Part shown: in pieces, positions 1 through 64,000 of the stretch | Position numbering within the stretch: position 1 is the first letter of the stretch | How the letters are laid out: each line of letters begins with the position of its first letter | Source: Opitutales bacterium | GTDB taxonomy: Bacteria > Verrucomicrobiota > Verrucomicrobiia > Opitutales > UBA2987 | Assembly: GCA_965226885.1 (NCBI GenBank) | Contig: CBDDEL010000016.1 | Coordinates: 704,001-768,000 of the forward strand | Reading direction: 5' to 3' | DNA: 64,000 nt | Translations under genes and position numbers: made by a program | The notes under the pieces: generated by a model | What the model was told of the DNA's origin: nothing | The model's database searches: none | What the model saw: the letters and a program-made list of their open reading frames with translations, nothing else

Positions 1-222
1 TGACCAACGGCAATTTTTCCGTAGGACTGGGGGATATATCTCTGTCGGGCATGCCCGAGTCGATTCCGCCGGATATCTTTGCCGATAACGACGATATATT
101 CCTACGGGTTTGGTTCAGCCCGACAACGAGTGCCTTTCAGCAGCTTCTACCGGATTTAAGGATCGCCTCCGAAGGCTTCGACTTCGCCGCAGCCAGGGCA
201 ATAGAGGCTGATTTCGCCCTAG

Positions 223-1798
223 CCCGGAAATTTCATAAAAAAAGTATCGCTGATATGCTTATCTGCTGATATACAGCAGGATAGATTAAACATTAAAGCA
301 ATATCAGCGATGACAAAAAGTAAACAATTAGAACTACAGTTGACAAGGGTAAAAGGCCGCCGTGTGCGGGTTGATTTTAAGGGCGGTGAGGTTACTTCGG
401 ATGCCGGGCTGCTTTTGATCCGGGAAGTGGATCGGCGGTTGGGCTTGACCGAGCAAGCGGCCCGGCAATTAGTAGACAAACGGCAGAAGGGCAAAGTGCG
501 CCATGAGATGCTGGCCATGATCCGGCAGCGCGTTTACGGGCTGGTGGCGGGCTATGAGGATTTGAACGACTTTGACACCCTGCGCCGCGATCCTTTGTTG
601 CAAACGGTAACGGGGCGCACTGAAGCGTTGGCCAGCGCGCCGACTTTGTGTCGTTTTGAAAACGGGCAGGATCGGCGGGCAGCCTTTGCCCTGAACGAGT
701 TGCTGGTCGAACAGTTCATCGGATCCTTTGCCGAGGAACCCGAAGAGATCATCCTGGACTTTGACGCCACCGACAATCCGGTGCACGGGCTCCAGGAGGG
801 ACGTTTTTTCCACGGTTATTATGATCATTACTGTTTTTTGCCGCTGTATGTTTTTTGCGGCGATCAGCTTCTGGTGGCCTACCTGCGGCCCAGCAAGATC
901 GATGCGAGCAAGCATGCCGGGGCCATCCTCAAATTGCTGGTTAAACGGATTCGCCAAAGCTGGCCCCATACGCGGATTATTTGGCGTGCCGACAGCGGAT
1001 TCTGCCGGGATCGGATTCTCTCGTGGTGCGAGCGCAACGAGGTTTATTTTATAGTGGGAACGGCCCGCCATGCACGCTTGCAGCAAGCGGCCCGGCAGTT
1101 GCAGGAGGCAAGCCAAACAATGGTTCGAGGGTAGCGGCAAAAAGCAACGGCTGTTTCAGCACTTCGAGTATGGGGCAAAATCGTGGCGGCGCCAACGCCT
1201 TATCATCCACAAAGCCGAACACACCGCACAGGGGTCCAACCCGCGCTTCGTGGTGACGAACCTGCAGGGCGATCCCCAAGAGCTTTACGACAAAGTATAC
1301 TGTGGCCGCGGTGAGATGGAGAACCGGATCAAGGAACAGATGCAATTGTTCAGCGAACGCACCAGCGCGCATAAATGGTGGGCCAACCAGTGGCGATTGC
1401 TCTTGTCGGGGCTGTCCTACACCTTGATGGAAGCCTTGCGCCGGTTCGCATTAAAAGGGACGAAGTGGGCGCGGCTCCAATGCCACAGTCTACGGCTAAA
1501 ATTAATCAAGATCGGAGCGGTCATCGTGCGCAACACCCGAACGATTCACTTTCATCTAAGTGAAAGTTATCCATGGGCGCCAGTCTTTTCAACCATGCGG
1601 CCCGCCGGTTGGTGCCAACCTAAAGGGCGCATTGGCGCTGCCCCCGGCGCTACCGAACCAATGGGGGAAAGGGGGAAGTGTCTCTACACCCTGAAAAACA
1701 CCTCAAAATCAAGACGATCCGCCCAAAATACAAAGAAATCCATCTCCATCTCCAATAGCAATAACGAGCCAAACTTTACCCTTCATGAAATATCCGGG
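223..1798 (+). mobile_element. IS1380-family element, copy 1 (frameshifted)
   Basis: Terminal IRs CCCGGAAATTTCAT / ATGAAATATCCGGG; CTAG target duplication at 219-222 and 1799-1802. Confidence 0.93.
310..1623 (+). pseudogene. IS1380 transposase, frameshifted
   Basis: TSDAGLLL, LDFDATD, HGYY and RADSGF motifs; +1 base near 1105 and +2 bases (GC) near 1577 relative to the intact copy at 3482-4792. Confidence 0.9.
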
Positions 1799-1802
1799 CT
1801 AG

Positions 1803-3100
1803 ATGCTGACCATGCCATCATGGCTGATTTTGCGGCATCAGCATCGGAGGCTGGAACACTCAACGGCTTGGATAGCGCGGAGTTCCTCCTCAAGAACGAT
1901 CACGACACTTCCCCAGTCGATGGCATCATTGACTTGGCCGACTTCGCGCAAACAGCCGGAGATGCCGGTACCCTCGACGGGCTTTCCAGGGCTGATTTTG
2001 CAAGGGACATACATACACATGCCGATGTGGACCTATCTGATAATGTGCCTCTTTTAAACGCCAACAACAACTTCATCAGCGCCAATACTTTCAGTGCGGG
2101 CAGCATGACGCTGGGCGGAGACCCGGCCTTCACATTACAACGGCCTGTTAATGCAAGCAACTCGCCGGGAACGAACTTTATCATACAAGGGCAGGATGCG
2201 GGTATCACGGAAGGTCCATTGAATGGGGGAGATATTGACTTAAATCCAGGAGCGGCGAGCAACAGTGGGGTTGACGGCTTAATCAACCTCAATGGCGATT
2301 CGAATGTTACTGGGGATTTGTCGGTGTCCGGCAGTATCACGGGAGACCTCACCGGCACAGCAGACAATGCTACTAGTACCGATTTTCTCGATGGGTTGGA
2401 CAGCTCAGAGTTCCTCCTCAAGAACGACCACGATACTTCTCCCACCGCCGGGCTCATCGACCAGGCCGAGTTCGCTTTCAGCGCCGCAAATGCCGATTTC
2501 GCCCTCGAAGCCGACCATGCCATCATGGTTGATTTTGCCGCATCGGCCTCGGAAGCGGGCACTCTCAATGGGTTGGACAGCTCAGAGTTCCTCCTCAAAA
2601 ACATTCACGATACTTCCCCCTCGGATGGGATCATCGATACGGCCGAGTTCGCATTCAGCGCCGATTTCGCCAGCCTTGCAACGGATGCTGATTTCGCCCT
2701 CGAAGCCGACCACGCCATCACGGCTGATTTTGCCGCATCGGCCTCGGAAGCGGGCACTCTCAATGGCTTGGATAGCAGCGAATTCCTCATTCGCGCCGAT
2801 GAAGATGTTTCCCCCGATAACGGCATCATTGACCGGGCTGATTTCGCCTTCAATGCCGATCATGCCACTAATGCTGATTTCCTCGGTGGCCTTGAAGCGA
2901 ACGATTTCCTGGACAAGACTACCTATGATAACGATGCCAACAGTGAGGTGGATGATTCCAGCCTCTCCGGCAATGTGGCCCTTTTGGATGAAAGCAATGA
3001 TTTTATCCAAGCCAATACATTCAGCGCGAGCACCATGACAGTTGGTGACGGGGCAAACCCTTTTAACCTTACACGGCCAACAAGTACCAGCGGAGATGGA
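1803..3100 (+). repeat. Intragenic coding repeats (~195 bp units plus a longer duplicated block)
   Basis: ADHAIxxDFAASASEAGTLNGLDSxEFL at ~1805, ~2510 and ~2705; NVxLL..N.F..ANTFSA.MT.G...F.L.RP at ~2040 and ~2970. Confidence 0.85.
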
Positions 3101-3312
3101 ACCAGCCTAGTTAGAGGCTGTCCCAAAAGGGTGATTTTTGCGAGGGCTTTTGATAGGCGCTCATTTTAGAGGTATTTGCATTTGGGAGAGTATCAACTTT
3201 GCTCTCCTATGACGTTAGGATACTGGTTTTGGGGTCCGGTTGCCTGGTTTTCTTTGTATGAGCCGACAGTACGGCTGTGAAAAAGTATTGTCCTTGCTTT
3301 TCCGCTCTCTAG

Positions 3313-4879
3313 CCCGGATATTTCATGAAGGGTAAAGTTTGGCTCGTTATTGCTATTGGAGATGGATTTCTTTGTATTTTGAGCAGATCGTCTTGATTTT
3401 TAGGTGTTTTTCAGGGTGTAGAGACACTGCCCCCTTTCCCCCATTGGTTCGGTAGTGCCGGGGGCAGCACCAATGCACCCTTTAGGTTGGCACCAATCGG
3501 CGGGCCGCATGGTTGAAAAGACTGGCCCAAGGATAACTCTCACTTAGGTGAAAGTGAATCGTTCGGGTGTTGCGCACGATGACCGCTCCGATCTTGATTA
3601 ATTTGAGCCGCAGGGTGTGGCATTGGGCCCGCGCCCACTTCGTCCCTTTTAAGGCTAACCGGCGCATGGCTTCCATCAAGGTGTAGGCCAGCGCCGACAA
3701 GAGCAATCGGCACTGATTGGCCCACCATTGATGGGCGCTGGTGCGCTCGCTGAACAATTGCATCTGTTCCTTGATGCGGTTCTCCATTTCACCGCGGCCA
3801 CAGTATACCTTGTCGTAAAGCTCCTGGGGATCGCCCGGCAGGTTCGTCACCACGAAGCGCGGGTTGGACCCCTGTGCGGTGTGTTCGGCTTTATGGATGA
3901 CCAACCGCAGCCATCGCCACGAATCGGCAGCATAGACGAAGTCCTGGAATAACCGTTGTTTTTCACCCCTTAGTTCGAACCATTCTTTGGCCTGCTTTTG
4001 CAACTGCTGGGCGTCTTGCTGCAAGCGTGCATTGCGAGCCATCCCCACGATGTAACTAACTTCGTTGCGGTCGCACCAAGAGAGTATCCGGTCTCGACAA
4101 AATCCACTGTCGGCGCGCCAAATAATCCGCGTACGGGGCCAGCTTTGGCGCATCCGTTTAACCAGCAATTTGAGGATGGCCCCGGCATGCTTGCTGGCAT
4201 CGATCTTGCTCGGCCGCAGGTAGGCCACCAGCAGCTGATCACCGCAAAAAACATATAGCGGCAGAAAACAGTAATGATCATAATAACCGTGGAAAAAACG
4301 TCCCTCCTGGAGCCCGTGCACCGGATTGTCGGTGGCGTCAAAGTCCAGGATGATCTCTTCGGGTTCCTCGGCAAAGGAGCCCATGAACTGTTCGACCAAC
4401 AGCTCGTTTACCGCAAAGGCCGCCCGCCGATCCTGCCCGTTTTCAAAACGACACAAAGTCGGCGCGCTGGCCAACGTTTCAATGCGCCCCGTTACCGTTT
4501 GCAACAATGGATCGTGGCGCAGGGTATCAAAGTCGTTCAAATCCTCATAGCCCGCCACCAGCCCGTAAACGCGCTGCCGCAGCATCCCCAATACCTCATG
4601 GCGTACTTTGCCCTTCTGCCGTTTGTCCACTAACTGTCGGGCCGCTCGTTCGGTCAAGCCCAACTGCCGATCCACTTCCCGGATCAAAAGCAGTCCGGCA
4701 TCCGAAGTAACCTCTCCGCCCTTGAAATCAACCCGCACACGGCGGCCTTTTACCCTTGTCAACTGTAGCTTTAATTGTTTACCTTTTGTCATCGCTGATA
4801 TTGCTTTAATTATTGATCTATCCTGCTGTATATCAGCAGTTAAGCATATCAACGATACTTTTTTTACGAAATATCCGGG
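3313..4879 (-). mobile_element. IS1380-family element, copy 2
   Basis: IRs CCCGGATATTTC / GAAATATCCGGG; CTAG duplication at 3309-3312 and 4880-4883. Confidence 0.95.
3482..4792 (-). CDS. IS1380-family transposase, intact
   Basis: 436 aa ORF with DDE motifs LDFDATD, RADSGF, RGEMENRIKE. Confidence 0.93.
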   Translation of the reverse strand: MTKGKQLKLQLTRVKGRRVRVDFKGGEVTSDAGLLLIREVDRQLGLTERAARQLVDKRQKGKVRHEVLGMLRQRVYGLVAGYEDLNDFDTLRHDPLLQTVTGRIETLASAPTLCRFENGQDRRAAFAVNELLVEQFMGSFAEEPEEIILDFDATDNPVHGLQEGRFFHGYYDHYCFLPLYVFCGDQLLVAYLRPSKIDASKHAGAILKLLVKRMRQSWPRTRIIWRADSGFCRDRILSWCDRNEVSYIVGMARNARLQQDAQQLQKQAKEWFELRGEKQRLFQDFVYAADSWRWLRLVIHKAEHTAQGSNPRFVVTNLPGDPQELYDKVYCGRGEMENRIKEQMQLFSERTSAHQWWANQCRLLLSALAYTLMEAMRRLALKGTKWARAQCHTLRLKLIKIGAVIVRNTRTIHFHLSESYPWASLFNHAARRLVPT

Positions 4880-6365
4880 CTAGGCCGCCGCTTTGGTTTT
4901 TAGTTCGTCTTGCTGGGCCAGCATCTTGGCTACTTTCCATAGGTTGTGCGAGAGTACCGACCAGGCTACGCTGATCGAGCGGTTGGCAAAGCCTTTGCTG
5001 CGCAACCGCCCGGCCTGCCAGCGATTCTTCAATACCCCGATCCGCCCTTCGGTGCTGGCCCGGCGCTTTTGCAATTGTCTGAACAGTGGTTCCTCCCTCC
5101 GTTTTTTCAACTGCTTCGGATCGCGTGGACAGAGCGCGTCGTAGATTCCCTCCTGGGCTAACTGCCGGCGGGCCCGCTGGGAGGCAAATCCCCGGTCCGC
5201 GCACATGGCCGCTATGGGTTCTTCCAGGTTGAAGCGGTTCTGTCTTTGCAAACTCTCTTGCATTTGTTCATTTTCGCTTGGAGTTCGGCTGCCGTAGAGT
5301 TTCCAGTCCAGCAGGTACCCTTCAACGCTTTCTCCCAAAAACAGGGTGTTGCCGAACTCGACCTCTTGGCCCGCTTTACCTCGCACAATCACCTGCCCAT
5401 CGAGTTCGTAAACACTCAAGACTTTCTCTGCGTTTTTCACCTGCCGGCCGCCAATGATCCGCTCGTGCGCCTGTTTGATGACCACCGGGATTTGCTCGCT
5501 CATGCGCTCCATCCGGGCGAGGATCTGTTGGACCTGTTTTTCGCTGTAATCGCTTTGCTCCCAGCAGGCTTGCAATAATTCCCGGTGACTGCGGGCATGC
5601 TCCCCGATCCGTTTGAGCAGCTTTTTCATCTGCCTCAAGATACCCTTGCGCTGCCGCGCGCTGTCCTTTCGCCGCCGGCTGTGGGTCATCTGTATGCACA
5701 GCCGATTCATCTGCCGAGCCAAGGGCTCCGGTTCGATCGGCATGCGATGGCGCAAACCGGCCTTCTCGCGGATCAGCCGGATCGCTTTGAGCAACGTGCC
5801 GGCTACATCCTTGAGTAATACCCAGTCCGTCGGCCAATGAATGTTAGCCTCCAAACAGGTGCCGTCGATCAGGCAAATGGTGGTGTCAATCGGCTTGTCC
5901 AATCCCACCTGCCGGGCCAGAAGGGCATCGCCCACCACCTCAGTCAAGGTCCGGTGCAAGGCCCTCAACTGCTCTTCGCTGAAAAACTTCGAGGCCCGCT
6001 CCAGGGTGCTTTTGGAGATGCCCCTGATGCCATCGATCTGCCGGACACGGCAAAAGTCGGCCAACAGATCGCTGCTGCCCAGAGCCCGCGACAAATGCCG
6101 AAACGAAATCCCTCCGAGCAGACGGCCCAGCGTATCCATGCGCAGTGCCTTGATGGCAAAACTGGCCCGCTGCCGCCGGGCCTTTAGACCCATTGGCGGC
6201 CACCCCTCCAAGGCCAGCTCAATGGCCTGCGATTCCACCTCCGAGTCGATCAGCAGCCGATCGATTCGATCAATGGTGGCGCGGAAGTTATCGTAATCGA
6301 GGCACCCACCGGTCGACCACAGTTAAAGCTGGACGCAGGAGGCATTGGATGGCTATATTTTTCAT
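4880..6365 (-). pseudogene. IS5/ISNCY-like DDE transposase, frameshifted by 4-bp duplication
   Basis: IDGTCLEANIHWPTD and RGKAGQEVEFG motifs; 1486 bp versus 1482 bp intact; CACC doubled at 6303-6310. Confidence 0.9.
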
Positions 6366-6513
6366 AGAAAGGGCTAAAGGGCTATATTGATTTTCGCTAA
6401 CTCAATTATAGAACCCTTTTTTGGCCGGATCGAGCAAAAACTTGCTCTTTCCGGCTCTTTTTATCAACGTCATCCAGTTGACTATAAAATCTTTATATTT
6501 TTGGGACAGCCTC

Positions 6514-7206
6514 TAATATAGAGATGCGGCACCTCACAGTAGAAAACACTGGAGGGAAAGTCGCTATCGAGATTAACAATTCCAATGTTACAGTGTTCGA
6601 TGTCAATGCCTCATCCACCAATGGAACCGGCACCGATAATACCGCCATAAAAATACATGGCGGAGGCACCTCCGTAAGCACCTCCTTGTGCAAGGTTACT
6701 GCCTATGCCTATGGCTCGACACCCATAGGAATAGAATTTGATGACAACCTGGGGAAAATATTGGATTCGGATGTCACTGCGTTTGCCGGGAACGGTGGGG
6801 GCGGCGACACCGAAGCTATCGGGATTTTGATGAACGATTCCGCTACCACTCCCACCGGAGGCGGCAGCGCAACACTCACCAATGTGGATATAAACGCTAT
6901 CGGCGGAACCCTCTCCAGTGTGGGTTTGAGACTGGATGATCTCTCTTCAGTTATTTTTAAGGATGGCACAGCGTTTGGAGACGACTTCGGATTGAATTAA
7001 TTTCCGCCTCCGGGACGAACATCACTATTATCAACAGCCAAATTACGGGTGGTTTCGAATCCCTCAGCCACAACGATGAAATAGTCAACGTGGTCCACTC
7101 GCAGTTGTCACCCCCTGCTAATTTGTTTACTGGACATCAAGTTACACAAACAAGTTGCTACGACGATCTGTTCTTGCCCCTGCCAGATGAAGGGGAGCCT
7201 TTTTAG
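6514..7206 (+). pseudogene. 3' fragment of a beta-helix-like surface protein, frameshifted near 7000
   Basis: NIEMRHLTVENTGG..AI begins directly at the IS end; after TAA at 6998-7000 similar sequence (ISASGTNITIINSQITGG...) continues in another frame to TAG 7206. Confidence 0.65.
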
Positions 7207-7226
7207 AAAGCATATCAATATACTTA

Positions 7227-8174
7227 TCACCGCTGCCGGGCAGTCCAGTGGCGGAGGGAGGCGAGGAGGAAGAATTCGAGGGCTACGCCGTCGGAGAGGT
7301 TGATTTCAACCAGCCCGGCGACACGTTCGAGGCTTGCTACGGCCCCGGCCAGCGCTGGGTAGGGAAGGTCTTGGCCCGCTTCCATTTTTTGGGCGAAAAA
7401 TGCCCGGGTGTGAACTTCGATTTCCCGGAAGAGCCGCTGGCGGACGCCTTTAGCCAGGCCCGTTTTGGAGGCATCGATCTCTTCATCGCTTATTCCAACC
7501 GGCAGCCTTTCTTTTTCATCACTCCAGGCGGCATCGGCGAGAGTTTTTTGCAGGTTGAGAAAACGGGTCAGGAGACCGTAGATGGCCAGCACCATATCGG
7601 CTTTGTCCCTGCTGCCGGAGGGTCCGGCCAGCAAGCTGTCGAGCCATTTTTTGTAATCGTGCAGCCAGTTCGCCCATTCCGCCCCAGCCAACGATTCCAC
7701 CTCGACCGGCAGTCGGAAGCTGAAGGTCCTGCTGCGAATGGTTTCGAGGAGGTTGTAAGGACGGGTGGTGAGGAGCAGGATGTTGGTGTCGGCGGGCGGT
7801 TCCTCGAGGGTTTTCAAAAAGGCGTTGGCCGAGGCAGTGTTCATGCGGTCGGCCTCATAAACGAGGGCCACTTTTCGGCTCCCTTGGCTCGGGGTGTGAT
7901 GGATGGCCCGGATCAGCTCGCGAGTGACGTCGATGCGGATGCGGCGCGCTTTGCGGGAGGGGCGCAAGGTAAACAAATCGGGATGCCCGGAGGCTTTTCC
8001 CGGCGCTCCCAGCAAAACCCCGGCCAGGGCCAGGGCGACTTCCTCCAAAGTGGCCAGGCTTCTGCCGTGCAGGAGAATACCGTGGGCGAGGCGGTTTTTA
8101 TCGAGGGATCTCTGAAGAATTTTTACCGGCCGGCAGGAGCGCAGCGGCTCATCCAATTCGCTGAGTAAGTTCAT
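7227..8174 (-). CDS. holB: DNA polymerase III delta' subunit
   Basis: HPD, ADRMNTASANAFLKTLEEPP and TIRSR motifs; directly downstream of tmk. Confidence 0.9.
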   Translation of the reverse strand: MNLLSELDEPLRSCRPVKILQRSLDKNRLAHGILLHGRSLATLEEVALALAGVLLGAPGKASGHPDLFTLRPSRKARRIRIDVTRELIRAIHHTPSQGSRKVALVYEADRMNTASANAFLKTLEEPPADTNILLLTTRPYNLLETIRSRTFSFRLPVEVESLAGAEWANWLHDYKKWLDSLLAGPSGSRDKADMVLAIYGLLTRFLNLQKTLADAAWSDEKERLPVGISDEEIDASKTGLAKGVRQRLFREIEVHTRAFFAQKMEAGQDLPYPALAGAVASLERVAGLVEINLSDGVALEFFLLASLRHWTARQR

Positions 8175-8910
8175 GCCAGAGTTTGTCTTCGATCCATTTG
8201 CGAGACCTGCTGCCATCGACCACGATGAAACGCTCCGGCAGGGCCTTGGCCAGGAGGAGGTAACCTTCCCGAACCTTGCGGTAGAAATCGATGGTTTCGC
8301 CCTCCATGCGGTCGGGCAGATCGGTGGTGCGGTGCTTGATGCGGGCAAACCCGGTTTCGGCGGGGATATCGAGAACCACCGTTATATCGGGCATGATATT
8401 TCCCACCGCAAAAGTGTTGATGATGTGAACCGGCTCGGCGGATATCTGCCGCCCCACTCCCTGATAGACGGTGGTGGAATCGAGAAAGCGGTCGCAGAGG
8501 ATGATCTTTCCTTTCGACAGTGAAGGGACGATCACTTCCCGCACCAATTGGGCCCGGCTGGCGGCAAAAAGGAGCAGCTCGGCCTCGGGGGTAATTTTTA
8601 TGCCGGCCGAGGCGTGCTTGAGCAGGTGGCGAATTTCCTCCCCAACCTCGGTTCCGCCCGGCTCACGGGTGCAGATGACCGGGTAGCCGGCATCCTCGAA
8701 ACGCGACGATAAACGGCTGATTTGGGAAGTCTTGCCGCTGCCTTCGGAGCCCTCGAAGGAGATGAGCAAGCCGCGTTTCTTCCTGCGGGGCTTCGTCCTT
8801 TTAACTTTGGCCTTGGCGGCGGCCGCAGTATTCTTTTTTGCCAGTTGGCGAGCTCGGGCCGAAGCCGATTTACCGGCTGTTTTGGAATCAGCTTTTTTTC
8901 TGGGTGGCAT
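8149..8910 (-). CDS. tmk: Thymidylate kinase with basic N-terminal extension
   Basis: FEGSEGSGKTSQ P-loop, REPGGT, CDRF.DS..YQG. Confidence 0.95.
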   Translation of the reverse strand: MPPRKKADSKTAGKSASARARQLAKKNTAAAAKAKVKRTKPRRKKRGLLISFEGSEGSGKTSQISRLSSRFEDAGYPVICTREPGGTEVGEEIRHLLKHASAGIKITPEAELLLFAASRAQLVREVIVPSLSKGKIILCDRFLDSTTVYQGVGRQISAEPVHIINTFAVGNIMPDITVVLDIPAETGFARIKHRTTDLPDRMEGETIDFYRKVREGYLLLAKALPERFIVVDGSRSRKWIEDKLWHELTQRIG

Positions 8911-8976
8911 AGTTAGTTTAATTTATTTTAAAAAATCAGAAGCGGAAACATCAATCAACAGAATTCCACTTTGAAT

Positions 8977-10089
8977 TTAGAAATTGCGGATAAAGTTTTC
9001 GATTTCAAACAGAGACGGGCTTCTGCCATTGCGAACGTAGAATCCGGATGCGGCCACCGCCACCGTGAGACAGGCGGGCGGGCTCAAACCAATGATCTGG
9101 GCGACCGCATAGCCGGCATTGAAGTGATCGCCGGCGCCGGTTTCTATGGCCGGTTTTTCCACAAATGGGCCAGGCGTCCACCAGGCGTCTCCTTTATCGG
9201 CACAGGCGGCGGAATCTCTGGGATGAATGACGACGGTGGGAAGATCAAGATTCTGGCAGAGGCGTTGGGCCATGGTTTTGAGGCCATCCTCATTCGGTTC
9301 GAGGGGTTTGTGTCCGCATAGCTGAAAAACACGTTGCGCTTCCTTGAGGTTAAGGCCCAGAGTGACGTGCCCGTGATGGCAAAAGCGCTTGATGGTTGCC
9401 AATACGCTTTGCACATCGCCATCGGTGCGACTTTCGGGATCGGCAAGATCGAAATAAAAAAATCGTCCCCCTTCCCTTGGTCCGAGATTAGGCAAGATTT
9501 TTTCCACAATGGATGTAAAAATAGCCGTCATTTGGGGGATCATGGTCCAATTTACCAAAGCCACTAGGTTGGCCCGGGAAATCGCGTCAATAAAGGGTCC
9601 CTCCCCCACCGCGTTGAGAATTTCCCGGTAACTGATGGCCTCCAAAGAGGAGGATTCAGCGAACATGATCTTGCCATCTTCGAATTCGACGGCATTGGTC
9701 AGGCCGGGTTGGCAGAGTGAAACGGCCTCGGTGCGTGCGGCCAGTTCTTTAAAAACAGGATGCACATCGGGGTGCCCCAGAGAACCGATATATTTCACGT
9801 TCATCCCCGCCTGCAAGAGAGCATGGGCCAAAATGGGGCCGTTGCCGCCCAATTTTTCCGTCTCCCGGTAAAGTTCGATATTGGTGCTCTTGCTCGCCGC
9901 CGCCGCGATGCGTTGGGCAAACTTCTCGATGGTGAGTATGGGGCTGAAGTTCTTCCCCCGCCCGACACGACGATCCACCGCGGACATTATCCTGTCAACG
10001 AATCCATCGAACCCAACGAGCGCCGATTTACCCGAGACGAGGCCGCTTTTTCGAGCCAGTTCCTCAAGAGTTTTCGTTTTGTAGTTCAT
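8977..10089 (-). CDS. PfkB-family carbohydrate kinase
   Basis: LGGNG near the N-terminus and C-terminal TGAGDHFNAG signature. Confidence 0.8.
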   Translation of the reverse strand: MNYKTKTLEELARKSGLVSGKSALVGFDGFVDRIMSAVDRRVGRGKNFSPILTIEKFAQRIAAAASKSTNIELYRETEKLGGNGPILAHALLQAGMNVKYIGSLGHPDVHPVFKELAARTEAVSLCQPGLTNAVEFEDGKIMFAESSSLEAISYREILNAVGEGPFIDAISRANLVALVNWTMIPQMTAIFTSIVEKILPNLGPREGGRFFYFDLADPESRTDGDVQSVLATIKRFCHHGHVTLGLNLKEAQRVFQLCGHKPLEPNEDGLKTMAQRLCQNLDLPTVVIHPRDSAACADKGDAWWTPGPFVEKPAIETGAGDHFNAGYAVAQIIGLSPPACLTVAVAASGFYVRNGRSPSLFEIENFIRNF

Positions 10090-10179
10090 TAAATCAGGAC
10101 GATCATGCAAATGATTGCTGTATGTTGTGAAATGACTTCGCCATGGGCAACCTTTAACGAGCACGGATGCCAATTATCG

Positions 10180-10203
10180 GAAAAGAAGACGCTTCTTCTT
10201 TTC
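10180..10203. promoter_or_regulatory. Perfect 10-bp inverted repeat in divergent intergenic region
   Basis: GAAAAGAAGA-cgct-TCTTCTTTTC. Confidence 0.4.
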
Positions 10204-10295
10204 TAATCGAGAAAAAAATGTCCGCATAAAGCATTCAGGTTTGCCAAAGACGCTTCCTCCTTTCGTTAATAGTCCAAGACAACACAACATAACAC

Positions 10296-11051
10296 ATGGC
10301 AATGAGCCTCGGAATCAACATCTACTACAGTATGGCGGCCGCGGACCTTGGGGGAACGGGCGTGTGGACTTATTTTCAACACTCCAACACGGCCGGGAAA
10401 TGCATCGTCATCGCCCTGATACTTTTCAGTTTGCTGGCCTGGACCGTGATGATCGGAAAATACCTGGAGCTTTCCCGGCTGCGGGAGATGAATCGCAACC
10501 TGGAAAAAAGGCTGGGCGAGGATCACTCAATCCTCAATCTGAAACGCCCTTTTTGGCAAGACGTGCGCGGCCCTTATGCGGAATTGATGCGCACGGCGAT
10601 GGATGCCTATTATCTCACGGATTCCAGAGGGGCTTCCCAAGCAGCTCATATCGGCCATGTGGAAAATGCCCTCCAGCGCGGGGTTGCTCAGGCGGCCATG
10701 ACCTACGAAAGCAAGATGGTCCTGCTCGGCTCCATTGTCACTGGGGCGCCTTTTCTGGGTCTTTTGGGGACGGTGTGGGGTGTCATGGATGCCTTCGGCA
10801 ACATCGCCTTGAAAAACACAGCTAGTATTCAAATGCTGGCCCCGGGAGTGTCGGGTGCGCTCCTCACCACGGTGGCGGCTTTGCTTGTGGCCATCCCTTC
10901 AGTTTTCGGTTATAATTTTTTGCTCACCCAAAGCAAAATCGCCATTACCGAAGTGGAGAATTTTGCCAGTTCCCTGGCCGACCGGATCGAAATCGAGGCG
11001 ATCGAAATGGAAAATGAGCCGGGTGTGGAACCCTTAACCCTGGATCGCTGA
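10296..11051 (+). CDS. MotA/TolQ/ExbB proton channel protein
   Basis: APFLGLLGTVWG and APGVSGALLTT motifs. Confidence 0.93.
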   Translation: MAMSLGINIYYSMAAADLGGTGVWTYFQHSNTAGKCIVIALILFSLLAWTVMIGKYLELSRLREMNRNLEKRLGEDHSILNLKRPFWQDVRGPYAELMRTAMDAYYLTDSRGASQAAHIGHVENALQRGVAQAAMTYESKMVLLGSIVTGAPFLGLLGTVWGVMDAFGNIALKNTASIQMLAPGVSGALLTTVAALLVAIPSVFGYNFLLTQSKIAITEVENFASSLADRIEIEAIEMENEPGVEPLTLDR

Positions 11052-11081
11052 GAAGAAAGGCCGACCGGAATCCGGCATCGT

Positions 11082-11507
11082 ATGGCACGCACATTCAAAC
11101 GAAAAGAGCGCCTGAGCGCTTTGTCCGAGATCAACGTCACGCCCTTGATCGATCTGGCTTTCGCCTTGCTCATAATATTTATGATCACGACCCCTCTGCT
11201 GGAGCAATCGATCTCCCTGGAACTTCCGGTGGAATCGCCTAAAACCCAGGATCAATCCGACCAACCTCGATTTCAAACCATATCCATCGACGGGCAAGGA
11301 ATCTATTATTGGAACACCCGGCCCGTTACGCTTGTTGAATTATCGGGTTTGCTGGAAAATTTATCGAGGCAGCCCAAACCGGCGGTTTTAAACATTCGGG
11401 CAGATGCCTCATTGCCCTACCAGAAAGTCATTTCACTCATCGACCTGATCGAGGAAAACCATCTGTCGGAAATCAGCCTCGACACCCAGGTGGGCAACCC
11501 GCCATGA
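11082..11507 (+). CDS. ExbD/TolR family protein
   Basis: EINVTPLID..LLIIFM and IRAD motifs. Confidence 0.93.
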   Translation: MARTFKRKERLSALSEINVTPLIDLAFALLIIFMITTPLLEQSISLELPVESPKTQDQSDQPRFQTISIDGQGIYYWNTRPVTLVELSGLLENLSRQPKPAVLNIRADASLPYQKVISLIDLIEENHLSEISLDTQVGNPP

Positions 11508-12271
11508 ACATTCATTCGAAAAAAGGCCTTTATTATTCGGCCCTCATTCACGGACTGGTTTTGCTCTTGCTGGTGGCGGGAACTTTTTTAAGCGCCTTCC
11601 AGAAGCACCCCGAACCGCACGTTTTTCATTTGCAGGCGCCGCCCTCGAATGTTTCGCGAGAGATGCCGCCCAATTACGAACCGGCCTTGCCCTTCACGGT
11701 CGAGCTGCCCTCGCTGGAAAGCGCCCAGCCATTGCCAAAACCGCCGCCCAGACAAAAGCCGGTTGCAAAGGTGAGTAAACCGGCACCCAAACCAGCGGCC
11801 AAACCCATGTCTCACGATCAGTTTGTGAAGAATTACGACCAGCCCAAACCGAGGAAACGAGCAAGGCCCCCGGTCAGTAAAAAGAATCCACCGGTTGTGC
11901 AAAAAATTGATGTAAAGAGTATCCGCGAAGACCTGAACAGAAATCTAACCGGCCTCAACTTCAATACCCAAGACCGCGCCGTCTCCGCTGTAGAGCAGAA
12001 CCGGCTGAAGGCTTTTCAAAACAATATCTACGAGCTGCTCGACCAGGCCTGGAGAAAACCTAAAAACCTTTCCGGGGCCCAATATACGGCCACCGTCCGT
12101 TTTATGGTAACGGTGGAGGGCGGCATTCTTTTCCAGGAATTTTTAAAACCATCCGGGAACGAAATTTTCGATTCTTCGGTCCGCGCCGCCTTCTCGCAGG
12201 CCGGAGCGGCGGAAAGCCCACCTTGGGGAGAACCGGCGCAAATGGTGCTAACATTTCGATTGATCGAGTAA
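11504..12271 (+). CDS. TonB/TolA-like energy transducer
   Basis: N-terminal TM helix with SxxxH, Pro/Lys-rich linker, C-terminal SGN..FD motif. Confidence 0.85.
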   Translation: MNIHSKKGLYYSALIHGLVLLLLVAGTFLSAFQKHPEPHVFHLQAPPSNVSREMPPNYEPALPFTVELPSLESAQPLPKPPPRQKPVAKVSKPAPKPAAKPMSHDQFVKNYDQPKPRKRARPPVSKKNPPVVQKIDVKSIREDLNRNLTGLNFNTQDRAVSAVEQNRLKAFQNNIYELLDQAWRKPKNLSGAQYTATVRFMVTVEGGILFQEFLKPSGNEIFDSSVRAAFSQAGAAESPPWGEPAQMVLTFRLIE

Positions 12272-12296
12272 GGCCGTTTCTCCGGCAAAAACAGGC

Positions 12297-13699
12297 ATGA
12301 ATCTTTCTGGAAGTGAAATTCTCCTCGTTGAAGACGAGCCTTTGCTGCGCAAACGCCTGGGGCTGCCACTTTGGAAAGCTGGCAAGCCGATGTCGTAGCG
12401 GTCGGCTCGCTGGAGGATGCCCGGCGGGCTCTGCGAGATTTGTCCTTTGATTTTGCCCTGGTCGATATCAACCTGCCAGATGGGCAGGGTCTGGACCTGT
12501 TGCGCGAAAATCGATTTTCACCCAATACCGGTGTCGTTATTATGACGGCGGAGAACGGCGTCAAAAGCGCCGTCGAGGCCATGCGCCTGGGAGCGGGGGA
12601 TTACCTGGGTAAACCGTTCAATCATGAAGAGCTGCACATCGCCTTCGAGCGAAGCCGCCAGATTAAAAAATCCGCCCGCCTGCGCGAATATCGGCAGGAA
12701 GAGGAATCAAAAAACAAAGATATCTTTTTCTTCGGCCAAAGCCTGGCCGGGGTAAAAGGGCAAATGGAAAAAATCCTGCTGGCGGACCGGCGTTTGAAGG
12801 AGGGACTGCCGCCTGTCCTGATTGAAGGCGAGACCGGCACCGGGAAGACTTCCATTGCTCGGTGGCTGCATCAGGAAGGGCCCAGGAGAGACCAGCCGCT
12901 GGTCGAAATCAACTGCTCCTCCCTTCCCGAAACCCTCGCCGAATCGGAACTTTTTGGCCATGAAAAAGGCGCTTTCACGGACGCCCGCAGCACCCGTATA
13001 GGGCTCTTTGAAGCGGCTGACGGGGGCACCTTTTTTCTGGACGAAATTCCCAGCCTTTCCGCATCCATCCAGGCCAAAGTGCTGACCGCCCTGGAGGATG
13101 GAAAAATTCGACGGGTGGGCGGAACGCGGGAAATTCCGGTCAATATCCGTATCATTGCCGCCACCAACAAAGAACTCCGGAATTTGGTGGCGCGAGGAGA
13201 ATTCCGGGAAGACCTCTACCACCGGCTCGATTTATTGCGCCTGGGCATTCCGCCCTTGAGAGAAAGAGGAGGCGATATCCTCAAACTTTCAGAACAACTC
13301 CTGAAAAGACTGGCGGAACGCTACCGGATTGAAAAACCAACCATTTCGAAAATCGGCGCGGCGCGTTTGAGGCATTATCTATGGCCGGGAAATGTGCGCG
13401 AACTGGCCCATGAGCTGGAGCGATCCATCGTCCTGGGCGACGGCGGCGAACTTGAATTTTCACGACTGGAGACCGGGGTTGAACTTAACCCGAATTCTCC
13501 AGATGCAGCAACAGCGCCGAATGAATGGCTGGAGCCTGGCTGGGCGCTCCCGCCAAGCGGATTCAGTCTGGAAGAAGCGATCGACCGGCTGATCGCCTTG
13601 GCCCTCGAACAAACCAAGGGCAATGTCTCCTCTGCCGCCCGCCTGCTGGGGGTCAAGCGCGACTATATTCGCTATCGTCTTTCCGGCAAACGCCCTTGA
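12297..13699 (+). pseudogene. Sigma-54-dependent (NtrC-like) response regulator with 5' frameshift
   Basis: ATG 12297 gives MNLSGSEILLVEDEPLLRKRL, out of frame at the G4 run (12359-12362) with the main ORF carrying DINLPD, GETGTGKT, GAFTDA and a Fis HTH. Confidence 0.75.
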
Positions 13700-13779
13700 C
13701 CGGCCAGGTGTAAAAAAAAGGGCCTATCTCGATCTTTTTGATAGGGGAAAAAAGAAAATGTAACTTCTCTAATTTTAAC

Positions 13780-16053
13780 CTAACGTTTAAGAGGAACAAT
13801 TTGATGGGCGCGTTCGTCCATTTTTGGGAAATCCTTTTTAACACGCGCCAGGAGGGCTTCGGGCTTGTTCTCCCTCAGATAGATTTTCAGGTAGTGTATA
13901 AAAAAAGAATGTTATTTTGTATTTTTAGCTGAACAAATAGCGTTAGGCAGTTTATTCTTAGTGCATGGTTACTAAAATTATTAATTGTCGGCACTGTGGA
14001 AGTGAAAATATCATTAAATTTGGCAAGACGCCCAACCATAAGCAGCGCTACCGCTGCCATGATTGTGGTAAACAAAGCCGCGAAAACCCCACAGTGAAAT
14101 ACACCGCAGAGCAGAAAGAAATGATCCTTCGAGTCTATCAGGAACGCAGCAGTCTACGCGGTTTACAGCGCGCCTTCGGGGTGAGTCCCAACACCGTTTT
14201 GAGTTGGTTAAAAAAAACGACAATCGCTGCGACCGCTCAAAAGCACGATTCTTGCGGCCCGCCGCCATGATGTCATTGAACTGGACGAACTGTGGTCTTT
14301 TGTGGGGCGCAAGAGCGATGCCCAATGGGTTTGGATCGCTCTTTGCCGACGCACCCGTCAAATCCTCTCCTATGCCATTGGGCCTCGGGATTGGTATCGT
14401 TGCCGGGAACTTTACGAGCGTCTGCCACGGGCCTACAAAAGATGTGCCACCTACAGCGACTTTTGGAGCACTTATGATGAAGTCTTTCCTCATAACCGAT
14501 CCGTGGGAAAAGAAACCGGTGAAACGGCCCATGTGGAATGATGGAACAATACCCTGCGCCAACGACTGGGTCGTTTCACACGCAAAACCCTCTCCTTTTC
14601 CAAGCTTAAGAGTATGCATGAAACCTGTCTGAGACTTTTCATTCATCAATATAATCAAGAATTAGCCACCATTCCTACTTAATACACTACCGATTTTCAT
14701 GCGCCAGGTTTGCTCCGCCGGAGATGCTTTCGCGGGCAGCCATTGGGGGCTGGTGTGGAGGCAGTCATGCCAGGCCTGGCACATCGAATCGGCTGAGCCA
14801 TCGGCCAATGCCACGAGGTATTTGCGATCCCGTGAAACCGTTCCAATGATGGGCATGGTATAGCGATCGGAACTTGTGTCGGCCCAACTGTCAGGCTGGG
14901 GTTTGGGTGGATTTTTCCAGACTCCGACATACACCTGGACCCAGGGCGGATTGTTTTTAGGGTCGTCCGGGGGACGGGCGGGAATTTTGTGCCGGGCAGT
15001 TTGGTTGAGGAAAGTGCGCCCTTTTTCCGTGAATATAAAGCATCGCTCAACGAACTCGGGATAATTATCGGTTTCCGGTTTTTCGCTTTTGAAATGCGGG
15101 GCTCTTCTCAACTGAAAACAGATATTAGGGGTAGGCAGCTTATCCGGCAGACTTTCCGCATTGCCGGGATCGGCAACGGCCTTGACGATGAATTCAACTG
15201 CTCCCGGCGTGGGGACAATCGCTCCCGGCGTGGGGACAATCTCGGTTTTGAAGCGAAAAACATGCTCATCCCTCCTGACGCGATGTTCCATCTCGACAAA
15301 CCCGCCCTCTAAAGCTCCTGCGCCAATGAACTCGACACCCGGATTCTCATAGCACCAGCTATCGCATGTAAAACCGGGTAATTCTGGAAATCGAGCCGAT
15401 ACAAGCAAATCCTCGCCCCGCTGCCAGACCCCCAGAGTTGGAAGCCGCCTGGGATCCGGATTAAGGGAATGGGCATTGAGGATTTCACGGTTCAGCGTCA
15501 TGGTTGCCAATGGTGTGGCCCGTGGCTTGTTGCTCTGATGGATGCTGTCAACAAAAAGGTATCCCTGGGGGTGGCCGCTACGGTCGTCCACGATCTGGAT
15601 TCGGGCATCCTGGCCAACCAGAGTGGAAACATCCCAGCTAAACCATTCCAGGTTTTCAAGATTGATGGGAAGAGCGGTTTTTGCGAGCTCGCCATTGACC
15701 AGCAACCCAATGTAAATATCGCTGGTTTTGCCACCGCCGAGAAGGAGATTAATATACCGTCTTTGGACTTCGAATGGGGCCGAGGTTATTTCTCCTTCCG
15801 CCTTGTGTCCTCCAAAATAACTGGTGGCGAATCCCGTTCCCTCAAAACCTTTTACGTTATGGGAAGAAATTTCACCTGAGCGGGCCGGAGCAACCCCGAA
15901 AGCTTCACCGCTGATGTCCCATGGGCCGAAATCAGTCCCTTCAAAATCGGCGATGAGAATATCATCCGGGGAACCGGCAAAAAGCCCCGAAAATCCAGCC
16001 AGAAGGATGGTTGAGAGAATTGAAATTTCTATTTTCATTTGCATGTTCCGCAA
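13780..16053 (-). pseudogene. Secreted protein with GH32-associated-like N-terminal domain, interrupted near its C-terminus by IS1
   Basis: Signal peptide, DILIADFEG..W...GEAFG motif; reading resumes across the TSD as MKIYLRENKPEALL...KR* ending 13780. Confidence 0.7.
13890..14691 (+). mobile_element. IS1-family element, copy 1 (nonsense codon in insB)
   Basis: IRs GGTAGTGTAT / ATACACTACC; 8-bp TSD GATTTTCA; InsA zinc finger CRHC..CHDC; DELWSFV; TGA at 14539-14541 where copy 2 has CGA. Confidence 0.95.
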
Positions 16054-16158
16054 TTTAACACACCTAGCCGGATTTCCGGTTTATCGAATAAATTCGTTTT
16101 CGATAGCCAAGCCACATGGCAGGGGCATGACAACGAGCCGGGGACGGCCCGTTCCACC

Positions 16159-16953
16159 TTATTTTCCTGCTTGTTCTTTGGCCCAGGCGGAAAGTTTGGT
16201 GATTTCCTGGGCCAGACTTTGGGTGTGGTTCTGGAACCATTCGCTGCCTTTTTCTTGGGTGGCGGCGGCGGCGGCGCCCACGATGCCGGTTTTGGAGATG
16301 TCTCCTGTGATCCAGGTATAAGTGGCGGACCCGCCCTCGGGCCGCAATTCTCCGGCCATGCCAAGCCGGGCGGGATATTCGCATCCGGCCTGGGACATGT
16401 CCACCAATCCATCGGTAACTTCCAGCATGATGGAGGTTTCCCACTCATTGGCGTGAAAACCGAAGGCTTCTTCCTGGGGGGAGAGGATCGGTTTGAATTT
16501 AGAGGTTAAAAAAACGGTCCTCATGCCCAGTTCATCTTGAATCTGGCGCATGGTATAGCGCAAAACGGAAATGTTGCCACCGTGGGTATTTAAAACGACC
16601 AGGGTACGGAATCCCCAGGTATGCAACTGGCGGGCAATGGAGGTTAGTAGCCGGCCCAGGGTACGGGTCGAGACGAAGAGAGTTCCGGGAAAACCACGGT
16701 GCTCGTCGCTTTTGCCAATGGTAATCGGGGGAGCCACCAAAACAGGTACGTCATCGGGTACCAGTGGCAAGGCGGCGCTAAGGTAAGCCTGGCCGAGAAT
16801 GGCATCGACGCCGACGGGCAGATGAGGCCCATGCTGCTCGATGGCCCCGGTCGGTATGATAACCGGAACGGTTTCTTTATCGGTAATGGCCGCAATTTGC
16901 TCCAGGGTCATGGCAGGGAGATAGCGGCTGCGGTATTTAGGCAGTTGCACCAT
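16159..16953 (-). CDS. Creatininase-family amidohydrolase
   Basis: GAIEQHGPHLP..VD, NTHGGN and HANEWETS metal motifs. Confidence 0.92.
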   Translation of the reverse strand: MVQLPKYRSRYLPAMTLEQIAAITDKETVPVIIPTGAIEQHGPHLPVGVDAILGQAYLSAALPLVPDDVPVLVAPPITIGKSDEHRGFPGTLFVSTRTLGRLLTSIARQLHTWGFRTLVVLNTHGGNISVLRYTMRQIQDELGMRTVFLTSKFKPILSPQEEAFGFHANEWETSIMLEVTDGLVDMSQAGCEYPARLGMAGELRPEGGSATYTWITGDISKTGIVGAAAAATQEKGSEWFQNHTQSLAQEITKLSAWAKEQAGK

Positions 16954-16955
16954 TT

Positions 16956-17717
16956 TTATATGCCTTTCTTTTGGTAAATGACTCCGTCGTGCGGCAAGGG
17001 CGGGCGGTCCCCCACTTCAAGGAGTAGTCCGGCGAGTAGTTCCCCGGCTTGCCGAAGCCTTCTGGCTCCTTCCCGGCGGCCTTCCTCGAGGGGCACAAAA
17101 TCGGTCAGGGCCGGGGCATGGTCCACTTCGCCCGGGGTGAGGGCATCGGAAGGCACCGTGTCGCTGGATATTACCGGCTCCTGTTCCATCAGGTAAGTGC
17201 CCAGGGTCTGTAATTGCTTTCGCGAATCGCTCCGCACGGGGTGAAAGTCAAGCCCCAGGCCGTGAAGATTGATACTGAACAATTGCATGGCATACTTGAT
17301 GCGAAGATCGCGGGCGCATGCTTTGTTGATCATTTCCTCGTTCCAGGGGCTGGTGTTGAAAAAAACGACTTTCTTGAACCCTGTGATATGGATTGAGTGG
17401 ACGACTTCCTCGACATAATCATAGGCCGTATCGGGATCGAGACTGAAAGCGCAGTTTTGGTAGGGGCCGAGGACAAATCGAAGGGGTGGCGCCAAAATGA
17501 AAGGGAGAAATCCCTTAATGGTTTTGACGGCCTGTTTGAATATAGCCAAACCCACGGTTTCCTCCAGGTCCATGGGGTGCCCCAAACCCCAATCGGCGAA
17601 ACCGAAAACGGGGACCACCACGATGTAATTGTGTTTGTCCTCGATCTCGGCAAACCGGGTCCAGGAACGATGGGCCCAAAAGGTGGATTTATCAACATCT
17701 GCAATATAGGTCATCAT
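16956..17717 (-). CDS. Creatininase-like protein with degenerate active site
   Basis: Same layout as neighbour but GFADWGLGHPMDLE and NTSPWN in place of the metal motifs. Confidence 0.7.
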   Translation of the reverse strand: MMTYIADVDKSTFWAHRSWTRFAEIEDKHNYIVVVPVFGFADWGLGHPMDLEETVGLAIFKQAVKTIKGFLPFILAPPLRFVLGPYQNCAFSLDPDTAYDYVEEVVHSIHITGFKKVVFFNTSPWNEEMINKACARDLRIKYAMQLFSINLHGLGLDFHPVRSDSRKQLQTLGTYLMEQEPVISSDTVPSDALTPGEVDHAPALTDFVPLEEGRREGARRLRQAGELLAGLLLEVGDRPPLPHDGVIYQKKGI

Positions 17718-17756
17718 AGCGGCATCCTTTTGCGAATATACATAGATTCAATCAGG

Positions 17757-18266
17757 TCAATTAATTGCATCCTCCAGATCATCATCTTTAAAACTTAAAA
17801 ATATAAGGGAAGTGCCCATCATTGCAAACATGCGAAAAGCGGCATCCTGGCCATTCCAATCTTCCGATTGCCACATTAAAAACCATTCTCCACCCACCGT
17901 AATGAAGGCCACATACCATTGCAGCAAGATTACAGTTAGCCCGATGGTGGCAATCTTTTTCGCTCTATTGAAAGCGGCCCCACTGCCCTTCAGGAATCGG
18001 GCCAATACGACCGTGCCCCAAACACACAATACCAAGGCGATGGTTTCCCACAAAATGATGGACCCGTAAAAAAGGGTGTGGATTTGGGGGGAATCGATAG
18101 CCCGCCACATCAGCTGATTGTCCTCGAAAGCAGTGGACATGGAGAGAACACCCTCGACGAAGAGGTAGTTCGACCTGTAATCGGTCAGATTGTTGAGGAC
18201 TACAAATGCCAGAAACAAGGCGGTGGCCGCCACCAGGGAAATTTTACAGAGACGTATGGCCAACAT
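17757..18266 (-). CDS. DUF2165-like membrane protein
   Basis: NNLTDY.SN..FV..VLSM and GGEWFLMWQS..WNGQ motifs. Confidence 0.85.
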   Translation of the reverse strand: MLAIRLCKISLVAATALFLAFVVLNNLTDYRSNYLFVEGVLSMSTAFEDNQLMWRAIDSPQIHTLFYGSIILWETIALVLCVWGTVVLARFLKGSGAAFNRAKKIATIGLTVILLQWYVAFITVGGEWFLMWQSEDWNGQDAAFRMFAMMGTSLIFLSFKDDDLEDAIN

Positions 18267-18443
18267 GAATCGAGAATGTAAACAGGAAAAAGCGGTCATG
18301 CCAAGAAGCTTTTGCGCCGCTTGCAAATTGCTTTTGTTGTCTATGCGGCTCCTTGACAATGCTTTGCCGATGGTGCTGGATAGGAAATCACCACCTCGCC
18401 AACCCGGCGGTTGGTATTTGCCCTCAAACCTTTTCTAACCGTC

Positions 18444-19763
18444 ATGCTGGAAAAATTATTTCACCTGCGCGAGCACGAGACCAACGTTCGGACCGAAGTT
18501 TTGGCCGGATTGACCACCTTTGCGGCAATGTCCTATGTGCTGGTGGTCAACCCAGGCATTCTGCATGCGGGCGGAATGCCCATTGCGGGATTGATTACGG
18601 TGACGGCCCTTTCCGCCGCGGTGGGCACCTTCATCATGGCCTTGCTGACCAATTACCCGGTAGCCCTGGCACCGGGGATGGGGCTAAACGCGTTTTTCGC
18701 CTATACGGTCTGCCTGGGTTTGGGGGTTCCCTGGGAAGCGGCCCTAGGCATGACTTTCTGGAACGGCATCCTCTTCCTGCTGCTTTCCCTCACCGGCGTC
18801 CGCACAAAAATTGCCCACGCCATACCCCACAACCTGAAAATTGGAGTCCAATGCGGGATCGGGCTTTTTATCGCTTTTCTAGGGCTGCGCAACGGCGGCA
18901 TTATCGTCGGCCATCCGGCCACCTTCGTGACTATGGGCAACCTTTCTTCGGGATCGTCCCTGCTGGTCTTGTTCGGGATCGCCTTGACCGTCATCCTGGT
19001 TATCAGGAAAGTGCCGGGAGCGATTTTGCTGTCTATCGCGGCCGTTACCGTGATCGGGTTCGCGGTGCCCTCCGGGGACGGTTTTGTGACGCGTCTGCCG
19101 GAAAAGATTGTCGGCCTGCCGGAAAGCATGGAAAATACCTTTTTGCGTTTCGACCTGATGTATCCGGTTATCAACATTGGCGAATCCTGGACCATCATTC
19201 TGGCAATGCTTTTCGTCAATATGTTCGACACCATCGGCACGCTTATCGGGGTCTCCCGACGGGCCGGTCTGGTGGATAAAACCGGGCAGTTGCCGAAAAT
19301 GGGCCATGCCCTGACGGCCGACGCGGCCGCCACGGTGGTGGGAAGCTGCCTGGGCACATCCACCGTCACTTCCTATATTGAATCGGCGGCGGGGGTGGAA
19401 ACGGGTGGCCGAACGGGCCTGACAGCCGTTGTGGTGGGCATCTGTTTTCTGTTGGCTCTTTTTTTCACTCCCGTGCTGGCCATCATTCCGGCCGTGGCCA
19501 CAGCACCGGCCCTGGTTATGGTCGGTATTTTCATGATGGAAGCCATCCGGCATGTGGATTTCGGGGACTTGAGGGAATTTGCGCCGACAGTGGTGACGTT
19601 GCTGGTCATGCCGCTGGCCTTCAGCATCAGCGAGGGCATTGCGGTCGGTTTTATCGTTTACGTGGCCGTAATGGCTGGCACGGGGCGCTGGAAAAACATC
19701 TCGATTTTGACCTATGTGCTGGCCGCGGTTTTCCTGGCCCGTTACATTTTCGACCTCAGATAG
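18444..19763 (+). CDS. NCS2/AzgA-type nucleobase permease
   Basis: TEVLAGLTTF, APGMGLNAFF, YIESAAGVETGGRTGLT. Confidence 0.93.
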   Translation: MLEKLFHLREHETNVRTEVLAGLTTFAAMSYVLVVNPGILHAGGMPIAGLITVTALSAAVGTFIMALLTNYPVALAPGMGLNAFFAYTVCLGLGVPWEAALGMTFWNGILFLLLSLTGVRTKIAHAIPHNLKIGVQCGIGLFIAFLGLRNGGIIVGHPATFVTMGNLSSGSSLLVLFGIALTVILVIRKVPGAILLSIAAVTVIGFAVPSGDGFVTRLPEKIVGLPESMENTFLRFDLMYPVINIGESWTIILAMLFVNMFDTIGTLIGVSRRAGLVDKTGQLPKMGHALTADAAATVVGSCLGTSTVTSYIESAAGVETGGRTGLTAVVVGICFLLALFFTPVLAIIPAVATAPALVMVGIFMMEAIRHVDFGDLREFAPTVVTLLVMPLAFSISEGIAVGFIVYVAVMAGTGRWKNISILTYVLAAVFLARYIFDLR

Positions 19764-19961
19764 ATAGAGGCTGTCCCAAAAGGGTGATTTTTGCGAGGGC
19801 TTTTGATAGGCGCTCATTTTAGAGGTATTTGCATTTGGGAGAGTATCAACTTTGCTCTCCTATGACGTTAGGATACTGGTTTTGGGGTCCGGTTGCCTGG
19901 TTTTCTTTGTATGAGCCGACAGTACGGCTGTGAAAAAGTATTGTCCTTGCTTTTCCGCTCT

Positions 19962-21466
19962 CTAGGCCGCCGCTTTGGTTTTTAGTTCGTCTTGCTGGGC
20001 CAGCATCTTGGCTACTTTCCATAGGTTGTGCGAGAGTACCGACCAGGCTACGCTGATCGAGCGGTTGGCAAAGCCTTTGCTGCGCAACCGCCCGGCCTGC
20101 CAGCGATTCTTCAATACCCCGATCCGCCCTTCGGTGCTGGCCCGGCGCTTTTGCAATTGTCTGAACAGTGGTTCCTCCCTCCGTTTTTTCAACTGCTTCG
20201 GATCGCGTGGACAGAGCGCGTCGTAGATTCCCTCCTGGGCTAACTGCCGGCGGGCCCGCTGGGAGGCAAATCCCCGGTCCGCGCACATGGCCGCTATGGG
20301 TTCTTCCAGGTTGAAGCGGTTCTGTCTTTGCAAACTCTCTAGCATTTGTTCATTTTCGCTTGGAGTTCGGCTGCCGTAGAGTTTCCAGTCCAGCAGGTAC
20401 CCTTCAACGCTTTCTCCCAAAAACAGGGTGTTGCCGAACTCGACCTCTTGGCCCGCTTTACCTCGCACAATCACCTGCCCATCGAGTTCGTAAACACTCA
20501 AGACTTTCTCTGCGTTTTTCACCTGGCGGCCGCCAATGATCCGCTCGTGCGCCTGTTTGATGACCACCGGGATTTGCTCGCTCATGCGCTCCATCCGGGC
20601 GAGGATCTGTTGGACCTGTTTTTCGCTGTAATCGCTTTGCTCCCAGCAGGCTTGCAATAATTCCCGGTGACTGCGGGCATGCTCCCCGATCCGTTTGAGC
20701 AGCTTTTTCATCTGCCTCAAGATACCCTTGCGCTGCCGCGCGCTGTCCTTTCGCCGCCGGCTGTGGGTCATCTGTATGCACAGCCGATTCATCTGCCGAG
20801 CCAAGGGCTCCGGTTCGATCGGCATGCGATGGCGCAAACCGGCCTTCTCGCGGATCAGCCGGATCGCTTTGAGCAACGTGCCGGCTACATCCTTGAGTAA
20901 TACCCAGTCCGTCGGCCAATGAATGTTAGCCTCCAAACAGGTGCCGTCGATCAGGCAAATGGTGGTGTCAATCGGCTTGTCCAATCCCACCTGCCGGGCC
21001 AGAAGGGCATCGCCCACCACCTCAGTCAAGGTCCGGTGCAAGGCCCTCAACTGCTCTTCGCTGAAAAACTTCGAGGCCCGCTCCAGGGTGCTTTTGGAGA
21101 TGCCCCTGATGCCATCGATCTGCCGGACACGGCAAAAGTCGGCCAACAGATCGCTGCTGCCCAGAGCCCGCGACAAATGCCGAAACGAAATCCCTCCGAG
21201 CAGACGGCCCAGCGTATCCATGCGCAGTGCCTTGATGGCAAAACTGGCCCGCTGCCGCCGGGCCTTTAGACCCATTGGCGGCCACCCCTCCAAGGCCAGC
21301 TCAATGGCCTGCGATTCCACCTCCGAGTCGATCAGCAGCCGATCGATTCGATCAATGGTGGCCGATCGATTCGATCAATGGTGGCGCGGAAGTTATCGTA
21401 ATCGAGGCTCCGGTCGACCACAGTTAAAGCTGGACGCAGGAGGCATTGGATGGCTATATTTTTCAT
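19962..21466 (-). pseudogene. IS5/ISNCY-like transposase, frameshifted by 23-bp duplication
   Basis: 1505 bp versus 1482 bp; CGATCGATTCGATCAATGGTGGC doubled at 21340-21385. Confidence 0.9.
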
Positions 21467-21514
21467 AGAAAGGGCTATATTGATTTTCGCTAACTCAATT
21501 ATAGAACCCTTTTT

Positions 21515-22316
21515 GGTAGTGTATTAAGTAGGAATGGTGGCTAATTCTTGATTATATTGATGAATGAAAAGTCTCAGACAGGTTTCATGCATACTCTTAA
21601 GCTTGGAAAAGGAGAGGGTTTTGCGTGTGAAACGACCCAGTCGTTGGCGCAGGGTATTGTTCCATCGTTCCACATGGGCCGTTTCACCGGTTTCTTTTCC
21701 CACGGATCGGTTATGAGGAAAGACTTCATCATAAGTGCTCCAAAAGTCGCTGTAGGTGGCACATCTTTTGTAGGCCCGTGGCAGACGCTCGTAAAGTTCC
21801 CGGCAACGATACCAATCCCGAGGCCCAATGGCATAGGAGAGGATTTGACGGGTGCGTCGGCAAAGAGCGATCCAAACCCATTGGGCATCGCTCTTGCGCC
21901 CCACAAAAGACCACAGTTCGTCCAGTTCAATGACATCATGGCGGCGGGCCGCAAGAATCGTGCTTTTGAGCGGTCGCAGCGATTGTCGTTTTTTTTAACC
22001 AACTCAAAACGGTGTTGGGACTCACCCCGAAGGCGCGCTGTAAACCGCGTAGACTGCTGCGTTCCTGATAGACTCGAAGGATCATTTCTTTTTGCTCTTC
22101 GGTGTATTTCACTGTGGGGTTTTCGCGGCTTTGTTTACCACAATCATGGCAGCGGTAGCGCTGTTTATGGTTGGGCGTCTTGCCAAATTTAATGATATTT
22201 TCACTTCCACAGTGCCGACAATTAATAATTTTAGCAACCATGCACTAAAAATAAACTGCCTAACGCTATTTGTACAGCTAAAAATACAAAATAACATTCT
22301 TTTTTTATACACTACC
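21515..22316 (-). mobile_element. IS1-family element, copy 2
   Basis: IRs GGTAGTGTAT; 8-bp TSD CCCTTTTT; insA 21936-22241, insB open to 21524. Confidence 0.95.
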
Positions 22317-22717
22317 CCCTTTTTTGGCCGGATCGAGCAAAAACTTGCTCTTTCCGGCTCTTTTTATCAACGTCATCCAGTTGACTATAAAATCTTTATA
22401 TTTTTGGGACAGCCTCTAGATAGTGGAAAGTATGGGGCTGCCGATGAAAAATCTCCGATTATGCCGGGGAAGGGAAATCATTTCACTTAAGGATTTTTAA
22501 ACTTTTCCCGAAAAAAGGAATGGATGAATGCCTGACAAAAAACTGGTTTGAAAAATAAGAATGCTCAACAAGACATTTTTTCGACAGAACTTTCTGTTTC
22601 TTATTGACAAGGCAATCCTTCCAAAGACTGTTGTTTCGGAATTTCCGAACCCAGGCATGGGCGGAAATTTTTAACAGTTTAGACAATTATAAAAATCCAG
22701 CTTTGTTGAAAAAGAAA

Positions 22718-23380
22718 ATGAGATCGGTTACCAGCGGCACATTATATTTTGACGGAATCATGCCCTGGCTGGCTGCTGTTGTGATTTTCTTGAGTTCTGC
22801 GGGATCGGCGTTCTCCCATGACATAGCCCGCGGCAAGGTGGTTTTTCAAATTTGCGTTGCCTGCCACGGCGATCAGGGTTTGGGAAACCGGGCGGTCAAA
22901 GCGCCTCATATCGCGGGACTCAATGCCTGGTATGTGGAGGCCCAGCTAACCAAGTTCCGTTCCGGCATTAGGGGAACCCATCCCGATGATATCGAGGGCA
23001 TGCAAATGCGCCCGATGTCCAAGACCATTGCCTCGGAAGAAGATGTCAGGGAAGTGGCCGCCTATATCGAACATCTCAAGCCCAACAAGGGAAAAACTAC
23101 GGTGCAAGGCAATGCCGATCGCGGAAAAACCCATTATATGGTATGTATGGCTTGTCATGGAGACAAGGGACAGGGAAATCAGGCCCTCGGTTCGCCGCCC
23201 CTCGTACGTTTGAACGATTGGTACATTTTGAGCCAGTTGAAAAAATTTCGCTCCGGCATCCATGGATCCAATCCGCTTGATATAACCGGCATGCAAATGC
23301 GGCCAATGGCCATGACTTTGCCCAACGAGCAGGCCATGCTGGATGTGATCGCCTATATCAATTCACTTTGGGAAAATTGA
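22718..23380 (+). CDS. Di-heme cytochrome c (c4-like)
   Basis: Signal peptide, CVACH and CMACH, two GMQMRPM distal-Met motifs; start codon uncertain. Confidence 0.9.
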   Translation: MRSVTSGTLYFDGIMPWLAAVVIFLSSAGSAFSHDIARGKVVFQICVACHGDQGLGNRAVKAPHIAGLNAWYVEAQLTKFRSGIRGTHPDDIEGMQMRPMSKTIASEEDVREVAAYIEHLKPNKGKTTVQGNADRGKTHYMVCMACHGDKGQGNQALGSPPLVRLNDWYILSQLKKFRSGIHGSNPLDITGMQMRPMAMTLPNEQAMLDVIAYINSLWEN

Positions 23381-23423
23381 AAATCATTCAAGCGAACCAA
23401 AAATACCACCAGCCATCAAAATT

Positions 23424-23525
23424 ATGAACGAAGACATCAGTGATAAAGTGGCCAGGATCGCCTTCAGGATCACTTTGATAGGCTGCATCCTCTACGGATT
23501 GAGTGTGATATTATTCGTTTTTTGA
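23424..23525 (+). CDS. 33-aa single-TM protein in the cox operon
   Basis: MNEDISDKVARIAFRITLIGCILYGLSVILFVF*, between the cytochrome c and coxB. Confidence 0.55.
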   Translation: MNEDISDKVARIAFRITLIGCILYGLSVILFVF

Positions 23526-23573
23526 AGATGCTGATACTTAAGCCAAACAATTGAGCAAGAAAACGGATACAGG

Positions 23574-24311
23574 ATGATTGAGAGTTTAATAGAAAACGCC
23601 TCCACTTACGGGGGGAAAATAGACGATCTATTTACCCTCGTAACCCTATTAATAGGCGGATGGTTCTTTTTGGCTGAGGGAATCCTCTTCTATTTTATCA
23701 TCCGGTTTCGGCGCAAGGACGGAGTGAAAGCCCAATACGTGACCGGGGAGAAGAGAGAAGAGCACAAATGGATAGCCTATCCGCACTACCTCATCATCCT
23801 CTTTGATATCGTCATAATCGTGGGCGCGGTGATGGTTTGGTACGAGGTTAAACAAAAGCTGCCCCCCGCCGACGCCACCATACGGGTGACTGGCAGGCAA
23901 TGGTCATGGATATTCACCCATCCCGGTCCGGACGGAATTCTCGACACAGGGGACGACATTAAAACTGTGGACAGCCTGCATGTGCAAGTAGACACCACTT
24001 ACCACTTTCTACTGGAATCGAAAGACGTCCTCCATAGTTTTTCAGTGCCGGTATTTCGGCTCAAACAGGACGCTATTCCGGGCAGGGTTATTACCGGATG
24101 GTTCAACGCGATCAAGACCGGAGAGTACGATATCCAATGCGCAGAGATATGCGGCATAGGCCATGGCATTATGGCCGCTCGCATCTCCATAGATTCGCCA
24201 AAGGATCACCAGGCTTGGATAAATGAAAAATCGCAACTGACTCAAACCGAGCGAATGGCTATGTCGGCCGAAAGTGAAATTTTAAACCGGGAGGATAAAA
24301 ACAATGGCTGA
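23574..24311 (+). CDS. coxB: Cytochrome c oxidase subunit II
   Basis: Two TM helices, DVLHSF and CAEICGIGHGIM CuA motif. Confidence 0.95.
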   Translation: MIESLIENASTYGGKIDDLFTLVTLLIGGWFFLAEGILFYFIIRFRRKDGVKAQYVTGEKREEHKWIAYPHYLIILFDIVIIVGAVMVWYEVKQKLPPADATIRVTGRQWSWIFTHPGPDGILDTGDDIKTVDSLHVQVDTTYHFLLESKDVLHSFSVPVFRLKQDAIPGRVITGWFNAIKTGEYDIQCAEICGIGHGIMAARISIDSPKDHQAWINEKSQLTQTERMAMSAESEILNREDKNNG

Positions 24312-26013
24312 GACCACCGTAGCCACAGAATTATCCCACGAAGTCCACGACCACCACGAGAAACCGGACTTCTGGAGCAAGTACATCTTTTCCACCGATC
24401 ACAAGATGATCGCCATGCAGTATATGTTCACGGGCATCGTGATGGCCTTGATCGGGGGCTATATGGCCTATGTTTTCCGCATGCAGCTGGCTTTCCCGGG
24501 AGAACCTGTGCCTGGCTTCGGCACGGTCACGCCTCTGAATTATAATGCGCTCATTACCAATCACGGCGCCATCATGATTTTCTGGGTGGCCATGCCGATA
24601 TTGATCGCCGCTCTGGGCAATTTTCTGATTCCCCTGATGATCGGGTGCGACGACATGGTATTCCCTCGGGTTAACCGGCTCTCCTACCAGATATTTCTGC
24701 TCAGCGTGGTCGTCTTGTTCGCTTCTTTTTTCGCCCCGGGGGGCGGCTTCGGGGGTGGCTGGACGGCCTACCCACCCCTCTCAGCCCAGTCGCAATACAG
24801 TTTAACGCCTTTCGGGGCGCCGCTCTGGCTGCTGGCCATAGCCCTGGAATTTGTGGCCTTCTTGCTGGGAGGGATCAATTTCATCACCACGACCATGAAC
24901 GCCCGGGCCAAGGGCATGAAGATGTACGACATCCCCATCATGGTATGGATGATCGTCATCGCCAGCCTCCTGTTTATGTTATCGGTCGGTCCTTTGATTG
25001 CCGGAGCCGTCATGCTCCTCTTCGACCAGATCCTGGGCACAACTTTCTATAACCCCGAAGGCGGCGGCGACCCGGTGCTCTGGCAGCACCTCTTCTGGTT
25101 TTTCGGGCATCCCGAGGTCTATGTGGTATTGCTGCCGGCCCTGGGGGCGGTGGCGGAGGTTATTTGCGTCTTTTCCCGCAAGAAGCTCTTCGCTTACAAA
25201 ACCATTCTCTATACCACCTTTGCCACCGGCATCCTGAGTTTTTTCGTTTGGGCCCACCATCAATTCATCGCCGGCATTGATCCCCGTATGGCCCATATTT
25301 TCACCGTCACCACGGTGCTAATCTCCATTCCCATTGCGGAAATGTTGTTTTGCTATATCGCCACGCTCTACGGGGGATCGATTGAACTGCGCACTCCCAT
25401 GCTTTTCGCGCTGGCTTTCCTAGTTGAATTCCTCATCGGCGGAGTGACCGGCATTTATCTGGGGTCGAGCGGGGTCGATATATACTTCCACGACACCTAC
25501 TTCGTGCTGGCCCATTTTCATTACACCTTTTTCCCCATTGCCATTATCGGATTCTTCACGGCCATCTATTACTGGTTTCCGAAGATGTTCGGCCGCATGA
25601 TGAACGAGACCTGGGGCAGGATACATTTCTGGGGTACCATAATACCCTTCAACTGCATCTTCCTGCCTCTTTTTGTCCTGGGCATGGCGGGCCAGCACCG
25701 GCGCATCTACAACTTTAACAACTTTCCCGACCTGGCCTCACAGGATATGCAAAATCTGCGCATTTTCGCCACCTGGTCGGCAGTGGTCATGCTGCTCTTT
25801 CAAATTCCCTTTTTAATTAATTTCACGGTTAGCATGTTCAAGGGGGAAAAAGCCGGCAAAAACCCCTGGAAAGCCAACACCCTGGAGTGGACGGCGCCCT
25901 CTCCTCCGCCCCACGGCAATTTCAAGGAACCGCCGGTGGTTTACCGAGGCCCCTACGAATACAGCGTGCCGGGGAGGGAAAAGGATTACTGGCCGCAAGA
26001 CGAACCCGTTTAG
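24304..26013 (+). CDS. coxA: Heme-copper oxidase subunit I (A1-like, K-channel substituted)
   Basis: NHG, FGHPEVY, WAHH, HDTY..AHFH and RR motifs. Confidence 0.95.
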   Translation: MAETTVATELSHEVHDHHEKPDFWSKYIFSTDHKMIAMQYMFTGIVMALIGGYMAYVFRMQLAFPGEPVPGFGTVTPLNYNALITNHGAIMIFWVAMPILIAALGNFLIPLMIGCDDMVFPRVNRLSYQIFLLSVVVLFASFFAPGGGFGGGWTAYPPLSAQSQYSLTPFGAPLWLLAIALEFVAFLLGGINFITTTMNARAKGMKMYDIPIMVWMIVIASLLFMLSVGPLIAGAVMLLFDQILGTTFYNPEGGGDPVLWQHLFWFFGHPEVYVVLLPALGAVAEVICVFSRKKLFAYKTILYTTFATGILSFFVWAHHQFIAGIDPRMAHIFTVTTVLISIPIAEMLFCYIATLYGGSIELRTPMLFALAFLVEFLIGGVTGIYLGSSGVDIYFHDTYFVLAHFHYTFFPIAIIGFFTAIYYWFPKMFGRMMNETWGRIHFWGTIIPFNCIFLPLFVLGMAGQHRRIYNFNNFPDLASQDMQNLRIFATWSAVVMLLFQIPFLINFTVSMFKGEKAGKNPWKANTLEWTAPSPPPHGNFKEPPVVYRGPYEYSVPGREKDYWPQDEPV

Positions 26014-26065
26014 ATCGAACTTCATTCAATTCATTTCAGTTAATTTAAGAAAATAATCGAAAAAA

Positions 26066-26644
26066 ATGGCATTTACAGCACCAGCAGCCACGGCCAGAAG
26101 CGCCACTGAAATACCCACCGGACGACTTGGCGTTTGGTGGGTGGTGGTCTCTGAAATCGTCATTTTTGGGGGATTGGTTCTCTGTTATATCATGTTTCGC
26201 CTGCACCACGAGGAATGGGCCGAATATGCTTCCCACACCAGCACCGTGGCCGGGGCGTTCAACACCTTTGTTCTGCTCACCTCCAGCCTGTTCATTGTCC
26301 TGGCCCATCAGGCGGCGGAGGCCGGGGAACTGAAAAAAGCCTTTCGATTTATATGGTGCACAATTGGCGGAGGAGGAATATTTCTGGTTGTTAAATCGAT
26401 CGAATGGACGAATGAAATTTCACACGGCTATACGATATTCGCCAATAATTTCTGGTCCTTTTATTATATCGTTACAGGCCTGCACGGCCTCCACGTTATT
26501 GGTGGAATGGTTATCATGGCCATCATCTCCATCGGGGTGAAAAAAGGGGAGCACCTTCCCCGGGTCGAGTATATCGGCATATACTGGCACTTCGTGGATA
26601 TCGTCTGGCTATTCCTCTTTCCTCTCTTCTATATCGCCAAATAA
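26066..26644 (+). CDS. coxC: Cytochrome c oxidase subunit III-like
   Basis: SE...F, NT.VLLTSS, TGLHGLHV, YWHFVD.VW. Confidence 0.92.
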   Translation: MAFTAPAATARSATEIPTGRLGVWWVVVSEIVIFGGLVLCYIMFRLHHEEWAEYASHTSTVAGAFNTFVLLTSSLFIVLAHQAAEAGELKKAFRFIWCTIGGGGIFLVVKSIEWTNEISHGYTIFANNFWSFYYIVTGLHGLHVIGGMVIMAIISIGVKKGEHLPRVEYIGIYWHFVDIVWLFLFPLFYIAK

Positions 26645-26680
26645 TCGTTCAACCACACCTCTATCCAGGATCCAACTGCC

Positions 26681-27025
26681 ATGAACGAAGAACACGCACA
26701 TCCAAATTATATCAAGATATGGGCCATCCTGACGTTTCTGCTTTTTGTCAGCATTGTCGGGCCCATGATCGGAATCCCGGCTTTGACCCTCATCACGGCA
26801 TTCGGCATCGCGTTGGTCAAAGCGGTCATGGTGGGGGCCTATTTCATGCACTTGAACATCGAAAAACGCTTTGTATGGTACATGTTGTTCACCGCGTTGC
26901 TTTTTCTGGGCTTATTCTTCTTCGGCGTTTCCCCCGATGTGATGAAATCCGACGGCACCAACTGGGTCAATCAAACAACGGCTGCCGTATCTGTCGAGGC
27001 GGGCGATGCCGGTTCGCATCACTAA
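26681..27025 (+). CDS. Cytochrome c oxidase subunit IV family protein
   Basis: Three TM helices, KA..V..YFMHL motif. Confidence 0.88.
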   Translation: MNEEHAHPNYIKIWAILTFLLFVSIVGPMIGIPALTLITAFGIALVKAVMVGAYFMHLNIEKRFVWYMLFTALLFLGLFFFGVSPDVMKSDGTNWVNQTTAAVSVEAGDAGSHH

Positions 27026-27114
27026 ACAGCAGGCAGTTGCCGGGGCGTTATTGCTTCTCGGTAAAAAAGTATAAGGATTGAAGATCGAGGGTTGGATTTT
27101 TGGAAACTGCAATA

Positions 27115-27696
27115 ATGAACAAATCCGTCAAAGAGCAAAGCTCTCAGGGGCCGTATTTACCTAATGGCGTGCTCGGCATGGTATGTTTTATAACCATGGA
27201 AATCATGTTTTTCGCCGCCCTCATCAGCGCTTACATGATTGTAAAGTCCGGCATGTTGTTCTGGCCTCCGCCGGATCAGCCGCGTTTGCCGGTGGCAGCG
27301 ACGGCTATTAATTCTTTAGTGCTTCTGGCCAGCGGCTGGCTGCTTTTCAAAGCGGAGCGCTCCTTTCGACAAAATAAGAATGGTGAAGCCGCCTACCGAC
27401 TTTTTCGCCTTTCCATTTATCTGGGAACTTTTTTTGTACTTTTCCAGGGTTTTGAATGGATCCGTCTAATCGGATTCGGGCTGACTATGACCTCAAGCAC
27501 CTACGGGGGCTTTTTCTACCTCATAATCGGCACCCATGCTTCCCACGCGGTAACCGCTTTAATTGTTATGGTTCTAATGCTCAAGAAGATGAAAAAGAAC
27601 CAGCTCTCTACAGTAGAATTTTGGTGCACCCAGATATTCTGGCATTTTGTTGTTGGGGTTTGGCCGATTCTTTATATCCTGGTTTACCTGAATTAA
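27115..27696 (+). CDS. Second subunit III-like protein
   Basis: EIMFFAAL, GTHASHA, FWHFVVGVW. Confidence 0.88.
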   Translation: MNKSVKEQSSQGPYLPNGVLGMVCFITMEIMFFAALISAYMIVKSGMLFWPPPDQPRLPVAATAINSLVLLASGWLLFKAERSFRQNKNGEAAYRLFRLSIYLGTFFVLFQGFEWIRLIGFGLTMTSSTYGGFFYLIIGTHASHAVTALIVMVLMLKKMKKNQLSTVEFWCTQIFWHFVVGVWPILYILVYLN

Positions 27697-27712
27697 TTTT
27701 TTCAACGAAGCA

Positions 27713-27952
27713 GTGAACTTAAACCGCAAAATAGCATCCCTTGTCCTTCTCCTGGCGGTATGGGCTCCGCAAGCCGCTCTGGCCTGCTCCGTCTGTTTTT
27801 CGGCCCGGGAGGAAACTCGGTTCGCATTTTACCAGACAACCGCTCTTTTAACTTTCCTCCCATTGTTATTGGTAGCGGCCTTTGTTTTCTGGATGCTCAG
27901 AAGGATGCGAAAATCGGATCGCCCGCTTGCCGAAAATCCTGCCCAGCCCTGA
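27713..27952 (+). CDS. Small exported CxxC membrane protein
   Basis: Signal peptide ending ALA, then CSVC, then a TM helix. Confidence 0.7.
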   Translation: MNLNRKIASLVLLLAVWAPQAALACSVCFSAREETRFAFYQTTALLTFLPLLLVAAFVFWMLRRMRKSDRPLAENPAQP

Positions 27953-27972
27953 TTCAGACAATCGGAAATGGC

Positions 27973-29280
27973 TCAATCCAGTTCTGAAAAATCGGGCATC
28001 TCCGGCTGCCGGAAATTTTCTCCTGAAATCAATTGCCTGGGAACATAGGGTCGGGACAGCAGTTCATTGAAACTGCGCGCCGGGAAAACCACCAATTCAG
28101 CCATTTTCTGCGGTTCAATCGTACCATATTGGCGCAATCCCATATATTCAGCCGGAGTTGCCGTGACCAGGCGAGGTGTATGCTCCAGATGCGGCTCCAG
28201 TTGGCCAATACGGATGGATTGCACCAAAACCTCGAACATATCGTAGTCTCCATAGGCAAAATAGCCGTCCCGCACATTATCGCTGGCGCAAGCAATGGGA
28301 ATGGCGCTGTCAAGCATTTCGTGGTACAGAGTGATGCCACGCCACATGGGTGTAAAGGTAGCGGACCCTTGCGCACCCGGAGCCTTTGTTTTGCGGTCCT
28401 GCAGGAACAGGTTGCACATGGGAAGGGTAATAATTTTGATTCCCGCCGATTTAACGAGATTGAGGGTTTCGGCCTGCCTGGCCGGTTCCTGCAATGCCAG
28501 GCTGGAGCAGTGCCCGCAGAAAACGGGATTAGGGAAATTATTGCGAAAAACGGCCTCGGCCGTTTTTCGCAGGCATTCATTGGAGGGGTCGTTGTTTTCG
28601 TCCACATGGAGGTCCAGCCCCACCCCGATGTCCCCGACGAGGGCCATTAAACGGTCGAGGCTGCGATCCAAATCAGGATTCATGTGCGGCATAGTTCCGA
28701 GAAAATCCGCCCCCATATCGACCAGTTTCTCCGCCCGTTTTCTTCCTTGCTGGGCCGTAAAAAAGTCGATACCGGTCAAGGCAACCGCTTGCAGGGTAAT
28801 CCGCCCCGCCCACTCAGTCTGCAAACGATTGTAAACGGCAAAAACCATCTCGGAAACCTGTTCACTGGCATCGAGGTGGGTACGCATGGCCGCAGTGCCA
28901 TTCCCCCATGCGCACTTTAAGGAAAAATCGCCCCGTAAATAGAGGTCTTCTTCATCCCAGACTGCCTTGTCCGAATGAAAACATTCACCCGCCTCCTGGA
29001 AATTGCCACTTCGGTTGGGAGCCCGATTCCAGGTGTAGGTTTTGTCGAGATGAGTGTGGACGTCAATAAAAGCGGGTAATACCATACGGCCTTTAAGATC
29101 GATTCTTTTCCATTGTCCGACCAATCGACCCGGCGGGGCAACCGCTGTGATGGTATTTCCGGTAACCGCTATGTCGCACAAAGCGGCAGGGTCGAACCAT
29201 AGTTTTTCGCCCTCGCAGGCATCGGCAAAAGTCTCCGGCAGCAGGCAAACAGGGACTTTGGCGTTCTCGTATATTGTCAT
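27973..29280 (-). CDS. Cytosine/pterin deaminase-like amidohydrolase
   Basis: DVHTHLDK, HVDE, HCSS and SDN metal-binding motifs. Confidence 0.9.
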   Translation of the reverse strand: MTIYENAKVPVCLLPETFADACEGEKLWFDPAALCDIAVTGNTITAVAPPGRLVGQWKRIDLKGRMVLPAFIDVHTHLDKTYTWNRAPNRSGNFQEAGECFHSDKAVWDEEDLYLRGDFSLKCAWGNGTAAMRTHLDASEQVSEMVFAVYNRLQTEWAGRITLQAVALTGIDFFTAQQGRKRAEKLVDMGADFLGTMPHMNPDLDRSLDRLMALVGDIGVGLDLHVDENNDPSNECLRKTAEAVFRNNFPNPVFCGHCSSLALQEPARQAETLNLVKSAGIKIITLPMCNLFLQDRKTKAPGAQGSATFTPMWRGITLYHEMLDSAIPIACASDNVRDGYFAYGDYDMFEVLVQSIRIGQLEPHLEHTPRLVTATPAEYMGLRQYGTIEPQKMAELVVFPARSFNELLSRPYVPRQLISGENFRQPEMPDFSELD

Positions 29281-29311
29281 AGTACCGTTTGCAAAAATCC
29301 TGAATACCGGA

Positions 29312-31641
29312 TTATGGATTTGCGCTGAAATCCAGAAGTTGATCCAGGTTTGCCGGCTCGGCGAGAATCCCTGCCTTCAGCAATATGTTCTGGCTAGCTT
29401 TCCATTTATCGGCGCGCATGATGGCCAGGGGCGGCAGCCCATCGGGACTGACCAATTCGGCGATCCGGCGCAAGGAGGCGGTCTGGTATTCCCGATCCAG
29501 ATGAGGAGAATATTCCGCAATCACCAGATCGGCCGTTTCCTCCACATGATCGATGAAATGGACGGGGAAAACTGGACAGTGGAATAAGGTGGTCTTGAAC
29601 CACTAAATCCGCTAACCTATGAATGTTATTAAATCACGAAAGAGAAGACAATACAGTGCTGAGTTTAAAGCCCGAGTGGCCCTGGAAGCCATCAGGGGCG
29701 CTCATACCATCAACGAGATCGCCGGTCGTTTTGAGGTGCATCCCAACCAGGTGACCCAATGGAAGAAGCAGCTTTTGCAGGGAGCAACGGAGCTGTTTTC
29801 GCGCCAGCGGCAGACTCTCAGCAAGGACAACGAGACGGAAAAAGATCACCTTTACCAGGAGATTGGAAAGCTGAAAGTAGAATGCGATTGGCTAAAAAAA
29901 AAGTCTGAACAATTCGGTTGGTGAGAGGCGCAAGATGGTGCAACCACTTCAAGGAAAAATCAGTATCGGCAGGCAATGTCAGTTGCTGGGGCTGGCCCGC
30001 GGCAGCTATTACTATCGGGCCCGTGCCCAGTGCGAGCAGAACGTTCTCTACATGCATCGCATGGATGAGCTCTACACCCAATATCCGTTTTTTGGTTCTC
30101 GCCGGATGACCCAGTGGCTGCGTCGAGAGGGCCATGCAGTGGGACGAGGCCGCATCCAGCGGCTCATGCGCCAAATGGGCCTGGAGGCTATTTATCCGCG
30201 TCGAAACTTGAGCCAGGGGCACCGGCAGCACCGCATTTTCCCTTATCTGCTGCGGGGTTTGGCGGTCGAGCGGCCCGACCAGGTATGGTGCAGCGACATC
30301 ACTTACCTGCGGCTGAGCCGAGGATTCCTTTTCTTGACCGTGGTGTTGGACTGGTTCAGCCGCTACGTGTTGAGCTGGCAGCTTTCCAACACCCTGGAGA
30401 GCCGCTTCTGTGTGCTCGCCCTGGAGGAAGCTCTGAGGCGGGCCCAACCTCAAATCTTCAACACCGATCAAGGCAGCCAGTTTACCGGCAGCGAGTTCAC
30501 CTCGGTGCTGGGGCAAGCCGGGGTGCGCATCAGCATGGACGGGCGTGGCCGCTACCTGGACAACATATTTGTTGAACGCTTTTGGAGAACCCTCAAGTAT
30601 GAAGACATTTACCTGCGCGAATACGCCACGGCAAAGGAAGCCAGCGAAGGGATAGCCCGCTACCTGGACTTCTACAACCACCTGCGCCCCCACCAAGCCC
30701 TGGGCTACCGGACCCCGGCCGAAGTCCATGCAATCGGAGCAAAACCAACCTCCCCGCCAATACAGCTTGCGGGCACCTGCGTGCCCGTCTTTGGCTAAGG
30801 ACAAAATATATTTTTAAAAAATAATATGAACACGATTTCCACCTTAATCCCACGTCAAAATTGTCCAAACAACCCCGTCCACTTCACGAGGGCATATTTC
30901 CATCCTTCTCTGCTCGCCCGTAAAAATCTCTTAACCAAATCGTGGTTCTGTGCCATCATTTTTTCGGTTGTGAAAATGACCTGGGAATAGGCATGGTATC
31001 CGTAATCGCGGGCCAAAATGATCTTGCTGGTTCCACCCGTCAGCAATTGCAGGTGGACGAACTCGTCCATGTAATAGCACTGCATGAGATCGACTTTACC
31101 CTCGACTAAAATGGCGGGATCCCAGCCAATTTCAATGGTTTCAATATGATCGTGACTCAAGCCGGCTCCATTCAGAACCAAGTCCAGAGCGACGGCTTCG
31201 ATGGTGGCATGGATGCCAATCTTTTTACCTTTAAAATCGGCCGGCGACTGAATTGCAGCAGAATGCAAAGACATCCAGCCCAGAGGAGAATCCTGGAACA
31301 TGGCGGCGATGGCTTTAATACCGGATTCGGTCACGCCTGCTTGCAGCAGGAAGGAGCTTTCAATCACACCGAATATATAGTCGGCTTTCTCATTGAGAAC
31401 GATGTCAACCGGAGTTCGTCCCTCGATCAGCGCCCGGATTTCCACCTCCATGCCTGCATCGGCATAAAAACCATGTTCTACGGCTTGATACATTCCTGCA
31501 AACTGGACATTCGGCACCCAATCGAGCTGCAATACAATGGGAATAAGGGGTTTTTCGGCTATTTGGCATTTGGCTATAGGTGGGAATTATCAAACCTGCG
31601 ATTAGAAAAACGTATAGGACTGTCAGCTTGGTTTTTGTCAT
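29312..31641 (-). pseudogene. NMT1/THI5-type ABC substrate-binding protein, IS3-interrupted and frameshifted
   Basis: LQLDWVPNVQFAG motif; WKYAL|DHVEETA rejoins across the CGA TSD; 7-bp duplication at 31561-31574. Confidence 0.88.
29554..30886 (+). mobile_element. IS3-family element (orfA 29619-29924, orfB to 30798)
   Basis: TG...CA IRs (TGAAATGGACGGGG / CCCCGTCCACTTCA); 3-bp TSD CGA; WCSDITY, NTDQGSQF and ERFWRTLKYE integrase core. Confidence 0.95.
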
Positions 31642-31805
31642 AAAGCGTTACATCAAGAAAAGAGTTTTTCCCGAAGTGGCAACCCCAGAATTTTCAGTCC
31701 GGGACAACTGAGGTTGTATTTTCAATTCAAATGAACGACGACGCAGAGCCCGATATTTTTTATTAATTCTTGGATTCCGAAGCCTCATCTGATTCAATAG
31801 AAGAT

Positions 31806-33212
31806 ATGAAATCGGCTTCCCGTTTTATGAAAATTCCACAAAGGACGGTATCGCAATTCAAGGCAATCGTGGGCCAATCCAATGTGCTGACCGAACCGGA
31901 GGCGGTGGAAAAGCTGTCCAAGGATTTTTTTTGGTATTCTCCTAAATTGAAAAGAGAGCTCAATGACAAGCGGGCGGATGTCGTTTTGAAAATCGCCCAT
32001 CGGGAAAGCCTGCAAAAGATAATTTCAATCTGTTGCGACGGGCAAATCCCCGTCACCATAAGGGGCGGCGGGACCGGCAATTACGGCCAATGTATTCCGC
32101 TATACGGGGGTGTCGTTCTCGATCTGGGGGGCATGGACCGTATTGTATCGATAAAGGATGGAGTGGCCAGGGTAGAACCGGGGGTGCGGCTGGTAACGAT
32201 CGAAACCGAGGGGCGTAAACTTGGCTGGGAGCTGCGCTGCATGCCTTCTACCTTTGTCAAAAGCAGTGTTGCCGGTTTTCTCTGCGGCGGCTCCGCCGGA
32301 ATCGGTTCGGTCACCTGGGGAGGGATCAACAACGACGACAATATAAAATCGATCACCTTAATGACGATCGAGGAAAAGCCGCGCCTCCTGAAGTTCAGGG
32401 AGCGCGAATGCATGACATCCCTGCACACTTACGGAACGACCGGGATTCTGGTAGAGGCCGAGATCCGGCTGGCTCCCAAAGTGCCTTACGACCAGCACAT
32501 CTTTATCGATTCCGATTGGGACAAATTACTCGACTGGGCCGATTCCATAGCTCAAAACCCGGCCATCCGCAAAAGGCTGGTGACGCAGTTTGAATGGCCC
32601 ATCCCTTCCTATTTTCTGCCCCTGCGGCGATTCCTGCAAGAAGGCTTTCATTGCGTTTTTCTGTTGGTCGACAGGGAGCAAAGCGATGAAGTCAAGAAAA
32701 GCGCCGAAAACATGGGCATTCGCCACACCCATACCATCGAATACAGGGAGCCATTGCGCCCCCCCTATCTGACGGACTACACCTGGAACCACACCACCCT
32801 CTGGGCCATTAAAAAAGACAGCAAACTGACCTACAGCCAATTGAATCTGGGGGAAAATTTTCGAGGAAAAATCCGTTGCCTGTGGAATCGATTTCCGGGA
32901 GAGATCATGATGCACCTGGAATGGATTAAGGGAATCCCCAAGTCTCAAAACACATATAGCGGCATCTTTTGCGGGTGCATGCCCCTGATCCGATTCCGAT
33001 CCGATGAGCGCCTGCGGGAAATTTCCCGTTACTGCCGTGAAATCGGGATTTTCGAGGCCAATCCGCATACTTTTTATCTGGAAGACGGCGCCGCCCATCC
33101 AGATATTGAAACCAAGCGGCAGCTCAAAACGGAAACGGATCCACTCGGCATTCTTAACCCCGGCAAAATGAGGACCTATCAAACCAATCCCTTCGAACCA
33201 ACTCCTGTCTGA
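31806..33212 (+). CDS. FAD-binding (PCMH/GlcD-like) oxidoreductase 1
   Basis: RGGGTGNYGQCIP..GG and DPLGILNPGK; start codon uncertain. Confidence 0.9.
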   Translation: MKSASRFMKIPQRTVSQFKAIVGQSNVLTEPEAVEKLSKDFFWYSPKLKRELNDKRADVVLKIAHRESLQKIISICCDGQIPVTIRGGGTGNYGQCIPLYGGVVLDLGGMDRIVSIKDGVARVEPGVRLVTIETEGRKLGWELRCMPSTFVKSSVAGFLCGGSAGIGSVTWGGINNDDNIKSITLMTIEEKPRLLKFRERECMTSLHTYGTTGILVEAEIRLAPKVPYDQHIFIDSDWDKLLDWADSIAQNPAIRKRLVTQFEWPIPSYFLPLRRFLQEGFHCVFLLVDREQSDEVKKSAENMGIRHTHTIEYREPLRPPYLTDYTWNHTTLWAIKKDSKLTYSQLNLGENFRGKIRCLWNRFPGEIMMHLEWIKGIPKSQNTYSGIFCGCMPLIRFRSDERLREISRYCREIGIFEANPHTFYLEDGAAHPDIETKRQLKTETDPLGILNPGKMRTYQTNPFEPTPV

Positions 33213-33229
33213 AACCAATTTTTCTGAGA

Positions 33230-34639
33230 ATGTTTAAAAATATGCCTGTTTCCATCAACGAAAACGTATTGACTGCATTTCGTGATGCGGCGGGGGAAAA
33301 TAATCTCCTCTCCCGGGTGGAAGATATAGAAAAGATTTCCAAGGATTTTTACTGGTATTCTCCCATTCTGCACCGGCAACTGAAGGACAAGAGAGCCAAC
33401 CTCGGCATCCGCATAAGCGACCTGGGTACGTTGAAAAAAGTAATCTCCCTATGCTGCCAAAATAAAATACCCCTGCAAGTGAGGGGAGCCGGCACGGGAA
33501 ACTATGGGCAATTGATTCCTCTACACGGCGGGGTCGTTCTCGATCTTGCGGGCTTAAACCGCTTGATCTCCCTCGACGTCGAAAATGGGGTGGTCCGGGC
33601 CGAGCCAGGTGCGCGGCTGGGCACGATTGAAACAGAAGCCCTCAAAACCGGCTGGGAATTGCGTTGCATGCCTTCGACCTGGGTCAAAAGCTCGCTCGGC
33701 GGATTCCTTTGCGGCGGGTCGGCCGGGATCGGGTCCATTACTTACGGCGGGCTAGATAACAAGGACAACATCAAGTCGGTCTCCCTCCTGACCATTGAAG
33801 AGGAGCCCCGGCTGCTCTGTTTCGAGGAACGGGAATGCATCAAAGCGCTGCACACTTACGGAAGCACCGGCATATTGGTGGAGGCGCAGATGCGTTTGGG
33901 CAAGAAAGTGCCCTACGAGCAGCATATCTTCATTTCCAAGGATTGGAACCAACTGACGGAGTGGGCCTTCAAGGTGGCCTGCGACAATACTTTGCGCAAA
34001 CGCGAGATCGCCCAATTCGAGTGGCCCATGCCTTCTTTTTTCCTGCCCTTGCGTAAATATGTTCCCGTTGGTTGCCACTGCATGTTCCTGCTGGTGGACG
34101 AGGCGCAGTCGCAACAAGTGATTAACGACGCCGCTCAATCGGGCATTGATCACACCCACAAACTGTTGTTTCGAGAACCCCCGCGACCTCCCTATCTGAC
34201 GGATTATACCTGGAATCACACTACTCTGTGGGCCATTAAAAAGGACTCGTCGTTCACCTATCTGCAATTGGGTATGGCGGAAAATTTCGCCGAACAATTG
34301 GAAATCCTGACTAGAAAATATCCCGGCGAAATCTTGCACCATCTGGAATTCACCAAAGGTTACACCAAAATGCGGGCGGTCGATTATGAAATCCTCTGTT
34401 TCGACCTCCCCCTGGTAAAATACAAGAATGAAACCCGCCTGCATGAAATGATGGATTTTTGCCAAGAAATTGGCATATCCTGCGCCAATCCGCATTCCTA
34501 TTTCCTGGAAGAAGGCGGCGGGCACGAAGATATGGATGAGAAACGCCAACTGAAAAAAATCACCGACCCCTTGGGCATCCTCAATCCCGGCAAAATGAAA
34601 TCCTACCCAACCAATCCCTTTTTAACAACCGGCTCATAG
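33230..34639 (+). CDS. FAD-binding oxidoreductase 2
   Basis: RGAGTGNYGQLIP and DPLGILNPGK; paralog of both neighbours. Confidence 0.9.
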   Translation: MFKNMPVSINENVLTAFRDAAGENNLLSRVEDIEKISKDFYWYSPILHRQLKDKRANLGIRISDLGTLKKVISLCCQNKIPLQVRGAGTGNYGQLIPLHGGVVLDLAGLNRLISLDVENGVVRAEPGARLGTIETEALKTGWELRCMPSTWVKSSLGGFLCGGSAGIGSITYGGLDNKDNIKSVSLLTIEEEPRLLCFEERECIKALHTYGSTGILVEAQMRLGKKVPYEQHIFISKDWNQLTEWAFKVACDNTLRKREIAQFEWPMPSFFLPLRKYVPVGCHCMFLLVDEAQSQQVINDAAQSGIDHTHKLLFREPPRPPYLTDYTWNHTTLWAIKKDSSFTYLQLGMAENFAEQLEILTRKYPGEILHHLEFTKGYTKMRAVDYEILCFDLPLVKYKNETRLHEMMDFCQEIGISCANPHSYFLEEGGGHEDMDEKRQLKKITDPLGILNPGKMKSYPTNPFLTTGS

Positions 34640-34668
34640 CCAAATTGTTCATTATTCGGACTATCTTT

Positions 34669-36057
34669 ATGGCAAATGCAAAATGTTTACTTCCAGAAAT
34701 CGACGATCGGATGATTTCCAGTTTTCAATCAGTGGTGGGGGAGGAAAATGTTCTCACCGATCATGATAGCGTGGAGAAATTATCCAAAGATTTTTATTGG
34801 TATTCCCCTATTCTGAAAAAACAACTGAAAGACAAACAGGCCGATATCGCCGTAAAAATCAGCGCTCTGGAGGAGTTGCAGGCGGCTGTTTCCATCTGCG
34901 CCAAAAATCGCCTCCCCATCACCCTGCGAGGCGGCGGCACCGGCAATTACGGCCAGTGTATCCCGCTCTACCGGGGGGTGGTGATCGATATCACAAACAT
35001 GAACCGGATTCTTTCCCTGGACAGAGGCGTGGCCAGGGTGGAGCCCGGCGCCCGGCTCTTTACCATTGAAACCGAGGCCCGCAAACTGGGTTGGGAAATG
35101 CGCTGCATGCCAACCACATTTGTCAAAAGCACCATGGGCGGATTTCTCTGCGGCGGTTCCGGGGGCATCGGTTCCATCACCCACGGCATGATCCGCACCG
35201 GGGACAACATGAAATCCGTCACCTTCATGTCGGCGGAGGAGAAACCGCGAATTCGCAAATTCGAGGAAGAGGAAGTTTTGACCACTTTGCACACCTACGG
35301 CACCAACGGCATTCTGGTAGAAGCGGAAATGCGCTTGGCCCCTCAAGTAATTTACGACCAGATGATTTTCGTCTCTCGCGATTGGGAGCGCCTTCTCAAT
35401 TGGACCGATGGAATCGCCCGCGACGAGGCCATCCACAAGCGGCTGGTGTCGATGTTCGAGTGGCCTGTGCCGGTAAATTTCCTGTCCCTGAAAAAATACC
35501 TGCCAGAAGGCTATCACGTCGTTTTCCTGACCGCCAAACAGGAGCAGTGCGCCGATCTCATTGTGGACGCCGAAAAGAACGGCATCGACCACACCCGCAC
35601 CATACCCCATACGGATCCCATGAGACCGCCTTACCTGAGCGATTTCACATGGAACCACACCACCCTGTGGGCCATGAAAAAGGATCCCACTATGACTAAT
35701 TACCAAGTGAGGTTCGGGCCGAATTTTCAGGAACAGATCCGGCTGCTGTGGAAAAAGTTTCCCGGCGAAATTCAAATGCACCTGGAATGGATCAAGGCGG
35801 ACGACGAACCGTTCCTCATCAGCCTTCCCCTCATTAAGTTTTCAACCGAGGAACGTCTGCAAGAAATGGCCAACTACTTCACGGAAATCGGGATAACTAC
35901 GGCGAACCCACACACTTATATTCTGGAGGAAGGCGGCATGCATCCTGACATCGAGAAAAAACGGGCTCTGAAAAAGGAAATGGACCCGCATGGCATTCTT
36001 AATCCGGGTAAAATGGCCACCTACCCCCACAACCCTTTTGCCAAAGCCATGGCCTGA
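34669..36057 (+). CDS. FAD-binding oxidoreductase 3
   Basis: RGGGTGNYGQCIP and DPHGILNPGK. Confidence 0.9.
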   Translation: MANAKCLLPEIDDRMISSFQSVVGEENVLTDHDSVEKLSKDFYWYSPILKKQLKDKQADIAVKISALEELQAAVSICAKNRLPITLRGGGTGNYGQCIPLYRGVVIDITNMNRILSLDRGVARVEPGARLFTIETEARKLGWEMRCMPTTFVKSTMGGFLCGGSGGIGSITHGMIRTGDNMKSVTFMSAEEKPRIRKFEEEEVLTTLHTYGTNGILVEAEMRLAPQVIYDQMIFVSRDWERLLNWTDGIARDEAIHKRLVSMFEWPVPVNFLSLKKYLPEGYHVVFLTAKQEQCADLIVDAEKNGIDHTRTIPHTDPMRPPYLSDFTWNHTTLWAMKKDPTMTNYQVRFGPNFQEQIRLLWKKFPGEIQMHLEWIKADDEPFLISLPLIKFSTEERLQEMANYFTEIGITTANPHTYILEEGGMHPDIEKKRALKKEMDPHGILNPGKMATYPHNPFAKAMA

Positions 36058-36098
36058 AAGTGGATTGATGCCCGCGCAAACCGTAAAACTTTAGCATT

Positions 36099-37814
36099 GT
36101 GATCGGCAAAGGACTGGAAAATGCATTTACCGGCGTCGACTTAATAGCGGGGGTCAAGGCCGAGATGCGGGACGGCACCCGGTTGGCAGCGGATATTTAC
36201 CAGCCAACGGCCGATGGAACCTATCCGGTTTTGCTGATGCGCATCCCCTACGGACGGGAGGTCGCTTCCACCCCCACTCTTGCCCACCCCGTTTATTTCG
36301 CCCGCCAGGGGTATATCGTGGTCATTCAGGATGTGCGTGGTCGAGGCGATTCGGAAGGGACGTTCGATCCCTTTCGTCAGGAAGTGAATGATGGCTACGA
36401 CTCCGTCATGTGGGCTTCGGAACTGGAAAAAGCGAGCGGCCAGGTGGGCATGTATGGATTTTCCTACATGGGTTTCACGCAATTGCTGGCGGCGTCGGCC
36501 CGGCCTCCCACGTTGCAGGCCATCGCTCCCATGATGACTGCCTTTGACTGGTATTCGGGGTGGTTCTACCGGGACGGTATATTGCAAGCGTCCAGCGCCC
36601 TTTACTGGATCAGCCAGATGCTCCGGGATGACGCCAAGCGCGCAAAATTGCCCGATTTTATGGATTACGATGATTGCTGGATGCATTTCGGGCGGCTTTG
36701 CTATGAAATGCCGTTGGTGCGGGCCGACCCGATTACCCGGCCCGAAGCGCCCACCTATGGCCGGGAATGGCTGGAACACAGCCGTTACGACGCCTATTGG
36801 AAGGAATTCGACCTCCTTGGCCGGATCGACGAATTGGATGTGCCCATATTTCATGGGTCGGGCTGGTACGATTTTTTCCTGCGGGGCAGCTATGATGGAT
36901 ACAAGGCCATGACGGCCGGGAAATCCGCCCACCGCGAAAACCAATTCATGCTGACCGGCCCCTGGACGCACATGCCGTGGGGTGACACCTTGGGAGACGA
37001 GAACTTTGGACCCGAGGGGAAAATCGATGTATCCGCCCTCCTCGTCCAATGGTTCGATTACTGGCTGAAAGGAATTGAGCCGAAAGACAAACTGCAAGGA
37101 ACGCGGTATTTTATCATGGGGGCAAACCAATGGCGCTCCTCACCCACCTGGCCCCCGCCCGAATCGCAACCGGTGGATTATTTTTTGCATTCACAAGGCT
37201 GCGCCAATTCCCGGTTCGGCGATGGAACCCTGGAGATAGAGCCGGGCACGGGAGTGGAAAATCTTTTCGTCTATGAGCCCGATTATCCAGTGCTGGCTCC
37301 CGGAGGCAATCAAAGCGGGGCGACTTTAGCGGGTCCATTCGACCAATCAGAGGCCCAGCAATACAACAACCTGCTGGTTTATACAACGAAGACCCTACAG
37401 GAAAACATTGTCGTGGTAGGACGTCCTGCCTGCCGTCTTTATGTCCGCAGTTCGGCTCCGGAAACCGATTTCGTGGTCAAGCTGACCCGCGTAACCCAAG
37501 ACGGAAAAGCCCTTTTCCTGACCCTGGGAGCCATTCGCCTCAGCCGGGGAATATGTGACGATAGTGGAGTAACCCAATTGAATATCGAGATGGACGACAC
37601 GGCCTGCCAATTTCAAAAGGGCGAGCGCATCCGCATCGATGTGGCTAGTTCAGCTTTTCCATTGATGATCCGCAACCCGAATACGGGGCTTTCACCGGAA
37701 AGGGTCTCCTCGCCGGCCGAATTTCAACGGGCCATGCAGGTGGTTTACAACGATGCCGAATACCCTTCCAAAGTGATCCTTCCGGTTATGGTTGAGGAAA
37801 ATGGAAACACTTAG
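36099..37814 (+). CDS. CocE/NonD-family serine hydrolase
   Basis: MRDGTRLAADIY, QDVRGRGDSEG, GFSYMG nucleophile, GPWTH. Confidence 0.92.
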   Translation: MIGKGLENAFTGVDLIAGVKAEMRDGTRLAADIYQPTADGTYPVLLMRIPYGREVASTPTLAHPVYFARQGYIVVIQDVRGRGDSEGTFDPFRQEVNDGYDSVMWASELEKASGQVGMYGFSYMGFTQLLAASARPPTLQAIAPMMTAFDWYSGWFYRDGILQASSALYWISQMLRDDAKRAKLPDFMDYDDCWMHFGRLCYEMPLVRADPITRPEAPTYGREWLEHSRYDAYWKEFDLLGRIDELDVPIFHGSGWYDFFLRGSYDGYKAMTAGKSAHRENQFMLTGPWTHMPWGDTLGDENFGPEGKIDVSALLVQWFDYWLKGIEPKDKLQGTRYFIMGANQWRSSPTWPPPESQPVDYFLHSQGCANSRFGDGTLEIEPGTGVENLFVYEPDYPVLAPGGNQSGATLAGPFDQSEAQQYNNLLVYTTKTLQENIVVVGRPACRLYVRSSAPETDFVVKLTRVTQDGKALFLTLGAIRLSRGICDDSGVTQLNIEMDDTACQFQKGERIRIDVASSAFPLMIRNPNTGLSPERVSSPAEFQRAMQVVYNDAEYPSKVILPVMVEENGNT

Positions 37815-37862
37815 CGGTTGCCCTCGCGCGACAAAAAACCAAACTTTTTTTCGTTCACCGAA

Positions 37863-38633
37863 ATGGAGAATGCAAACGATACCCCACTGGTTCGCCTAAA
37901 GAACCTCCATAAGCGCTTCGGCGAGGGCGACACCGTTCTTGAGAACATCGATTTGGAGGCATCGGGGACGGATTTTATCGGTCTGATCGGTCCCAGCGGC
38001 TGCGGAAAATCAACCCTTCTCAAATTGATTTCGGGATTGACTCCGGTGACGGGTGGAAAGCTGGAAGTTAATGGCGGGAGCCCTGCCGCCGCCCGCGACC
38101 GGATGTCATACATCTTCCAGGATGCCACCCTCCTGCCCTGGCTAACCGTTCATAAAAACATTCAAACGACCATGCGCCTGCACGGGATCAACAAGAATGA
38201 ATGCATCCGCGTGGCCGATAAGATGGCGGCCATGGTGGGATTGGAAAAGGTCGTCAATTATTATCCCCGGCAGCTATCGGGGGGGATGCAAATGCGGGTC
38301 TCCATAGCCCGGGCCTTGAGTGTGTCGCCGCAAATCCTCCTTCTAGACGAGCCCTTTGGAGCCCTTGATGAAATGACGCGGGACCACCTCAACGAGGAGC
38401 TTTTAAGAATACGCTCGATGGAGTCATGGACGGCCTTTTTTGTCACCCATTCGGTGGCCGAAGCGGTCTTCCTGTCCACCGAAATAATCGTTTTAACCGC
38501 CAATCCGGGAACCATTTATAAAAAAATTGCCGTCGATTTCCCCTACCCTCGCACCGCTGAAACAAGAGAATCGCCCGAGTTTCAACGCCTGGTGGGGGAA
38601 GTTTCTCATCACTTGCGCTCGGTTGAACGGTAA
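37863..38633 (+). CDS. NitT/TauT-type ABC transporter ATPase
   Basis: GPSGCGKST, LSGGMQMR, LLLDEPFGALD. Confidence 0.95.
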   Translation: MENANDTPLVRLKNLHKRFGEGDTVLENIDLEASGTDFIGLIGPSGCGKSTLLKLISGLTPVTGGKLEVNGGSPAAARDRMSYIFQDATLLPWLTVHKNIQTTMRLHGINKNECIRVADKMAAMVGLEKVVNYYPRQLSGGMQMRVSIARALSVSPQILLLDEPFGALDEMTRDHLNEELLRIRSMESWTAFFVTHSVAEAVFLSTEIIVLTANPGTIYKKIAVDFPYPRTAETRESPEFQRLVGEVSHHLRSVER

Positions 38634-38654
38634 AGAGCCTCGATTTATTTCTTC

Positions 38655-39437
38655 ATGAAAAAGCATTTAGTGTGGATTTTGCCGACCATTACGGGATCCG
38701 TCATCATCGGGATTTGGTATTTTATCATTGTCGTTGGCGGCCAGCCGGACTACGTGCTGCCGTCTCCCTGGCAAATCCTGGAGGCCTGCGTCAATGAGCG
38801 GCATTTGCTGGTTCCGGCGGCTCTGAGGACAGGATTCGCGGCCATCGTCGGGTTTGTCACTGCAGTAGCCGGCGGCAGCCTTATCGGCCTCATCCTGGCC
38901 TCCTCGCGTTGGGTAAAAATGTCGTTTTACCCCTGGGTGCTGGTCATGCAAATGACGCCGCTGATCGTCATCGTGCCTATCTTTGTCCTCTGGTTTGGGG
39001 AAGGGCTGCCCAGCATAACGGCCATTACGTTCGGCATCTGTTTTTTCCCGGTGGTGGCCAATACGACGATGGGCCTCGTCTCCACCGATAAGAATTTGCT
39101 CGATTTATTCAAGATGAGCAACGCCTCCTTTACCCAGGAATTTTTTCTCCTGCGGGCTCCATATGCCCTCCCCTATTTTTTAACCGGAGTAAAGATCGCC
39201 GGTACCTTGGCACCCATTGGCGCCATAACGGGTGACTTTCTGGCGGGAACGGCCTCCACCTATGCCGGTTTGGGTTATCTGGTGCAAAACTACCGCAGCC
39301 AGATTATGACGGCGGAGCTTTTCGCGGTAGCCTTCGTCGGCTGCCTGATCGGGTTCATCTTCGTGTCGGCCGTAAATTTCGTCCATTGGTACTTGCTCCA
39401 CAACTGGCATGAATCCTCCCTTAAAGCCGAACATTAG
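38655..39437 (+). CDS. NitT/TauT-type ABC permease
   Basis: LPSP motif, about six TM helices, PYALPY..TG. Confidence 0.93.
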   Translation: MKKHLVWILPTITGSVIIGIWYFIIVVGGQPDYVLPSPWQILEACVNERHLLVPAALRTGFAAIVGFVTAVAGGSLIGLILASSRWVKMSFYPWVLVMQMTPLIVIVPIFVLWFGEGLPSITAITFGICFFPVVANTTMGLVSTDKNLLDLFKMSNASFTQEFFLLRAPYALPYFLTGVKIAGTLAPIGAITGDFLAGTASTYAGLGYLVQNYRSQIMTAELFAVAFVGCLIGFIFVSAVNFVHWYLLHNWHESSLKAEH

Positions 39438-40467
39438 AAGATTCCCACTTTGGGTCTTTTGCATTCTGTTTAGCTGTCTGAGTCTCCATTTTTCAGGCTG
39501 CCGGCAAAATCCACGGGCTACCTCTACCCAGGAGGGCCGAATCCTGCATAAGGTTATCATGCAAACCGATTGGTATGCTCAGCCAGAGCACGGCGGTTTC
39601 TACAATGCGCTTATTAAGGGATATTATGAAGAAAATGGTTTGGATGTGGAAATTCGGCAAGGGGGCCCGTCCTCGGTGGGGACGGAGAGGGTGGCCACGG
39701 GCAAAGTCCACTTCAGCCTCAGCTCGACCGATCAAATTAGAATTTTCGTGGAACATGGGCTGCCTCTAATAGTGGTTTACGCTTATATGCAGCGGAGCCC
39801 ACAGGCAATCCTTCTGCATGAGGACAATCCGGTCAACACCTGGAAGGACCTGGATGGTAAGGAAATCATGGCGGCGCCGGGCGCTTCATGGACCTATTTG
39901 CTGCAAAATAAATACGATATTCAGTTTGGCATAATCCCCCTCGATATGGGGATGGGCAGATTCTTGATGGACAAAAATTTCATCCAACAGTGTTTTGTCA
40001 CCAACGAGCCTTATTTTATTCAACAAAAAGGAGTGAAATCGAAAACCATGCTCTTCGCCGATTCTGGTTTCAATCCCTACCGGGTGGTTTTTACGGACCA
40101 AAAGTTTGCCCGCGAATTCCCTGAATTAGTGAGCGCTTTCGTGGCCGCCTCCATGCAGGGCTGGCTCGACTATGTGGAGAACGCTCCGGCCGAAACCAAT
40201 GCTGAGCTTTTACGCCTCAACCCTGCCAATACTCCAGAATTTGTTGAATTTGCCATCAATGCCATGCGGGACTACCAACTAGTCTCCGGCAATCCCGAAG
40301 TGGGAGAATTTCATGCCAGGGTATCTCCTAGGCGGATACAAAGAAATATGCGCGACATGGTGGAAATTGGAGTCATCAAAAAAACGCTCCCGATGGCAGC
40401 CTATCTTTCTAACGAATTTCTTCCAGCGGAGACGCAAAAAGCCATCGCCCGGGCCGAGACCGAATAA
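39409..40467 (+). CDS. NMT1-like ABC substrate-binding (lipo)protein
   Basis: QTDWYAQPEHGGFY, QGGP, TNEP; FSGC lipobox-like. Confidence 0.9.
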   Translation: MNPPLKPNIRRFPLWVFCILFSCLSLHFSGCRQNPRATSTQEGRILHKVIMQTDWYAQPEHGGFYNALIKGYYEENGLDVEIRQGGPSSVGTERVATGKVHFSLSSTDQIRIFVEHGLPLIVVYAYMQRSPQAILLHEDNPVNTWKDLDGKEIMAAPGASWTYLLQNKYDIQFGIIPLDMGMGRFLMDKNFIQQCFVTNEPYFIQQKGVKSKTMLFADSGFNPYRVVFTDQKFAREFPELVSAFVAASMQGWLDYVENAPAETNAELLRLNPANTPEFVEFAINAMRDYQLVSGNPEVGEFHARVSPRRIQRNMRDMVEIGVIKKTLPMAAYLSNEFLPAETQKAIARAETE

Positions 40468-40484
40468 ATTTTATCCCATTTTCA

Positions 40485-41525
40485 ATGAACGTAATTAGAA
40501 GAAAAAAGAAATTCCTTTTGGGACTGGTTTTATTACTGGCCGTTATGATTGTAGCGGGCTGCAAGAAAAAACATCACGCCACCGTCCTGAAAGATGGCAA
40601 GGAGCTAACCAAAATCATTCTGCAAACCGATTGGTACGCGCAGGCCGAGCACGGCGGTTTCTACAATGCCCTCTACAAGGGTTTTTATGAAAAGGCCGGT
40701 CTGGAGGTGGAAATTCACCAGGGCGGACCTAATTCCCTGGGGCCGGAACGCGTGGCCACGGGCAAGGCGCATTTTTCAATCACCCGGAGCGTCGAGATAA
40801 TGCTCTACGCTTCCCAAGGCATCCCGCTTATCATTGTTACGGCCTACATGCAGCGCGATCCGCAGGCACTTTTGCTCCATGCAGAAAACCCAGTCAAGAC
40901 CTGGAAAGACCTCGATGGCAAAATCATCATGAGCACTCCCGGAGTCTCCTGGACGATCTATCTGCAAAAGCAATTCGACATTGAGTTCCAAACCATAGCC
41001 GTGGATTACGGACTGGGGCGCTTTTTGACGGACAAGGATTTCATCCAGCAATGCTTCATCACCAACGAGCCTTATTATATGTCGGAAAAGGGCGTTGCGG
41101 TGAAAACCATGCTCATCGCGGATTCGGGTTTCAGCCCTTACAGGGTGGTTTACACCAATCGGAACTTTGCCCGTGAAAACCCAGATGCTGTGCGAGCTTT
41201 CGTAGCCGCCACCATCGACGGCTGGCGCGATTTCATTGAAAACGCACCGGACGAAACCCTACGCAAAATTTCCGAAATCAACCCCCAGATGAAGAGGGAT
41301 TTTATGGCCTATGGCATCAAGGCAATGAGGGAAAACGAACTTGTTGCGGGAAAAGCGGAAAAGGGGGAGCAATCGGGCTTGATCCTTCCCCTTCGCCTGC
41401 AAAAGCAGTTCGAGGAGCTGTTGAACCTGGGTGTAATTAAAAATCGCATTCCGGCTTCCGACTATATGTCGATCGACTACCTGCCCGAGGAACTGAAAAC
41501 GATCGCCCGGCAAAATCAGGATTGA
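40485..41525 (+). CDS. NMT1-like ABC substrate-binding lipoprotein
   Basis: VAGC lipobox; QTDWYAQAEHGGFY. Confidence 0.9.
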   Translation: MNVIRRKKKFLLGLVLLLAVMIVAGCKKKHHATVLKDGKELTKIILQTDWYAQAEHGGFYNALYKGFYEKAGLEVEIHQGGPNSLGPERVATGKAHFSITRSVEIMLYASQGIPLIIVTAYMQRDPQALLLHAENPVKTWKDLDGKIIMSTPGVSWTIYLQKQFDIEFQTIAVDYGLGRFLTDKDFIQQCFITNEPYYMSEKGVAVKTMLIADSGFSPYRVVYTNRNFARENPDAVRAFVAATIDGWRDFIENAPDETLRKISEINPQMKRDFMAYGIKAMRENELVAGKAEKGEQSGLILPLRLQKQFEELLNLGVIKNRIPASDYMSIDYLPEELKTIARQNQD

Positions 41526-43348
41526 TGCGATTATCGACTTTACTGAAATTCCGGTACCAGAAGGCCGCGGGTAGTATTTTTTCTGTTTTACTCTTACTTT
41601 GGGCCGTATGGGGGACCGGTTGCGGTAAAATTGAGAACTCTTCCGGCCAATCGCAGGAACAGCCGCTGGAGAAGATCATCCTTCAAACCGAATGGTATGC
41701 GGAACCCGAGCATGGCGGATTTTACTACGCTTTAGTCGAAGGCTACTACCAAGAAGCCGGCCTGGATGTGGAAATCCGCCAGGGTGGCCCCAATGCCCTT
41801 GCCCCCGAAAAAGTGGCCACCGGCAAAGCCGATTTCGCTCTCTCTCGCAGCGATGAAGCCATTATCTACGCGGCCCGGAATTTGCCCGTCCGGGTCGTCA
41901 TGGCCTCAATGCAGAGAGACGCCCAGGCTCTTCTTTTGCACGAAGAAAACCCTGTTGAAACCTTCTCCGATTTAAACGGCAAAACCATCATGGCCACACC
42001 TGGCGCATCCTGGATCAAGATTTTGAAAAATCGCTACGGAATCGAATTCGATACCATTCCGAACGATTACGGCATGGGCCGGTTCCTGACCGACAAATCC
42101 TTTATCCAGATGTGTTTTGTGACCAACGAGCCTTATTATGCGCGGCTCCGCGGAGCCCACCCAAAGACCCTGCTCCTAGCGGATTCCGGCTATAACCCTT
42201 ATCGGTCGGTATTAACCAATCACAAATTCGCCCAGGAGCATCCCGATCTGGTTCGCGCCTTCGTGTCGGCCTCCATTCGTGGTTGGCGAAACTACATGGC
42301 GGGGAACCGATCGCGCACCAACACTCACATCGCCTCATTGAATCCACAGATGACCGAGGAGTTCATGGAATTCATCCTCGACACAATTGAAGATTACAAG
42401 CTGGTCCAAGGCTATAAGGAACAGGGAGAAAGGCTGGGATTGGTCACCGCAAAACGGATGCAAGAGCAAATGGACGCGCTGCTTGAGAACGGCATCCTGA
42501 AAAAAGCATTACCTTTGGATTCTTTTTTTACCAACGAATTCCTGCCCGATGAACTGCGCGATTGGCAGAAAGTGGGTTCGCCCCCGGCAATTGCCCTGGC
42601 CGACGAGCGGCATTCGCCGGACGATTTGAGGATCAGAGGGCCAATCCGGGGCTTCGAGCCGTATCAACCCCTTTATATCAGCTACGAGGATCTTTTAAAA
42701 ATGCCGACCGAAACAATTGTCACCGACATTGTCTGGCTTGGCCAGGACCGCCAGACAACCGTCCTCGATCTCGAAACGCTGCGGGAATCCCTCGGCATTG
42801 AGGAGTTAACGGATTTCGTTCTGGCCGATTGCCGGGATGGCTATGAGGCCAATTTCGATGCCAAAGTATTAATAGAAAACAAGCCTTTCCTAGTCCTGCA
42901 AATCGATGGTTTTCCGCCTAAAAGAGGAGGCCGGGGTATGGGCGGTAATTTGTATTACCTGAATCTGAAAAATGAAAACGGAATACTTAACCCGGAACAT
43001 AAAAAACCCTTCGGAGTAACCGGCCTTGAATTCACCCGCCGCCAATTCAAATTGGAAGAACTCTACCGGGGCACTCTTACCGACCTGTCCCCACAGGCCG
43101 CCCGGGGGCGGGAAATTTATGTGGGAAGCTGCCTTAGCTGCCACCGGCCCCTCTCCGGCCAGTTCGGCGGAACACTCTCCAATCGCAACCTTGAGGCGAT
43201 CGCCGCACAGGCAAAATACAACCGGCAATATTTTCTCAACTGGGTGCGGGACCCGCAGGATTTAATTGAAGGCGTGGCCATGAGCCCCCATCCTTATCCC
43301 GAGGAAATGATGAACCAACTAATCGCTTTTCTGGAAAATATCCCCTGA
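41525..43348 (+). CDS. Fusion: NMT1-like binding protein + Moco-oxidoreductase-fold-like domain + cytochrome c
   Basis: Residues ~45-350 paralogous to the adjacent SBPs; then LRIRG..SYEDLLKMP..DGY..IDG.P; C-terminal CLSCH heme motif and Met. Confidence 0.8.
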   Translation: MRLSTLLKFRYQKAAGSIFSVLLLLWAVWGTGCGKIENSSGQSQEQPLEKIILQTEWYAEPEHGGFYYALVEGYYQEAGLDVEIRQGGPNALAPEKVATGKADFALSRSDEAIIYAARNLPVRVVMASMQRDAQALLLHEENPVETFSDLNGKTIMATPGASWIKILKNRYGIEFDTIPNDYGMGRFLTDKSFIQMCFVTNEPYYARLRGAHPKTLLLADSGYNPYRSVLTNHKFAQEHPDLVRAFVSASIRGWRNYMAGNRSRTNTHIASLNPQMTEEFMEFILDTIEDYKLVQGYKEQGERLGLVTAKRMQEQMDALLENGILKKALPLDSFFTNEFLPDELRDWQKVGSPPAIALADERHSPDDLRIRGPIRGFEPYQPLYISYEDLLKMPTETIVTDIVWLGQDRQTTVLDLETLRESLGIEELTDFVLADCRDGYEANFDAKVLIENKPFLVLQIDGFPPKRGGRGMGGNLYYLNLKNENGILNPEHKKPFGVTGLEFTRRQFKLEELYRGTLTDLSPQAARGREIYVGSCLSCHRPLSGQFGGTLSNRNLEAIAAQAKYNRQYFLNWVRDPQDLIEGVAMSPHPYPEEMMNQLIAFLENIP

Positions 43349-43371
43349 ACCAAACGATAATCGGATGCGGT

Positions 43372-44586
43372 CTAGCGGCCCCGGCGGATGACGGAACCTT
43401 CAAAACTGATGCGGAAGCGGTAACATTGCTTGGTCCTGGTGATAATCTGGAAAGTTTCCCGGTCGATTTTGTCTGGAATCTCATACCGGCGTATGTCCAC
43501 CACAGCGTGATACCCGCGTTCGGAAAAAATGTCGATGAGCATGGCCAGGGCCAGAGAGTGGTCAAAGGTTTTTGATTCCGAATTAATATAGGCCATTCCC
43601 GATATGGCATGTGTTACCACGATGGGCAAAAATTTACTTTGTATCAACCTTACCACCTTCTTGAATAATTCGGTGTGGTTTCGCTCGTATTCGTCCAACC
43701 GCTGGATGAGCTCCTGGCGGGCGTGGATGACGATATTGCTGGCAACTGGAATAGTCTGCAGGCGTTCGTAGGTAGCGCCCTCCAGTTCGAGGGAACTTTG
43801 GTAGCGCAGCTCTTTAACGATGCGGCCCTGAACTTCCCGAATGCTTTCATGGGCATCGATAAAATGGTAGTAAAAAACTTCGCGGAGGGACTTGAGGGCC
43901 TCGTAGGTTATCTCTTTAAACGTGCGGTAACGGTTGCGGGCAGCTTCCTCGTTGAGGTCCGTTTTGCGCAGTTCTATGATATCTCCCATTCCCGAGGTGC
44001 GCACTTGCTCGTTGTGCTCCATGCACATTCGTCCCCGCAGAAGCTGCCGGTCAATGCTCTCCCCCTCATCGATGAAGAGTACCACGATATGGAAGGTGAA
44101 CTTTTTCAGGTTTGTCTTGATACCCTTATCAAGACGGTTGCGCCTAAGTTGTATTACTTTATTGTACAATAGCTTAAGGCACTCCACCTGCACTTTGGTG
44201 CGGGGATAGCCATCGATAACGGCGCCGCTTTTGTATTCGGAGTCGAGCAATTTTTTAAAAACCAGGCGCGTCACCTCGCGGTCTCCCACCATGAGGCCGG
44301 CATCTTTCATCCGCACCGCCTCGGGACTTTTCAGCAATTCGCTGACGATCACCGGATGTGCCGTCATATCCCGAAAATTCATGATAAATTTAGTTTGTGT
44401 GCCCTTCCCTGCTCCGGGGGCTCCATTGAGCCAGAATAATTCGTTGGGAAAACGGATGTTATCTTCCCCGATTTCTTCCAGCAGACTCGCCCACACGGAT
44501 TCAAAAATCAGATGGGCGTCCTTGATCTCGAGATCGCGGGTATTCTTTACGGTAATCTGTTCGCCGATGACAGTTTTATTCGACAT
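43372..44586 (-). CDS. Extended adenylate kinase-like nucleoside monophosphate kinase
   Basis: [10 protein letters not shown] and IDGYPRT motifs, long C-terminal extension. Confidence 0.85.
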
Positions 44587-44673
44587 TTTCGGAAAATAAA
44601 TGGTTCTTCAATACTTGAATATATAAATACTTAAAAGTGAATAACTTGAAGTCGGCAACGATAATCCTCATGC

Positions 44674-45909
44674 TCAAATTTGCTTACCCCTACTTGGAAA
44701 TGGCGGCCGCGTGGAGCGCATCTTTTTCTTGGGAAAACAAATGCGGGAGACGGCTTCTTCGAAATCGGCGACCCCGCTGAGGATGTCAACTTCCAGCCTC
44801 AAATAATAAAAAGGCAGCCCGGGAGTGAACTGCGGGCTTATGCGGACGGCGTCTTTTTCCGTCGTCACGACCATATCGAGTCCAGCCACTTTTACCTTCC
44901 CGAAGAGCTGCTTCAGCTCCCCGTTCGTAAACCGATGATGATCTAGAAAACGCTGGTTATAATACACCTCGGCTCCAAAATCCCGCAGGAATTGCTCGAA
45001 ACTCTCAGGTGCCGCAATGCCGCTGAAAGCGCCGATTTTCTTCCCATGCAAGGCGGACAGCTCCAGACGACTGGTCCCGTTAACCTCTTGCAGGTATTGC
45101 GGCCGATGGGCGCAATCGATGATTTCTGAGCCGGGCTTGTAACGTTGGATGAGCGACTCCAGTTCGTAATCTCTCTGCCCATTCGACTTGGTAATGAATA
45201 CGTAGGAGGCGCGCCGGATGTGCTTGATCGGCTCCCTCAATATGCCTCTGGGCAGGAGATTACCATTGCCGAAAGGGTTCGTTTTATCGATCAGCAGAAG
45301 ATTCAGTTGGCCCTTGAGTCTCAGGTATTGAAAACCGTCATCGAGGATCAAGGTGTCCACTCCAAATTCTTTAATGGCAAAAAAACCAGCTTTGACGCGG
45401 TTTTTATCTACCACCACAACCACTCCGGGCAGATTTTTGGCTAACATATACGGCTCGTCCCCGGCATGGTCGGAATCGAGAAGAATGTTTTTCCCGTCGC
45501 TGACCACTTTAGGCGGAACCGGATCCCCATGGGAGATCATCCGCCACCAAACTTTCCATAGCGGTTCCTTCTTGCTTTTGTAGCCTCGACTGAGAATGGC
45601 CACATTGCGACCGCGATCGGCCAGGGACCGGGCGAATTTTTCGACCACAGGGGTTTTGCCGGTGCCGCCAACGGTCAGGTTGCCTACCACCACCACGAGA
45701 CAGCCAAGGTAATGATTATGCAAAATTCGGTTTTTATAGAGAATGAGCCGGATTTGAACGATAGCGGTGAAGACCTTGGATAAAACATAGAGCAAACACT
45801 GGTAAATGGTCACCAGGCGACCCGTCCGTCTTCCGTAAACGACGTCGATGGAATATTGTTCGAAATCTTCGAACTTGCCAGCAACAGCGGTTATCAGGTT
45901 CCTGATCAT
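44674..45909 (-). CDS. lpxK: Tetraacyldisaccharide 4'-kinase
   Basis: [31 protein letters not shown]. Confidence 0.95.
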
Positions 45910-46070
45910 ACGATATGGCACATTTTGATGCTTCTCATGCGTTTCAATCAACTTGCATCGATGGTGAGGGGAGAAAAAGGTCCATTGATCGCTATGAGGA
46001 AGTCGCCTGTCTCAACCGGACTTGAAATTTTCCCCATTTTGCCGCTCATGGAAAAAATATCCACTAAATA

Positions 46071-47888
46071 GAGGCTGTCCCAAAAATATAAAGATTTTAT
46101 AGTCAACTGGATGACGTTGATAAAAAGAGCCGGAAAGAGCAAGTTTTTGCTCGATCCGGCCAAAAAAGGGTTCTATAATTGAGTTAGCGAAAATCAATAT
46201 AGCCCTTTCTATGAAAAATATAGCCATCCAATGCCTCCTGCGTCCAGCTTTAACTGTGGTCGACCGGTGCCTCGATTACGATAACTTCCGCGCCACCATT
46301 GATCGAATCGATCGGCTGCTGATCGACTCGGAGGTTGAATCGCAGGCCATTGAGCTGGCCTTGGAGGGGTGGCCGCCAATGGGTCTAAAGGCCCGGCGGC
46401 AGCGGGCCAGTTTTGCCATCAAGGCACTGCGCATGGATACGCTGGGCCGTCTGCTCGGAGGGATTTCGTTTCGGCATTTGTCGCGGGCTCTGGGCAGCAG
46501 CGATCTGTTGGCCGACTTTTGCCGTGTCCGGCAGATCGATGGCATCAGGGGCATCTCCAAAAGCACCCTGGAGCGGGCCTCGAAGTTTTTCAGCGAAGAG
46601 CAGTTGAGGGCCTTGCACCGGACCTTGACTGAGGTGGTGGCCGATGCCCTTCTGGCCCGGCAGGTGGGATTGGACAAGCCGATTGACCCCACCATTTGCC
46701 TGATCGACGGCACCTGTTTGGAGGCTAACATTCATTGGCCGACGGACTGGGTATTACTCAAGGATGTAGCCGGCACGTTGCTCAAAGCGATCCGGCTGAT
46801 CCGCGAGAAGGCCGGTTTGCGCCATCGCATGCCGATCGAACCGGAGCCCTTGGCTCGGCAGATGAATCGGCTGTGCATACAGATGACCCACAGCCGGCGG
46901 CGAAAGGACAGCGCGCGGCAGCGCAAGGGTATCTTGAGGCAGATGAAAAAGCTGCTCAAACGGATCGGGGAGCATGCCCGCAGTCACCGGGAATTATTGC
47001 AAGCCTGCTGGGAGCAAAGCGATTACAGCGAAAAACAGGTCCAACAGATCCTCGCCCGGATGGAGCGCATGAGCGAGCAAATCCCGGTGGTCATCAAACA
47101 GGCGCACGAGCGGATCATTGGCGGCCGCCAGGTGAAAAACGCAGAGAAAGTCTTGAGTGTTTACGAACTCGATGGGCAGGTGATTGTGCGAGGTAAAGCG
47201 GGCCAAGAGGTCGAGTTCGGCAACACCCTGTTTTTGGGAGAAAGCGTTGAAGGGTACCTGCTGGACTGGAAACTCTACGGCAGCCGAACTCCAAGCGAAA
47301 ATGAACAAATGCAAGAGAGTTTGCAAAGACAGAACCGCTTCAACCTGGAAGAACCCATAGCGGCCATGTGCGCGGACCGGGGATTTGCCTCCCAGCGGGC
47401 CCGCCGGCAGTTAGCCCAGGAGGGAATCTACGACGCGCTCTGTCCACGCGATCCGAAGCAGTTGAAAAAACGGATGGAGGAACCACTGTTCAGACAATTG
47501 CAAAAGCGCCGGGCCAGCACCGAAGGGCGGATCGGGGTATTGAAGAATCGCTGGCAGGCCGGGCGGTTGCGCAGCAAAGGCTTTGCCAACCGCTCGATCA
47601 GCGTAGCCTGGTCGGTACTCTCGCACAACCTATGGAAAGTAGCCAAGATGCTGGCCCAGCAAGACGAACTAAAAACCAAAGCGGCGGCCTAGAGAGAGCG
47701 GAAAAGCAAGGACAATACTTTTTCACAGCCTTACTGTCGGCTCATACAAAGAAAACCAGGCAACCGGACCCCAAAACCAGTATCCTAACGTCATAGGAGA
47801 GCAAAGTTGATACTCTCCCAAATGCAAATACCTCTAAAATGAGCGCCTATCAAAAGCCCTCGCAAAATCACCCTTTTGGGACAGCCTC
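46071..47888 (+). mobile_element. IS5/ISNCY-like element, copy C (intact)
   Basis: IRs GAGGCTGTCCCAAAA; 6-bp TSD TAAATA. Confidence 0.95.
46211..47692 (+). CDS. IS5/ISNCY-like DDE transposase, intact
   Basis: 493 aa; DGT, ADRGF and R..TEGRIG.LK motifs. Confidence 0.92.
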   Translation: MKNIAIQCLLRPALTVVDRCLDYDNFRATIDRIDRLLIDSEVESQAIELALEGWPPMGLKARRQRASFAIKALRMDTLGRLLGGISFRHLSRALGSSDLLADFCRVRQIDGIRGISKSTLERASKFFSEEQLRALHRTLTEVVADALLARQVGLDKPIDPTICLIDGTCLEANIHWPTDWVLLKDVAGTLLKAIRLIREKAGLRHRMPIEPEPLARQMNRLCIQMTHSRRRKDSARQRKGILRQMKKLLKRIGEHARSHRELLQACWEQSDYSEKQVQQILARMERMSEQIPVVIKQAHERIIGGRQVKNAEKVLSVYELDGQVIVRGKAGQEVEFGNTLFLGESVEGYLLDWKLYGSRTPSENEQMQESLQRQNRFNLEEPIAAMCADRGFASQRARRQLAQEGIYDALCPRDPKQLKKRMEEPLFRQLQKRRASTEGRIGVLKNRWQAGRLRSKGFANRSISVAWSVLSHNLWKVAKMLAQQDELKTKAAA

Positions 47889-47955
47889 TAAATAATGATA
47901 AAGGGTTGACGGCCTTGCGGCAGGGTCTTTTTTAGGTCAATTTCAAACAGAGTCG

Positions 47956-49029
47956 ATGAGCTATAAACTATACATACCAGGTCCGGTGGAAGTTTCGGCG
48001 AAAACCTACGAGGCCATGGCCACGCCGATTTTCGGCCACCGCGCACCCGAATTTGCTTCGCTTTACAACCGTATCCAGCCGGGCCTGCAAACATTGTTCG
48101 GAACTTGCGACCCGGTTTACCTATTCACCAGCAGTTCCTGGGGGGCTATGGAGGCGGCCGTACGCAATGTCGTCGGCAAAAAGGTTTTAAACTGCATGTG
48201 TGGGGCATTCTCCGACAAATGGCATGATGTCAGCCGGGCCTGCGGAAAGGAGGCCGGCGCCCTGCGTTTTCCATGGGGCCGTTCCGTCGATCCGTCAGCC
48301 GTGGCCGCAGAACTGGCCACCGGTCAATACGATGCCATAACCATCGTTCATAATGAAACCTCGACCGGCCTGATGAACCCGCTGGCGGAATTGATGGAGG
48401 CTGTGCGGGATTTTCCCGAGGTAATCTCGATTGTCGATGCCGTCAGCTCTCTTGCCGCGGTTCCCATCCCAAAGGACGAATGGGGCATCGACATTTTGCT
48501 GACCGGAACACAGAAGGCTCTTGCCATCCCCCCCGGCCTGGCTCTTTGCTCGGTTTCAAAAAAGGCATTGGATCGAGCCGCCCAAATTCCCGGCCGAGGA
48601 TCTTATTTCGATTTTTTGAATTTTCACCAAAATCACCTCAAGAGCATGACGCCGACCACTCCTAGTATCACTCTTATTCACGCCCTTGAATCGAAATTGA
48701 AGGAAATTTTTGAAGAGGGACTGGAAAACCGCTACGCTCGCCACGCCAAACTCAACGCCTTGGTGCACGATTGGGTAGCGCGCAATGGTTTCGCCCTCTT
48801 CCCGAAAAAGGAATTCGCTTCCAAATCGCTCACTTGCGTCGAAAATACCCGTCAAATCGACGTTCCAAAATTCATCGATCTTCTCAAGGAACGGCATAAT
48901 TACGTCATTGATGGCGGGTATGGAAAAATCAAGGGCCGGACCTTCCGCATTTCCAATATGGGAAATGAAACCGAAAAAACAATCGGACAATTGCTGGACA
49001 ATCTCGACAACATTCTTACCGCATTGTAA
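47956..49029 (+). CDS. Class V PLP aminotransferase (alanine-glyoxylate/serine-pyruvate type)
   Basis: IPGP, HNETSTG, DAVSS, TQKALAIPPG. Confidence 0.9.
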   Translation: MSYKLYIPGPVEVSAKTYEAMATPIFGHRAPEFASLYNRIQPGLQTLFGTCDPVYLFTSSSWGAMEAAVRNVVGKKVLNCMCGAFSDKWHDVSRACGKEAGALRFPWGRSVDPSAVAAELATGQYDAITIVHNETSTGLMNPLAELMEAVRDFPEVISIVDAVSSLAAVPIPKDEWGIDILLTGTQKALAIPPGLALCSVSKKALDRAAQIPGRGSYFDFLNFHQNHLKSMTPTTPSITLIHALESKLKEIFEEGLENRYARHAKLNALVHDWVARNGFALFPKKEFASKSLTCVENTRQIDVPKFIDLLKERHNYVIDGGYGKIKGRTFRISNMGNETEKTIGQLLDNLDNILTAL

Positions 49030-49074
49030 TTCTTAAATTTTGAATGTCCTGAATCCTTTTTATCTTTCATAAAA

Positions 49075-51567
49075 ATGAGTAAAACTCTAATTATAGCGGA
49101 GAAACCTAGTGTGACTCGTGATTTAACCCGCGCCCTCGGAAATTTTCGCAAGGTGGATGGTTGGTACGAAAACGATTCCTATATCATCAACTCGGCCATT
49201 GGGCACCTGGTCGAGCTGCCCATGCCCGAGGATATCGACAAAACCTTCAAATTCTGGCGCCTGGAATCGCTCCCCATTATTCCAGATACTTTTAAACTTA
49301 AGCCCATCGAGAAAACAAAATCGAAATTCAGCGAATTGAAAAAACTCATGCGCCGCGAGGATGTCAATGAGGTCATCAACGCCTGCGACGCTGGGCGCGA
49401 GGGCGAGCTCATCTTTACCTACCTCTATGAACTTGGCAAATGCAAAAAGCCGGTCAAGCGACTTTGGCTTAGTTCGATGACGCGCACGGCCATTCGGGAA
49501 GCTTTCGATAATCTGCGCAATGGCGAGGATATGCAAAACCTGCAAGATGCCGCCCGCTGCCGCTCGGAGGCGGACTGGCTGATCGGCATCAACGGCACCA
49601 GGGCGATTACCACCCGCATGTATGGCAGTAAATCCCGCGGCAATGTGGCTTCCGTCGGCCGGGTGCAAACTCCCACCCTCGCTATTGTTTTGGAGAGAGA
49701 AAGGGCAATCAACGCCTTCCAAAGAAGACCCTACTGGAAAATTGTCGGAAATTTCGAGGTCAAGGAAGGAAATTACGAAGGCTTGTATCAAAAAGATGAT
49801 TTTAAAAGATCAGACGACGCCGCGGACAAACCGGATCGTATTTGGGACCGGGATAGAGCCGCCCACATTATTGAAAGTCTCGAAAACGGCGGCCCCGCCT
49901 ATGTCAGCGATACTAAAAAGAGGACGCGCCAGATTGCCCCGCGTCTATATGATCTTACAACCCTGCAACGGGAAGCCAATAACCGCTTCGGGTATTCCGC
50001 CCGGCGCACCCTGAACCTGGCCCAGGCTTTGTATGAAAGACACAAGCGTATAACCTATCCGAGGACGGATTCAAGGGCGCTGCCGGAAGATTATCCAACT
50101 TTGTGTAAAAGATCCCTGGAAGCCTTCGATGGCGAAATGGGAGAACACGCGCAGAAAGTTCTCTCCCAAAACTGGGTCAAACCCAACCGGCGCATCTTTA
50201 ATAATTCCCAGGTCAGCGACCACTTCGCCATCATCCCGACCGGTGACAATGAAAGCCAACTGAATGCGGATGAAGGCAAAATTTACGACATGATTGCCCG
50301 GCGTTTTATCGCCGTCTTTTATCCTCCCGCCGAATATGACGTCACAACCAGAAGAAGTGAAATAAAGGACTATAATTTTAAGACCGAGGGCAAGGTACTG
50401 ATCAAAAAGGGCTGGCTCGAAGTCTATGGAAAAAATAAAAATAGCGGGATCGACCTGCCTTCCCTCTCCGCCGGGGACGGTTCTCCTGCGCAGGCCCATC
50501 TCCGCACGGTAGAGCTAAATGAGGAAGAAACCAAACCGCCGCCCCGCTACACCGAGGCAACACTATTATCAGCCATGGAGGGCGCGGGCAAGTTTGTCGA
50601 TGACGAGCTATTGGCCGATGCCTTGAAGGAAAAAGGCCTGGGCACACCTGCCACACGCGCCTCCATCATTGAACAGTTGGTCAATCAGAAATATATTGAG
50701 CGGGATAAGCGCGACCTCATCCCCACTGCCAAAGCGGAGAACCTGATCGATTTTCTCAGCGCCCTCAAAGCAGGTTCCCTGACCAGCCCGTCCATGACCG
50801 GCGATTGGGAATTTAAATTGAGGCAAATCGAAAATGGGAAATTAACCCGTAAGGAATTCATGAATGGAATCGCCGAAATGACGGGAAATATTGTGGGCCG
50901 GGCAAAATCCTTTCAGGAATCCGATGCTGGGGCGCGAGAAACCGCTATTATCTCCCCCACCGACAACAAACCCATCCTGGAAACGCTTCGCACTTTCAAA
51001 TCGCAGGACGAGGCCCTCGTTATCTACAAAACGATTGGTGGACGCAAGTTTAATGAAGCAGAGATCAAAACCCTAATCGAAGAAAAACAAATTGGTCCAG
51101 TGGATGGGTTTCGATCCAAGGCCGGAAAACCCTTTACCGCCCGGCTCATTCTGAGCCCCGAAAACAAAGTCAAATTTGTATTCGATAATAACGACAACGG
51201 CGAACCCGAAGAACCCATCGACCTGGCAAGCCTAACCCACATCGGCACCTGTCCCAAGGATGGGGGCAAAGTGCTGGCCGCTCCCAGAGCCTTTGCCTGC
51301 GAGCATACCTTCGGCGACAAACGATCCTGCGATTTCAGGATTTTCCGCACTATGCTGGGGAAGGAATTGCCCGAGCAAGAAATCAAGAATCTACTCCAAA
51401 ACGGAAAAACCGGCCTCATCGAAAGATTCCTTTCCAAACGAACCAAAAAGCATTTTTCCGCTTTTCTAACGGTCAACAAGAGTGGTCGTATCGGTTTTGA
51501 ATTTCTCCCGCGCGACAATTCGAAAAAGAAAAAAAGCAAAGCCAAAAGCAAGAAGGCGAAAACCTGA
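49075..51567 (+). CDS. topB: DNA topoisomerase III
   Basis: IAEKPS, DAGREGE, GRVQTPT, ITYPRTD and C-terminal repeats. Confidence 0.92.
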   Translation: MSKTLIIAEKPSVTRDLTRALGNFRKVDGWYENDSYIINSAIGHLVELPMPEDIDKTFKFWRLESLPIIPDTFKLKPIEKTKSKFSELKKLMRREDVNEVINACDAGREGELIFTYLYELGKCKKPVKRLWLSSMTRTAIREAFDNLRNGEDMQNLQDAARCRSEADWLIGINGTRAITTRMYGSKSRGNVASVGRVQTPTLAIVLERERAINAFQRRPYWKIVGNFEVKEGNYEGLYQKDDFKRSDDAADKPDRIWDRDRAAHIIESLENGGPAYVSDTKKRTRQIAPRLYDLTTLQREANNRFGYSARRTLNLAQALYERHKRITYPRTDSRALPEDYPTLCKRSLEAFDGEMGEHAQKVLSQNWVKPNRRIFNNSQVSDHFAIIPTGDNESQLNADEGKIYDMIARRFIAVFYPPAEYDVTTRRSEIKDYNFKTEGKVLIKKGWLEVYGKNKNSGIDLPSLSAGDGSPAQAHLRTVELNEEETKPPPRYTEATLLSAMEGAGKFVDDELLADALKEKGLGTPATRASIIEQLVNQKYIERDKRDLIPTAKAENLIDFLSALKAGSLTSPSMTGDWEFKLRQIENGKLTRKEFMNGIAEMTGNIVGRAKSFQESDAGARETAIISPTDNKPILETLRTFKSQDEALVIYKTIGGRKFNEAEIKTLIEEKQIGPVDGFRSKAGKPFTARLILSPENKVKFVFDNNDNGEPEEPIDLASLTHIGTCPKDGGKVLAAPRAFACEHTFGDKRSCDFRIFRTMLGKELPEQEIKNLLQNGKTGLIERFLSKRTKKHFSAFLTVNKSGRIGFEFLPRDNSKKKKSKAKSKKAKT

Positions 51568-51618
51568 CATTTTTCGGGATCGATTTTAACTTAAATTTTC
51601 CAAGGAAAAAAAACTGCC

Positions 51619-52653
51619 ATGCCCATCGCCACACCAAAACAATTTGCCCAAATGCTGGATGCCGCCCAACAGGCCGATTACGCCTACCCGGCCGTCAATT
51701 GCAGCTCGATTATTACCATCAACGCCGCCCTCAAAGGTTTTGCCGATTGCAAATCCGACGGGCTCATCCAATTTTCCACCGGGGCGGGGCAATTTGCCTC
51801 CGGCCTAAACAACAATAATCCCACTTACGGCTGCATTCTTTTGGCCGAAGCAGCCCATCGTCTGGCCGAACAATACGACGTTGTCATCGCATTAAACACG
51901 GACCATTGCCAACCCGAAAAAGCGGAAAGCTTTTTGCAACCCCTGATCGAGGAAACGGCCAAACGCCGGGCTCGAGGCGAAAGCAATCTGTTTCAAAACC
52001 ACATGCTCGACGCCTCCGCCCTTCCTCTCGAGGAGAACATGGCCTTGAGCAAGGAGTATCTCAAGCTTTGCGCCGAACAGGAGATCATTCTCGAAGTCGA
52101 GGCCGGAGTTGTCGGGGGCGAGGAGGACGGCGCAGCGGGCAGCGAGGACACCCCTTCGGAAAAAATGTACACCACACCGGAGGATATGGTCGCCGTTCAT
52201 GAAGCGCTCCACGGGCTGGGCCGTTTTACCTTTGCAGCCACTTTCGGCAATGTGCATGGTCATTACAAACCGGGCGCTGTCCAACTGCGGCCCGAAATTC
52301 TCCAACAAGGCCAGGAAGCCGTCATCTCACGTTATGGGCCCGAGGCTGAATTCGATTTGGTTTTCCACGGCGGTTCAGGCAGCGAGTTATCGCAAATCCG
52401 GGAAACGCTTGCCTACGGTGTCATCAAAATGAACATCGATACCGACACTCAGTATGCTTTCACTCGGCCCATCGCTGATCACATGTTGAAAAACTACGAC
52501 GGCGTCATGATGATTGACGGAGATATCGGCACCAAAAAATCCTACGATACCCGCTCCTACCTGAAAAAAGCGGAGGCCGCCATGGCCGCCAGGGTCAGTC
52601 GTGGCTGTGACGACCTGCGATCGACCGGCCATACTTTGTTCGGCCAAATTTAA
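51619..52653 (+). CDS. fbaA: Class II fructose-bisphosphate aldolase
   Basis: TDHC, GGEEDG, GNVHG, FHGGSG, KMNIDTD. Confidence 0.95.
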   Translation: MPIATPKQFAQMLDAAQQADYAYPAVNCSSIITINAALKGFADCKSDGLIQFSTGAGQFASGLNNNNPTYGCILLAEAAHRLAEQYDVVIALNTDHCQPEKAESFLQPLIEETAKRRARGESNLFQNHMLDASALPLEENMALSKEYLKLCAEQEIILEVEAGVVGGEEDGAAGSEDTPSEKMYTTPEDMVAVHEALHGLGRFTFAATFGNVHGHYKPGAVQLRPEILQQGQEAVISRYGPEAEFDLVFHGGSGSELSQIRETLAYGVIKMNIDTDTQYAFTRPIADHMLKNYDGVMMIDGDIGTKKSYDTRSYLKKAEAAMAARVSRGCDDLRSTGHTLFGQI

Positions 52654-52676
52654 TCGCTTCGTTTATTTTCAGGACT

Positions 52677-53504
52677 TCAGGGCAGCCAGGGGTATTTCCT
52701 GAAATCAGGTTCGCGCTTTTCCAGAAAGGCGCGGTGGCCCTCGCTCCCCTCCTCCGACATATAATAGAGAAGAGTGGCGTTTCCGGCCAGCTCCTGCAAC
52801 CCGGCTTGACCGTCCACATCGGCATTAAAAGCCGACTTCATACAGCGTATGGCTAAGGGGCTTTTTTCCAAAATCTCTTTGGCCCATTGGACTCCTTCGC
52901 TCTCCAGATCCTCGACCGGCACAACTTTGTTGACCAATCCCATTTCGAGCGCTTCCCGTGCGTTGTAGCGGCGGCACAGGTACCAGATTTCCCGCGCTTT
53001 TTTTTGCCCTACGATTCGCGCCAGGTAACTCGCGCCAAACCCGGCGTCAAAACTGCCCACCCGCGGTCCCGTTTGTCCAAAGACGGCGTTGTCTGCCGCG
53101 ATGGTCAGATCGCAAACCACATGCAACACATGCCCCCCACCAATGGCAAAACCGGCCACCAAGGCAATAACCACCTTGGGCATAGAACGGATAAGCTTTT
53201 GTAAATCGAGCACATTGAGCCGCGGAGTCCCCTCCTCGTCCTTATAGCCGGCCTTGCCGCGAACGCTTTGGTCGCCCCCAGAGCAAAAAGCGTATTTGCC
53301 ATCGATGTGCGGCCCGGCGCCGGTCAGCAAAACAACCCCGATGCGCGGGTCCTCACGGGCGTTGGAAAAAGCGTCGATCATATCCATTACCGTTCGAGGG
53401 CGAAAGGCATTGCGCTTCTCCGGACGGTTAATGGTCACCTTGGCGATACCATCCATCTTTTCATAGAGAATATCCTCGTAAGTTTTAGCCGTTTCCCAGT
53501 GCAT
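52677..53504 (-). CDS. menB: 1,4-dihydroxy-2-naphthoyl-CoA synthase
   Basis: FCSGGDQ, GGGHVL, VGSFD, QELAG. Confidence 0.96.
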
Positions 53505-53532
53505 TTCTATCTTTCTGTATATTTGATAAACT

Positions 53533-55323
53533 TCAAACTAGCCGGGCCGCCATTTCAGAAAAGTTTTTTCGGCGCCACCAGGTGTCCTTTTTCCTGTCAG
53601 TAATAATTTCAATAATGCGGATGCCCGTTTTGGGCAATTGTTTTACCAAACTGGCAGGAGGGTCCAAATTTTTCAATTTCAAATATTCAACCCCATAAGC
53701 GCCCGCTAATTTGCTAAAATCGACCGATTGGGGAGTGGCAAAAAATTTCTCGAAAGGCGGATCGAACTTGGCTACCGGCAATGTTTCAAAGATGCCCCCT
53801 CCATTGTTATTGATGAGAATGATGGTCAAATGGCCCTTAAAATCCTTCGAAATGAGAAAACCATTGATGTCGTGTAGAAGGGCCAAATCTCCGGTCAGCA
53901 AAACGCCACCTTTTCTATTGTCATGGGCCATCCCCAAAGCGGATGACAATGTGCCGTCGATACCGTTCGCCCCCCGGTTGCAATAAACTTGCACGGCCCG
54001 GTTTGCCGGTTCCCAAAAATATTCCATGTCGCGCACCGGCATGGAGTTGGCCACGAATAAGGGAGTCCCTCGCGGCAGGGAGCGGGACAAAATCGAGGAA
54101 ACCTTACCCTCGAATGAAAACCGGCAATCGCGCAACCGGCTCCTCATCCCGCGCAAGGATTTGCCTTCAAGTTTTTTCCACCGCTCGGTCCAGGAATTAC
54201 TTTTAGCGCCCGTCAACTCAAGGGAAGCAACCAGCGCTTCCACCGGCAGTCGAAAATGAAGGGTCTCCCTGTGTAAGGGGTCGAGATTGTCCTGCCCCGG
54301 ATCAATGATAAAGGTTGGGCCAGGATTCGATTCCAACCACGCCCGCAATACCTTGCTCGTGGGCGGAATCCCCAGGCTAAGGACAACCTTGGGCCGGAGT
54401 TCCCCTGCCAGGGCGTCATTCCGCAAAATCAAATCATATTGCGTTATGAGCAGCGGAAATTCTTTTTTATAATTGCGCAAAGGGCTGAGGGCATCGGTCA
54501 ACACGGGCCAGCCGGTGGCTTTCGATAATTGGGAAACCGCCTCAACATACTCGCCGGTATTTTCCGGCTGCACGGCTCCTACCGAAATAAGGCCCTTTCC
54601 CTCTTCTGCTATCGCCTTGATCAATGCTTGCCAAGCGGGATCCTCTTTATGGTTCACTCCCTTCAATTGCACGGGAGGAGGCGGCTTTACGGAATCGACC
54701 AAATTCTTCAAAAAAGATTCGTCAATAATAGCCGCATCATCGGCCTTTTCCTCCGGCCCCAGCGGGTCCCGAAAGGGAATATTCAAATGCACCGGGCCGG
54801 CAGCAGGAAACAGGCTGCGCTCGAAACCGTGAACCAAAGTCTGTCGCAAATACCGAAGCCGCAACGGTTCCACCGATGGCATGGACAGCTCTTTATACCA
54901 GTTGCCATAATCCCCATAAATCTTCACCTGGTCGATCGTCTGGCCGGAAGAACACTCCCGCATTTCCGGCGGTCGATCAGCGGTCAGAACCAGTAACGGA
55001 ACCCGGCTCATACTGGCCTCGATAACAGCCGGATAATAATTGGCCGCTGCCGTGCCTGAGGTGCAAACCAAAGCCACCGGTTCTCTCTTTCTACGAGCCA
55101 ACCCCAAAGCAAAAAAAGAAGCCGAACGTTCATCCAGAACAGATATCGCCTTCAATCCCACATGGCGGCTGAAGGCGAAAGCCAAAGGCGTCGAACGCGA
55201 CCCCGGAGACACCACCACATACCGCAACCCCAATCGCCAAAGCGTCTCAGCCGCCACCGCACCCCAAACCGAATTCACATTGCTGCGGCTTAAAGTATCG
55301 AAAACTGGTTCATTCATTCCCAT
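53533..55323 (-). CDS. menD: SEPHCHC synthase
   Basis: [37 protein letters not shown]. Confidence 0.96.
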
Positions 55324-55345
55324 ACCTCATTCATTCCCATACCTT

Positions 55346-56773
55346 TCAGCGAAGATTAGCCAGCAGGGCCTTCAGTTTCAAGTTGGTTTCCTGGCGCTCT
55401 TTGGGGGGGTCGGAACCTTGCACGATGCCGTTTCCGGCGTAGAGGCGGGCGCGATGGCCGTCGATTAGGGCGGAGCGGATGGCCACAACCATTTCACCTT
55501 CGGCCCGATGGTTGAACCAGCCCAAAGCTCCGGCGTAGAGTCCACGGTCGAATTTTTCGATTTCAGGAATTTCCGGGAGGGCTTTTTCACGCGGCGAACC
55601 GCCCACCGCCGGTGTCGGGAACAACTCGGCCAGAATGTCGAGAAGATGGATGCCGGGGGGAATTTCAGCTTCAATGGGCGAACGCAAATGTTGCACATTG
55701 GACAATGGCAAGAGCCTGGGTTGATCCGGAGCGTTCGCTTCCAGACCAAGGTTTTTCAAGCGGCGAACAATGGAATCGAGGACCACCCGATGCTCATGCA
55801 AGTCTTTGGGGCTCTCAAGCAGGCTTCGGGCCAGACGGGCGTCCTCCCGGGCGGTTTTGCCCCGGCCGGCTGTGCCCGCGAGGGCTTCGGTTTGCAGCCT
55901 GTTGTTTTCCACCAGCAGGAGGCGTTCGGGGGAGGCCCCAATAAAACTTTGACCCCGGCCATTCCCCACCGAAAACGAATAACAACCCGGATAAACCTCG
56001 CGCAGCCGGTTGAGGGATTGGAGCGGACGCAGGGCCGTTCCGGTTGAAATATCGACCGCCCGAGCCAGCACGATTTTTTCATAGCGCCCCTCTGCAATGC
56101 GGGCCAAGCCTGTTCGCACCGCTTCCTCGAAACCGCCCTCGCCTTGCGCCTCGGTTATTTCCAATGGTTCGCGTTCCGGCCCGTCCATCGAGTTTTCCAC
56201 CGATTTATAATCGAAGGAGGAAAACTTGGCGTGGGCGGCCCAGATTTTTTGAGCCAGGGCCGCCAAATCGCCGTCCGGTTCAACCATGGCATTGGCCACC
56301 GCCGAATAGGAGCCGCCCCGGCGAGCCACCTGCCAGCGGGGTACGAATACGGTGGCCGGAGGGAAATAAGACTCCTCGCCCGATTCATCAAAAAAAGCAA
56401 AGGCGCAATAGAAATGAGGGCCGCTCAAGGGCAAATGTAAATCGCCCACGGCAATGGCATGGGAAAGGGTTTCCCGGGCAAACCGCCGGACGGCCTCAAA
56501 CCGCCCCGGCCCGAAACAGGTTTTTGCAACGATGGCTTCAGCACCGGCCACGGCAATTTCACGGGATGGCTGCTCCAGGTAAAAATGCAGTTCCCCCGGC
56601 TCGAAGATGGATTCCAGAACGGCCAGCGGGTCGATGTGTTTTACCCCCAGGGAAATGCTCGCCAGTTTGGGATGTTGATCCCTGCGAGCCCCATCACGGC
56701 AGCCTTTCAAAAATAACCGGAGGGCCTCAAAATCCCTCGAAGAATGCCCATCTGGAGGAATTATTTTCACCAA
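55346..56773 (-). CDS. menF: Isochorismate synthase
   Basis: KIVLAR, GASPERL, ALAGT, PTPAVGG; operon with menDB. Confidence 0.92.
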   Translation of the reverse strand: MVKIIPPDGHSSRDFEALRLFLKGCRDGARRDQHPKLASISLGVKHIDPLAVLESIFEPGELHFYLEQPSREIAVAGAEAIVAKTCFGPGRFEAVRRFARETLSHAIAVGDLHLPLSGPHFYCAFAFFDESGEESYFPPATVFVPRWQVARRGGSYSAVANAMVEPDGDLAALAQKIWAAHAKFSSFDYKSVENSMDGPEREPLEITEAQGEGGFEEAVRTGLARIAEGRYEKIVLARAVDISTGTALRPLQSLNRLREVYPGCYSFSVGNGRGQSFIGASPERLLLVENNRLQTEALAGTAGRGKTAREDARLARSLLESPKDLHEHRVVLDSIVRRLKNLGLEANAPDQPRLLPLSNVQHLRSPIEAEIPPGIHLLDILAELFPTPAVGGSPREKALPEIPEIEKFDRGLYAGALGWFNHRAEGEMVVAIRSALIDGHRARLYAGNGIVQGSDPPKERQETNLKLKALLANLR

Positions 56774-56824
56774 TAAACGCTTCCTCGGGGTAAAATTAGT
56801 TCACTCGGATATTTCTCAATCCGT

Positions 56825-58354
56825 TTATTTGCGGGTTTTTGGAAAGAGGATGGCAGCTTTACCCAAAGTATTGCCCTGCAACCTTTCGCTCCAGTCCAAA
56901 TGGCCCTTCCAGGTAGAAATGGCCGGACTTCCCAGAAGATCGTAGATTTTCCCGCTGGTTTCCGGAATCACCGGCATGAGTATCGTTGCCGCTAGGCGCA
57001 GACTCTCGGCCATTGAAGCGAGAGCCGTCTCCAGACGTTGACGATCCTCGGGAGATTCCGATTTAGCCAGTTTCCAGGGAGCCCGCGTCTCGGCATAGCG
57101 ATTCACGGAACCGATGAACTGTAAGGTCCGCTCCAATGCCGTATGCAATCGAAATCCCTCATACAGCCCGGCGATTTCCTTCTGCACCGTACCCCAGGCT
57201 GCCCGCAGGTCATTTTCCGGCTCTTCAGATACCTGAGTCGCCGGCACGACTCCTTCGCAATAACGATGCGTCATGTTGAGCAGGCGGCTGACTAAGTTGC
57301 CCAGGTCGTTGGCCAGATCGCTGTTGTAGCGCGACATGAATTTTTCGAGCGTAAAATCGCTGTCCTGACCGACATTCATTTCCCGCGTCACATAGTAACG
57401 AAAGGCATCGGCACCGAATTCCTCGATCAAATCCAGCGGATCGATGGTTTCTCCCTCGCTTTTGGACATTTTTTTACCTGAAGTTGTCCAAAATCCGTGC
57501 ACCAGAAAGCCACCCGGAGGCTCGATTCCCCCCGCTTTCAACATAATCGGCCAATAAACCGAATGGGGCGGCACCAGGATATCCTTGCCGATCACGTGGC
57601 GGTTGGCGGGCCAATAGGTCTCGAAATCGGGTGTGCCCGGTGGCATTGCGGATAGGTAATTAAGAACGGCGTCGAACCACACATAGGTCACGTAATCCTC
57701 ATCGAAGGGCAATGGTATCCCCCAGGAAAGCCTCTCCTTCGGGCGTGACAAACAGAGGTCGTTAACCGGCTCCTTGAGAAATTCGAGAACCTGATTGGCC
57801 CGGAATTGCGGGAAAATAAATCCCTCGTGCGACTTGATATGCTCGATCAGCCAATCCTGATATTTGCCGAGGCGGAAGAAATAGTTGGGCTCGGTAATTT
57901 CAACCACTTCGCCGTAGATTTCCGGCCATTGCCCGTCGACCTTCTCCTTTTCGAGGATGAATTGCTCGGCCCTGATGCTGTAAAAACCCCGGTAAAAATC
58001 CTTGTAAATATCCCCCTGCTCGTAGAGTTTTTGCAATAAATTCTGCACCACCTTTTTGTGACGCTGTTCCGTGGTGCGGATATAGTCGTCATTGGATATA
58101 TTGAGCCGTTTAAGCAAATCCAGGAACTCCGCCGCGATTTCGTCCACAAACTCCTGAGGCTCGACACCCTTTTTCTGAGCGCTTTGCTGCACCTTCAACC
58201 CATGCTCGTCGAGGCCCGTCAGAAAACGCACATCCAGTCCCTGCAAGCGCTGGAATCGCGCCACTACATCGGCCAGCACCTTTTCATAGGCATGGCCCAG
58301 GTGCGGCGAGCCGTTGGCGTAGTCGATAGCCGTGGTTATGTAAAAAGTTTTCAT
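56825..58354 (-). CDS. metG: Methionyl-tRNA synthetase
   Basis: HLGH, YVWFDA, GKDI, KMSKS. Confidence 0.96.
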   Translation of the reverse strand: MKTFYITTAIDYANGSPHLGHAYEKVLADVVARFQRLQGLDVRFLTGLDEHGLKVQQSAQKKGVEPQEFVDEIAAEFLDLLKRLNISNDDYIRTTEQRHKKVVQNLLQKLYEQGDIYKDFYRGFYSIRAEQFILEKEKVDGQWPEIYGEVVEITEPNYFFRLGKYQDWLIEHIKSHEGFIFPQFRANQVLEFLKEPVNDLCLSRPKERLSWGIPLPFDEDYVTYVWFDAVLNYLSAMPPGTPDFETYWPANRHVIGKDILVPPHSVYWPIMLKAGGIEPPGGFLVHGFWTTSGKKMSKSEGETIDPLDLIEEFGADAFRYYVTREMNVGQDSDFTLEKFMSRYNSDLANDLGNLVSRLLNMTHRYCEGVVPATQVSEEPENDLRAAWGTVQKEIAGLYEGFRLHTALERTLQFIGSVNRYAETRAPWKLAKSESPEDRQRLETALASMAESLRLAATILMPVIPETSGKIYDLLGSPAISTWKGHLDWSERLQGNTLGKAAILFPKTRK

Positions 58355-58436
58355 CGGTAATGAATGGAACGGGGGTAAATATTCTTCAGCGGGCAGTTGT
58401 GGAGAAAAAGAAGCTAAACGGCAAGTCCGCGAATGC

Positions 58437-59984
58437 CTAATTTTTCAGCCAGCTTTCTTCCCGGATGAGAAAATTGAGCGTTTCCCGGTATTCCCCTAAT
58501 TCGCCCCAAAAATGAACTTCGGCCCCATTGCCCATGTTATGCAGGGCATCGCGAATTTCTTTCATGAATGAGCCGACCGTAAAATAGCGATCCCCAATCC
58601 TCACCCCGGTCTCTCTCTCGCCCACAATCAAGACCCCTTTAACCTCGTAAACCTTACCAAACCGCTCTCCCAACCCGGCGTCCGGTATTTCCGCCAGTTC
58701 TTCCATCGGCCCTACCGCTGTTGCGTCCAGGCCCTTATAGTCAACCAGCAATGGCTCGCTTTTATTACCGTTGCCATCAGGCACGCCAGGGTCTTCCAGG
58801 GAGACAGATCGATCCGCATCATTATCCTCAACCGTGCGAAATCGGGCCCCAACCGGAAAATGGTCCGAATAACCGCCGCCGTCCGGTCCAAAAAAGCTCC
58901 ACCTTCTGGGCTCGCCAAACGCCTCTCCCGCATTCAACCCCGCTACCGACAAAACGAAATAGGAATTATCCACGTATTGGACGCCCTTGAAGTCATACAA
59001 TCCACGAGTTAGCATCAGCGTCCCCCATCGGCCCCTATAAACTTCACTGCCCCTCTTCCCCGCCGGGACTTCCAGCCAGAGATTGTAAAGGTCAACTTCA
59101 TCATCCTCAAGTAGGGCTTTTTCATCCTCACGCGAACGTAAAACGTCATTCAATGCGGTTTGCTTCATCGCCGGGTTGCGGTCTTTCTGGTCGTAATAAG
59201 AATTGAAATCGCCCCCCAAAATAATGTCGGCTGACGGATTTTCTGCCAACAACTCGTCCAGCCTCTTACGCAAAACACCCGCGTTCTGAATACGCAAAGC
59301 TTCGGTGCCGGGGTTGGAAGCGCCTGATTTCCAATGATTGTCGAAAATCACCAGCAAATGCCCATCCACCGATAGCCCAACTTCGAGAATATCCCTGGCC
59401 CTCTCCAATGGATGAAACTTCGCGTATTGGATGGGAAACCTGGAAAAAACGACATTATTCTGCACCGTTCGCTCCTCCAGAGGAACCGACGCCACCGGTT
59501 TTATCACATGATACCCGGCCAGTCCATTATCCTCCATATATTTAAGCAAAAGCGCTTCCACCGGCAGCCCCCCGATGGCATCGTCAAAACCGGTCGTCAA
59601 TAGGACATCGACCGTGGTGTCGGCATATTCACCTAAAAATACCTCATAATCGGCAACCCCGGATTCGGGAGTACGATCCAGTTCAATCTCCTGAAACAGG
59701 ATAATCTCCGGCCCCTTTCCCTCATCAACCAAAGAAAGTATGCGCCCGATATTGCGAATTTTTGTCAGCACCTTGCGCGGAGTATAGGCAAAGTCTGACG
59801 GCTCATCATCATCTTCATCAACGGCGTATTGACTATACCTGGCAATCCCATCGGCATCGAAAAGATTCTCCACATTATAAACCAGCAACGTAAACTCCCG
59901 CCCCAAACCAACATTCGAGCCCAAAAGCAAACCCAACGCAACCAACACCAAGCAGTTAACCCCCCCCCAATTCAAAAAATTCAT
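58437..59984 (-). CDS. Secreted endonuclease/exonuclease/phosphatase-family protein
   Basis: YNVENLFD, QE, NHWKS, GDFN, SDHFPV. Confidence 0.88.
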   Translation of the reverse strand: MNFLNWGGVNCLVLVALGLLLGSNVGLGREFTLLVYNVENLFDADGIARYSQYAVDEDDDEPSDFAYTPRKVLTKIRNIGRILSLVDEGKGPEIILFQEIELDRTPESGVADYEVFLGEYADTTVDVLLTTGFDDAIGGLPVEALLLKYMEDNGLAGYHVIKPVASVPLEERTVQNNVVFSRFPIQYAKFHPLERARDILEVGLSVDGHLLVIFDNHWKSGASNPGTEALRIQNAGVLRKRLDELLAENPSADIILGGDFNSYYDQKDRNPAMKQTALNDVLRSREDEKALLEDDEVDLYNLWLEVPAGKRGSEVYRGRWGTLMLTRGLYDFKGVQYVDNSYFVLSVAGLNAGEAFGEPRRWSFFGPDGGGYSDHFPVGARFRTVEDNDADRSVSLEDPGVPDGNGNKSEPLLVDYKGLDATAVGPMEELAEIPDAGLGERFGKVYEVKGVLIVGERETGVRIGDRYFTVGSFMKEIRDALHNMGNGAEVHFWGELGEYRETLNFLIREESWLKN

Positions 59985-60105
59985 TTTTAAAAGAAAATAT
60001 TCAGCATTCATCAATCTAAGGTATCCATTCAGTAGTTAATAAAAAAAGCAATCCCGCCCAATAAAAAATCATCCAGAATCCAATATCCATATTCATCCGT
60101 AGTTA

Positions 60106-61936
60106 GAGGCTGTCCCAAAAATATAAAGATTTTATAGTCAACTGGATGACGTTGATAAAAAGAGCCGGAAAGAGCAAGTTTTTGCTCGATCCGGCCAAAA
60201 AAGGGTTCTATAATTGAGTTAGCGAAAATCAATATAGCCCTTTCTATGAAAAATATAGCCATCCAATGCCTCCTGCGTCCAGCTTTAACTGTGGTCGACC
60301 GGTGCCTCGATTACGATAACTTCCGCGCCACCATTGATCGAATCGATCGGCTGCTGATCGACTCGGAGGTGGAATCGCAGGCCATTGAGCTGGCCTTGGA
60401 GGGGTGGCCGCCAATGGGTCTAAAGGCCCGGCGGCAGCGGGCCAGTTTTGCCATCAAGGCACTGCGCATGGATACGCTGGGCCGTCTGCTCGGAGGGATT
60501 TCGTTTCGGCATTTGTCGCGGGCTCTGGGCAGCAGCGATCTGTTGGCCGACTTTTGCCGTGTCCGGCAGATCGATGGCATCAGGGGCATCTCCAAAAGCA
60601 CCCTGGAGCGGGCCTCGAAGTTTTTCAGCGAAGAGCAGTTGAGGGCCTTGCACCGGACCTTGACTGAGGTGGTGGGCGATGCCCTTCTGGCCCGGCAGGT
60701 GGGATTGGACAAGCCGATTGACACCACCATTTGCCTGATCGACGGCACCTGTTTGGAGGCTAACATTCATTGGCCGACGGACTGGGTATTACTCAAGGAT
60801 GTAGCCGGCACGTTGCTCAAAGCGATCCGGCTGATCCGCGAGAAGGCCGGTTTGCGCCATCGCATGCCGATCGAACCGGAGCCCTTGGCTCGGCAGATGA
60901 ATCGGCTGTGCATACAGATGACCCACAGCCGGCGGCGAAAGGACAGCGCGCGGCAGCGCAAGGGTATCTTGAGGCAGATGAAAAAGCTGCTCAAACGGAT
61001 CGGGGAGCATGCCCGCAGTCACCGGGAATCAGTCACCGGGAATTATTGCAAGCCTGCTGGGAGCAAAGCGATTACAGCGAAAAACAGGTCCAACAGATCC
61101 TCGCCCGGATGGAGCGCATGAGCGAGCAAATCCCGGTGGTCATCAAACAGGCGCACGAGCGGATCATTGGCGGCCGCCAGGTGAAAAACGCAGAGAAAGT
61201 CTTGAGTGTTTACGAACTCGATGGGCAGGTGATTGTGCGAGGTAAAGCGGGCCAAGAGGTCGAGTTCGGCAACACCCTGTTTTTGGGAGAAAGCGTTGAA
61301 GGGTACCTGCTGGACTGGAAACTCTACGGCAGCCGAACTCCAAGCGAAAATGAACAAATGCAAGAGAGTTTGCAAAGACAGAACCGCTTCAACCTGGAAG
61401 AACCCATAGCGGCCATGTGCGCGGACCGGGGATTTGCCTCCCAGCGGGCCCGCCGGCAGTTAGCCCAGGAGGGAATCTACGACGCGCTCTGTCCACGCGA
61501 TCCGAAGCAGTTGAAAAAACGGATGGAGGAACCACTGTTCAGACAATTGCAAAAGCGCCGGGCCAGCACCGAAGGGCGGATCGGGGTATTGAAGAATCGC
61601 TGGCAGGCCGGGCGGTTGCGCAGCAAAGGCTTTGCCAACCGCTCGATCAGCGTAGCCTGGTCGGTACTCTCGCACAACCTATGGAAAGTAGCCAAGATGC
61701 TGGCCCAGCAAGACGAACTAAAAACCAAAGCGGCGGCCTAGAGAGCGGAAAAGCAAGGACAATACTTTTTCACAGCCGTACTGTCGGCTCATACAAAGAA
61801 AACCAGGCAACCGGACCCCAAAACCAGTATACTAACGTCATAGGAGAGCAAAGTTGATACTCTCCCAAATGCAAATACCTCTAAAATGAGCGCCTATCAA
61901 AAGCCCTCGCAAAAATCACCCTTTTGGGACAGCCTC
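60106..61936 (+). mobile_element. IS5/ISNCY-like element, copy D
   Basis: IRs GAGGCTGTCCCAAAA; flanks TAGTTA / TAGGCT do not match. Confidence 0.93.
60246..61741 (+). pseudogene. IS5/ISNCY-like transposase, frameshifted by 14-bp duplication
   Basis: 1496 bp versus 1482 bp; CAGTCACCGGGAAT doubled at 61016-61043. Confidence 0.9.
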
Positions 61937-62040
61937 TAGGCTACAAACCGTTGCGCTATGACGGCCTGAGAAAAGCCCTCCTCGGTCTGACCACCATTGA
62001 AGAAGTCGAAAGGCTCGCCGGGTTCGAATGGGCCACCTGA
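61937..62040 (+). pseudogene. C-terminal remnant of a GspE/PilB-family ATPase
   Basis: GYKPLRYDGLRKALLGLTTIEEVERLAGFEWAT* matches the family C-terminal LR.DG..K...G.TT.EEV.R motif. Confidence 0.75.
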
Positions 62041-62052
62041 GAGGCCCGCAGC

Positions 62053-63567
62053 TTATTCCAAAGTCAAACCGCTGGGTTCGTAGGGCACATCCTCGTTGAG
62101 GCTGAAGTAGTGAAGCCAGCGGAAGGTTTCAAAGGAACCCGTGCCCACGTAATACCAGAGCCAGGCCGCTCCTTCGGCTTTGTAGAGAAATCGGTAAAGG
62201 CCGTTATTACTGGTCCAGAACCAGCCCAGTTTGTCGTCCCAAAACCAGATCGAGGATTGCGACTGGCCCGAATTCCATATCCAGCCATGCTCGGCATGGA
62301 AAATCCAGGGGTAGCTTTGCGTGTTGACGGCGAAGTCTCCGAACCAGTCCGAGCGGACCCAGTCATCGAAAAGAAATTTCACATCGGCCCAAAGTGGAGG
62401 CAGGGTTTTATCGGCCAGTTGCCGACCCGTATGCTCGCTATCATGGGAAAATTGCGGCCAGGTTTCCAGGGCTGGGGCCAGGCCGGTTTCGACCGCGTAT
62501 AAATTTCCATCGAAGACTCCGATGTAAACTTTGCCGTTTGCGCTCAGGGTGGGGGAGGAATCTATTACGTCGGGAAGCGTCAACTGCCACCGGAATTGTC
62601 CGTCAAAGGAGTAGGAAAATAAACGGCTGTCGCCGTCGCCAACAAAAGAGGCAAAGTAAACATTCCCTTCGGCATCGACCGCGGGGGAGCTATAGACAAT
62701 CTCGCCCACCGCAGCCGACCAGGATTCCACCCCGTCGGTGTCGAGGGCGTAAAAATAACCGTCGCGGGAAGCAAAATACAGGTTCCCGAACACATCGATG
62801 GCCGGAGAGCTATCCACTTCCCCTTCCGCTTCAAATTTCCAGCGCAAGTTTCCATCCGCATCGACCGAGTAAAAAAAGTAATTGTCGGAGCCGAAATATA
62901 TATTCCCATCCGCGTCGATGGCTGGCGATGAAAGGATATGATTGTCCCGGTTGGCCACCGTATCGGTCGTAAAGGTCCATTTTTGCGTACCATCGGGATT
63001 CAGGGCGTAAAGGTTGCCGTCGTAACAGCCGAAATAGATGGTGCCGTCCTCTGCCAGGGCAGGGGAGGAATCCAGTTCATCGGGGGCTAAAAACTCCCAT
63101 TTGAGGGAACCGTCCGCATTGAGGGCGTAAAAACTGGCATCGGAAGAACCGAAATAGATGGTGCCGTCGGTGCCAATGGCAGGGGAGGCAATGATCAGGC
63201 TATCGGTTTCAAACCTCCAGAGTTCATTTCCGGTTTCCGCGTCGAGGGCGTAGAGGTTGTTATCCCAGGAACCGACATAGAGGACACCACCCGAACCCAG
63301 GGCCGGAGACGAGTCGAACCAGTCTGCGCCGGTAAAGGCCCATTTTTGCGACCCATCGGCATTGACCGCGTATAGTTTGTTGTCTTCTGAACCGATGAAA
63401 ATGGTCTCCGAATTGGAAACGGCGGCTGATGAAAAGAGGATTCCTGCGGTGGAAAATCTCCACAATTCCTCCCCTTGTTCCTGAGCTTCAGCCAAGTTAA
63501 TGGCAAACCGGAAAATAATGAGAAAAAAGGCGATCAACAATTTGAGGAAAGGTCTCTGATTTTTCAT
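62053..63567 (-). CDS. Secreted PQQ-like beta-propeller protein with Trp-rich C-terminal domain
   Basis: About eight SSPA...DG.IY.GS.D..YA...G..KW repeats after a signal peptide. Confidence 0.88.
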   Translation of the reverse strand: MKNQRPFLKLLIAFFLIIFRFAINLAEAQEQGEELWRFSTAGILFSSAAVSNSETIFIGSEDNKLYAVNADGSQKWAFTGADWFDSSPALGSGGVLYVGSWDNNLYALDAETGNELWRFETDSLIIASPAIGTDGTIYFGSSDASFYALNADGSLKWEFLAPDELDSSPALAEDGTIYFGCYDGNLYALNPDGTQKWTFTTDTVANRDNHILSSPAIDADGNIYFGSDNYFFYSVDADGNLRWKFEAEGEVDSSPAIDVFGNLYFASRDGYFYALDTDGVESWSAAVGEIVYSSPAVDAEGNVYFASFVGDGDSRLFSYSFDGQFRWQLTLPDVIDSSPTLSANGKVYIGVFDGNLYAVETGLAPALETWPQFSHDSEHTGRQLADKTLPPLWADVKFLFDDWVRSDWFGDFAVNTQSYPWIFHAEHGWIWNSGQSQSSIWFWDDKLGWFWTSNNGLYRFLYKAEGAAWLWYYVGTGSFETFRWLHYFSLNEDVPYEPSGLTLE

Positions 63568-63588
63568 GGAAATGGTAAAGCTTCGGGA

Positions 63589-64000
63589 TCAGGCGTCTTT
63601 GACCGCCGATTTATCAAGGGTGAGTAAAAAACAGGCGCCGCCGGTTCCATTTTTCTCCAGGGAAAGCTCCCCGCCGATGTGCCCGGCCAACTGCCGGCTG
63701 ATGGCCAGGCCAAGCCCGGAACCTCCGGGTTTGCTTGATTTGCAGGGTGTGAACAGGTTTTCCAGCATGTTCCGCGGAATCCCCGGTCCGGCGTCGGTTA
63801 CCCGGAGGTATAGTTTTTCCTCATTGCCTTCCATCGTAAAGCGGATCTCTTTGCCCGCCGGAGTCGCTTCTACGGCATTTTGCACCAGGTTCATGAGGAT
63901 GAGCATGAGCAGGTTGCCCCGCCGGTTGGCCAGGCGAGCCTCCGGCGTTTTCTCGTTTGCCGAAAACAAGACACCTGATTTTTTGGCCGCCGGTTCCGCT
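63589..64000 (-). CDS. Sensor histidine kinase, C-terminal HATPase part (runs off window)
   Basis: NLVQNA, DAGPG, F box, GSGLGL. Confidence 0.88.
   Translation of the reverse strand, partial: AEPAAKKSGVLFSANEKTPEARLANRRGNLLMLILMNLVQNAVEATPAGKEIRFTMEGNEEKLYLRVTDAGPGIPRNMLENLFTPCKSSKPGGSGLGLAISRQLAGHIGGELSLEKNGTGGACFLLTLDKSAVKDA

Follow-up and report, generated by a model that had tools for sequence, protein, structure and literature searches.

A conserved A-family heme-copper oxidase lineage lacking the K-channel lysine, with candidate replacement residues in subunits I and II

RESULTS

An oxidase locus in a seven-gene cassette

The window, a 64,000-nucleotide stretch of DNA from an Opitutales bacterium, harbors a cassette encoding a diheme cytochrome c, CoxII, CoxI, CoxIIIa, CoxIV, CoxIIIb, and a small CxxC protein (Table 1). 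All seven ORFs are open, in agreement with the intact operon reported in a preliminary description of this DNA. The coxI start overlaps the coxII end by 8 bases, and in the diheme cytochrome ORF the conserved portion begins at about the ATG at 22718. IS elements lie on the flanks of the locus. The CuA site of CoxII is intact (IQCAEICGIGHGIM at 24132-24173), with the CuA motif CAEICGIGHGIM read in the same protein. Against the curated models, CoxII scored 141.7 bits for TIGR02866 (cut-off, 147.7) and CoxI scored 589.5 bits for the CtaD_CoxA equivalog TIGR02891, under its curated cut-off of 670.75, and the AF2 model of CoxI (pLDDT 88.5) gave TM-scores of 0.84-0.93 to the aa3 oxidases of Rhodobacter sphaeroides and Paracoccus denitrificans. 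Subunit IV also matched the Pfam family COX4_pro. The small CxxC protein, which returned no match in Pfam or NCBIfam, may have a role in assembly or in copper handling.

Table 1. Genes and residue features of the oxidase locus (window coordinates; substitutions in R. sphaeroides numbering)
Feature	Position	Strand	Basis or remark
Diheme c-type cytochrome	22604..23380	+	Pfam Cytochrom_C, two stretches, E 1.3e-25
Subunit II (CoxII), 245 aa	23574..24311	+	Pfam COX2, E 2.2e-17; alignment to 1M56_B
CoxII helix 2 motif PHYLIILFD	23781..23807	+	His71 and buried Asp78
Subunit I (CoxI), 569 aa, A-family heme-copper oxidase	24304..26013	+	Pfam COX1, E 1.5e-133
CoxI D-channel entrance, double Asp	24649..24654	+	D116 D117 (P131>D, D132)
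CoxI helix IV EFVAF, upper D-channel	24847..24861	+	E182 (S197>E), A185 (S200>A), F186 (S201>F)
CoxI helix VI	25108..25158	+	HPEVY (CuB His269, Glu271, cross-link Tyr273) to A284 E285 (S299>A, H300>E)
CoxI helix VII	25225..25263	+	T308 (I323>T), CuB ligands H318 and H319, Q320 (M335>Q)
CoxI helix VIII SIPIAEMLFCY	25324..25356	+	S341 (A356>S), I344 (T359>I), E346 (I361>E), M347 (K362>M), C350 (S365>C)
Subunit III-like protein a, 192 aa, five-helix type	26066..26644	+	Pfam COX3, E 2e-16
Subunit IV, 114 aa	26681..27025	+	TIGR02229 caa3_sub_IV, 44.6 bits (cut-off, 37.25)
Second subunit III-like protein b, 198 aa	27100..27696	+	Pfam COX3, E 3.4e-17
Small membrane protein, 79 aa	27713..27952	+	Conserved A-C-x-x-C after N-terminal hydrophobic stretch

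The gene order of the cassette is conserved among related loci, and the flanks vary. Across 80 related genome loci, a homologue of the diheme cytochrome, which probably donates electrons to CuA, stood immediately 5' of coxII in 71, CoxII was present in 78, and subunits IIIa and IV were present in 74 each; subunit IIIb had its own reciprocal-best ORF in 64 (tblastn gave 74 matches, 7 of these being cross-hits on subunit IIIa), and the small CxxC protein had a tblastn homologue in 48. A link to alternative complex III (ACIII) was dismissed; the cassette flanks were unrelated in eight loci. An NrfD/ActC-like gene adjoins a cbb3-like oxidase on a different contig of the source genome. Carriage on plasmids was likewise rejected, the best match among 1078 plasmid records being merely 44.6% identical.

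Judged from its sequences, the CoxI family is monophyletic and constitutes a widespread lineage spanning many phyla at 70-93% identity, a conservation that, together with the retained cassette order, points to strong selection. It occurs in several hundred species-level genomes, with hosts in Verrucomicrobiota, Myxococcota, Gemmatimonadota, Bdellovibrionota, Acidobacteriota, Nitrospinota, and other phyla, and, by record title, in at least two cultured strains (Pelagicoccus sp. SDUM812002 and Puniceicoccaceae bacterium K14). Our literature search found no biochemical study of this family. The source genome (96% complete) encodes heme A synthase and one further heme-copper oxidase, which is divergent and cbb3-like; family searches of the same genome found neither cytochrome bd nor cytochrome b. 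Because CoxI is the sole A-type oxidase in all five genomes of the source genus (5/5), and heme A synthase is encoded alongside, the locus almost certainly specifies a working O2 reductase.

Subunit I lacks the K-channel lysine

Residues were mapped by phmmer against PDB chains, and helix VIII aligned gap-free with R. sphaeroides 1M56_A, placing I344, A345, E346, M347, and C350 opposite T359, G360, I361, K362, and S365, with A284 and E285 opposite S299 and H300 on helix VI. The preliminary description had proposed S299>A and, in helix VIII at ~25321-25356, T359>I, a new Glu in place of residue 361, K362>M, and S365>C; the alignment to 1M56 bore out each substitution, and translation of 25321-25356, which yields ISIPIAEMLFCY, confirmed the coordinates. 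This formal alignment placed neither Lys nor Thr at the K-channel positions. From the K-channel set Lys354/Thr351/Ser291/Tyr280 (P. denitrificans numbering), the Tyr alone is present, the others being M347, I344, and A284, so that the T359, K362, and S299 positions are filled by purely hydrophobic residues.

Among the 120 closest homologues (73-100% identity), Lys was found at the position equivalent to 362 in none (M in 92, L in 21, I in 7), which shows that the substitution is no accident. The surrounding positions were similarly constrained in these 120 family proteins: position 284 was A in 114, the rest having G (three), V (two), or I (one); position 285 was acidic throughout (E in 92, D in 28); T308 and E346 each occurred in 108, with L and I, respectively, in the other 12; and both Q320 and S341 were present in 120/120. 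In a comparison set selected by the lysine motif, which carries K in 65/65 by construction, I occupied position 323 in 65/65 and M occupied position 335 in 63/65. Relative to the K362 position, Glu346 is offset by ~100 degrees round the helix. This Glu was found in 0/10 members of a lysine-less clade at 53-58% identity and is missing from P0122 too, and is therefore not required for lysine-less function generally.

The D-channel is retained but altered

The residues retained in CoxI, with R. sphaeroides equivalents in parentheses, include D117 (D132), N106 (N121), N124 (N139), N192 (N207), S127 (S142), Y40 (Y33), E271 (E286), and Y273 (Y288). R466/R467 and the Mg ligands H396/D397 are likewise present, and CoxII keeps both its CuA ligands and its Mg Glu. 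In a 42-sequence alignment, all six His ligands (H87, H269, H318, H319, H404, and H406) were invariant; Tyr273, the cross-linked Tyr on helix VI, is invariant too. The D132, N121, N139, and E286 equivalents, the Tyr, and the His ligands were thus kept, as first described; however, the earlier title phrase "D-channel intact" was an overstatement, given that S197>E, S200>A, and S201>F are family traits (E182, A185, and F186 in 120/120 CoxI proteins each) and that the entrance is altered too. There, D116 and D117 both occurred in 120/120 family members, versus Pro at 131 in 37/65 of the comparison set, and the changes P131>D, N140>R, and W144>Q were each 100% conserved. P. denitrificans S193 (R. 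sphaeroides S201) is among eight residues that define the D-channel (PMC3084760), and of this set (Asp124, Asn199, Asn113, Asn131, Tyr35, Ser134, Ser193, and Glu278) 7/8 are present, with Phe in place of Ser193. Close to the active site, all members carry M335>Q after the CuB His, V423>T, and "QH" in place of "MP" before R481/R482. In metagenome loci, S197>E/D was found in 30/30 lysine-less cases versus 0/34 lysine-bearing ones.

Lysine loss coincides with changes in subunit II

The unusual subunit II motif PHYLIILFD was confirmed at the position first given for it, and its polar residues proved to be family traits, with H71 in 76 and D78 in 77 of 78 family CoxII proteins. HMMER alignment set E101(II) of R. 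sphaeroides opposite E63 of CoxII, a position that was E in only 25/78 and is not conserved. A co-variation sample of 64 metagenome loci with readable CoxI and CoxII comprised 34 with K362 and 30 without it; D78(II) occurred in 0/34 of the former and 30/30 of the latter, and the E101(II) equivalent occurred in 33/34 and 7/30, respectively. What appears to be new here is this coincidence of lysine loss with a buried Asp and His on helix 2 of subunit II. A second lysine-less clade, in relatives, carries a buried Glu on CoxII helix 2 ("IVAE") in 4/4 genomes. Because the lysine-less clades are related, few independent events lie behind the co-variation, and the split of 30/30 versus 0/34 may represent one or two ancestral changes.

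In a Puniceicoccaceae/Pelagicoccus subclade, CoxI E346 is replaced by I and T308 by L, and CoxII carries Glu68 (5/5 loci; L006-L008 and L115-L116). Outside that subclade, Glu68(II) was seen in only two other genome loci, both with E346 kept, and in L071 the residues E346, T308, and H71(II) were lost together. A carboxylate appears to have been swapped between CoxI and CoxII, the basis being this one subclade plus one odd locus.

DISCUSSION

The canonical K pathway comprises E101 of subunit II, S299, K362, T359, and Y288. Our preferred reading, to which we would give an even chance, is that the cassette encodes a complete heme A cytochrome c:O2 oxidoreductase in which the K-path has been rebuilt at the interface of subunits I and II and the D-channel rewired. 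A distinct A-family catalytic core would thus be carried on a portable seven-gene cassette; with the canonical K pathway dismantled, protons of the reductive half-cycle would be delivered to the Tyr273/heme a3-CuB site along a reconstructed route in the same region, at the I/II interface, putatively lined by His71 and Asp78 of CoxII helix 2, Glu346 and Ser341 of helix VIII, and Thr308 of helix VII. The D-channel would be kept but rewired, with a double-Asp entrance and, in its upper part below Glu271, Glu182 and Phe186 in place of the water-holding Ser197/Ser201. The residues themselves, their conservation and co-variation, and the context of genes and genomes are observed, whereas we infer the spatial closeness of these residues, as well as proton conduction and pumping. 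Counting residues along the AF2 helices would give a depth ladder that, from the cytoplasmic side, runs from H71(II) through E346/T308 and D78(II)/S341 to Y273. A bolder version, which we regard as possible but rather doubtful, is a third wiring of proton input among heme-copper oxidases, in which subunit II (Asp78 and His71 of helix 2) would provide most of the protonatable groups on the route of the chemical protons, alongside a helix VIII Glu that can shift from one subunit to the other in evolution, and in combination with a two-glutamate D-channel. The preliminary description had suggested a rewired proton or cation route, or altered chemistry. A rewired proton route is supported, since the substitutions are family-wide and strongly conserved and occur alongside the new CoxII Asp/His and the D-channel changes, whereas a cation route gained no specific support and altered chemistry is disfavored, as considered below.

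The most serious competitor, which we consider unlikely, is an oxidase with a closed K-region, in which all chemical and pumped protons would pass through a remodelled D-channel, with the double-Asp entrance and Glu182 as an extra relay, leaving the CoxII Asp/His to packing, assembly, or regulation. Such an enzyme would be the mirror image of the B and C families, whose sole channel is of the K type. The most invariant family signature (D116, E182, A185, and F186, 120/120 each) lies where this explanation would expect it, the replacement of T359, K362, and S299 by hydrophobic residues only is consistent with a closed K-region, and so is an E101(II) equivalent that is E in just 25/78. The tracking of lysine loss by S197>E/D (30/30 lysine-less versus 0/34 lysine-bearing loci) fits a D-channel-only enzyme and a rebuilt K-path equally well. 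However, the former leaves unexplained why a buried Asp, His, or Glu sits on CoxII helix 2 in all three lysine-less clades examined, and why CoxI Glu346 should be exchanged for a CoxII Glu. In addition, the Phe that replaces S201 would tend to constrict the chain of waters beneath Glu271 rather than widen it, and the D-channel of model enzymes is no substitute for the K pathway during reduction (PMC6115622).

Altered chemistry, in the form of a reductase of NO or another oxidant or a slow, non-pumping O2 scavenger, seems very improbable to us. The M335>Q, V423>T, and "MP">"QH" changes near the active site of all members and the missed CtaD equivalog cut-off could be read in its favor, and nitric oxide reductases (NORs) arose repeatedly from oxygen reductases (PMC11214002). 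Nevertheless, it is disfavored because the cross-linked Tyr and the three CuB His, all invariant, and the CuA site are kept, and because the NOR motifs of PMC3084760 (H-x-Arom-x-E and H-H-x-Arom-Arom-x17-E) are absent; the enzyme reads HPEVY and HHQFI and retains the Tyr, the cofactor that NORs lack (PMC11214002). The pump-typical residues of the D-channel, Mg site, and propionate Arg pair are also kept, and the source genus has no A-type oxidase besides this one. A Na+-translocating variant, in which the buried carboxylates would bind the cation instead of relaying protons, is more remote still: the mere presence of buried Asp/Glu/His and the marine character of some hosts by record title (Pelagicoccus, SAR324) speak for it, but we identified no known Na+-site motif, record titles place the family equally often in freshwater and soil lineages, and sequence spacing suggests carboxylates in line along helix faces instead of a cluster. 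Decay into a non-functional paralogue, which the crippling of model enzymes by K362M-type changes (title of PDB 3OM3; PMC6115622) and the IS elements flanking the locus might suggest, is effectively refuted by conservation, with seven intact ORFs, 70-93% identity across phyla with invariant ligands, sole A-type status in 5/5 genus genomes, and a retained heme A synthase.

Whichever residues carry the protons, the family offers a natural, strongly conserved lysine-less system with candidate replacement residues in two subunits. In mechanistic studies of A-type oxidases, K362 has been held indispensable for reduction of the active site, and its mutation drastically slows that reduction (PMC6115622). 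The relocation of a carboxylate from subunit I to subunit II would amount to a natural experiment, and the family could help separate the chemically necessary features of the K pathway from the historical ones. If the third-wiring proposal were true, a carboxylate/His input in place of the lysine could change how the reductive phase is gated in an otherwise classical aa3 enzyme, and might also shift its pH dependence or H+/e- stoichiometry. On a practical level, automated labels such as "A1, D- and K-channel" for environmental oxidases can be wrong.

With respect to known systems, the six His and the cross-linked Tyr place the enzyme in the O2-reducing branch of the heme-copper oxidase superfamily, and the CuA-bearing subunit II, subunits III and IV, and an aa3-like fold mark it as A-type. 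Relative to the canonical A1 aa3 oxidases (1M56/2GSM and 1AR1/1QLE), it has the same fold (TM 0.84-0.93) at 38-39% identity, sharing the six His, the cross-link Tyr, GHPEVY with Glu286, the Mg site, R481/R482, a CuA subunit II, and D132/N121/N139/N207/S142/Y33. Unlike them, it has hydrophobic residues at K362, T359, and S299 and carries P131>D, S197>E, S200>A, S201>F, and M335>Q. Its CoxII has no conserved E101(II) equivalent but has a His and an Asp buried on helix 2, and two five-helix subunit III-like proteins take the place of one seven-helix subunit III.

Two COX3 genes in a conserved cassette also characterize subtype a-III (2 COX3), for which Table S1 of PMC8239418 enters "yes" under K-channel. 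In this subtype, also described as coxMNOP-like and exemplified by Ralstonia wenshanensis plasmid CP076412, CoxII, CoxI, two III-like proteins, and subunit IV are likewise encoded, but the Ralstonia cassette has another gene order and is without the upstream diheme cytochrome c and the small CxxC gene. Its CtaD, 44% identical to our CoxI, keeps the lysine (IPTALKVYNW) and S299. Identity with coxMNOP was dismissed, as the Ralstonia enzyme retains the lysine, and with two COX3-like genes but no K-channel our enzyme falls outside subtype a-III. In the tree, the a-III-like clade, represented by P0127 (49% identical to the Ralstonia protein), joins our family and the "KC" clade with SH-like support of 0.98.

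The "KC channel" class consists of A1 enzymes with HPEVY and, like ours, no Lys at K354 (P. denitrificans). Tables S1 and S3 of Degli Esposti et al. 2021 (PMC8239418) list such lysine-less A1 COX1 proteins from Elusimicrobia, Ca. Calescamantes, and Methylacidiphilaceae, and Table S3 defines the class by Ser in the T351 column and Asn/Ser in the S357 column, both columns bearing the mark "both," and by four CcoN-type positions. By the T351 and S357 columns our family lies outside it, with I/V/L and V/I/A/L/C, respectively; its pattern is Y-A-M-I-C-E, with no Ser/Thr at T351, and it has Glu346, Thr308, and S197E/S201F. The Elusimicrobia rows of those tables (Y-A/S-I-S-C-E) match the "ISIPSVIIL..C" clade (46% identity, from sister genera of the source organism), which shares a buried Glu on CoxII helix 2. 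The earlier suggestion that the motif might belong to a known subfamily therefore holds in part: lysine-less A-family lineages had already been catalogued from sequences in PMC8239418, which limits the surprise, yet Y-A-M-I-C-E is not in the Table S3 rows and would be a further variant on the evidence of those tables, although our family may be shown in the data sheets or Supplementary Fig. S7 of the same paper. Going by the same tables, the label for our enzyme in the PMC8239418 scheme would be "modified." The tree leaves a sister relation between our family and the "KC channel" clade unsupported (support, 0.01).

In ba3 oxidases, a Glu of subunit II opens the channel. B-type enzymes have no D-channel and carry Thr, Ser, and Tyr where A-type enzymes have K354, T351, and S291 (PMC3084760), whereas our enzyme, which keeps the D-channel Asp/Asn/Glu and has M, I, and A at those positions, is not of that type; sNOR has a conserved Glu elsewhere in the K-region (PMC11214002). 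Both the B family (ba3-type) and sNOR provide working precedents for a proton path through the K-region without Lys, and, unlike either, the present enzyme is A-family by sequence and fold, with its D-channel kept.

Lysine-less CoxI and its operon

The CoxI in question belongs to a seven-gene operon on the plus strand (see the table of features), and its seven reading frames are all open, which bears out the preliminary description of an intact operon. The coxI frame begins 8 bases before coxII ends, and the small A-C-x-x-C protein encoded by the last gene had no match in Pfam or NCBIfam. When CoxI was aligned with all PDB chains by phmmer, it matched Rhodobacter sphaeroides 1M56_A (E 4e-123) without a gap from helix VI to helix IX. 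This alignment, translation confirming the codon coordinates, and superposition of an AF2 model (pLDDT 88.5; TM-scores of 0.84-0.93 against the R. sphaeroides and P. denitrificans aa3 enzymes) uphold the K-channel substitutions described earlier. In R. sphaeroides numbering, with our residue in parentheses, these are T359>I (I344), K362>M (M347), S365>C (C350), and a new Glu at 361 (E346) on helix VIII, where A345 corresponds to G360, and S299>A (A284) on helix VI, where E285 corresponds to H300. Also correctly described as retained were the cross-linked Tyr (Y273=Y288), all six His ligands (H87, H269, H318, H319, H404, and H406), and the listed D-channel equivalents; the D-channel residues kept are D117=D132, N106=N121, N124=N139, N192=N207, S127=S142, Y40=Y33, and E271=E286.

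Coordinates of the features (window positions unless another location is given)
Feature	Location	Positions	Strand
IS elements upstream of the cassette: DDE_Tnp_1 transposase and IS1-type InsA/InsB pair	window	19962-21320, 21524-22241	-
Diheme cytochrome c	window	22604-23380	+
CoxII, CuA site complete	window	23574-24311	+
CoxI, 569 aa	window	24304-26013	+
Subunit III-like protein, five-helix (coxIIIa)	window	26066-26644	+
Subunit IV (coxIV)	window	26681-27025	+
Second subunit III-like protein (coxIIIb)	window	27100-27696	+
Membrane protein, 79 residues, conserved A-C-x-x-C; last gene of the cassette	window	27713-27952	+
IS3-type orfA/orfB (rve) pair downstream of the cassette	window	29619-30798	+
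cbb3-like oxidase and the NrfD/ActC-like gene about 3 kb away (L002, L084)	window's own genome (G000), contig C17	84940-86208, 89275-90243	
'ISIPSVIIL' clade operon (L114)	G005:C1:379500-393500	843-7808	-

The loss of the lysine is real and family-wide: among the 120 best matches in a 5.8-billion-protein collection (73-100% identity), position 362 was Met in 92, Leu in 21, Ile in 7, and Lys in none. The D-channel, by contrast, had been called intact, which is an overstatement. In all 120 close homologues, its upper part carries S197>E, S200>A, and S201>F, and its entrance carries P131>D, N140>R, and W144>Q. In PMC3084760 (Pereira/Sousa), A-type enzymes are defined by both channels, and P. denitrificans S193 (R. 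sphaeroides S201) is among the eight residues defining the D-channel; by this definition our CoxI has 7/8 D-channel and 1/4 K-channel residues.

Candidate replacements of the K pathway

Family-specific polar changes near the old K-channel emerged when the 120 members were contrasted with 65 lysine-bearing representatives, which were picked by their lysine motif, so that their lysine count is by construction. These changes were A356>S (120/120), I361>E (108/120), I323>T (108/120), and M335>Q, adjoining the CuB histidines (120/120). PMC6115622 describes a K-channel that begins at a subunit II glutamate and counts subunit II helix II among its surrounding helices. HMMER alignment of our CoxII with that of R. 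sphaeroides equated E63 with E101(II), W66 with W104, and P70 with P108. This glutamate is not conserved (Glu in 25/78 family CoxII), and His71(II) and a mid-membrane Asp78(II) occur in 76/78 and 77/78, respectively. Residue counts along the AF2 helices, which say nothing of lateral distances, suggest a depth order from the cytoplasmic side of His71(II), then Glu346/Thr308, then Asp78(II)/Ser341, then Tyr273.

A metagenome scan supplied relatives that grade from 87% to 40% identity, with both subunits readable at 64 loci. Where K362 was present (34 loci), Asp78(II) occurred in 0/34, the E101(II) equivalent in 33/34, and S197>E/D in 0/34; where it was absent (30 loci), the counts were 30/30, 7/30, and 30/30. 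Ten of the lysine-less loci (L138, L139, L147-L150, L152, L153, L155, and L156) form a clade of their own at 53-58% identity, which lacks Glu346 and shows T359>F, I323>A, and S197>E/D; all seven of its available CoxII bear another Asp on helix 2, four residues past Asp78. In a Puniceicoccaceae/Pelagicoccus subclade, CoxI Glu346 and Thr308 are replaced by Ile and Leu, and CoxII of the same locus bears Glu68, three residues before His71 (5/5; L006-L008, L115, and L116); outside this subclade, Glu68 appeared at just two other genome loci. Glu346, Thr308, and His71(II) were all lost together at locus L071. In the other lysine-less clade, 'ISIPSVIIL', which occurs in sister genera, helix 2 of CoxII bears a buried Glu ('IVAE') in 4/4 genomes. 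A mosaic relative at 56% identity (L082, an Actinomycetota MAG contig of 3379 bases) combines the PIAEM motif on helix VIII, Thr at 323, and Gln at 335 with a canonical D-channel (R-D-L-S-S) and a divergent CoxII (24% identity) without the His/Asp.

We put at roughly even chances the reading that the enzyme works as a cytochrome c oxidase whose K pathway would have been rebuilt where subunits I and II meet, out of carboxylate, His, and hydroxyl groups, with the D-channel rewired alongside it. The CoxI/CoxII co-variation is striking but phylogenetically shallow, and may go back to no more than one or two origins together with a single swap within one subclade. The main rival, in which the K-region is closed and all protons pass through the modified D-channel, seems possible but rather doubtful; the D-channel changes follow lysine loss just as well as the CoxII changes do. 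Altered chemistry, raised in the preliminary description, is unlikely because neither the Tyr cofactor nor the CuB site varies and NOR motifs are absent, and nothing specific speaks for a cation path.

Probable use by the organism and spread of the cassette

The window's genome (96% complete) contains just one further heme-copper oxidase, a very divergent cbb3-like enzyme on another contig (CcoN score of 163 bits, where the cut-off is 583; CcoO- and CcoP-like genes present), with an NrfD/ActC-like gene about 3 kb away that is possibly an alternative complex III. Family searches of this genome found heme A synthase but no cytochrome bd or cytochrome b. Since heme A would be made for the lysine-less enzyme alone, gene content indicates that this enzyme is very likely in use. 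In a set of 30 relatives, it is the sole A-type match (89-93% identity) in each of the genus's four other genomes, and a canonical enzyme with the lysine (38-41% identity) is found in most genomes of the order; both kinds occur in one genome, G020. The 'ISIPSVIIL' lysine-less clade (46%) occurs in two sister genera, alone in G005 and G007 and beside the canonical enzyme in G006 and G008.

A one-genome-per-species scan yielded at least 596 confirmed stretches, of which 80 loci were kept, 79 of them sharing 69-82% identity with our CoxI. Among the taxa in the titles of these records are Opitutaceae, Puniceicoccaceae, Pelagicoccus, Myxococcota, Gemmatimonadota, Bdellovibrionota, Acidobacteriota, Nitrospinota, Eisenbacteria, Rokubacteria, and SAR324. 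Around coxI, in counts that include several truncated contigs, we found coxII in 78/80, coxIIIa and coxIV in 74/80 each, the diheme cytochrome in 71/80, a separate coxIIIb in 64/80, and the small A-C-x-x-C gene (tblastn) in 48/80. Flanking genes differ from locus to locus and are unrelated; in the window, IS elements lie on both sides of the cassette and an adjoining amidohydrolase gene, and G+C is slightly lower in the operon (0.503 against 0.522 for the genome). The spread across phyla, the kept cassette, the unrelated flanks, the IS bracket, and the lower G+C together fit a mobile, strongly constrained module. One member with the full cassette (L056, CAMASI010000044.1; 70% identity) is titled 'MAG: Klebsiella pneumoniae', a label that probably arose when the record was binned or named wrongly.

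Comparison with known oxidases

Our CoxI scores below the NCBI CtaD cut-off. In a 50%-identity clustered library, the family comprised one full-length representative (P0121, 74%) and fragments; the nearest entries thereafter were P0122 at 65% and others at no more than 47%. A FastTree phylogeny of 142 A-family representatives recovered the family as monophyletic (support 0.997) and contained many further clades without the lysine. The family, the 'ISIPSVIIL' clade, and a lysine-bearing two-COX3 clade grouped together (0.98), and a sister relationship between the first two was not supported (0.01). Library entry P0262 (504 aa) grouped with the family (1.0) on a very long branch; its alignment shows neither the Tyr nor CuB ligands (Asn at H284, Asn-Leu at H333/H334), so that it may have degenerated into a non-catalytic relative or may be misaligned. 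The 'ISIPSVIIL' operon at L114 differs from our cassette, its order being CoxI, CoxIII, CoxIV, two small ORFs, CoxII, a 623-aa protein that resembles cytochrome bd subunit I (PF01654, E 4.7e-25) over the first half of that family only, and last a diheme cytochrome c.

A rus-operon oxidase has been purified in active form. Lysine-less A-type enzymes as a class are already known from sequence catalogues: PMC8239418 (Degli Esposti et al. 2021) lists such family A subclades as 'KC', 'hybrid', or 'modified', with the oxidases that acidophilic iron oxidisers encode in rus operons as 'modified', and its Elusimicrobia rows match the 'ISIPSVIIL' clade. The Y-A-M-I-C-E pattern of our family is absent from its Table S3 rows. 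In the literature examined, this very widespread family appears undescribed, as do the subunit II Asp/His, the inter-subunit Glu exchange, and the Glu/Phe D-channel, and the oxidase can be tested in cultured, non-pathogenic bacteria. The coxMNOP-like cassette of Ralstonia likewise has two subunit III genes but, unlike our family, encodes an enzyme that retains the lysine.

Follow-up and report, generated by a model that had tools for sequence, protein, structure and literature searches.

A lipoprotein from an Opitutales bacterium that joins an ABC substrate-binding domain to a PruR-like domain and a monoheme cytochrome c

The locus and its open frame

The window, by which we mean the whole 64,000-nucleotide stretch of DNA analysed, carries on its forward strand at 41525..43348 (stop codon included) a gene for a 607-aa lipoprotein, assigned from its frame and from 12 full-length homologues, in which an NMT1-type substrate-binding domain, a PruR-like domain and a cytochrome c are joined. 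In the same operon and on the same strand lie genes for an ABC ATPase (37818-38633), an ABC permease (38655-39437) and two NMT1-type lipoprotein binding proteins (39409-40467 and 40485-41525), and the ATG at 41525 shares one base with the stop codon of the second of these. Further upstream, at 31770..37814 (+), are three tandem paralogues of cytoplasmic FAD_binding_4 oxidases and a CocE/NonD hydrolase. p-Cresol methylhydroxylase is a flavocytochrome in which a cytochrome serves as acceptor for an FAD oxidase, and we considered the same role for the cytochrome described here; this idea is rejected, since none of the three oxidases has a signal peptide. On the reverse strand, at 30855..31532, a truncated NMT1 binding-protein remnant of type B (225 aa, no signal peptide) adjoins an IS3-type integrase gene (29935-30798). 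The remaining features of interest are an amidohydrolase (27973..29280, -) matching the NCBIfam 'cytosine deaminase' equivalog PRK07583 with 460 bits against a cut-off of 403, a cytochrome c oxidase operon (22604-27696), a DUF2165 small integral membrane protein (17757..18359, -) and, downstream of the latter, two creatininase-family genes (16159-17717).

A sequence-only reading of this DNA had described one uninterrupted ORF at 41525-43348 that encodes an NMT1-like binding domain at the N-terminus and a CLSCH monoheme domain, and all three statements are borne out. The single open frame runs without interruption from 41522/41525 to 43348 (+) and yields 607 aa from the ATG at 41525, with an NMT1/ThiY-type substrate-binding domain followed by a middle domain of about 150 aa and a CLSCH monoheme cytochrome c. 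The same three parts, which that reading had suggested seeking in other genomes, are found in 12 of the 120 homologues listed, which are 576-621 aa long, cover 92-100% of the query, share 37-77% identity with it and come from differing sources. The junction between the binding domain and the middle domain (about 42540-42600) is bridged by contigs of runs X1, X2 and X3 from two studies; these cover at least 42033-42746 with 0-1 differences, zero gaps and zero joints, although X1 and X2 may represent the source sample of the studied DNA, and they contain no assembly join near 42570, where such a join had been named as possible evidence against the fusion. It could still be argued that a sequencing error joined two genes in the assembly or the annotation, since the public gene call of the same protein (P0002, 537 aa) is unlike the full frame and the C-terminal module is a separate gene in relatives among the sampled genomes. 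However, P0002 differs at the start codon and not at the junction, and such an error has next to no chance of accounting for 12 diverged full-length homologues and for gap-free contigs of two studies. The three-domain fusion is real and not an artefact. Nor did it arise by simple merger of adjacent genes, which we reject because both the gene order and the type of binding domain differ from those of relatives: there the module is followed by a type-B binding protein, whereas here a type-A binding domain precedes the module, and types A and B are only 23-26% identical. The type-B remnant in the window corresponds to the binding protein found 3' of the standalone module in relatives, with 42-43% identity to the module-adjacent binding proteins of loci L019 and L020.

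The binding domain, the middle domain and the cytochrome

The gene product is a Sec-exported, lipid-anchored periplasmic protein of three folded parts. Sequence reading places the Sec/lipoprotein signal peptide at 41525..41623 (+), up to the lipobox Cys33 that is invariant in 13/13 fused proteins; direct reading finds no twin-arginine motif in it, and an MRRR start occurs in one of the 13 fused homologues. The type-A substrate-binding domain that follows (41666..42538, +) matches Pfam NMT1 over aa 61-258 (E 1.2e-35) and, in the PDB, 4nmy_A (E 1e-18) and ThiY 3ix1 (E 2.3e-8), and it is 50-52% identical to SBP1 and SBP2, the two binding proteins encoded just upstream. With an NMT1 match above the cut-off, an export signal and an adjacent permease and ATPase, the N-terminal part is an intact ThiY/NMT1-type ABC substrate-binding domain. 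It thus resembles the ThiY and NMT1-THI5 binding proteins as a regular member, a lipoprotein encoded with permease and ATPase, but known members are single-domain proteins, whereas this one carries a C-terminal redox module. The linker between binding domain and module (42539..42598, +) is poorly conserved in alignment A1, and residue blocks 341-360 have a mean pLDDT of 87-89 in the full-length model. A complex prediction of the binding domain with the module gave a score of 0.00 in a run without controls, which is uninformative either way.

The middle domain (aa 359-505; 42599..43039, +) had been read as resembling the sulfite-oxidase/MsrP-type fold. The sulfite-oxidase (SUOX) family part of that reading stands, and the expected structural similarity is seen, but the nearest relative is PruR and not MsrP. 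PruR provides the sole significant sequence-profile match of the domain in the PDB (7kos_A, E 1.9e-6; 7kom_A, 1.3e-5; 7kp2_A, 4.7e-5), while none of the family libraries searched recognises it. With the AF2 model used for the PruR comparison (pLDDT 94.2, pTM 0.91), Foldseek returned PruR as all seven of its seven best matches (TM (target) 0.72-0.79), and VIA gave Z 13.1-14.4 against PruR, with rmsd 2.6-3.0 Å over 129-140 aligned of 134-148 residues, compared with Z 11-12 for SoxC and sulfite oxidases and only 8.6-8.7 for YedY/MsrP. The protein has five cysteines, at 33 (lipobox), 197, 436 (in ADCRDGY), 536 and 539, so the middle domain holds a single one, Cys436, and none at the Mo hairpin, where the SUOX Mo-Cys position reads WLGQD; both the missing Moco-ligating Cys and the one in ADCRDGY had been reported correctly. 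No match to PF00174 (Oxidored_molyb) at E <= 0.01 was found in this protein (P0001), and below-threshold matches occur in 7 of 36 relatives. Because it lacks the Mo-site Cys and a PF00174 match and belongs to a protein with Sec/lipoprotein export and a c-heme, the middle domain is not an MsrP-like Moco domain: it is PruR-type, a truncated, Mo-free sulfite-oxidase fold.

PruR binds free pterins in Proteobacteria, and the PruR report (PMC11194511) names Asn102, Tyr104 and Trp160, in A. tumefaciens numbering, as its pterin contacts. By HMM alignment to V. cholerae PruR, with agreeing offsets in the structural alignment, D438 and Y440 of the motif C436-R-D438-G-Y440 (42830..42844, +) align with Asn102 and Tyr104, the hydrogen-bonding and stacking residues named there, an equivalence drawn from the HMM alignment and structural alignment ranges and not from superposed coordinates. 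Asp438, which stands in place of the PruR Asn, is conserved in 63/63 family members, and position 440 is Tyr in 50/63 and Trp in 11/63, hence one or the other in 61/63. From the alignment ranges, Phe496 (43010..43012, +) would occupy the place of Trp160, the second stacking residue in the same account; this position is aromatic (W/F/Y) in 37/63 members and Thr, Ser or Ala in 22/63. Cys436 is kept in 53/63 members; since Ser, Ala, Gly or Thr replaces it in the other 10, a role as metal or redox ligand is unlikely. Across all 63 members, invariance is confined to the heme residues and Asp438.

The third part is a His/Met class I monoheme cytochrome c (43070..43345, +). Its CLSCH motif lies at aa 536-540 (nt 43130-43144) and its axial Met586 at 43280-43282, and C536, C539, H540 and M586 are invariant in 63/63. 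Pfam Cytochrome_CBB3 and Cytochrom_C match aa 524-605 weakly, under the Pfam cut-offs for this single sequence; the family profile, however, hits caa3 oxidase subunit II (2yev_B) in its cytochrome c domain with E 1.6e-12, and fold comparisons with class I cytochromes c give Z 7-8.3. In the structural model the cytochrome c is packed rigidly against the PruR-like domain.

The domain shares with PruR (A. tumefaciens Atu3496, PDB 7kos/7kou; homologues 7kp2, 7kom and 7rkb) a periplasmic location, the Mo-free truncated SUOX fold and a similar size; the positions aligned with the pocket Asn and Tyr of PruR here hold an invariant Asp and a conserved Tyr. Unlike the domain described here, PruR is a standalone protein of about 170 aa from Proteobacteria without heme, it has Asn at the pterin-contact position, its Pro-Trp hairpin motif at the former Mo-Cys site is absent from our middle domain, and it is encoded upstream of DcpA-type c-di-GMP enzymes and not beside ABC, deaminase and DUF2165 genes; in the present gene the domain also hangs on an ABC binding protein. 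SorAB, SoxCD and animal sulfite oxidase likewise combine a pterin-holding SUOX-fold domain (Z 11-12) with its own heme domain or subunit, which relays electrons one at a time. They bind Moco through a conserved Cys, have a dimerisation domain and, with a Tat-exported Moco subunit, keep the Sec-exported cytochrome separate; Mo-Cys, dimerisation domain and Tat export are all absent here. MsrPQ (YedYZ) pairs a periplasmic SUOX-fold protein with an adjacently encoded small membrane protein, as the module is paired with DUF2165, but MsrP is a Tat-exported Moco enzyme with a weaker fold match, and MsrQ is a heme-b protein, whereas 11 DUF2165 sequences from two sources share no invariant His, which gives no support to an MsrQ-like role as heme-b partner.

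The standalone module and DUF2165

The PruR-like plus cytochrome c pair is an autonomous, widespread, unnamed module. Alone, it is the common form (82/143 representative matches), the binding-protein fusion being a minority variant (10/143), and the PruR-like domain is joined to a cytochrome c in every case examined. In a quick module tree, 20/20 fused rows fall within one 29-row clade. The module occurs in Verrucomicrobiota and in Atlas clusters labelled Acidobacteriota, Nitrospinota and Pseudomonadota, where its only name is 'cytochrome c domain-containing protein'. Its most constant neighbour is DUF2165 and not a binding protein: a DUF2165 gene lies directly 3' of the module in 64 of 68 soil-metagenome loci with room downstream, and in a 401-genome sample of the phylum 8 genomes have the module, 7 of them together with DUF2165. 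This small integral membrane protein of about 160 aa has four helices and no recognisable output domain, and our literature search returned only incidental mentions of it. Because none of 80 metagenome module loci showed an NMT1 domain, the coupling of the module to import is specific to this lineage.

In relatives the standalone module gene adjoins an NMT1 binding-protein gene and a PRK07583 deaminase, within the same cluster as in the window, comprising FAD oxidases, a CocE/NonD hydrolase, an ABC transporter, amidohydrolases and creatininases. The genetic ties of the module are to DUF2165 as well as to clusters in which N-heterocycle deaminases, amidohydrolases and importers are encoded. It is also fused to a pterin-4a-carbinolamine dehydratase domain in homologue cluster P0163 and in the independent locus L026 (73% identity; E 9e-22 and 5e-22). 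Second module copies of one genus (L022, L023 and L025) lie beside unrelated genes, and locus L024 adjoins a hybrid histidine kinase.

The claim that the architecture is undescribed survives our literature searches, although its PruR-like plus cytochrome c half is not rare. These searches returned no description of the module or of its binding-protein fusion, no published NMT1-family binding protein with a C-terminal redox module, and nothing on a SUOX fold with cytochrome or on pterin deaminase with periplasmic ABC import. PruR showed that the Moco fold has been re-used for free-pterin binding in signalling, and the present gene represents a second and much wider branch, whose PruR-like pocket domain has a c-type heme permanently attached.

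Possible functions of the module

Our best reading, to which we give a probability of roughly 0.45, is a periplasmic electron exchange between the module and a pterin-like N-heterocycle, linked to import of that compound. The PruR-like pocket would bind a redox-active pterin-like ring and the adjacent heme would exchange electrons with it, probably by oxidising a reduced (di/tetrahydro) form and feeding the electrons into the respiratory chain. In this lineage the tethered binding protein may deliver the compound to the ABC importer, to be deaminated and hydrolysed in the cytoplasm. According to PMC2789237, ferricytochrome c is reduced by tetrahydrobiopterin non-enzymatically. The PruR fold, the pocket conservation, the dehydratase fusions, the shared catabolic cluster and the cytochrome c oxidase operon all speak for such electron exchange. 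Against it stand the nearest solved binding proteins, which are pyrimidine binders (ThiY) and the unnamed 4nmy and not pterin binders, together with the variable third pocket residue, the absent Pro-Trp motif, the constancy of DUF2165 as neighbour and the module copies beside unrelated genes. If a pterin-like ring is indeed bound in the pocket, the protein would be the first in the periplasm built for electron transfer with free pterins or related rings, and the link to an ABC binding protein would physically couple redox chemistry to substrate capture, a rare case. The module also places DUF2165 and a whole cluster of 'hypothetical' deaminases in a context that can be tested.

The sequence-only reading had left both capture-and-oxidise and redox sensing in view, and the present evidence does not separate the two. 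It is possible, if unlikely, that the PruR-like domain senses a pterin-like compound in the periplasm, either its presence or its redox state, the heme acting as redox input and the ligand being left unaltered; with the same modest likelihood, the signal would act on a partner, the fused binding protein and ABC importer here and DUF2165 elsewhere, as in PruR-DcpA signalling. According to PMC11194511, PruR itself is a non-catalytic pterin sensor working through an adjacently encoded membrane protein, and both the constant pairing with DUF2165 and the kinase beside L024 would fit this. However, DUF2165 lacks an output domain, an invariant, covalently bound heme with His/Met ligands is what electron carriers typically have, and the surrounding genes serve catabolism and transport, not regulation. 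Such a heme might instead belong to a plain electron carrier that serves some other periplasmic or membrane step, the SUOX-fold domain being a ligand-free dock or scaffold. This we regard as doubtful: the near-exclusive invariance of the heme residues, the silence of the family libraries and the bare Atlas name would suit it, but the invariant Asp and conserved Tyr/Trp fall exactly on the PruR pterin-contacting positions, the pocket motif is kept across phyla, which is unexpected for a pure scaffold, and two independent sequences fuse the module to the dehydratase.

A true Moco enzyme of the MsrP or sulfite-dehydrogenase type, fused to its cytochrome and using Cys436 as an unconventional Mo ligand, is very improbable. 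The fold is of the right family, SorAB and SoxCD combine it with cytochrome c, and the genome makes Moco, with MoeA and two canonical Oxidored_molyb proteins that account for both PF00174 loci in a scan of the genome and lie elsewhere. Moco proteins, though, are exported folded via Tat, whereas this lipoprotein has a Sec signal without a twin-arginine motif and a heme c that must be received in the periplasm. The missing PF00174 match, the WLGQD hairpin and the replacement of Cys436 in 10/63 members also argue against it, as does the size of the domain, which is that of PruR, whose cleft is described in PMC11194511 as too short for Moco. Nor did any observation point to the handling of oxyanions such as tungstate or molybdate: Asp and Tyr are the conserved residues of the pocket, and the transporter is of the NMT1 type.

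Finally, an improbable but bolder variant is that a free periplasmic pterin is held as a redox cofactor beside the c-heme, making the module a new class of Mo-free periplasmic oxidoreductase that works with DUF2165, and that the fused form transforms the ABC substrate on the binding protein itself, which, if true, would be catalysis built into a substrate-binding protein. The pterin-heme pair of such an oxidoreductase recalls nitric-oxide synthase.

A genuine three-domain protein

Our analysis confirms that the fusion of a substrate-binding protein (SBP), a middle domain and a cytochrome c in this gene is real. As the sequence-only reading had claimed, the frame at 41522/41525-43348 (+) runs without interruption in the window sequence, and the ATG at 41525, which shares one base with the TGA that ends the preceding gene, gives a product of 607 aa. 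This product begins with a lipoprotein signal ending at Cys33, a residue kept in all 13 aligned fused proteins, and contains an NMT1 match at aa 61-258 (Pfam, E 1.2e-35) and cytochrome c models at aa 524-605 that stay below the Pfam thresholds; the region of aa ~340-520 has no family match in Pfam or NCBIfam. The public gene call (P0002, 537 aa) differs from the full frame only by a start about 70 codons further downstream (41525-41734) and thereby loses the lipoprotein signal, which is conserved in 13 of 13 fused homologues. The same reading had raised the possibilities that homologues are always separate and that a stop or an assembly join lies near 42570, and neither is what we find. A search of a 5.8-billion-protein collection gave 221 matches, and among the 120 listed are at least 12 full-length fused homologues (P0003-P0014, 576-621 aa) with query coverage of 92-100% and identities of 37-77%, some named by their source as Verrucomicrobiota, including Oceanipulchritudo. 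Their alignment keeps all three parts together with the motifs C436/D438/Y440, C536/C539/H540 and M586. The junction between the SBP and the middle domain is spanned by Logan contigs of three sequencing runs (X1, X2 and X3) from two studies, X1 and X2 possibly being the source sample; these contigs show 0-1 differences and neither gaps nor joints. That the architecture is an artefact can be given almost no probability. A second short contig over 42755-42806, within the PruR-like domain, occurs in X2 and in X3 with 8-9 substitutions and no indels, and probably comes from a co-occurring strain. Downstream of the gene, 43372-44586 (-) encodes a 404-aa protein, adjoining lpxK, with long extra regions and an adenylate-kinase-like domain at aa 53-260 that falls far under the NCBIfam cut-offs.

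The PruR-like middle domain and its pocket

The middle domain is related to PruR, a Mo-free, truncated SUOX-fold pterin-binding protein of the periplasm. A single-sequence PDB search gave only a faint PruR match (7kp2_A, E 1.3). When 1.84 billion representatives were searched exhaustively by HMMER with aa 339-607, the middle domain and cytochrome c pair that we call the module, 143 relatives came to light. A profile built from 63 of them had matches to the PruR proteins of A. tumefaciens (7kos_A, E 1.9e-6) and V. vulnificus (7kom_A, E 1.3e-5), and in its C-terminal part to the cytochrome c domain of caa3 oxidase subunit II (2yev_B, E 1.6e-12). A profile of the middle domain alone matched V. 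cholerae PruR at 4.7e-5. The AlphaFold2 model of the module from a 63-row alignment (pLDDT 94.2, pTM 0.91) had PruR structures as its top seven PDB matches in Foldseek, followed by YedY, SoxC, SorA and sulfite oxidases. In VIA-align the middle domain scored Z 13.1-14.4 against PruR (129-140 residues, rmsd 2.6-3.0 Å), Z 11-12 against SoxC and plant, chicken and bacterial sulfite oxidases, and Z 8.6-8.7 against YedY, and the C-terminal domain scored Z 7-8.3 against cytochromes c. The earlier assignment to a sulfite-oxidase/MsrP-type fold thus holds for the SUOX family, but the nearest member is PruR and not the MsrP-type YedY. The Pfam family Oxidored_molyb gave sub-threshold matches in 7 of 36 relatives and no match in the window protein. 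A full-length model (75-row alignment; pLDDT 91.9, pTM 0.82) is compatible with a defined three-domain arrangement and proves no interface.

According to the PruR study, the protein has Trp70 in place of the Mo-ligating Cys and a shortened cleft, where the pterin ring lies between Tyr104 and Trp160 with a hydrogen bond from Asn102 (PMC11194511). The D-x-Y of our family aligns onto N-x-Y of V. cholerae PruR in the HMM alignment, and the structural alignment ranges of the model with 7kou_A (19..166 onto 24..168) and 7kos_B (12..166 onto 21..168) have an offset that agrees with it; by these ranges Trp160 falls on residue 496. From these alignments we infer that D438, Y440 and residue 496 are equivalent to Asn102, Tyr104 and Trp160. 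Asp438 is invariant (63/63). Of the 63 family members, 50 have Tyr and 11 have Trp at position 440; at position 496, 37 have Trp/Phe/Tyr and 22 have Thr/Ser/Ala. The five cysteines of the protein (33, 197, 436, 536 and 539) include the one in ADCRDGY (436) and the CLSCH pair (536 and 539), two motifs that the sequence-only reading had described. Position 436 is Cys in 53 of the 63 members and Ser/Ala/Gly/Thr in the other 10, so Cys436 does not look like a ligand but like a packing position for small residues.

It is very improbable that the middle domain is a true Moco enzyme. The domain is PruR-sized and is missed by PF00174, and the hairpin expected to bear the Mo-Cys reads WLGQD, in agreement with the original remark that this Cys is absent. 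The protein is also a Sec/lipoprotein substrate. Moco proteins leave the cytoplasm already folded, by Tat, whereas the c-heme of this protein must be joined in the periplasm to a chain that is still unfolded; accordingly, SorAB and SoxCD keep Moco and heme c on separate chains. A missing Moco pathway is not the reason, since this genome has MoeA and two canonical Oxidored_molyb genes at other loci.

The module as the unit, and its gene partners

The unit is the module, and the binding-protein fusion is a variant of it. Middle domain plus cytochrome c alone accounts for 82 of the 143 representative matches (~270-330 aa, many bearing a signal peptide of their own), the full three-domain form for 10, the middle domain only for 30, many of them fragments, and the cytochrome only for 19, with neither profile matched in 2. 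Of 154 candidate module sequences, 81 had good coverage of both domains and went into a quick maximum-likelihood tree, in which all 20 fused rows fall inside one 29-row clade (SH-aLRT 91) along with 9 unfused rows. At least one of these, P0128, starts within the binding-domain linker and is therefore a fragment, and two more, P0122 and P0124, bear signal peptides of their own. No fusion is present in the other 46 tree rows. The nearest Atlas clusters, most commonly from Acidobacteriota, Verrucomicrobiota, Nitrospinota and Pseudomonadota, are labelled merely 'cytochrome c domain-containing protein'. At a threshold of E 1e-10, 8 genomes of a 401-genome phylum sample have the full module, including this one, which has a single copy of the middle domain; in the other seven the frame is unfused (279-388 aa).

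In three of the sampled genomes (G096, G001 and G180) the module lies directly upstream of a gene for a type-B NMT1 binding protein, followed on the same strand in G096 and G001 by a PRK07583-type or Amidohydro_3 deaminase, DUF2165 and more amidohydrolases/creatininases. The module of G096 and G180 is divergent from an FAD oxidase - CocE/NonD - ABC - type-A binding-protein operon, the same as in the window. The fused binding domain is of type A, with 50-52% identity to the pair encoded just upstream (SBP1/SBP2) and 46% to the binding proteins of the relatives' ABC operons, but only 23-26% to type B, the module's neighbour in relatives; read-through of adjacent genes is therefore ruled out as the source of the fusion. 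Second module copies in one genus adjoin an unrelated 2001-aa surface protein (L022, L023 and L025), and one in G332 adjoins a histidine kinase.

DUF2165, an uncharacterised ~160-aa four-helix membrane protein, is the constant partner. A metagenome scan with a distant module clade was taken to the best 80 loci of 460 relatives (L027-L106), which have 58-92% identity to P0184 and are hence related to each other. Of these 80, 68 have at least 520 nt of downstream sequence, and in 64 of them a same-strand DUF2165 gene comes next at a distance of no more than 300 nt. Upstream room exists in 64 loci, 43 of which have a RidA/YjgF-like gene within 1.5 kb; 38 of the 80 have a formamidase/acetamidase-family gene, and none has an NMT1 domain. 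Pfam confirmed DUF2165 in 7 of 12 loci submitted and found AtzH-like, DUF3891, ABC permease, adenosine deaminase, amino-acid permease and large TonB-type barrel genes as other neighbours. Twelve of the 401 sampled genomes of the phylum carry DUF2165, and 7 of these 12 belong to the 8 with the module, although these genomes are kin and the counts are not independent. The window copy has 49-60% identity to DUF2165 sequences of two sources, which contain no invariant His. We found no functional study of DUF2165, and the five papers that name it do so in passing, judged from the search listing.

In the window, three cytoplasmic FAD_binding_4 paralogues (31770-36057, +) are followed on the same strand by a CocE/NonD hydrolase, ABC ATPase, permease, two NMT1 lipoprotein binding proteins and the fused gene. 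On the minus strand lie a 225-aa NMT1 remnant that lacks a signal peptide (30855-31532), an IS3-type integrase gene beside it (29935-30798) and an amidohydrolase above the NCBIfam cut-off of PRK07583 'cytosine deaminase' (27973-29280). An inserted block (18411-27696) of xanthine/uracil permease, DDE transposase, diheme cytochrome c and a COX2/COX1/COX3/COX3 operon (22604-27696) separates this deaminase from DUF2165 (17757-18359, -) and two creatininase-family genes beyond; in relatives deaminase and DUF2165 are adjacent. The ancestral minus-strand operon of relatives (module, type-B binding protein, deaminase, DUF2165 and others) appears broken at 27973-31770, and a 238-bp gap is empty where relatives have the standalone module. 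Many transposase/integrase genes (DDE_Tnp_1_4, ISNCY/IS5-like, IS3) occur at 310-6238, 19962-21320, 29935-30798, 46211-47692 and 60770-61738, an unusual richness that fits the idea that the cluster was rearranged recently. Two ORFs of 213 and 462 aa (14014-16053, -), which lie downstream of the two creatininase-family genes, have no Pfam match at E <= 1e-4; on the corresponding strand of a relative (L020) an amidohydrolase follows the creatininase-family genes.

A proposed redox role

What the data show are a conserved three-domain anatomy, a relationship to PruR and the associations with other genes. Beyond this, we tentatively propose, at a probability of roughly 0.45, that the PruR-like pocket would hold a pterin-like redox-active N-heterocycle with which the heme would exchange electrons, probably oxidising the reduced form and passing electrons to the respiratory chain. 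In the window protein the module would be tethered to a binding protein that supplies the ABC importer, and deaminases and hydrolases would act afterwards in the cytoplasm. One study reports that tetrahydrobiopterin reduces ferricytochrome c non-enzymatically, giving quinonoid dihydrobiopterin (PMC2789237). A pterin bound next to a His/Met c-heme would therefore, by its chemistry, favour electron transfer in the direction of oxidation. A sensor in the style of PruR is unlikely, and a plain electron carrier in which the middle domain serves as a scaffold is slightly less likely still. PruR is the precedent both for the fold and for a pterin pocket free of Mo. In the literature we searched, we found no description of a permanent link to a c-heme, of a partnership with DUF2165 or of a fusion to an ABC binding protein, in keeping with the initial impression that no protein of this architecture had been described; 'cytochrome' is absent from both PruR papers and 'heme' from the PNAS one, although their supplementary datasets might list such architectures.

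A further hint at pterins, apart from the fold, is that in the 425-aa protein P0163 a pterin-4a-carbinolamine dehydratase domain (E 8.8e-22) follows the module, and the same fusion recurs at 73% identity on an independent genome contig titled Opitutaceae MAG (L026:587-1936). Two module genes stand in tandem on L026, the dehydratase fusion lying after the other copy and before a SnoaL-like gene. In another relative, P0136, the module is fused to a SnoaL-like domain.
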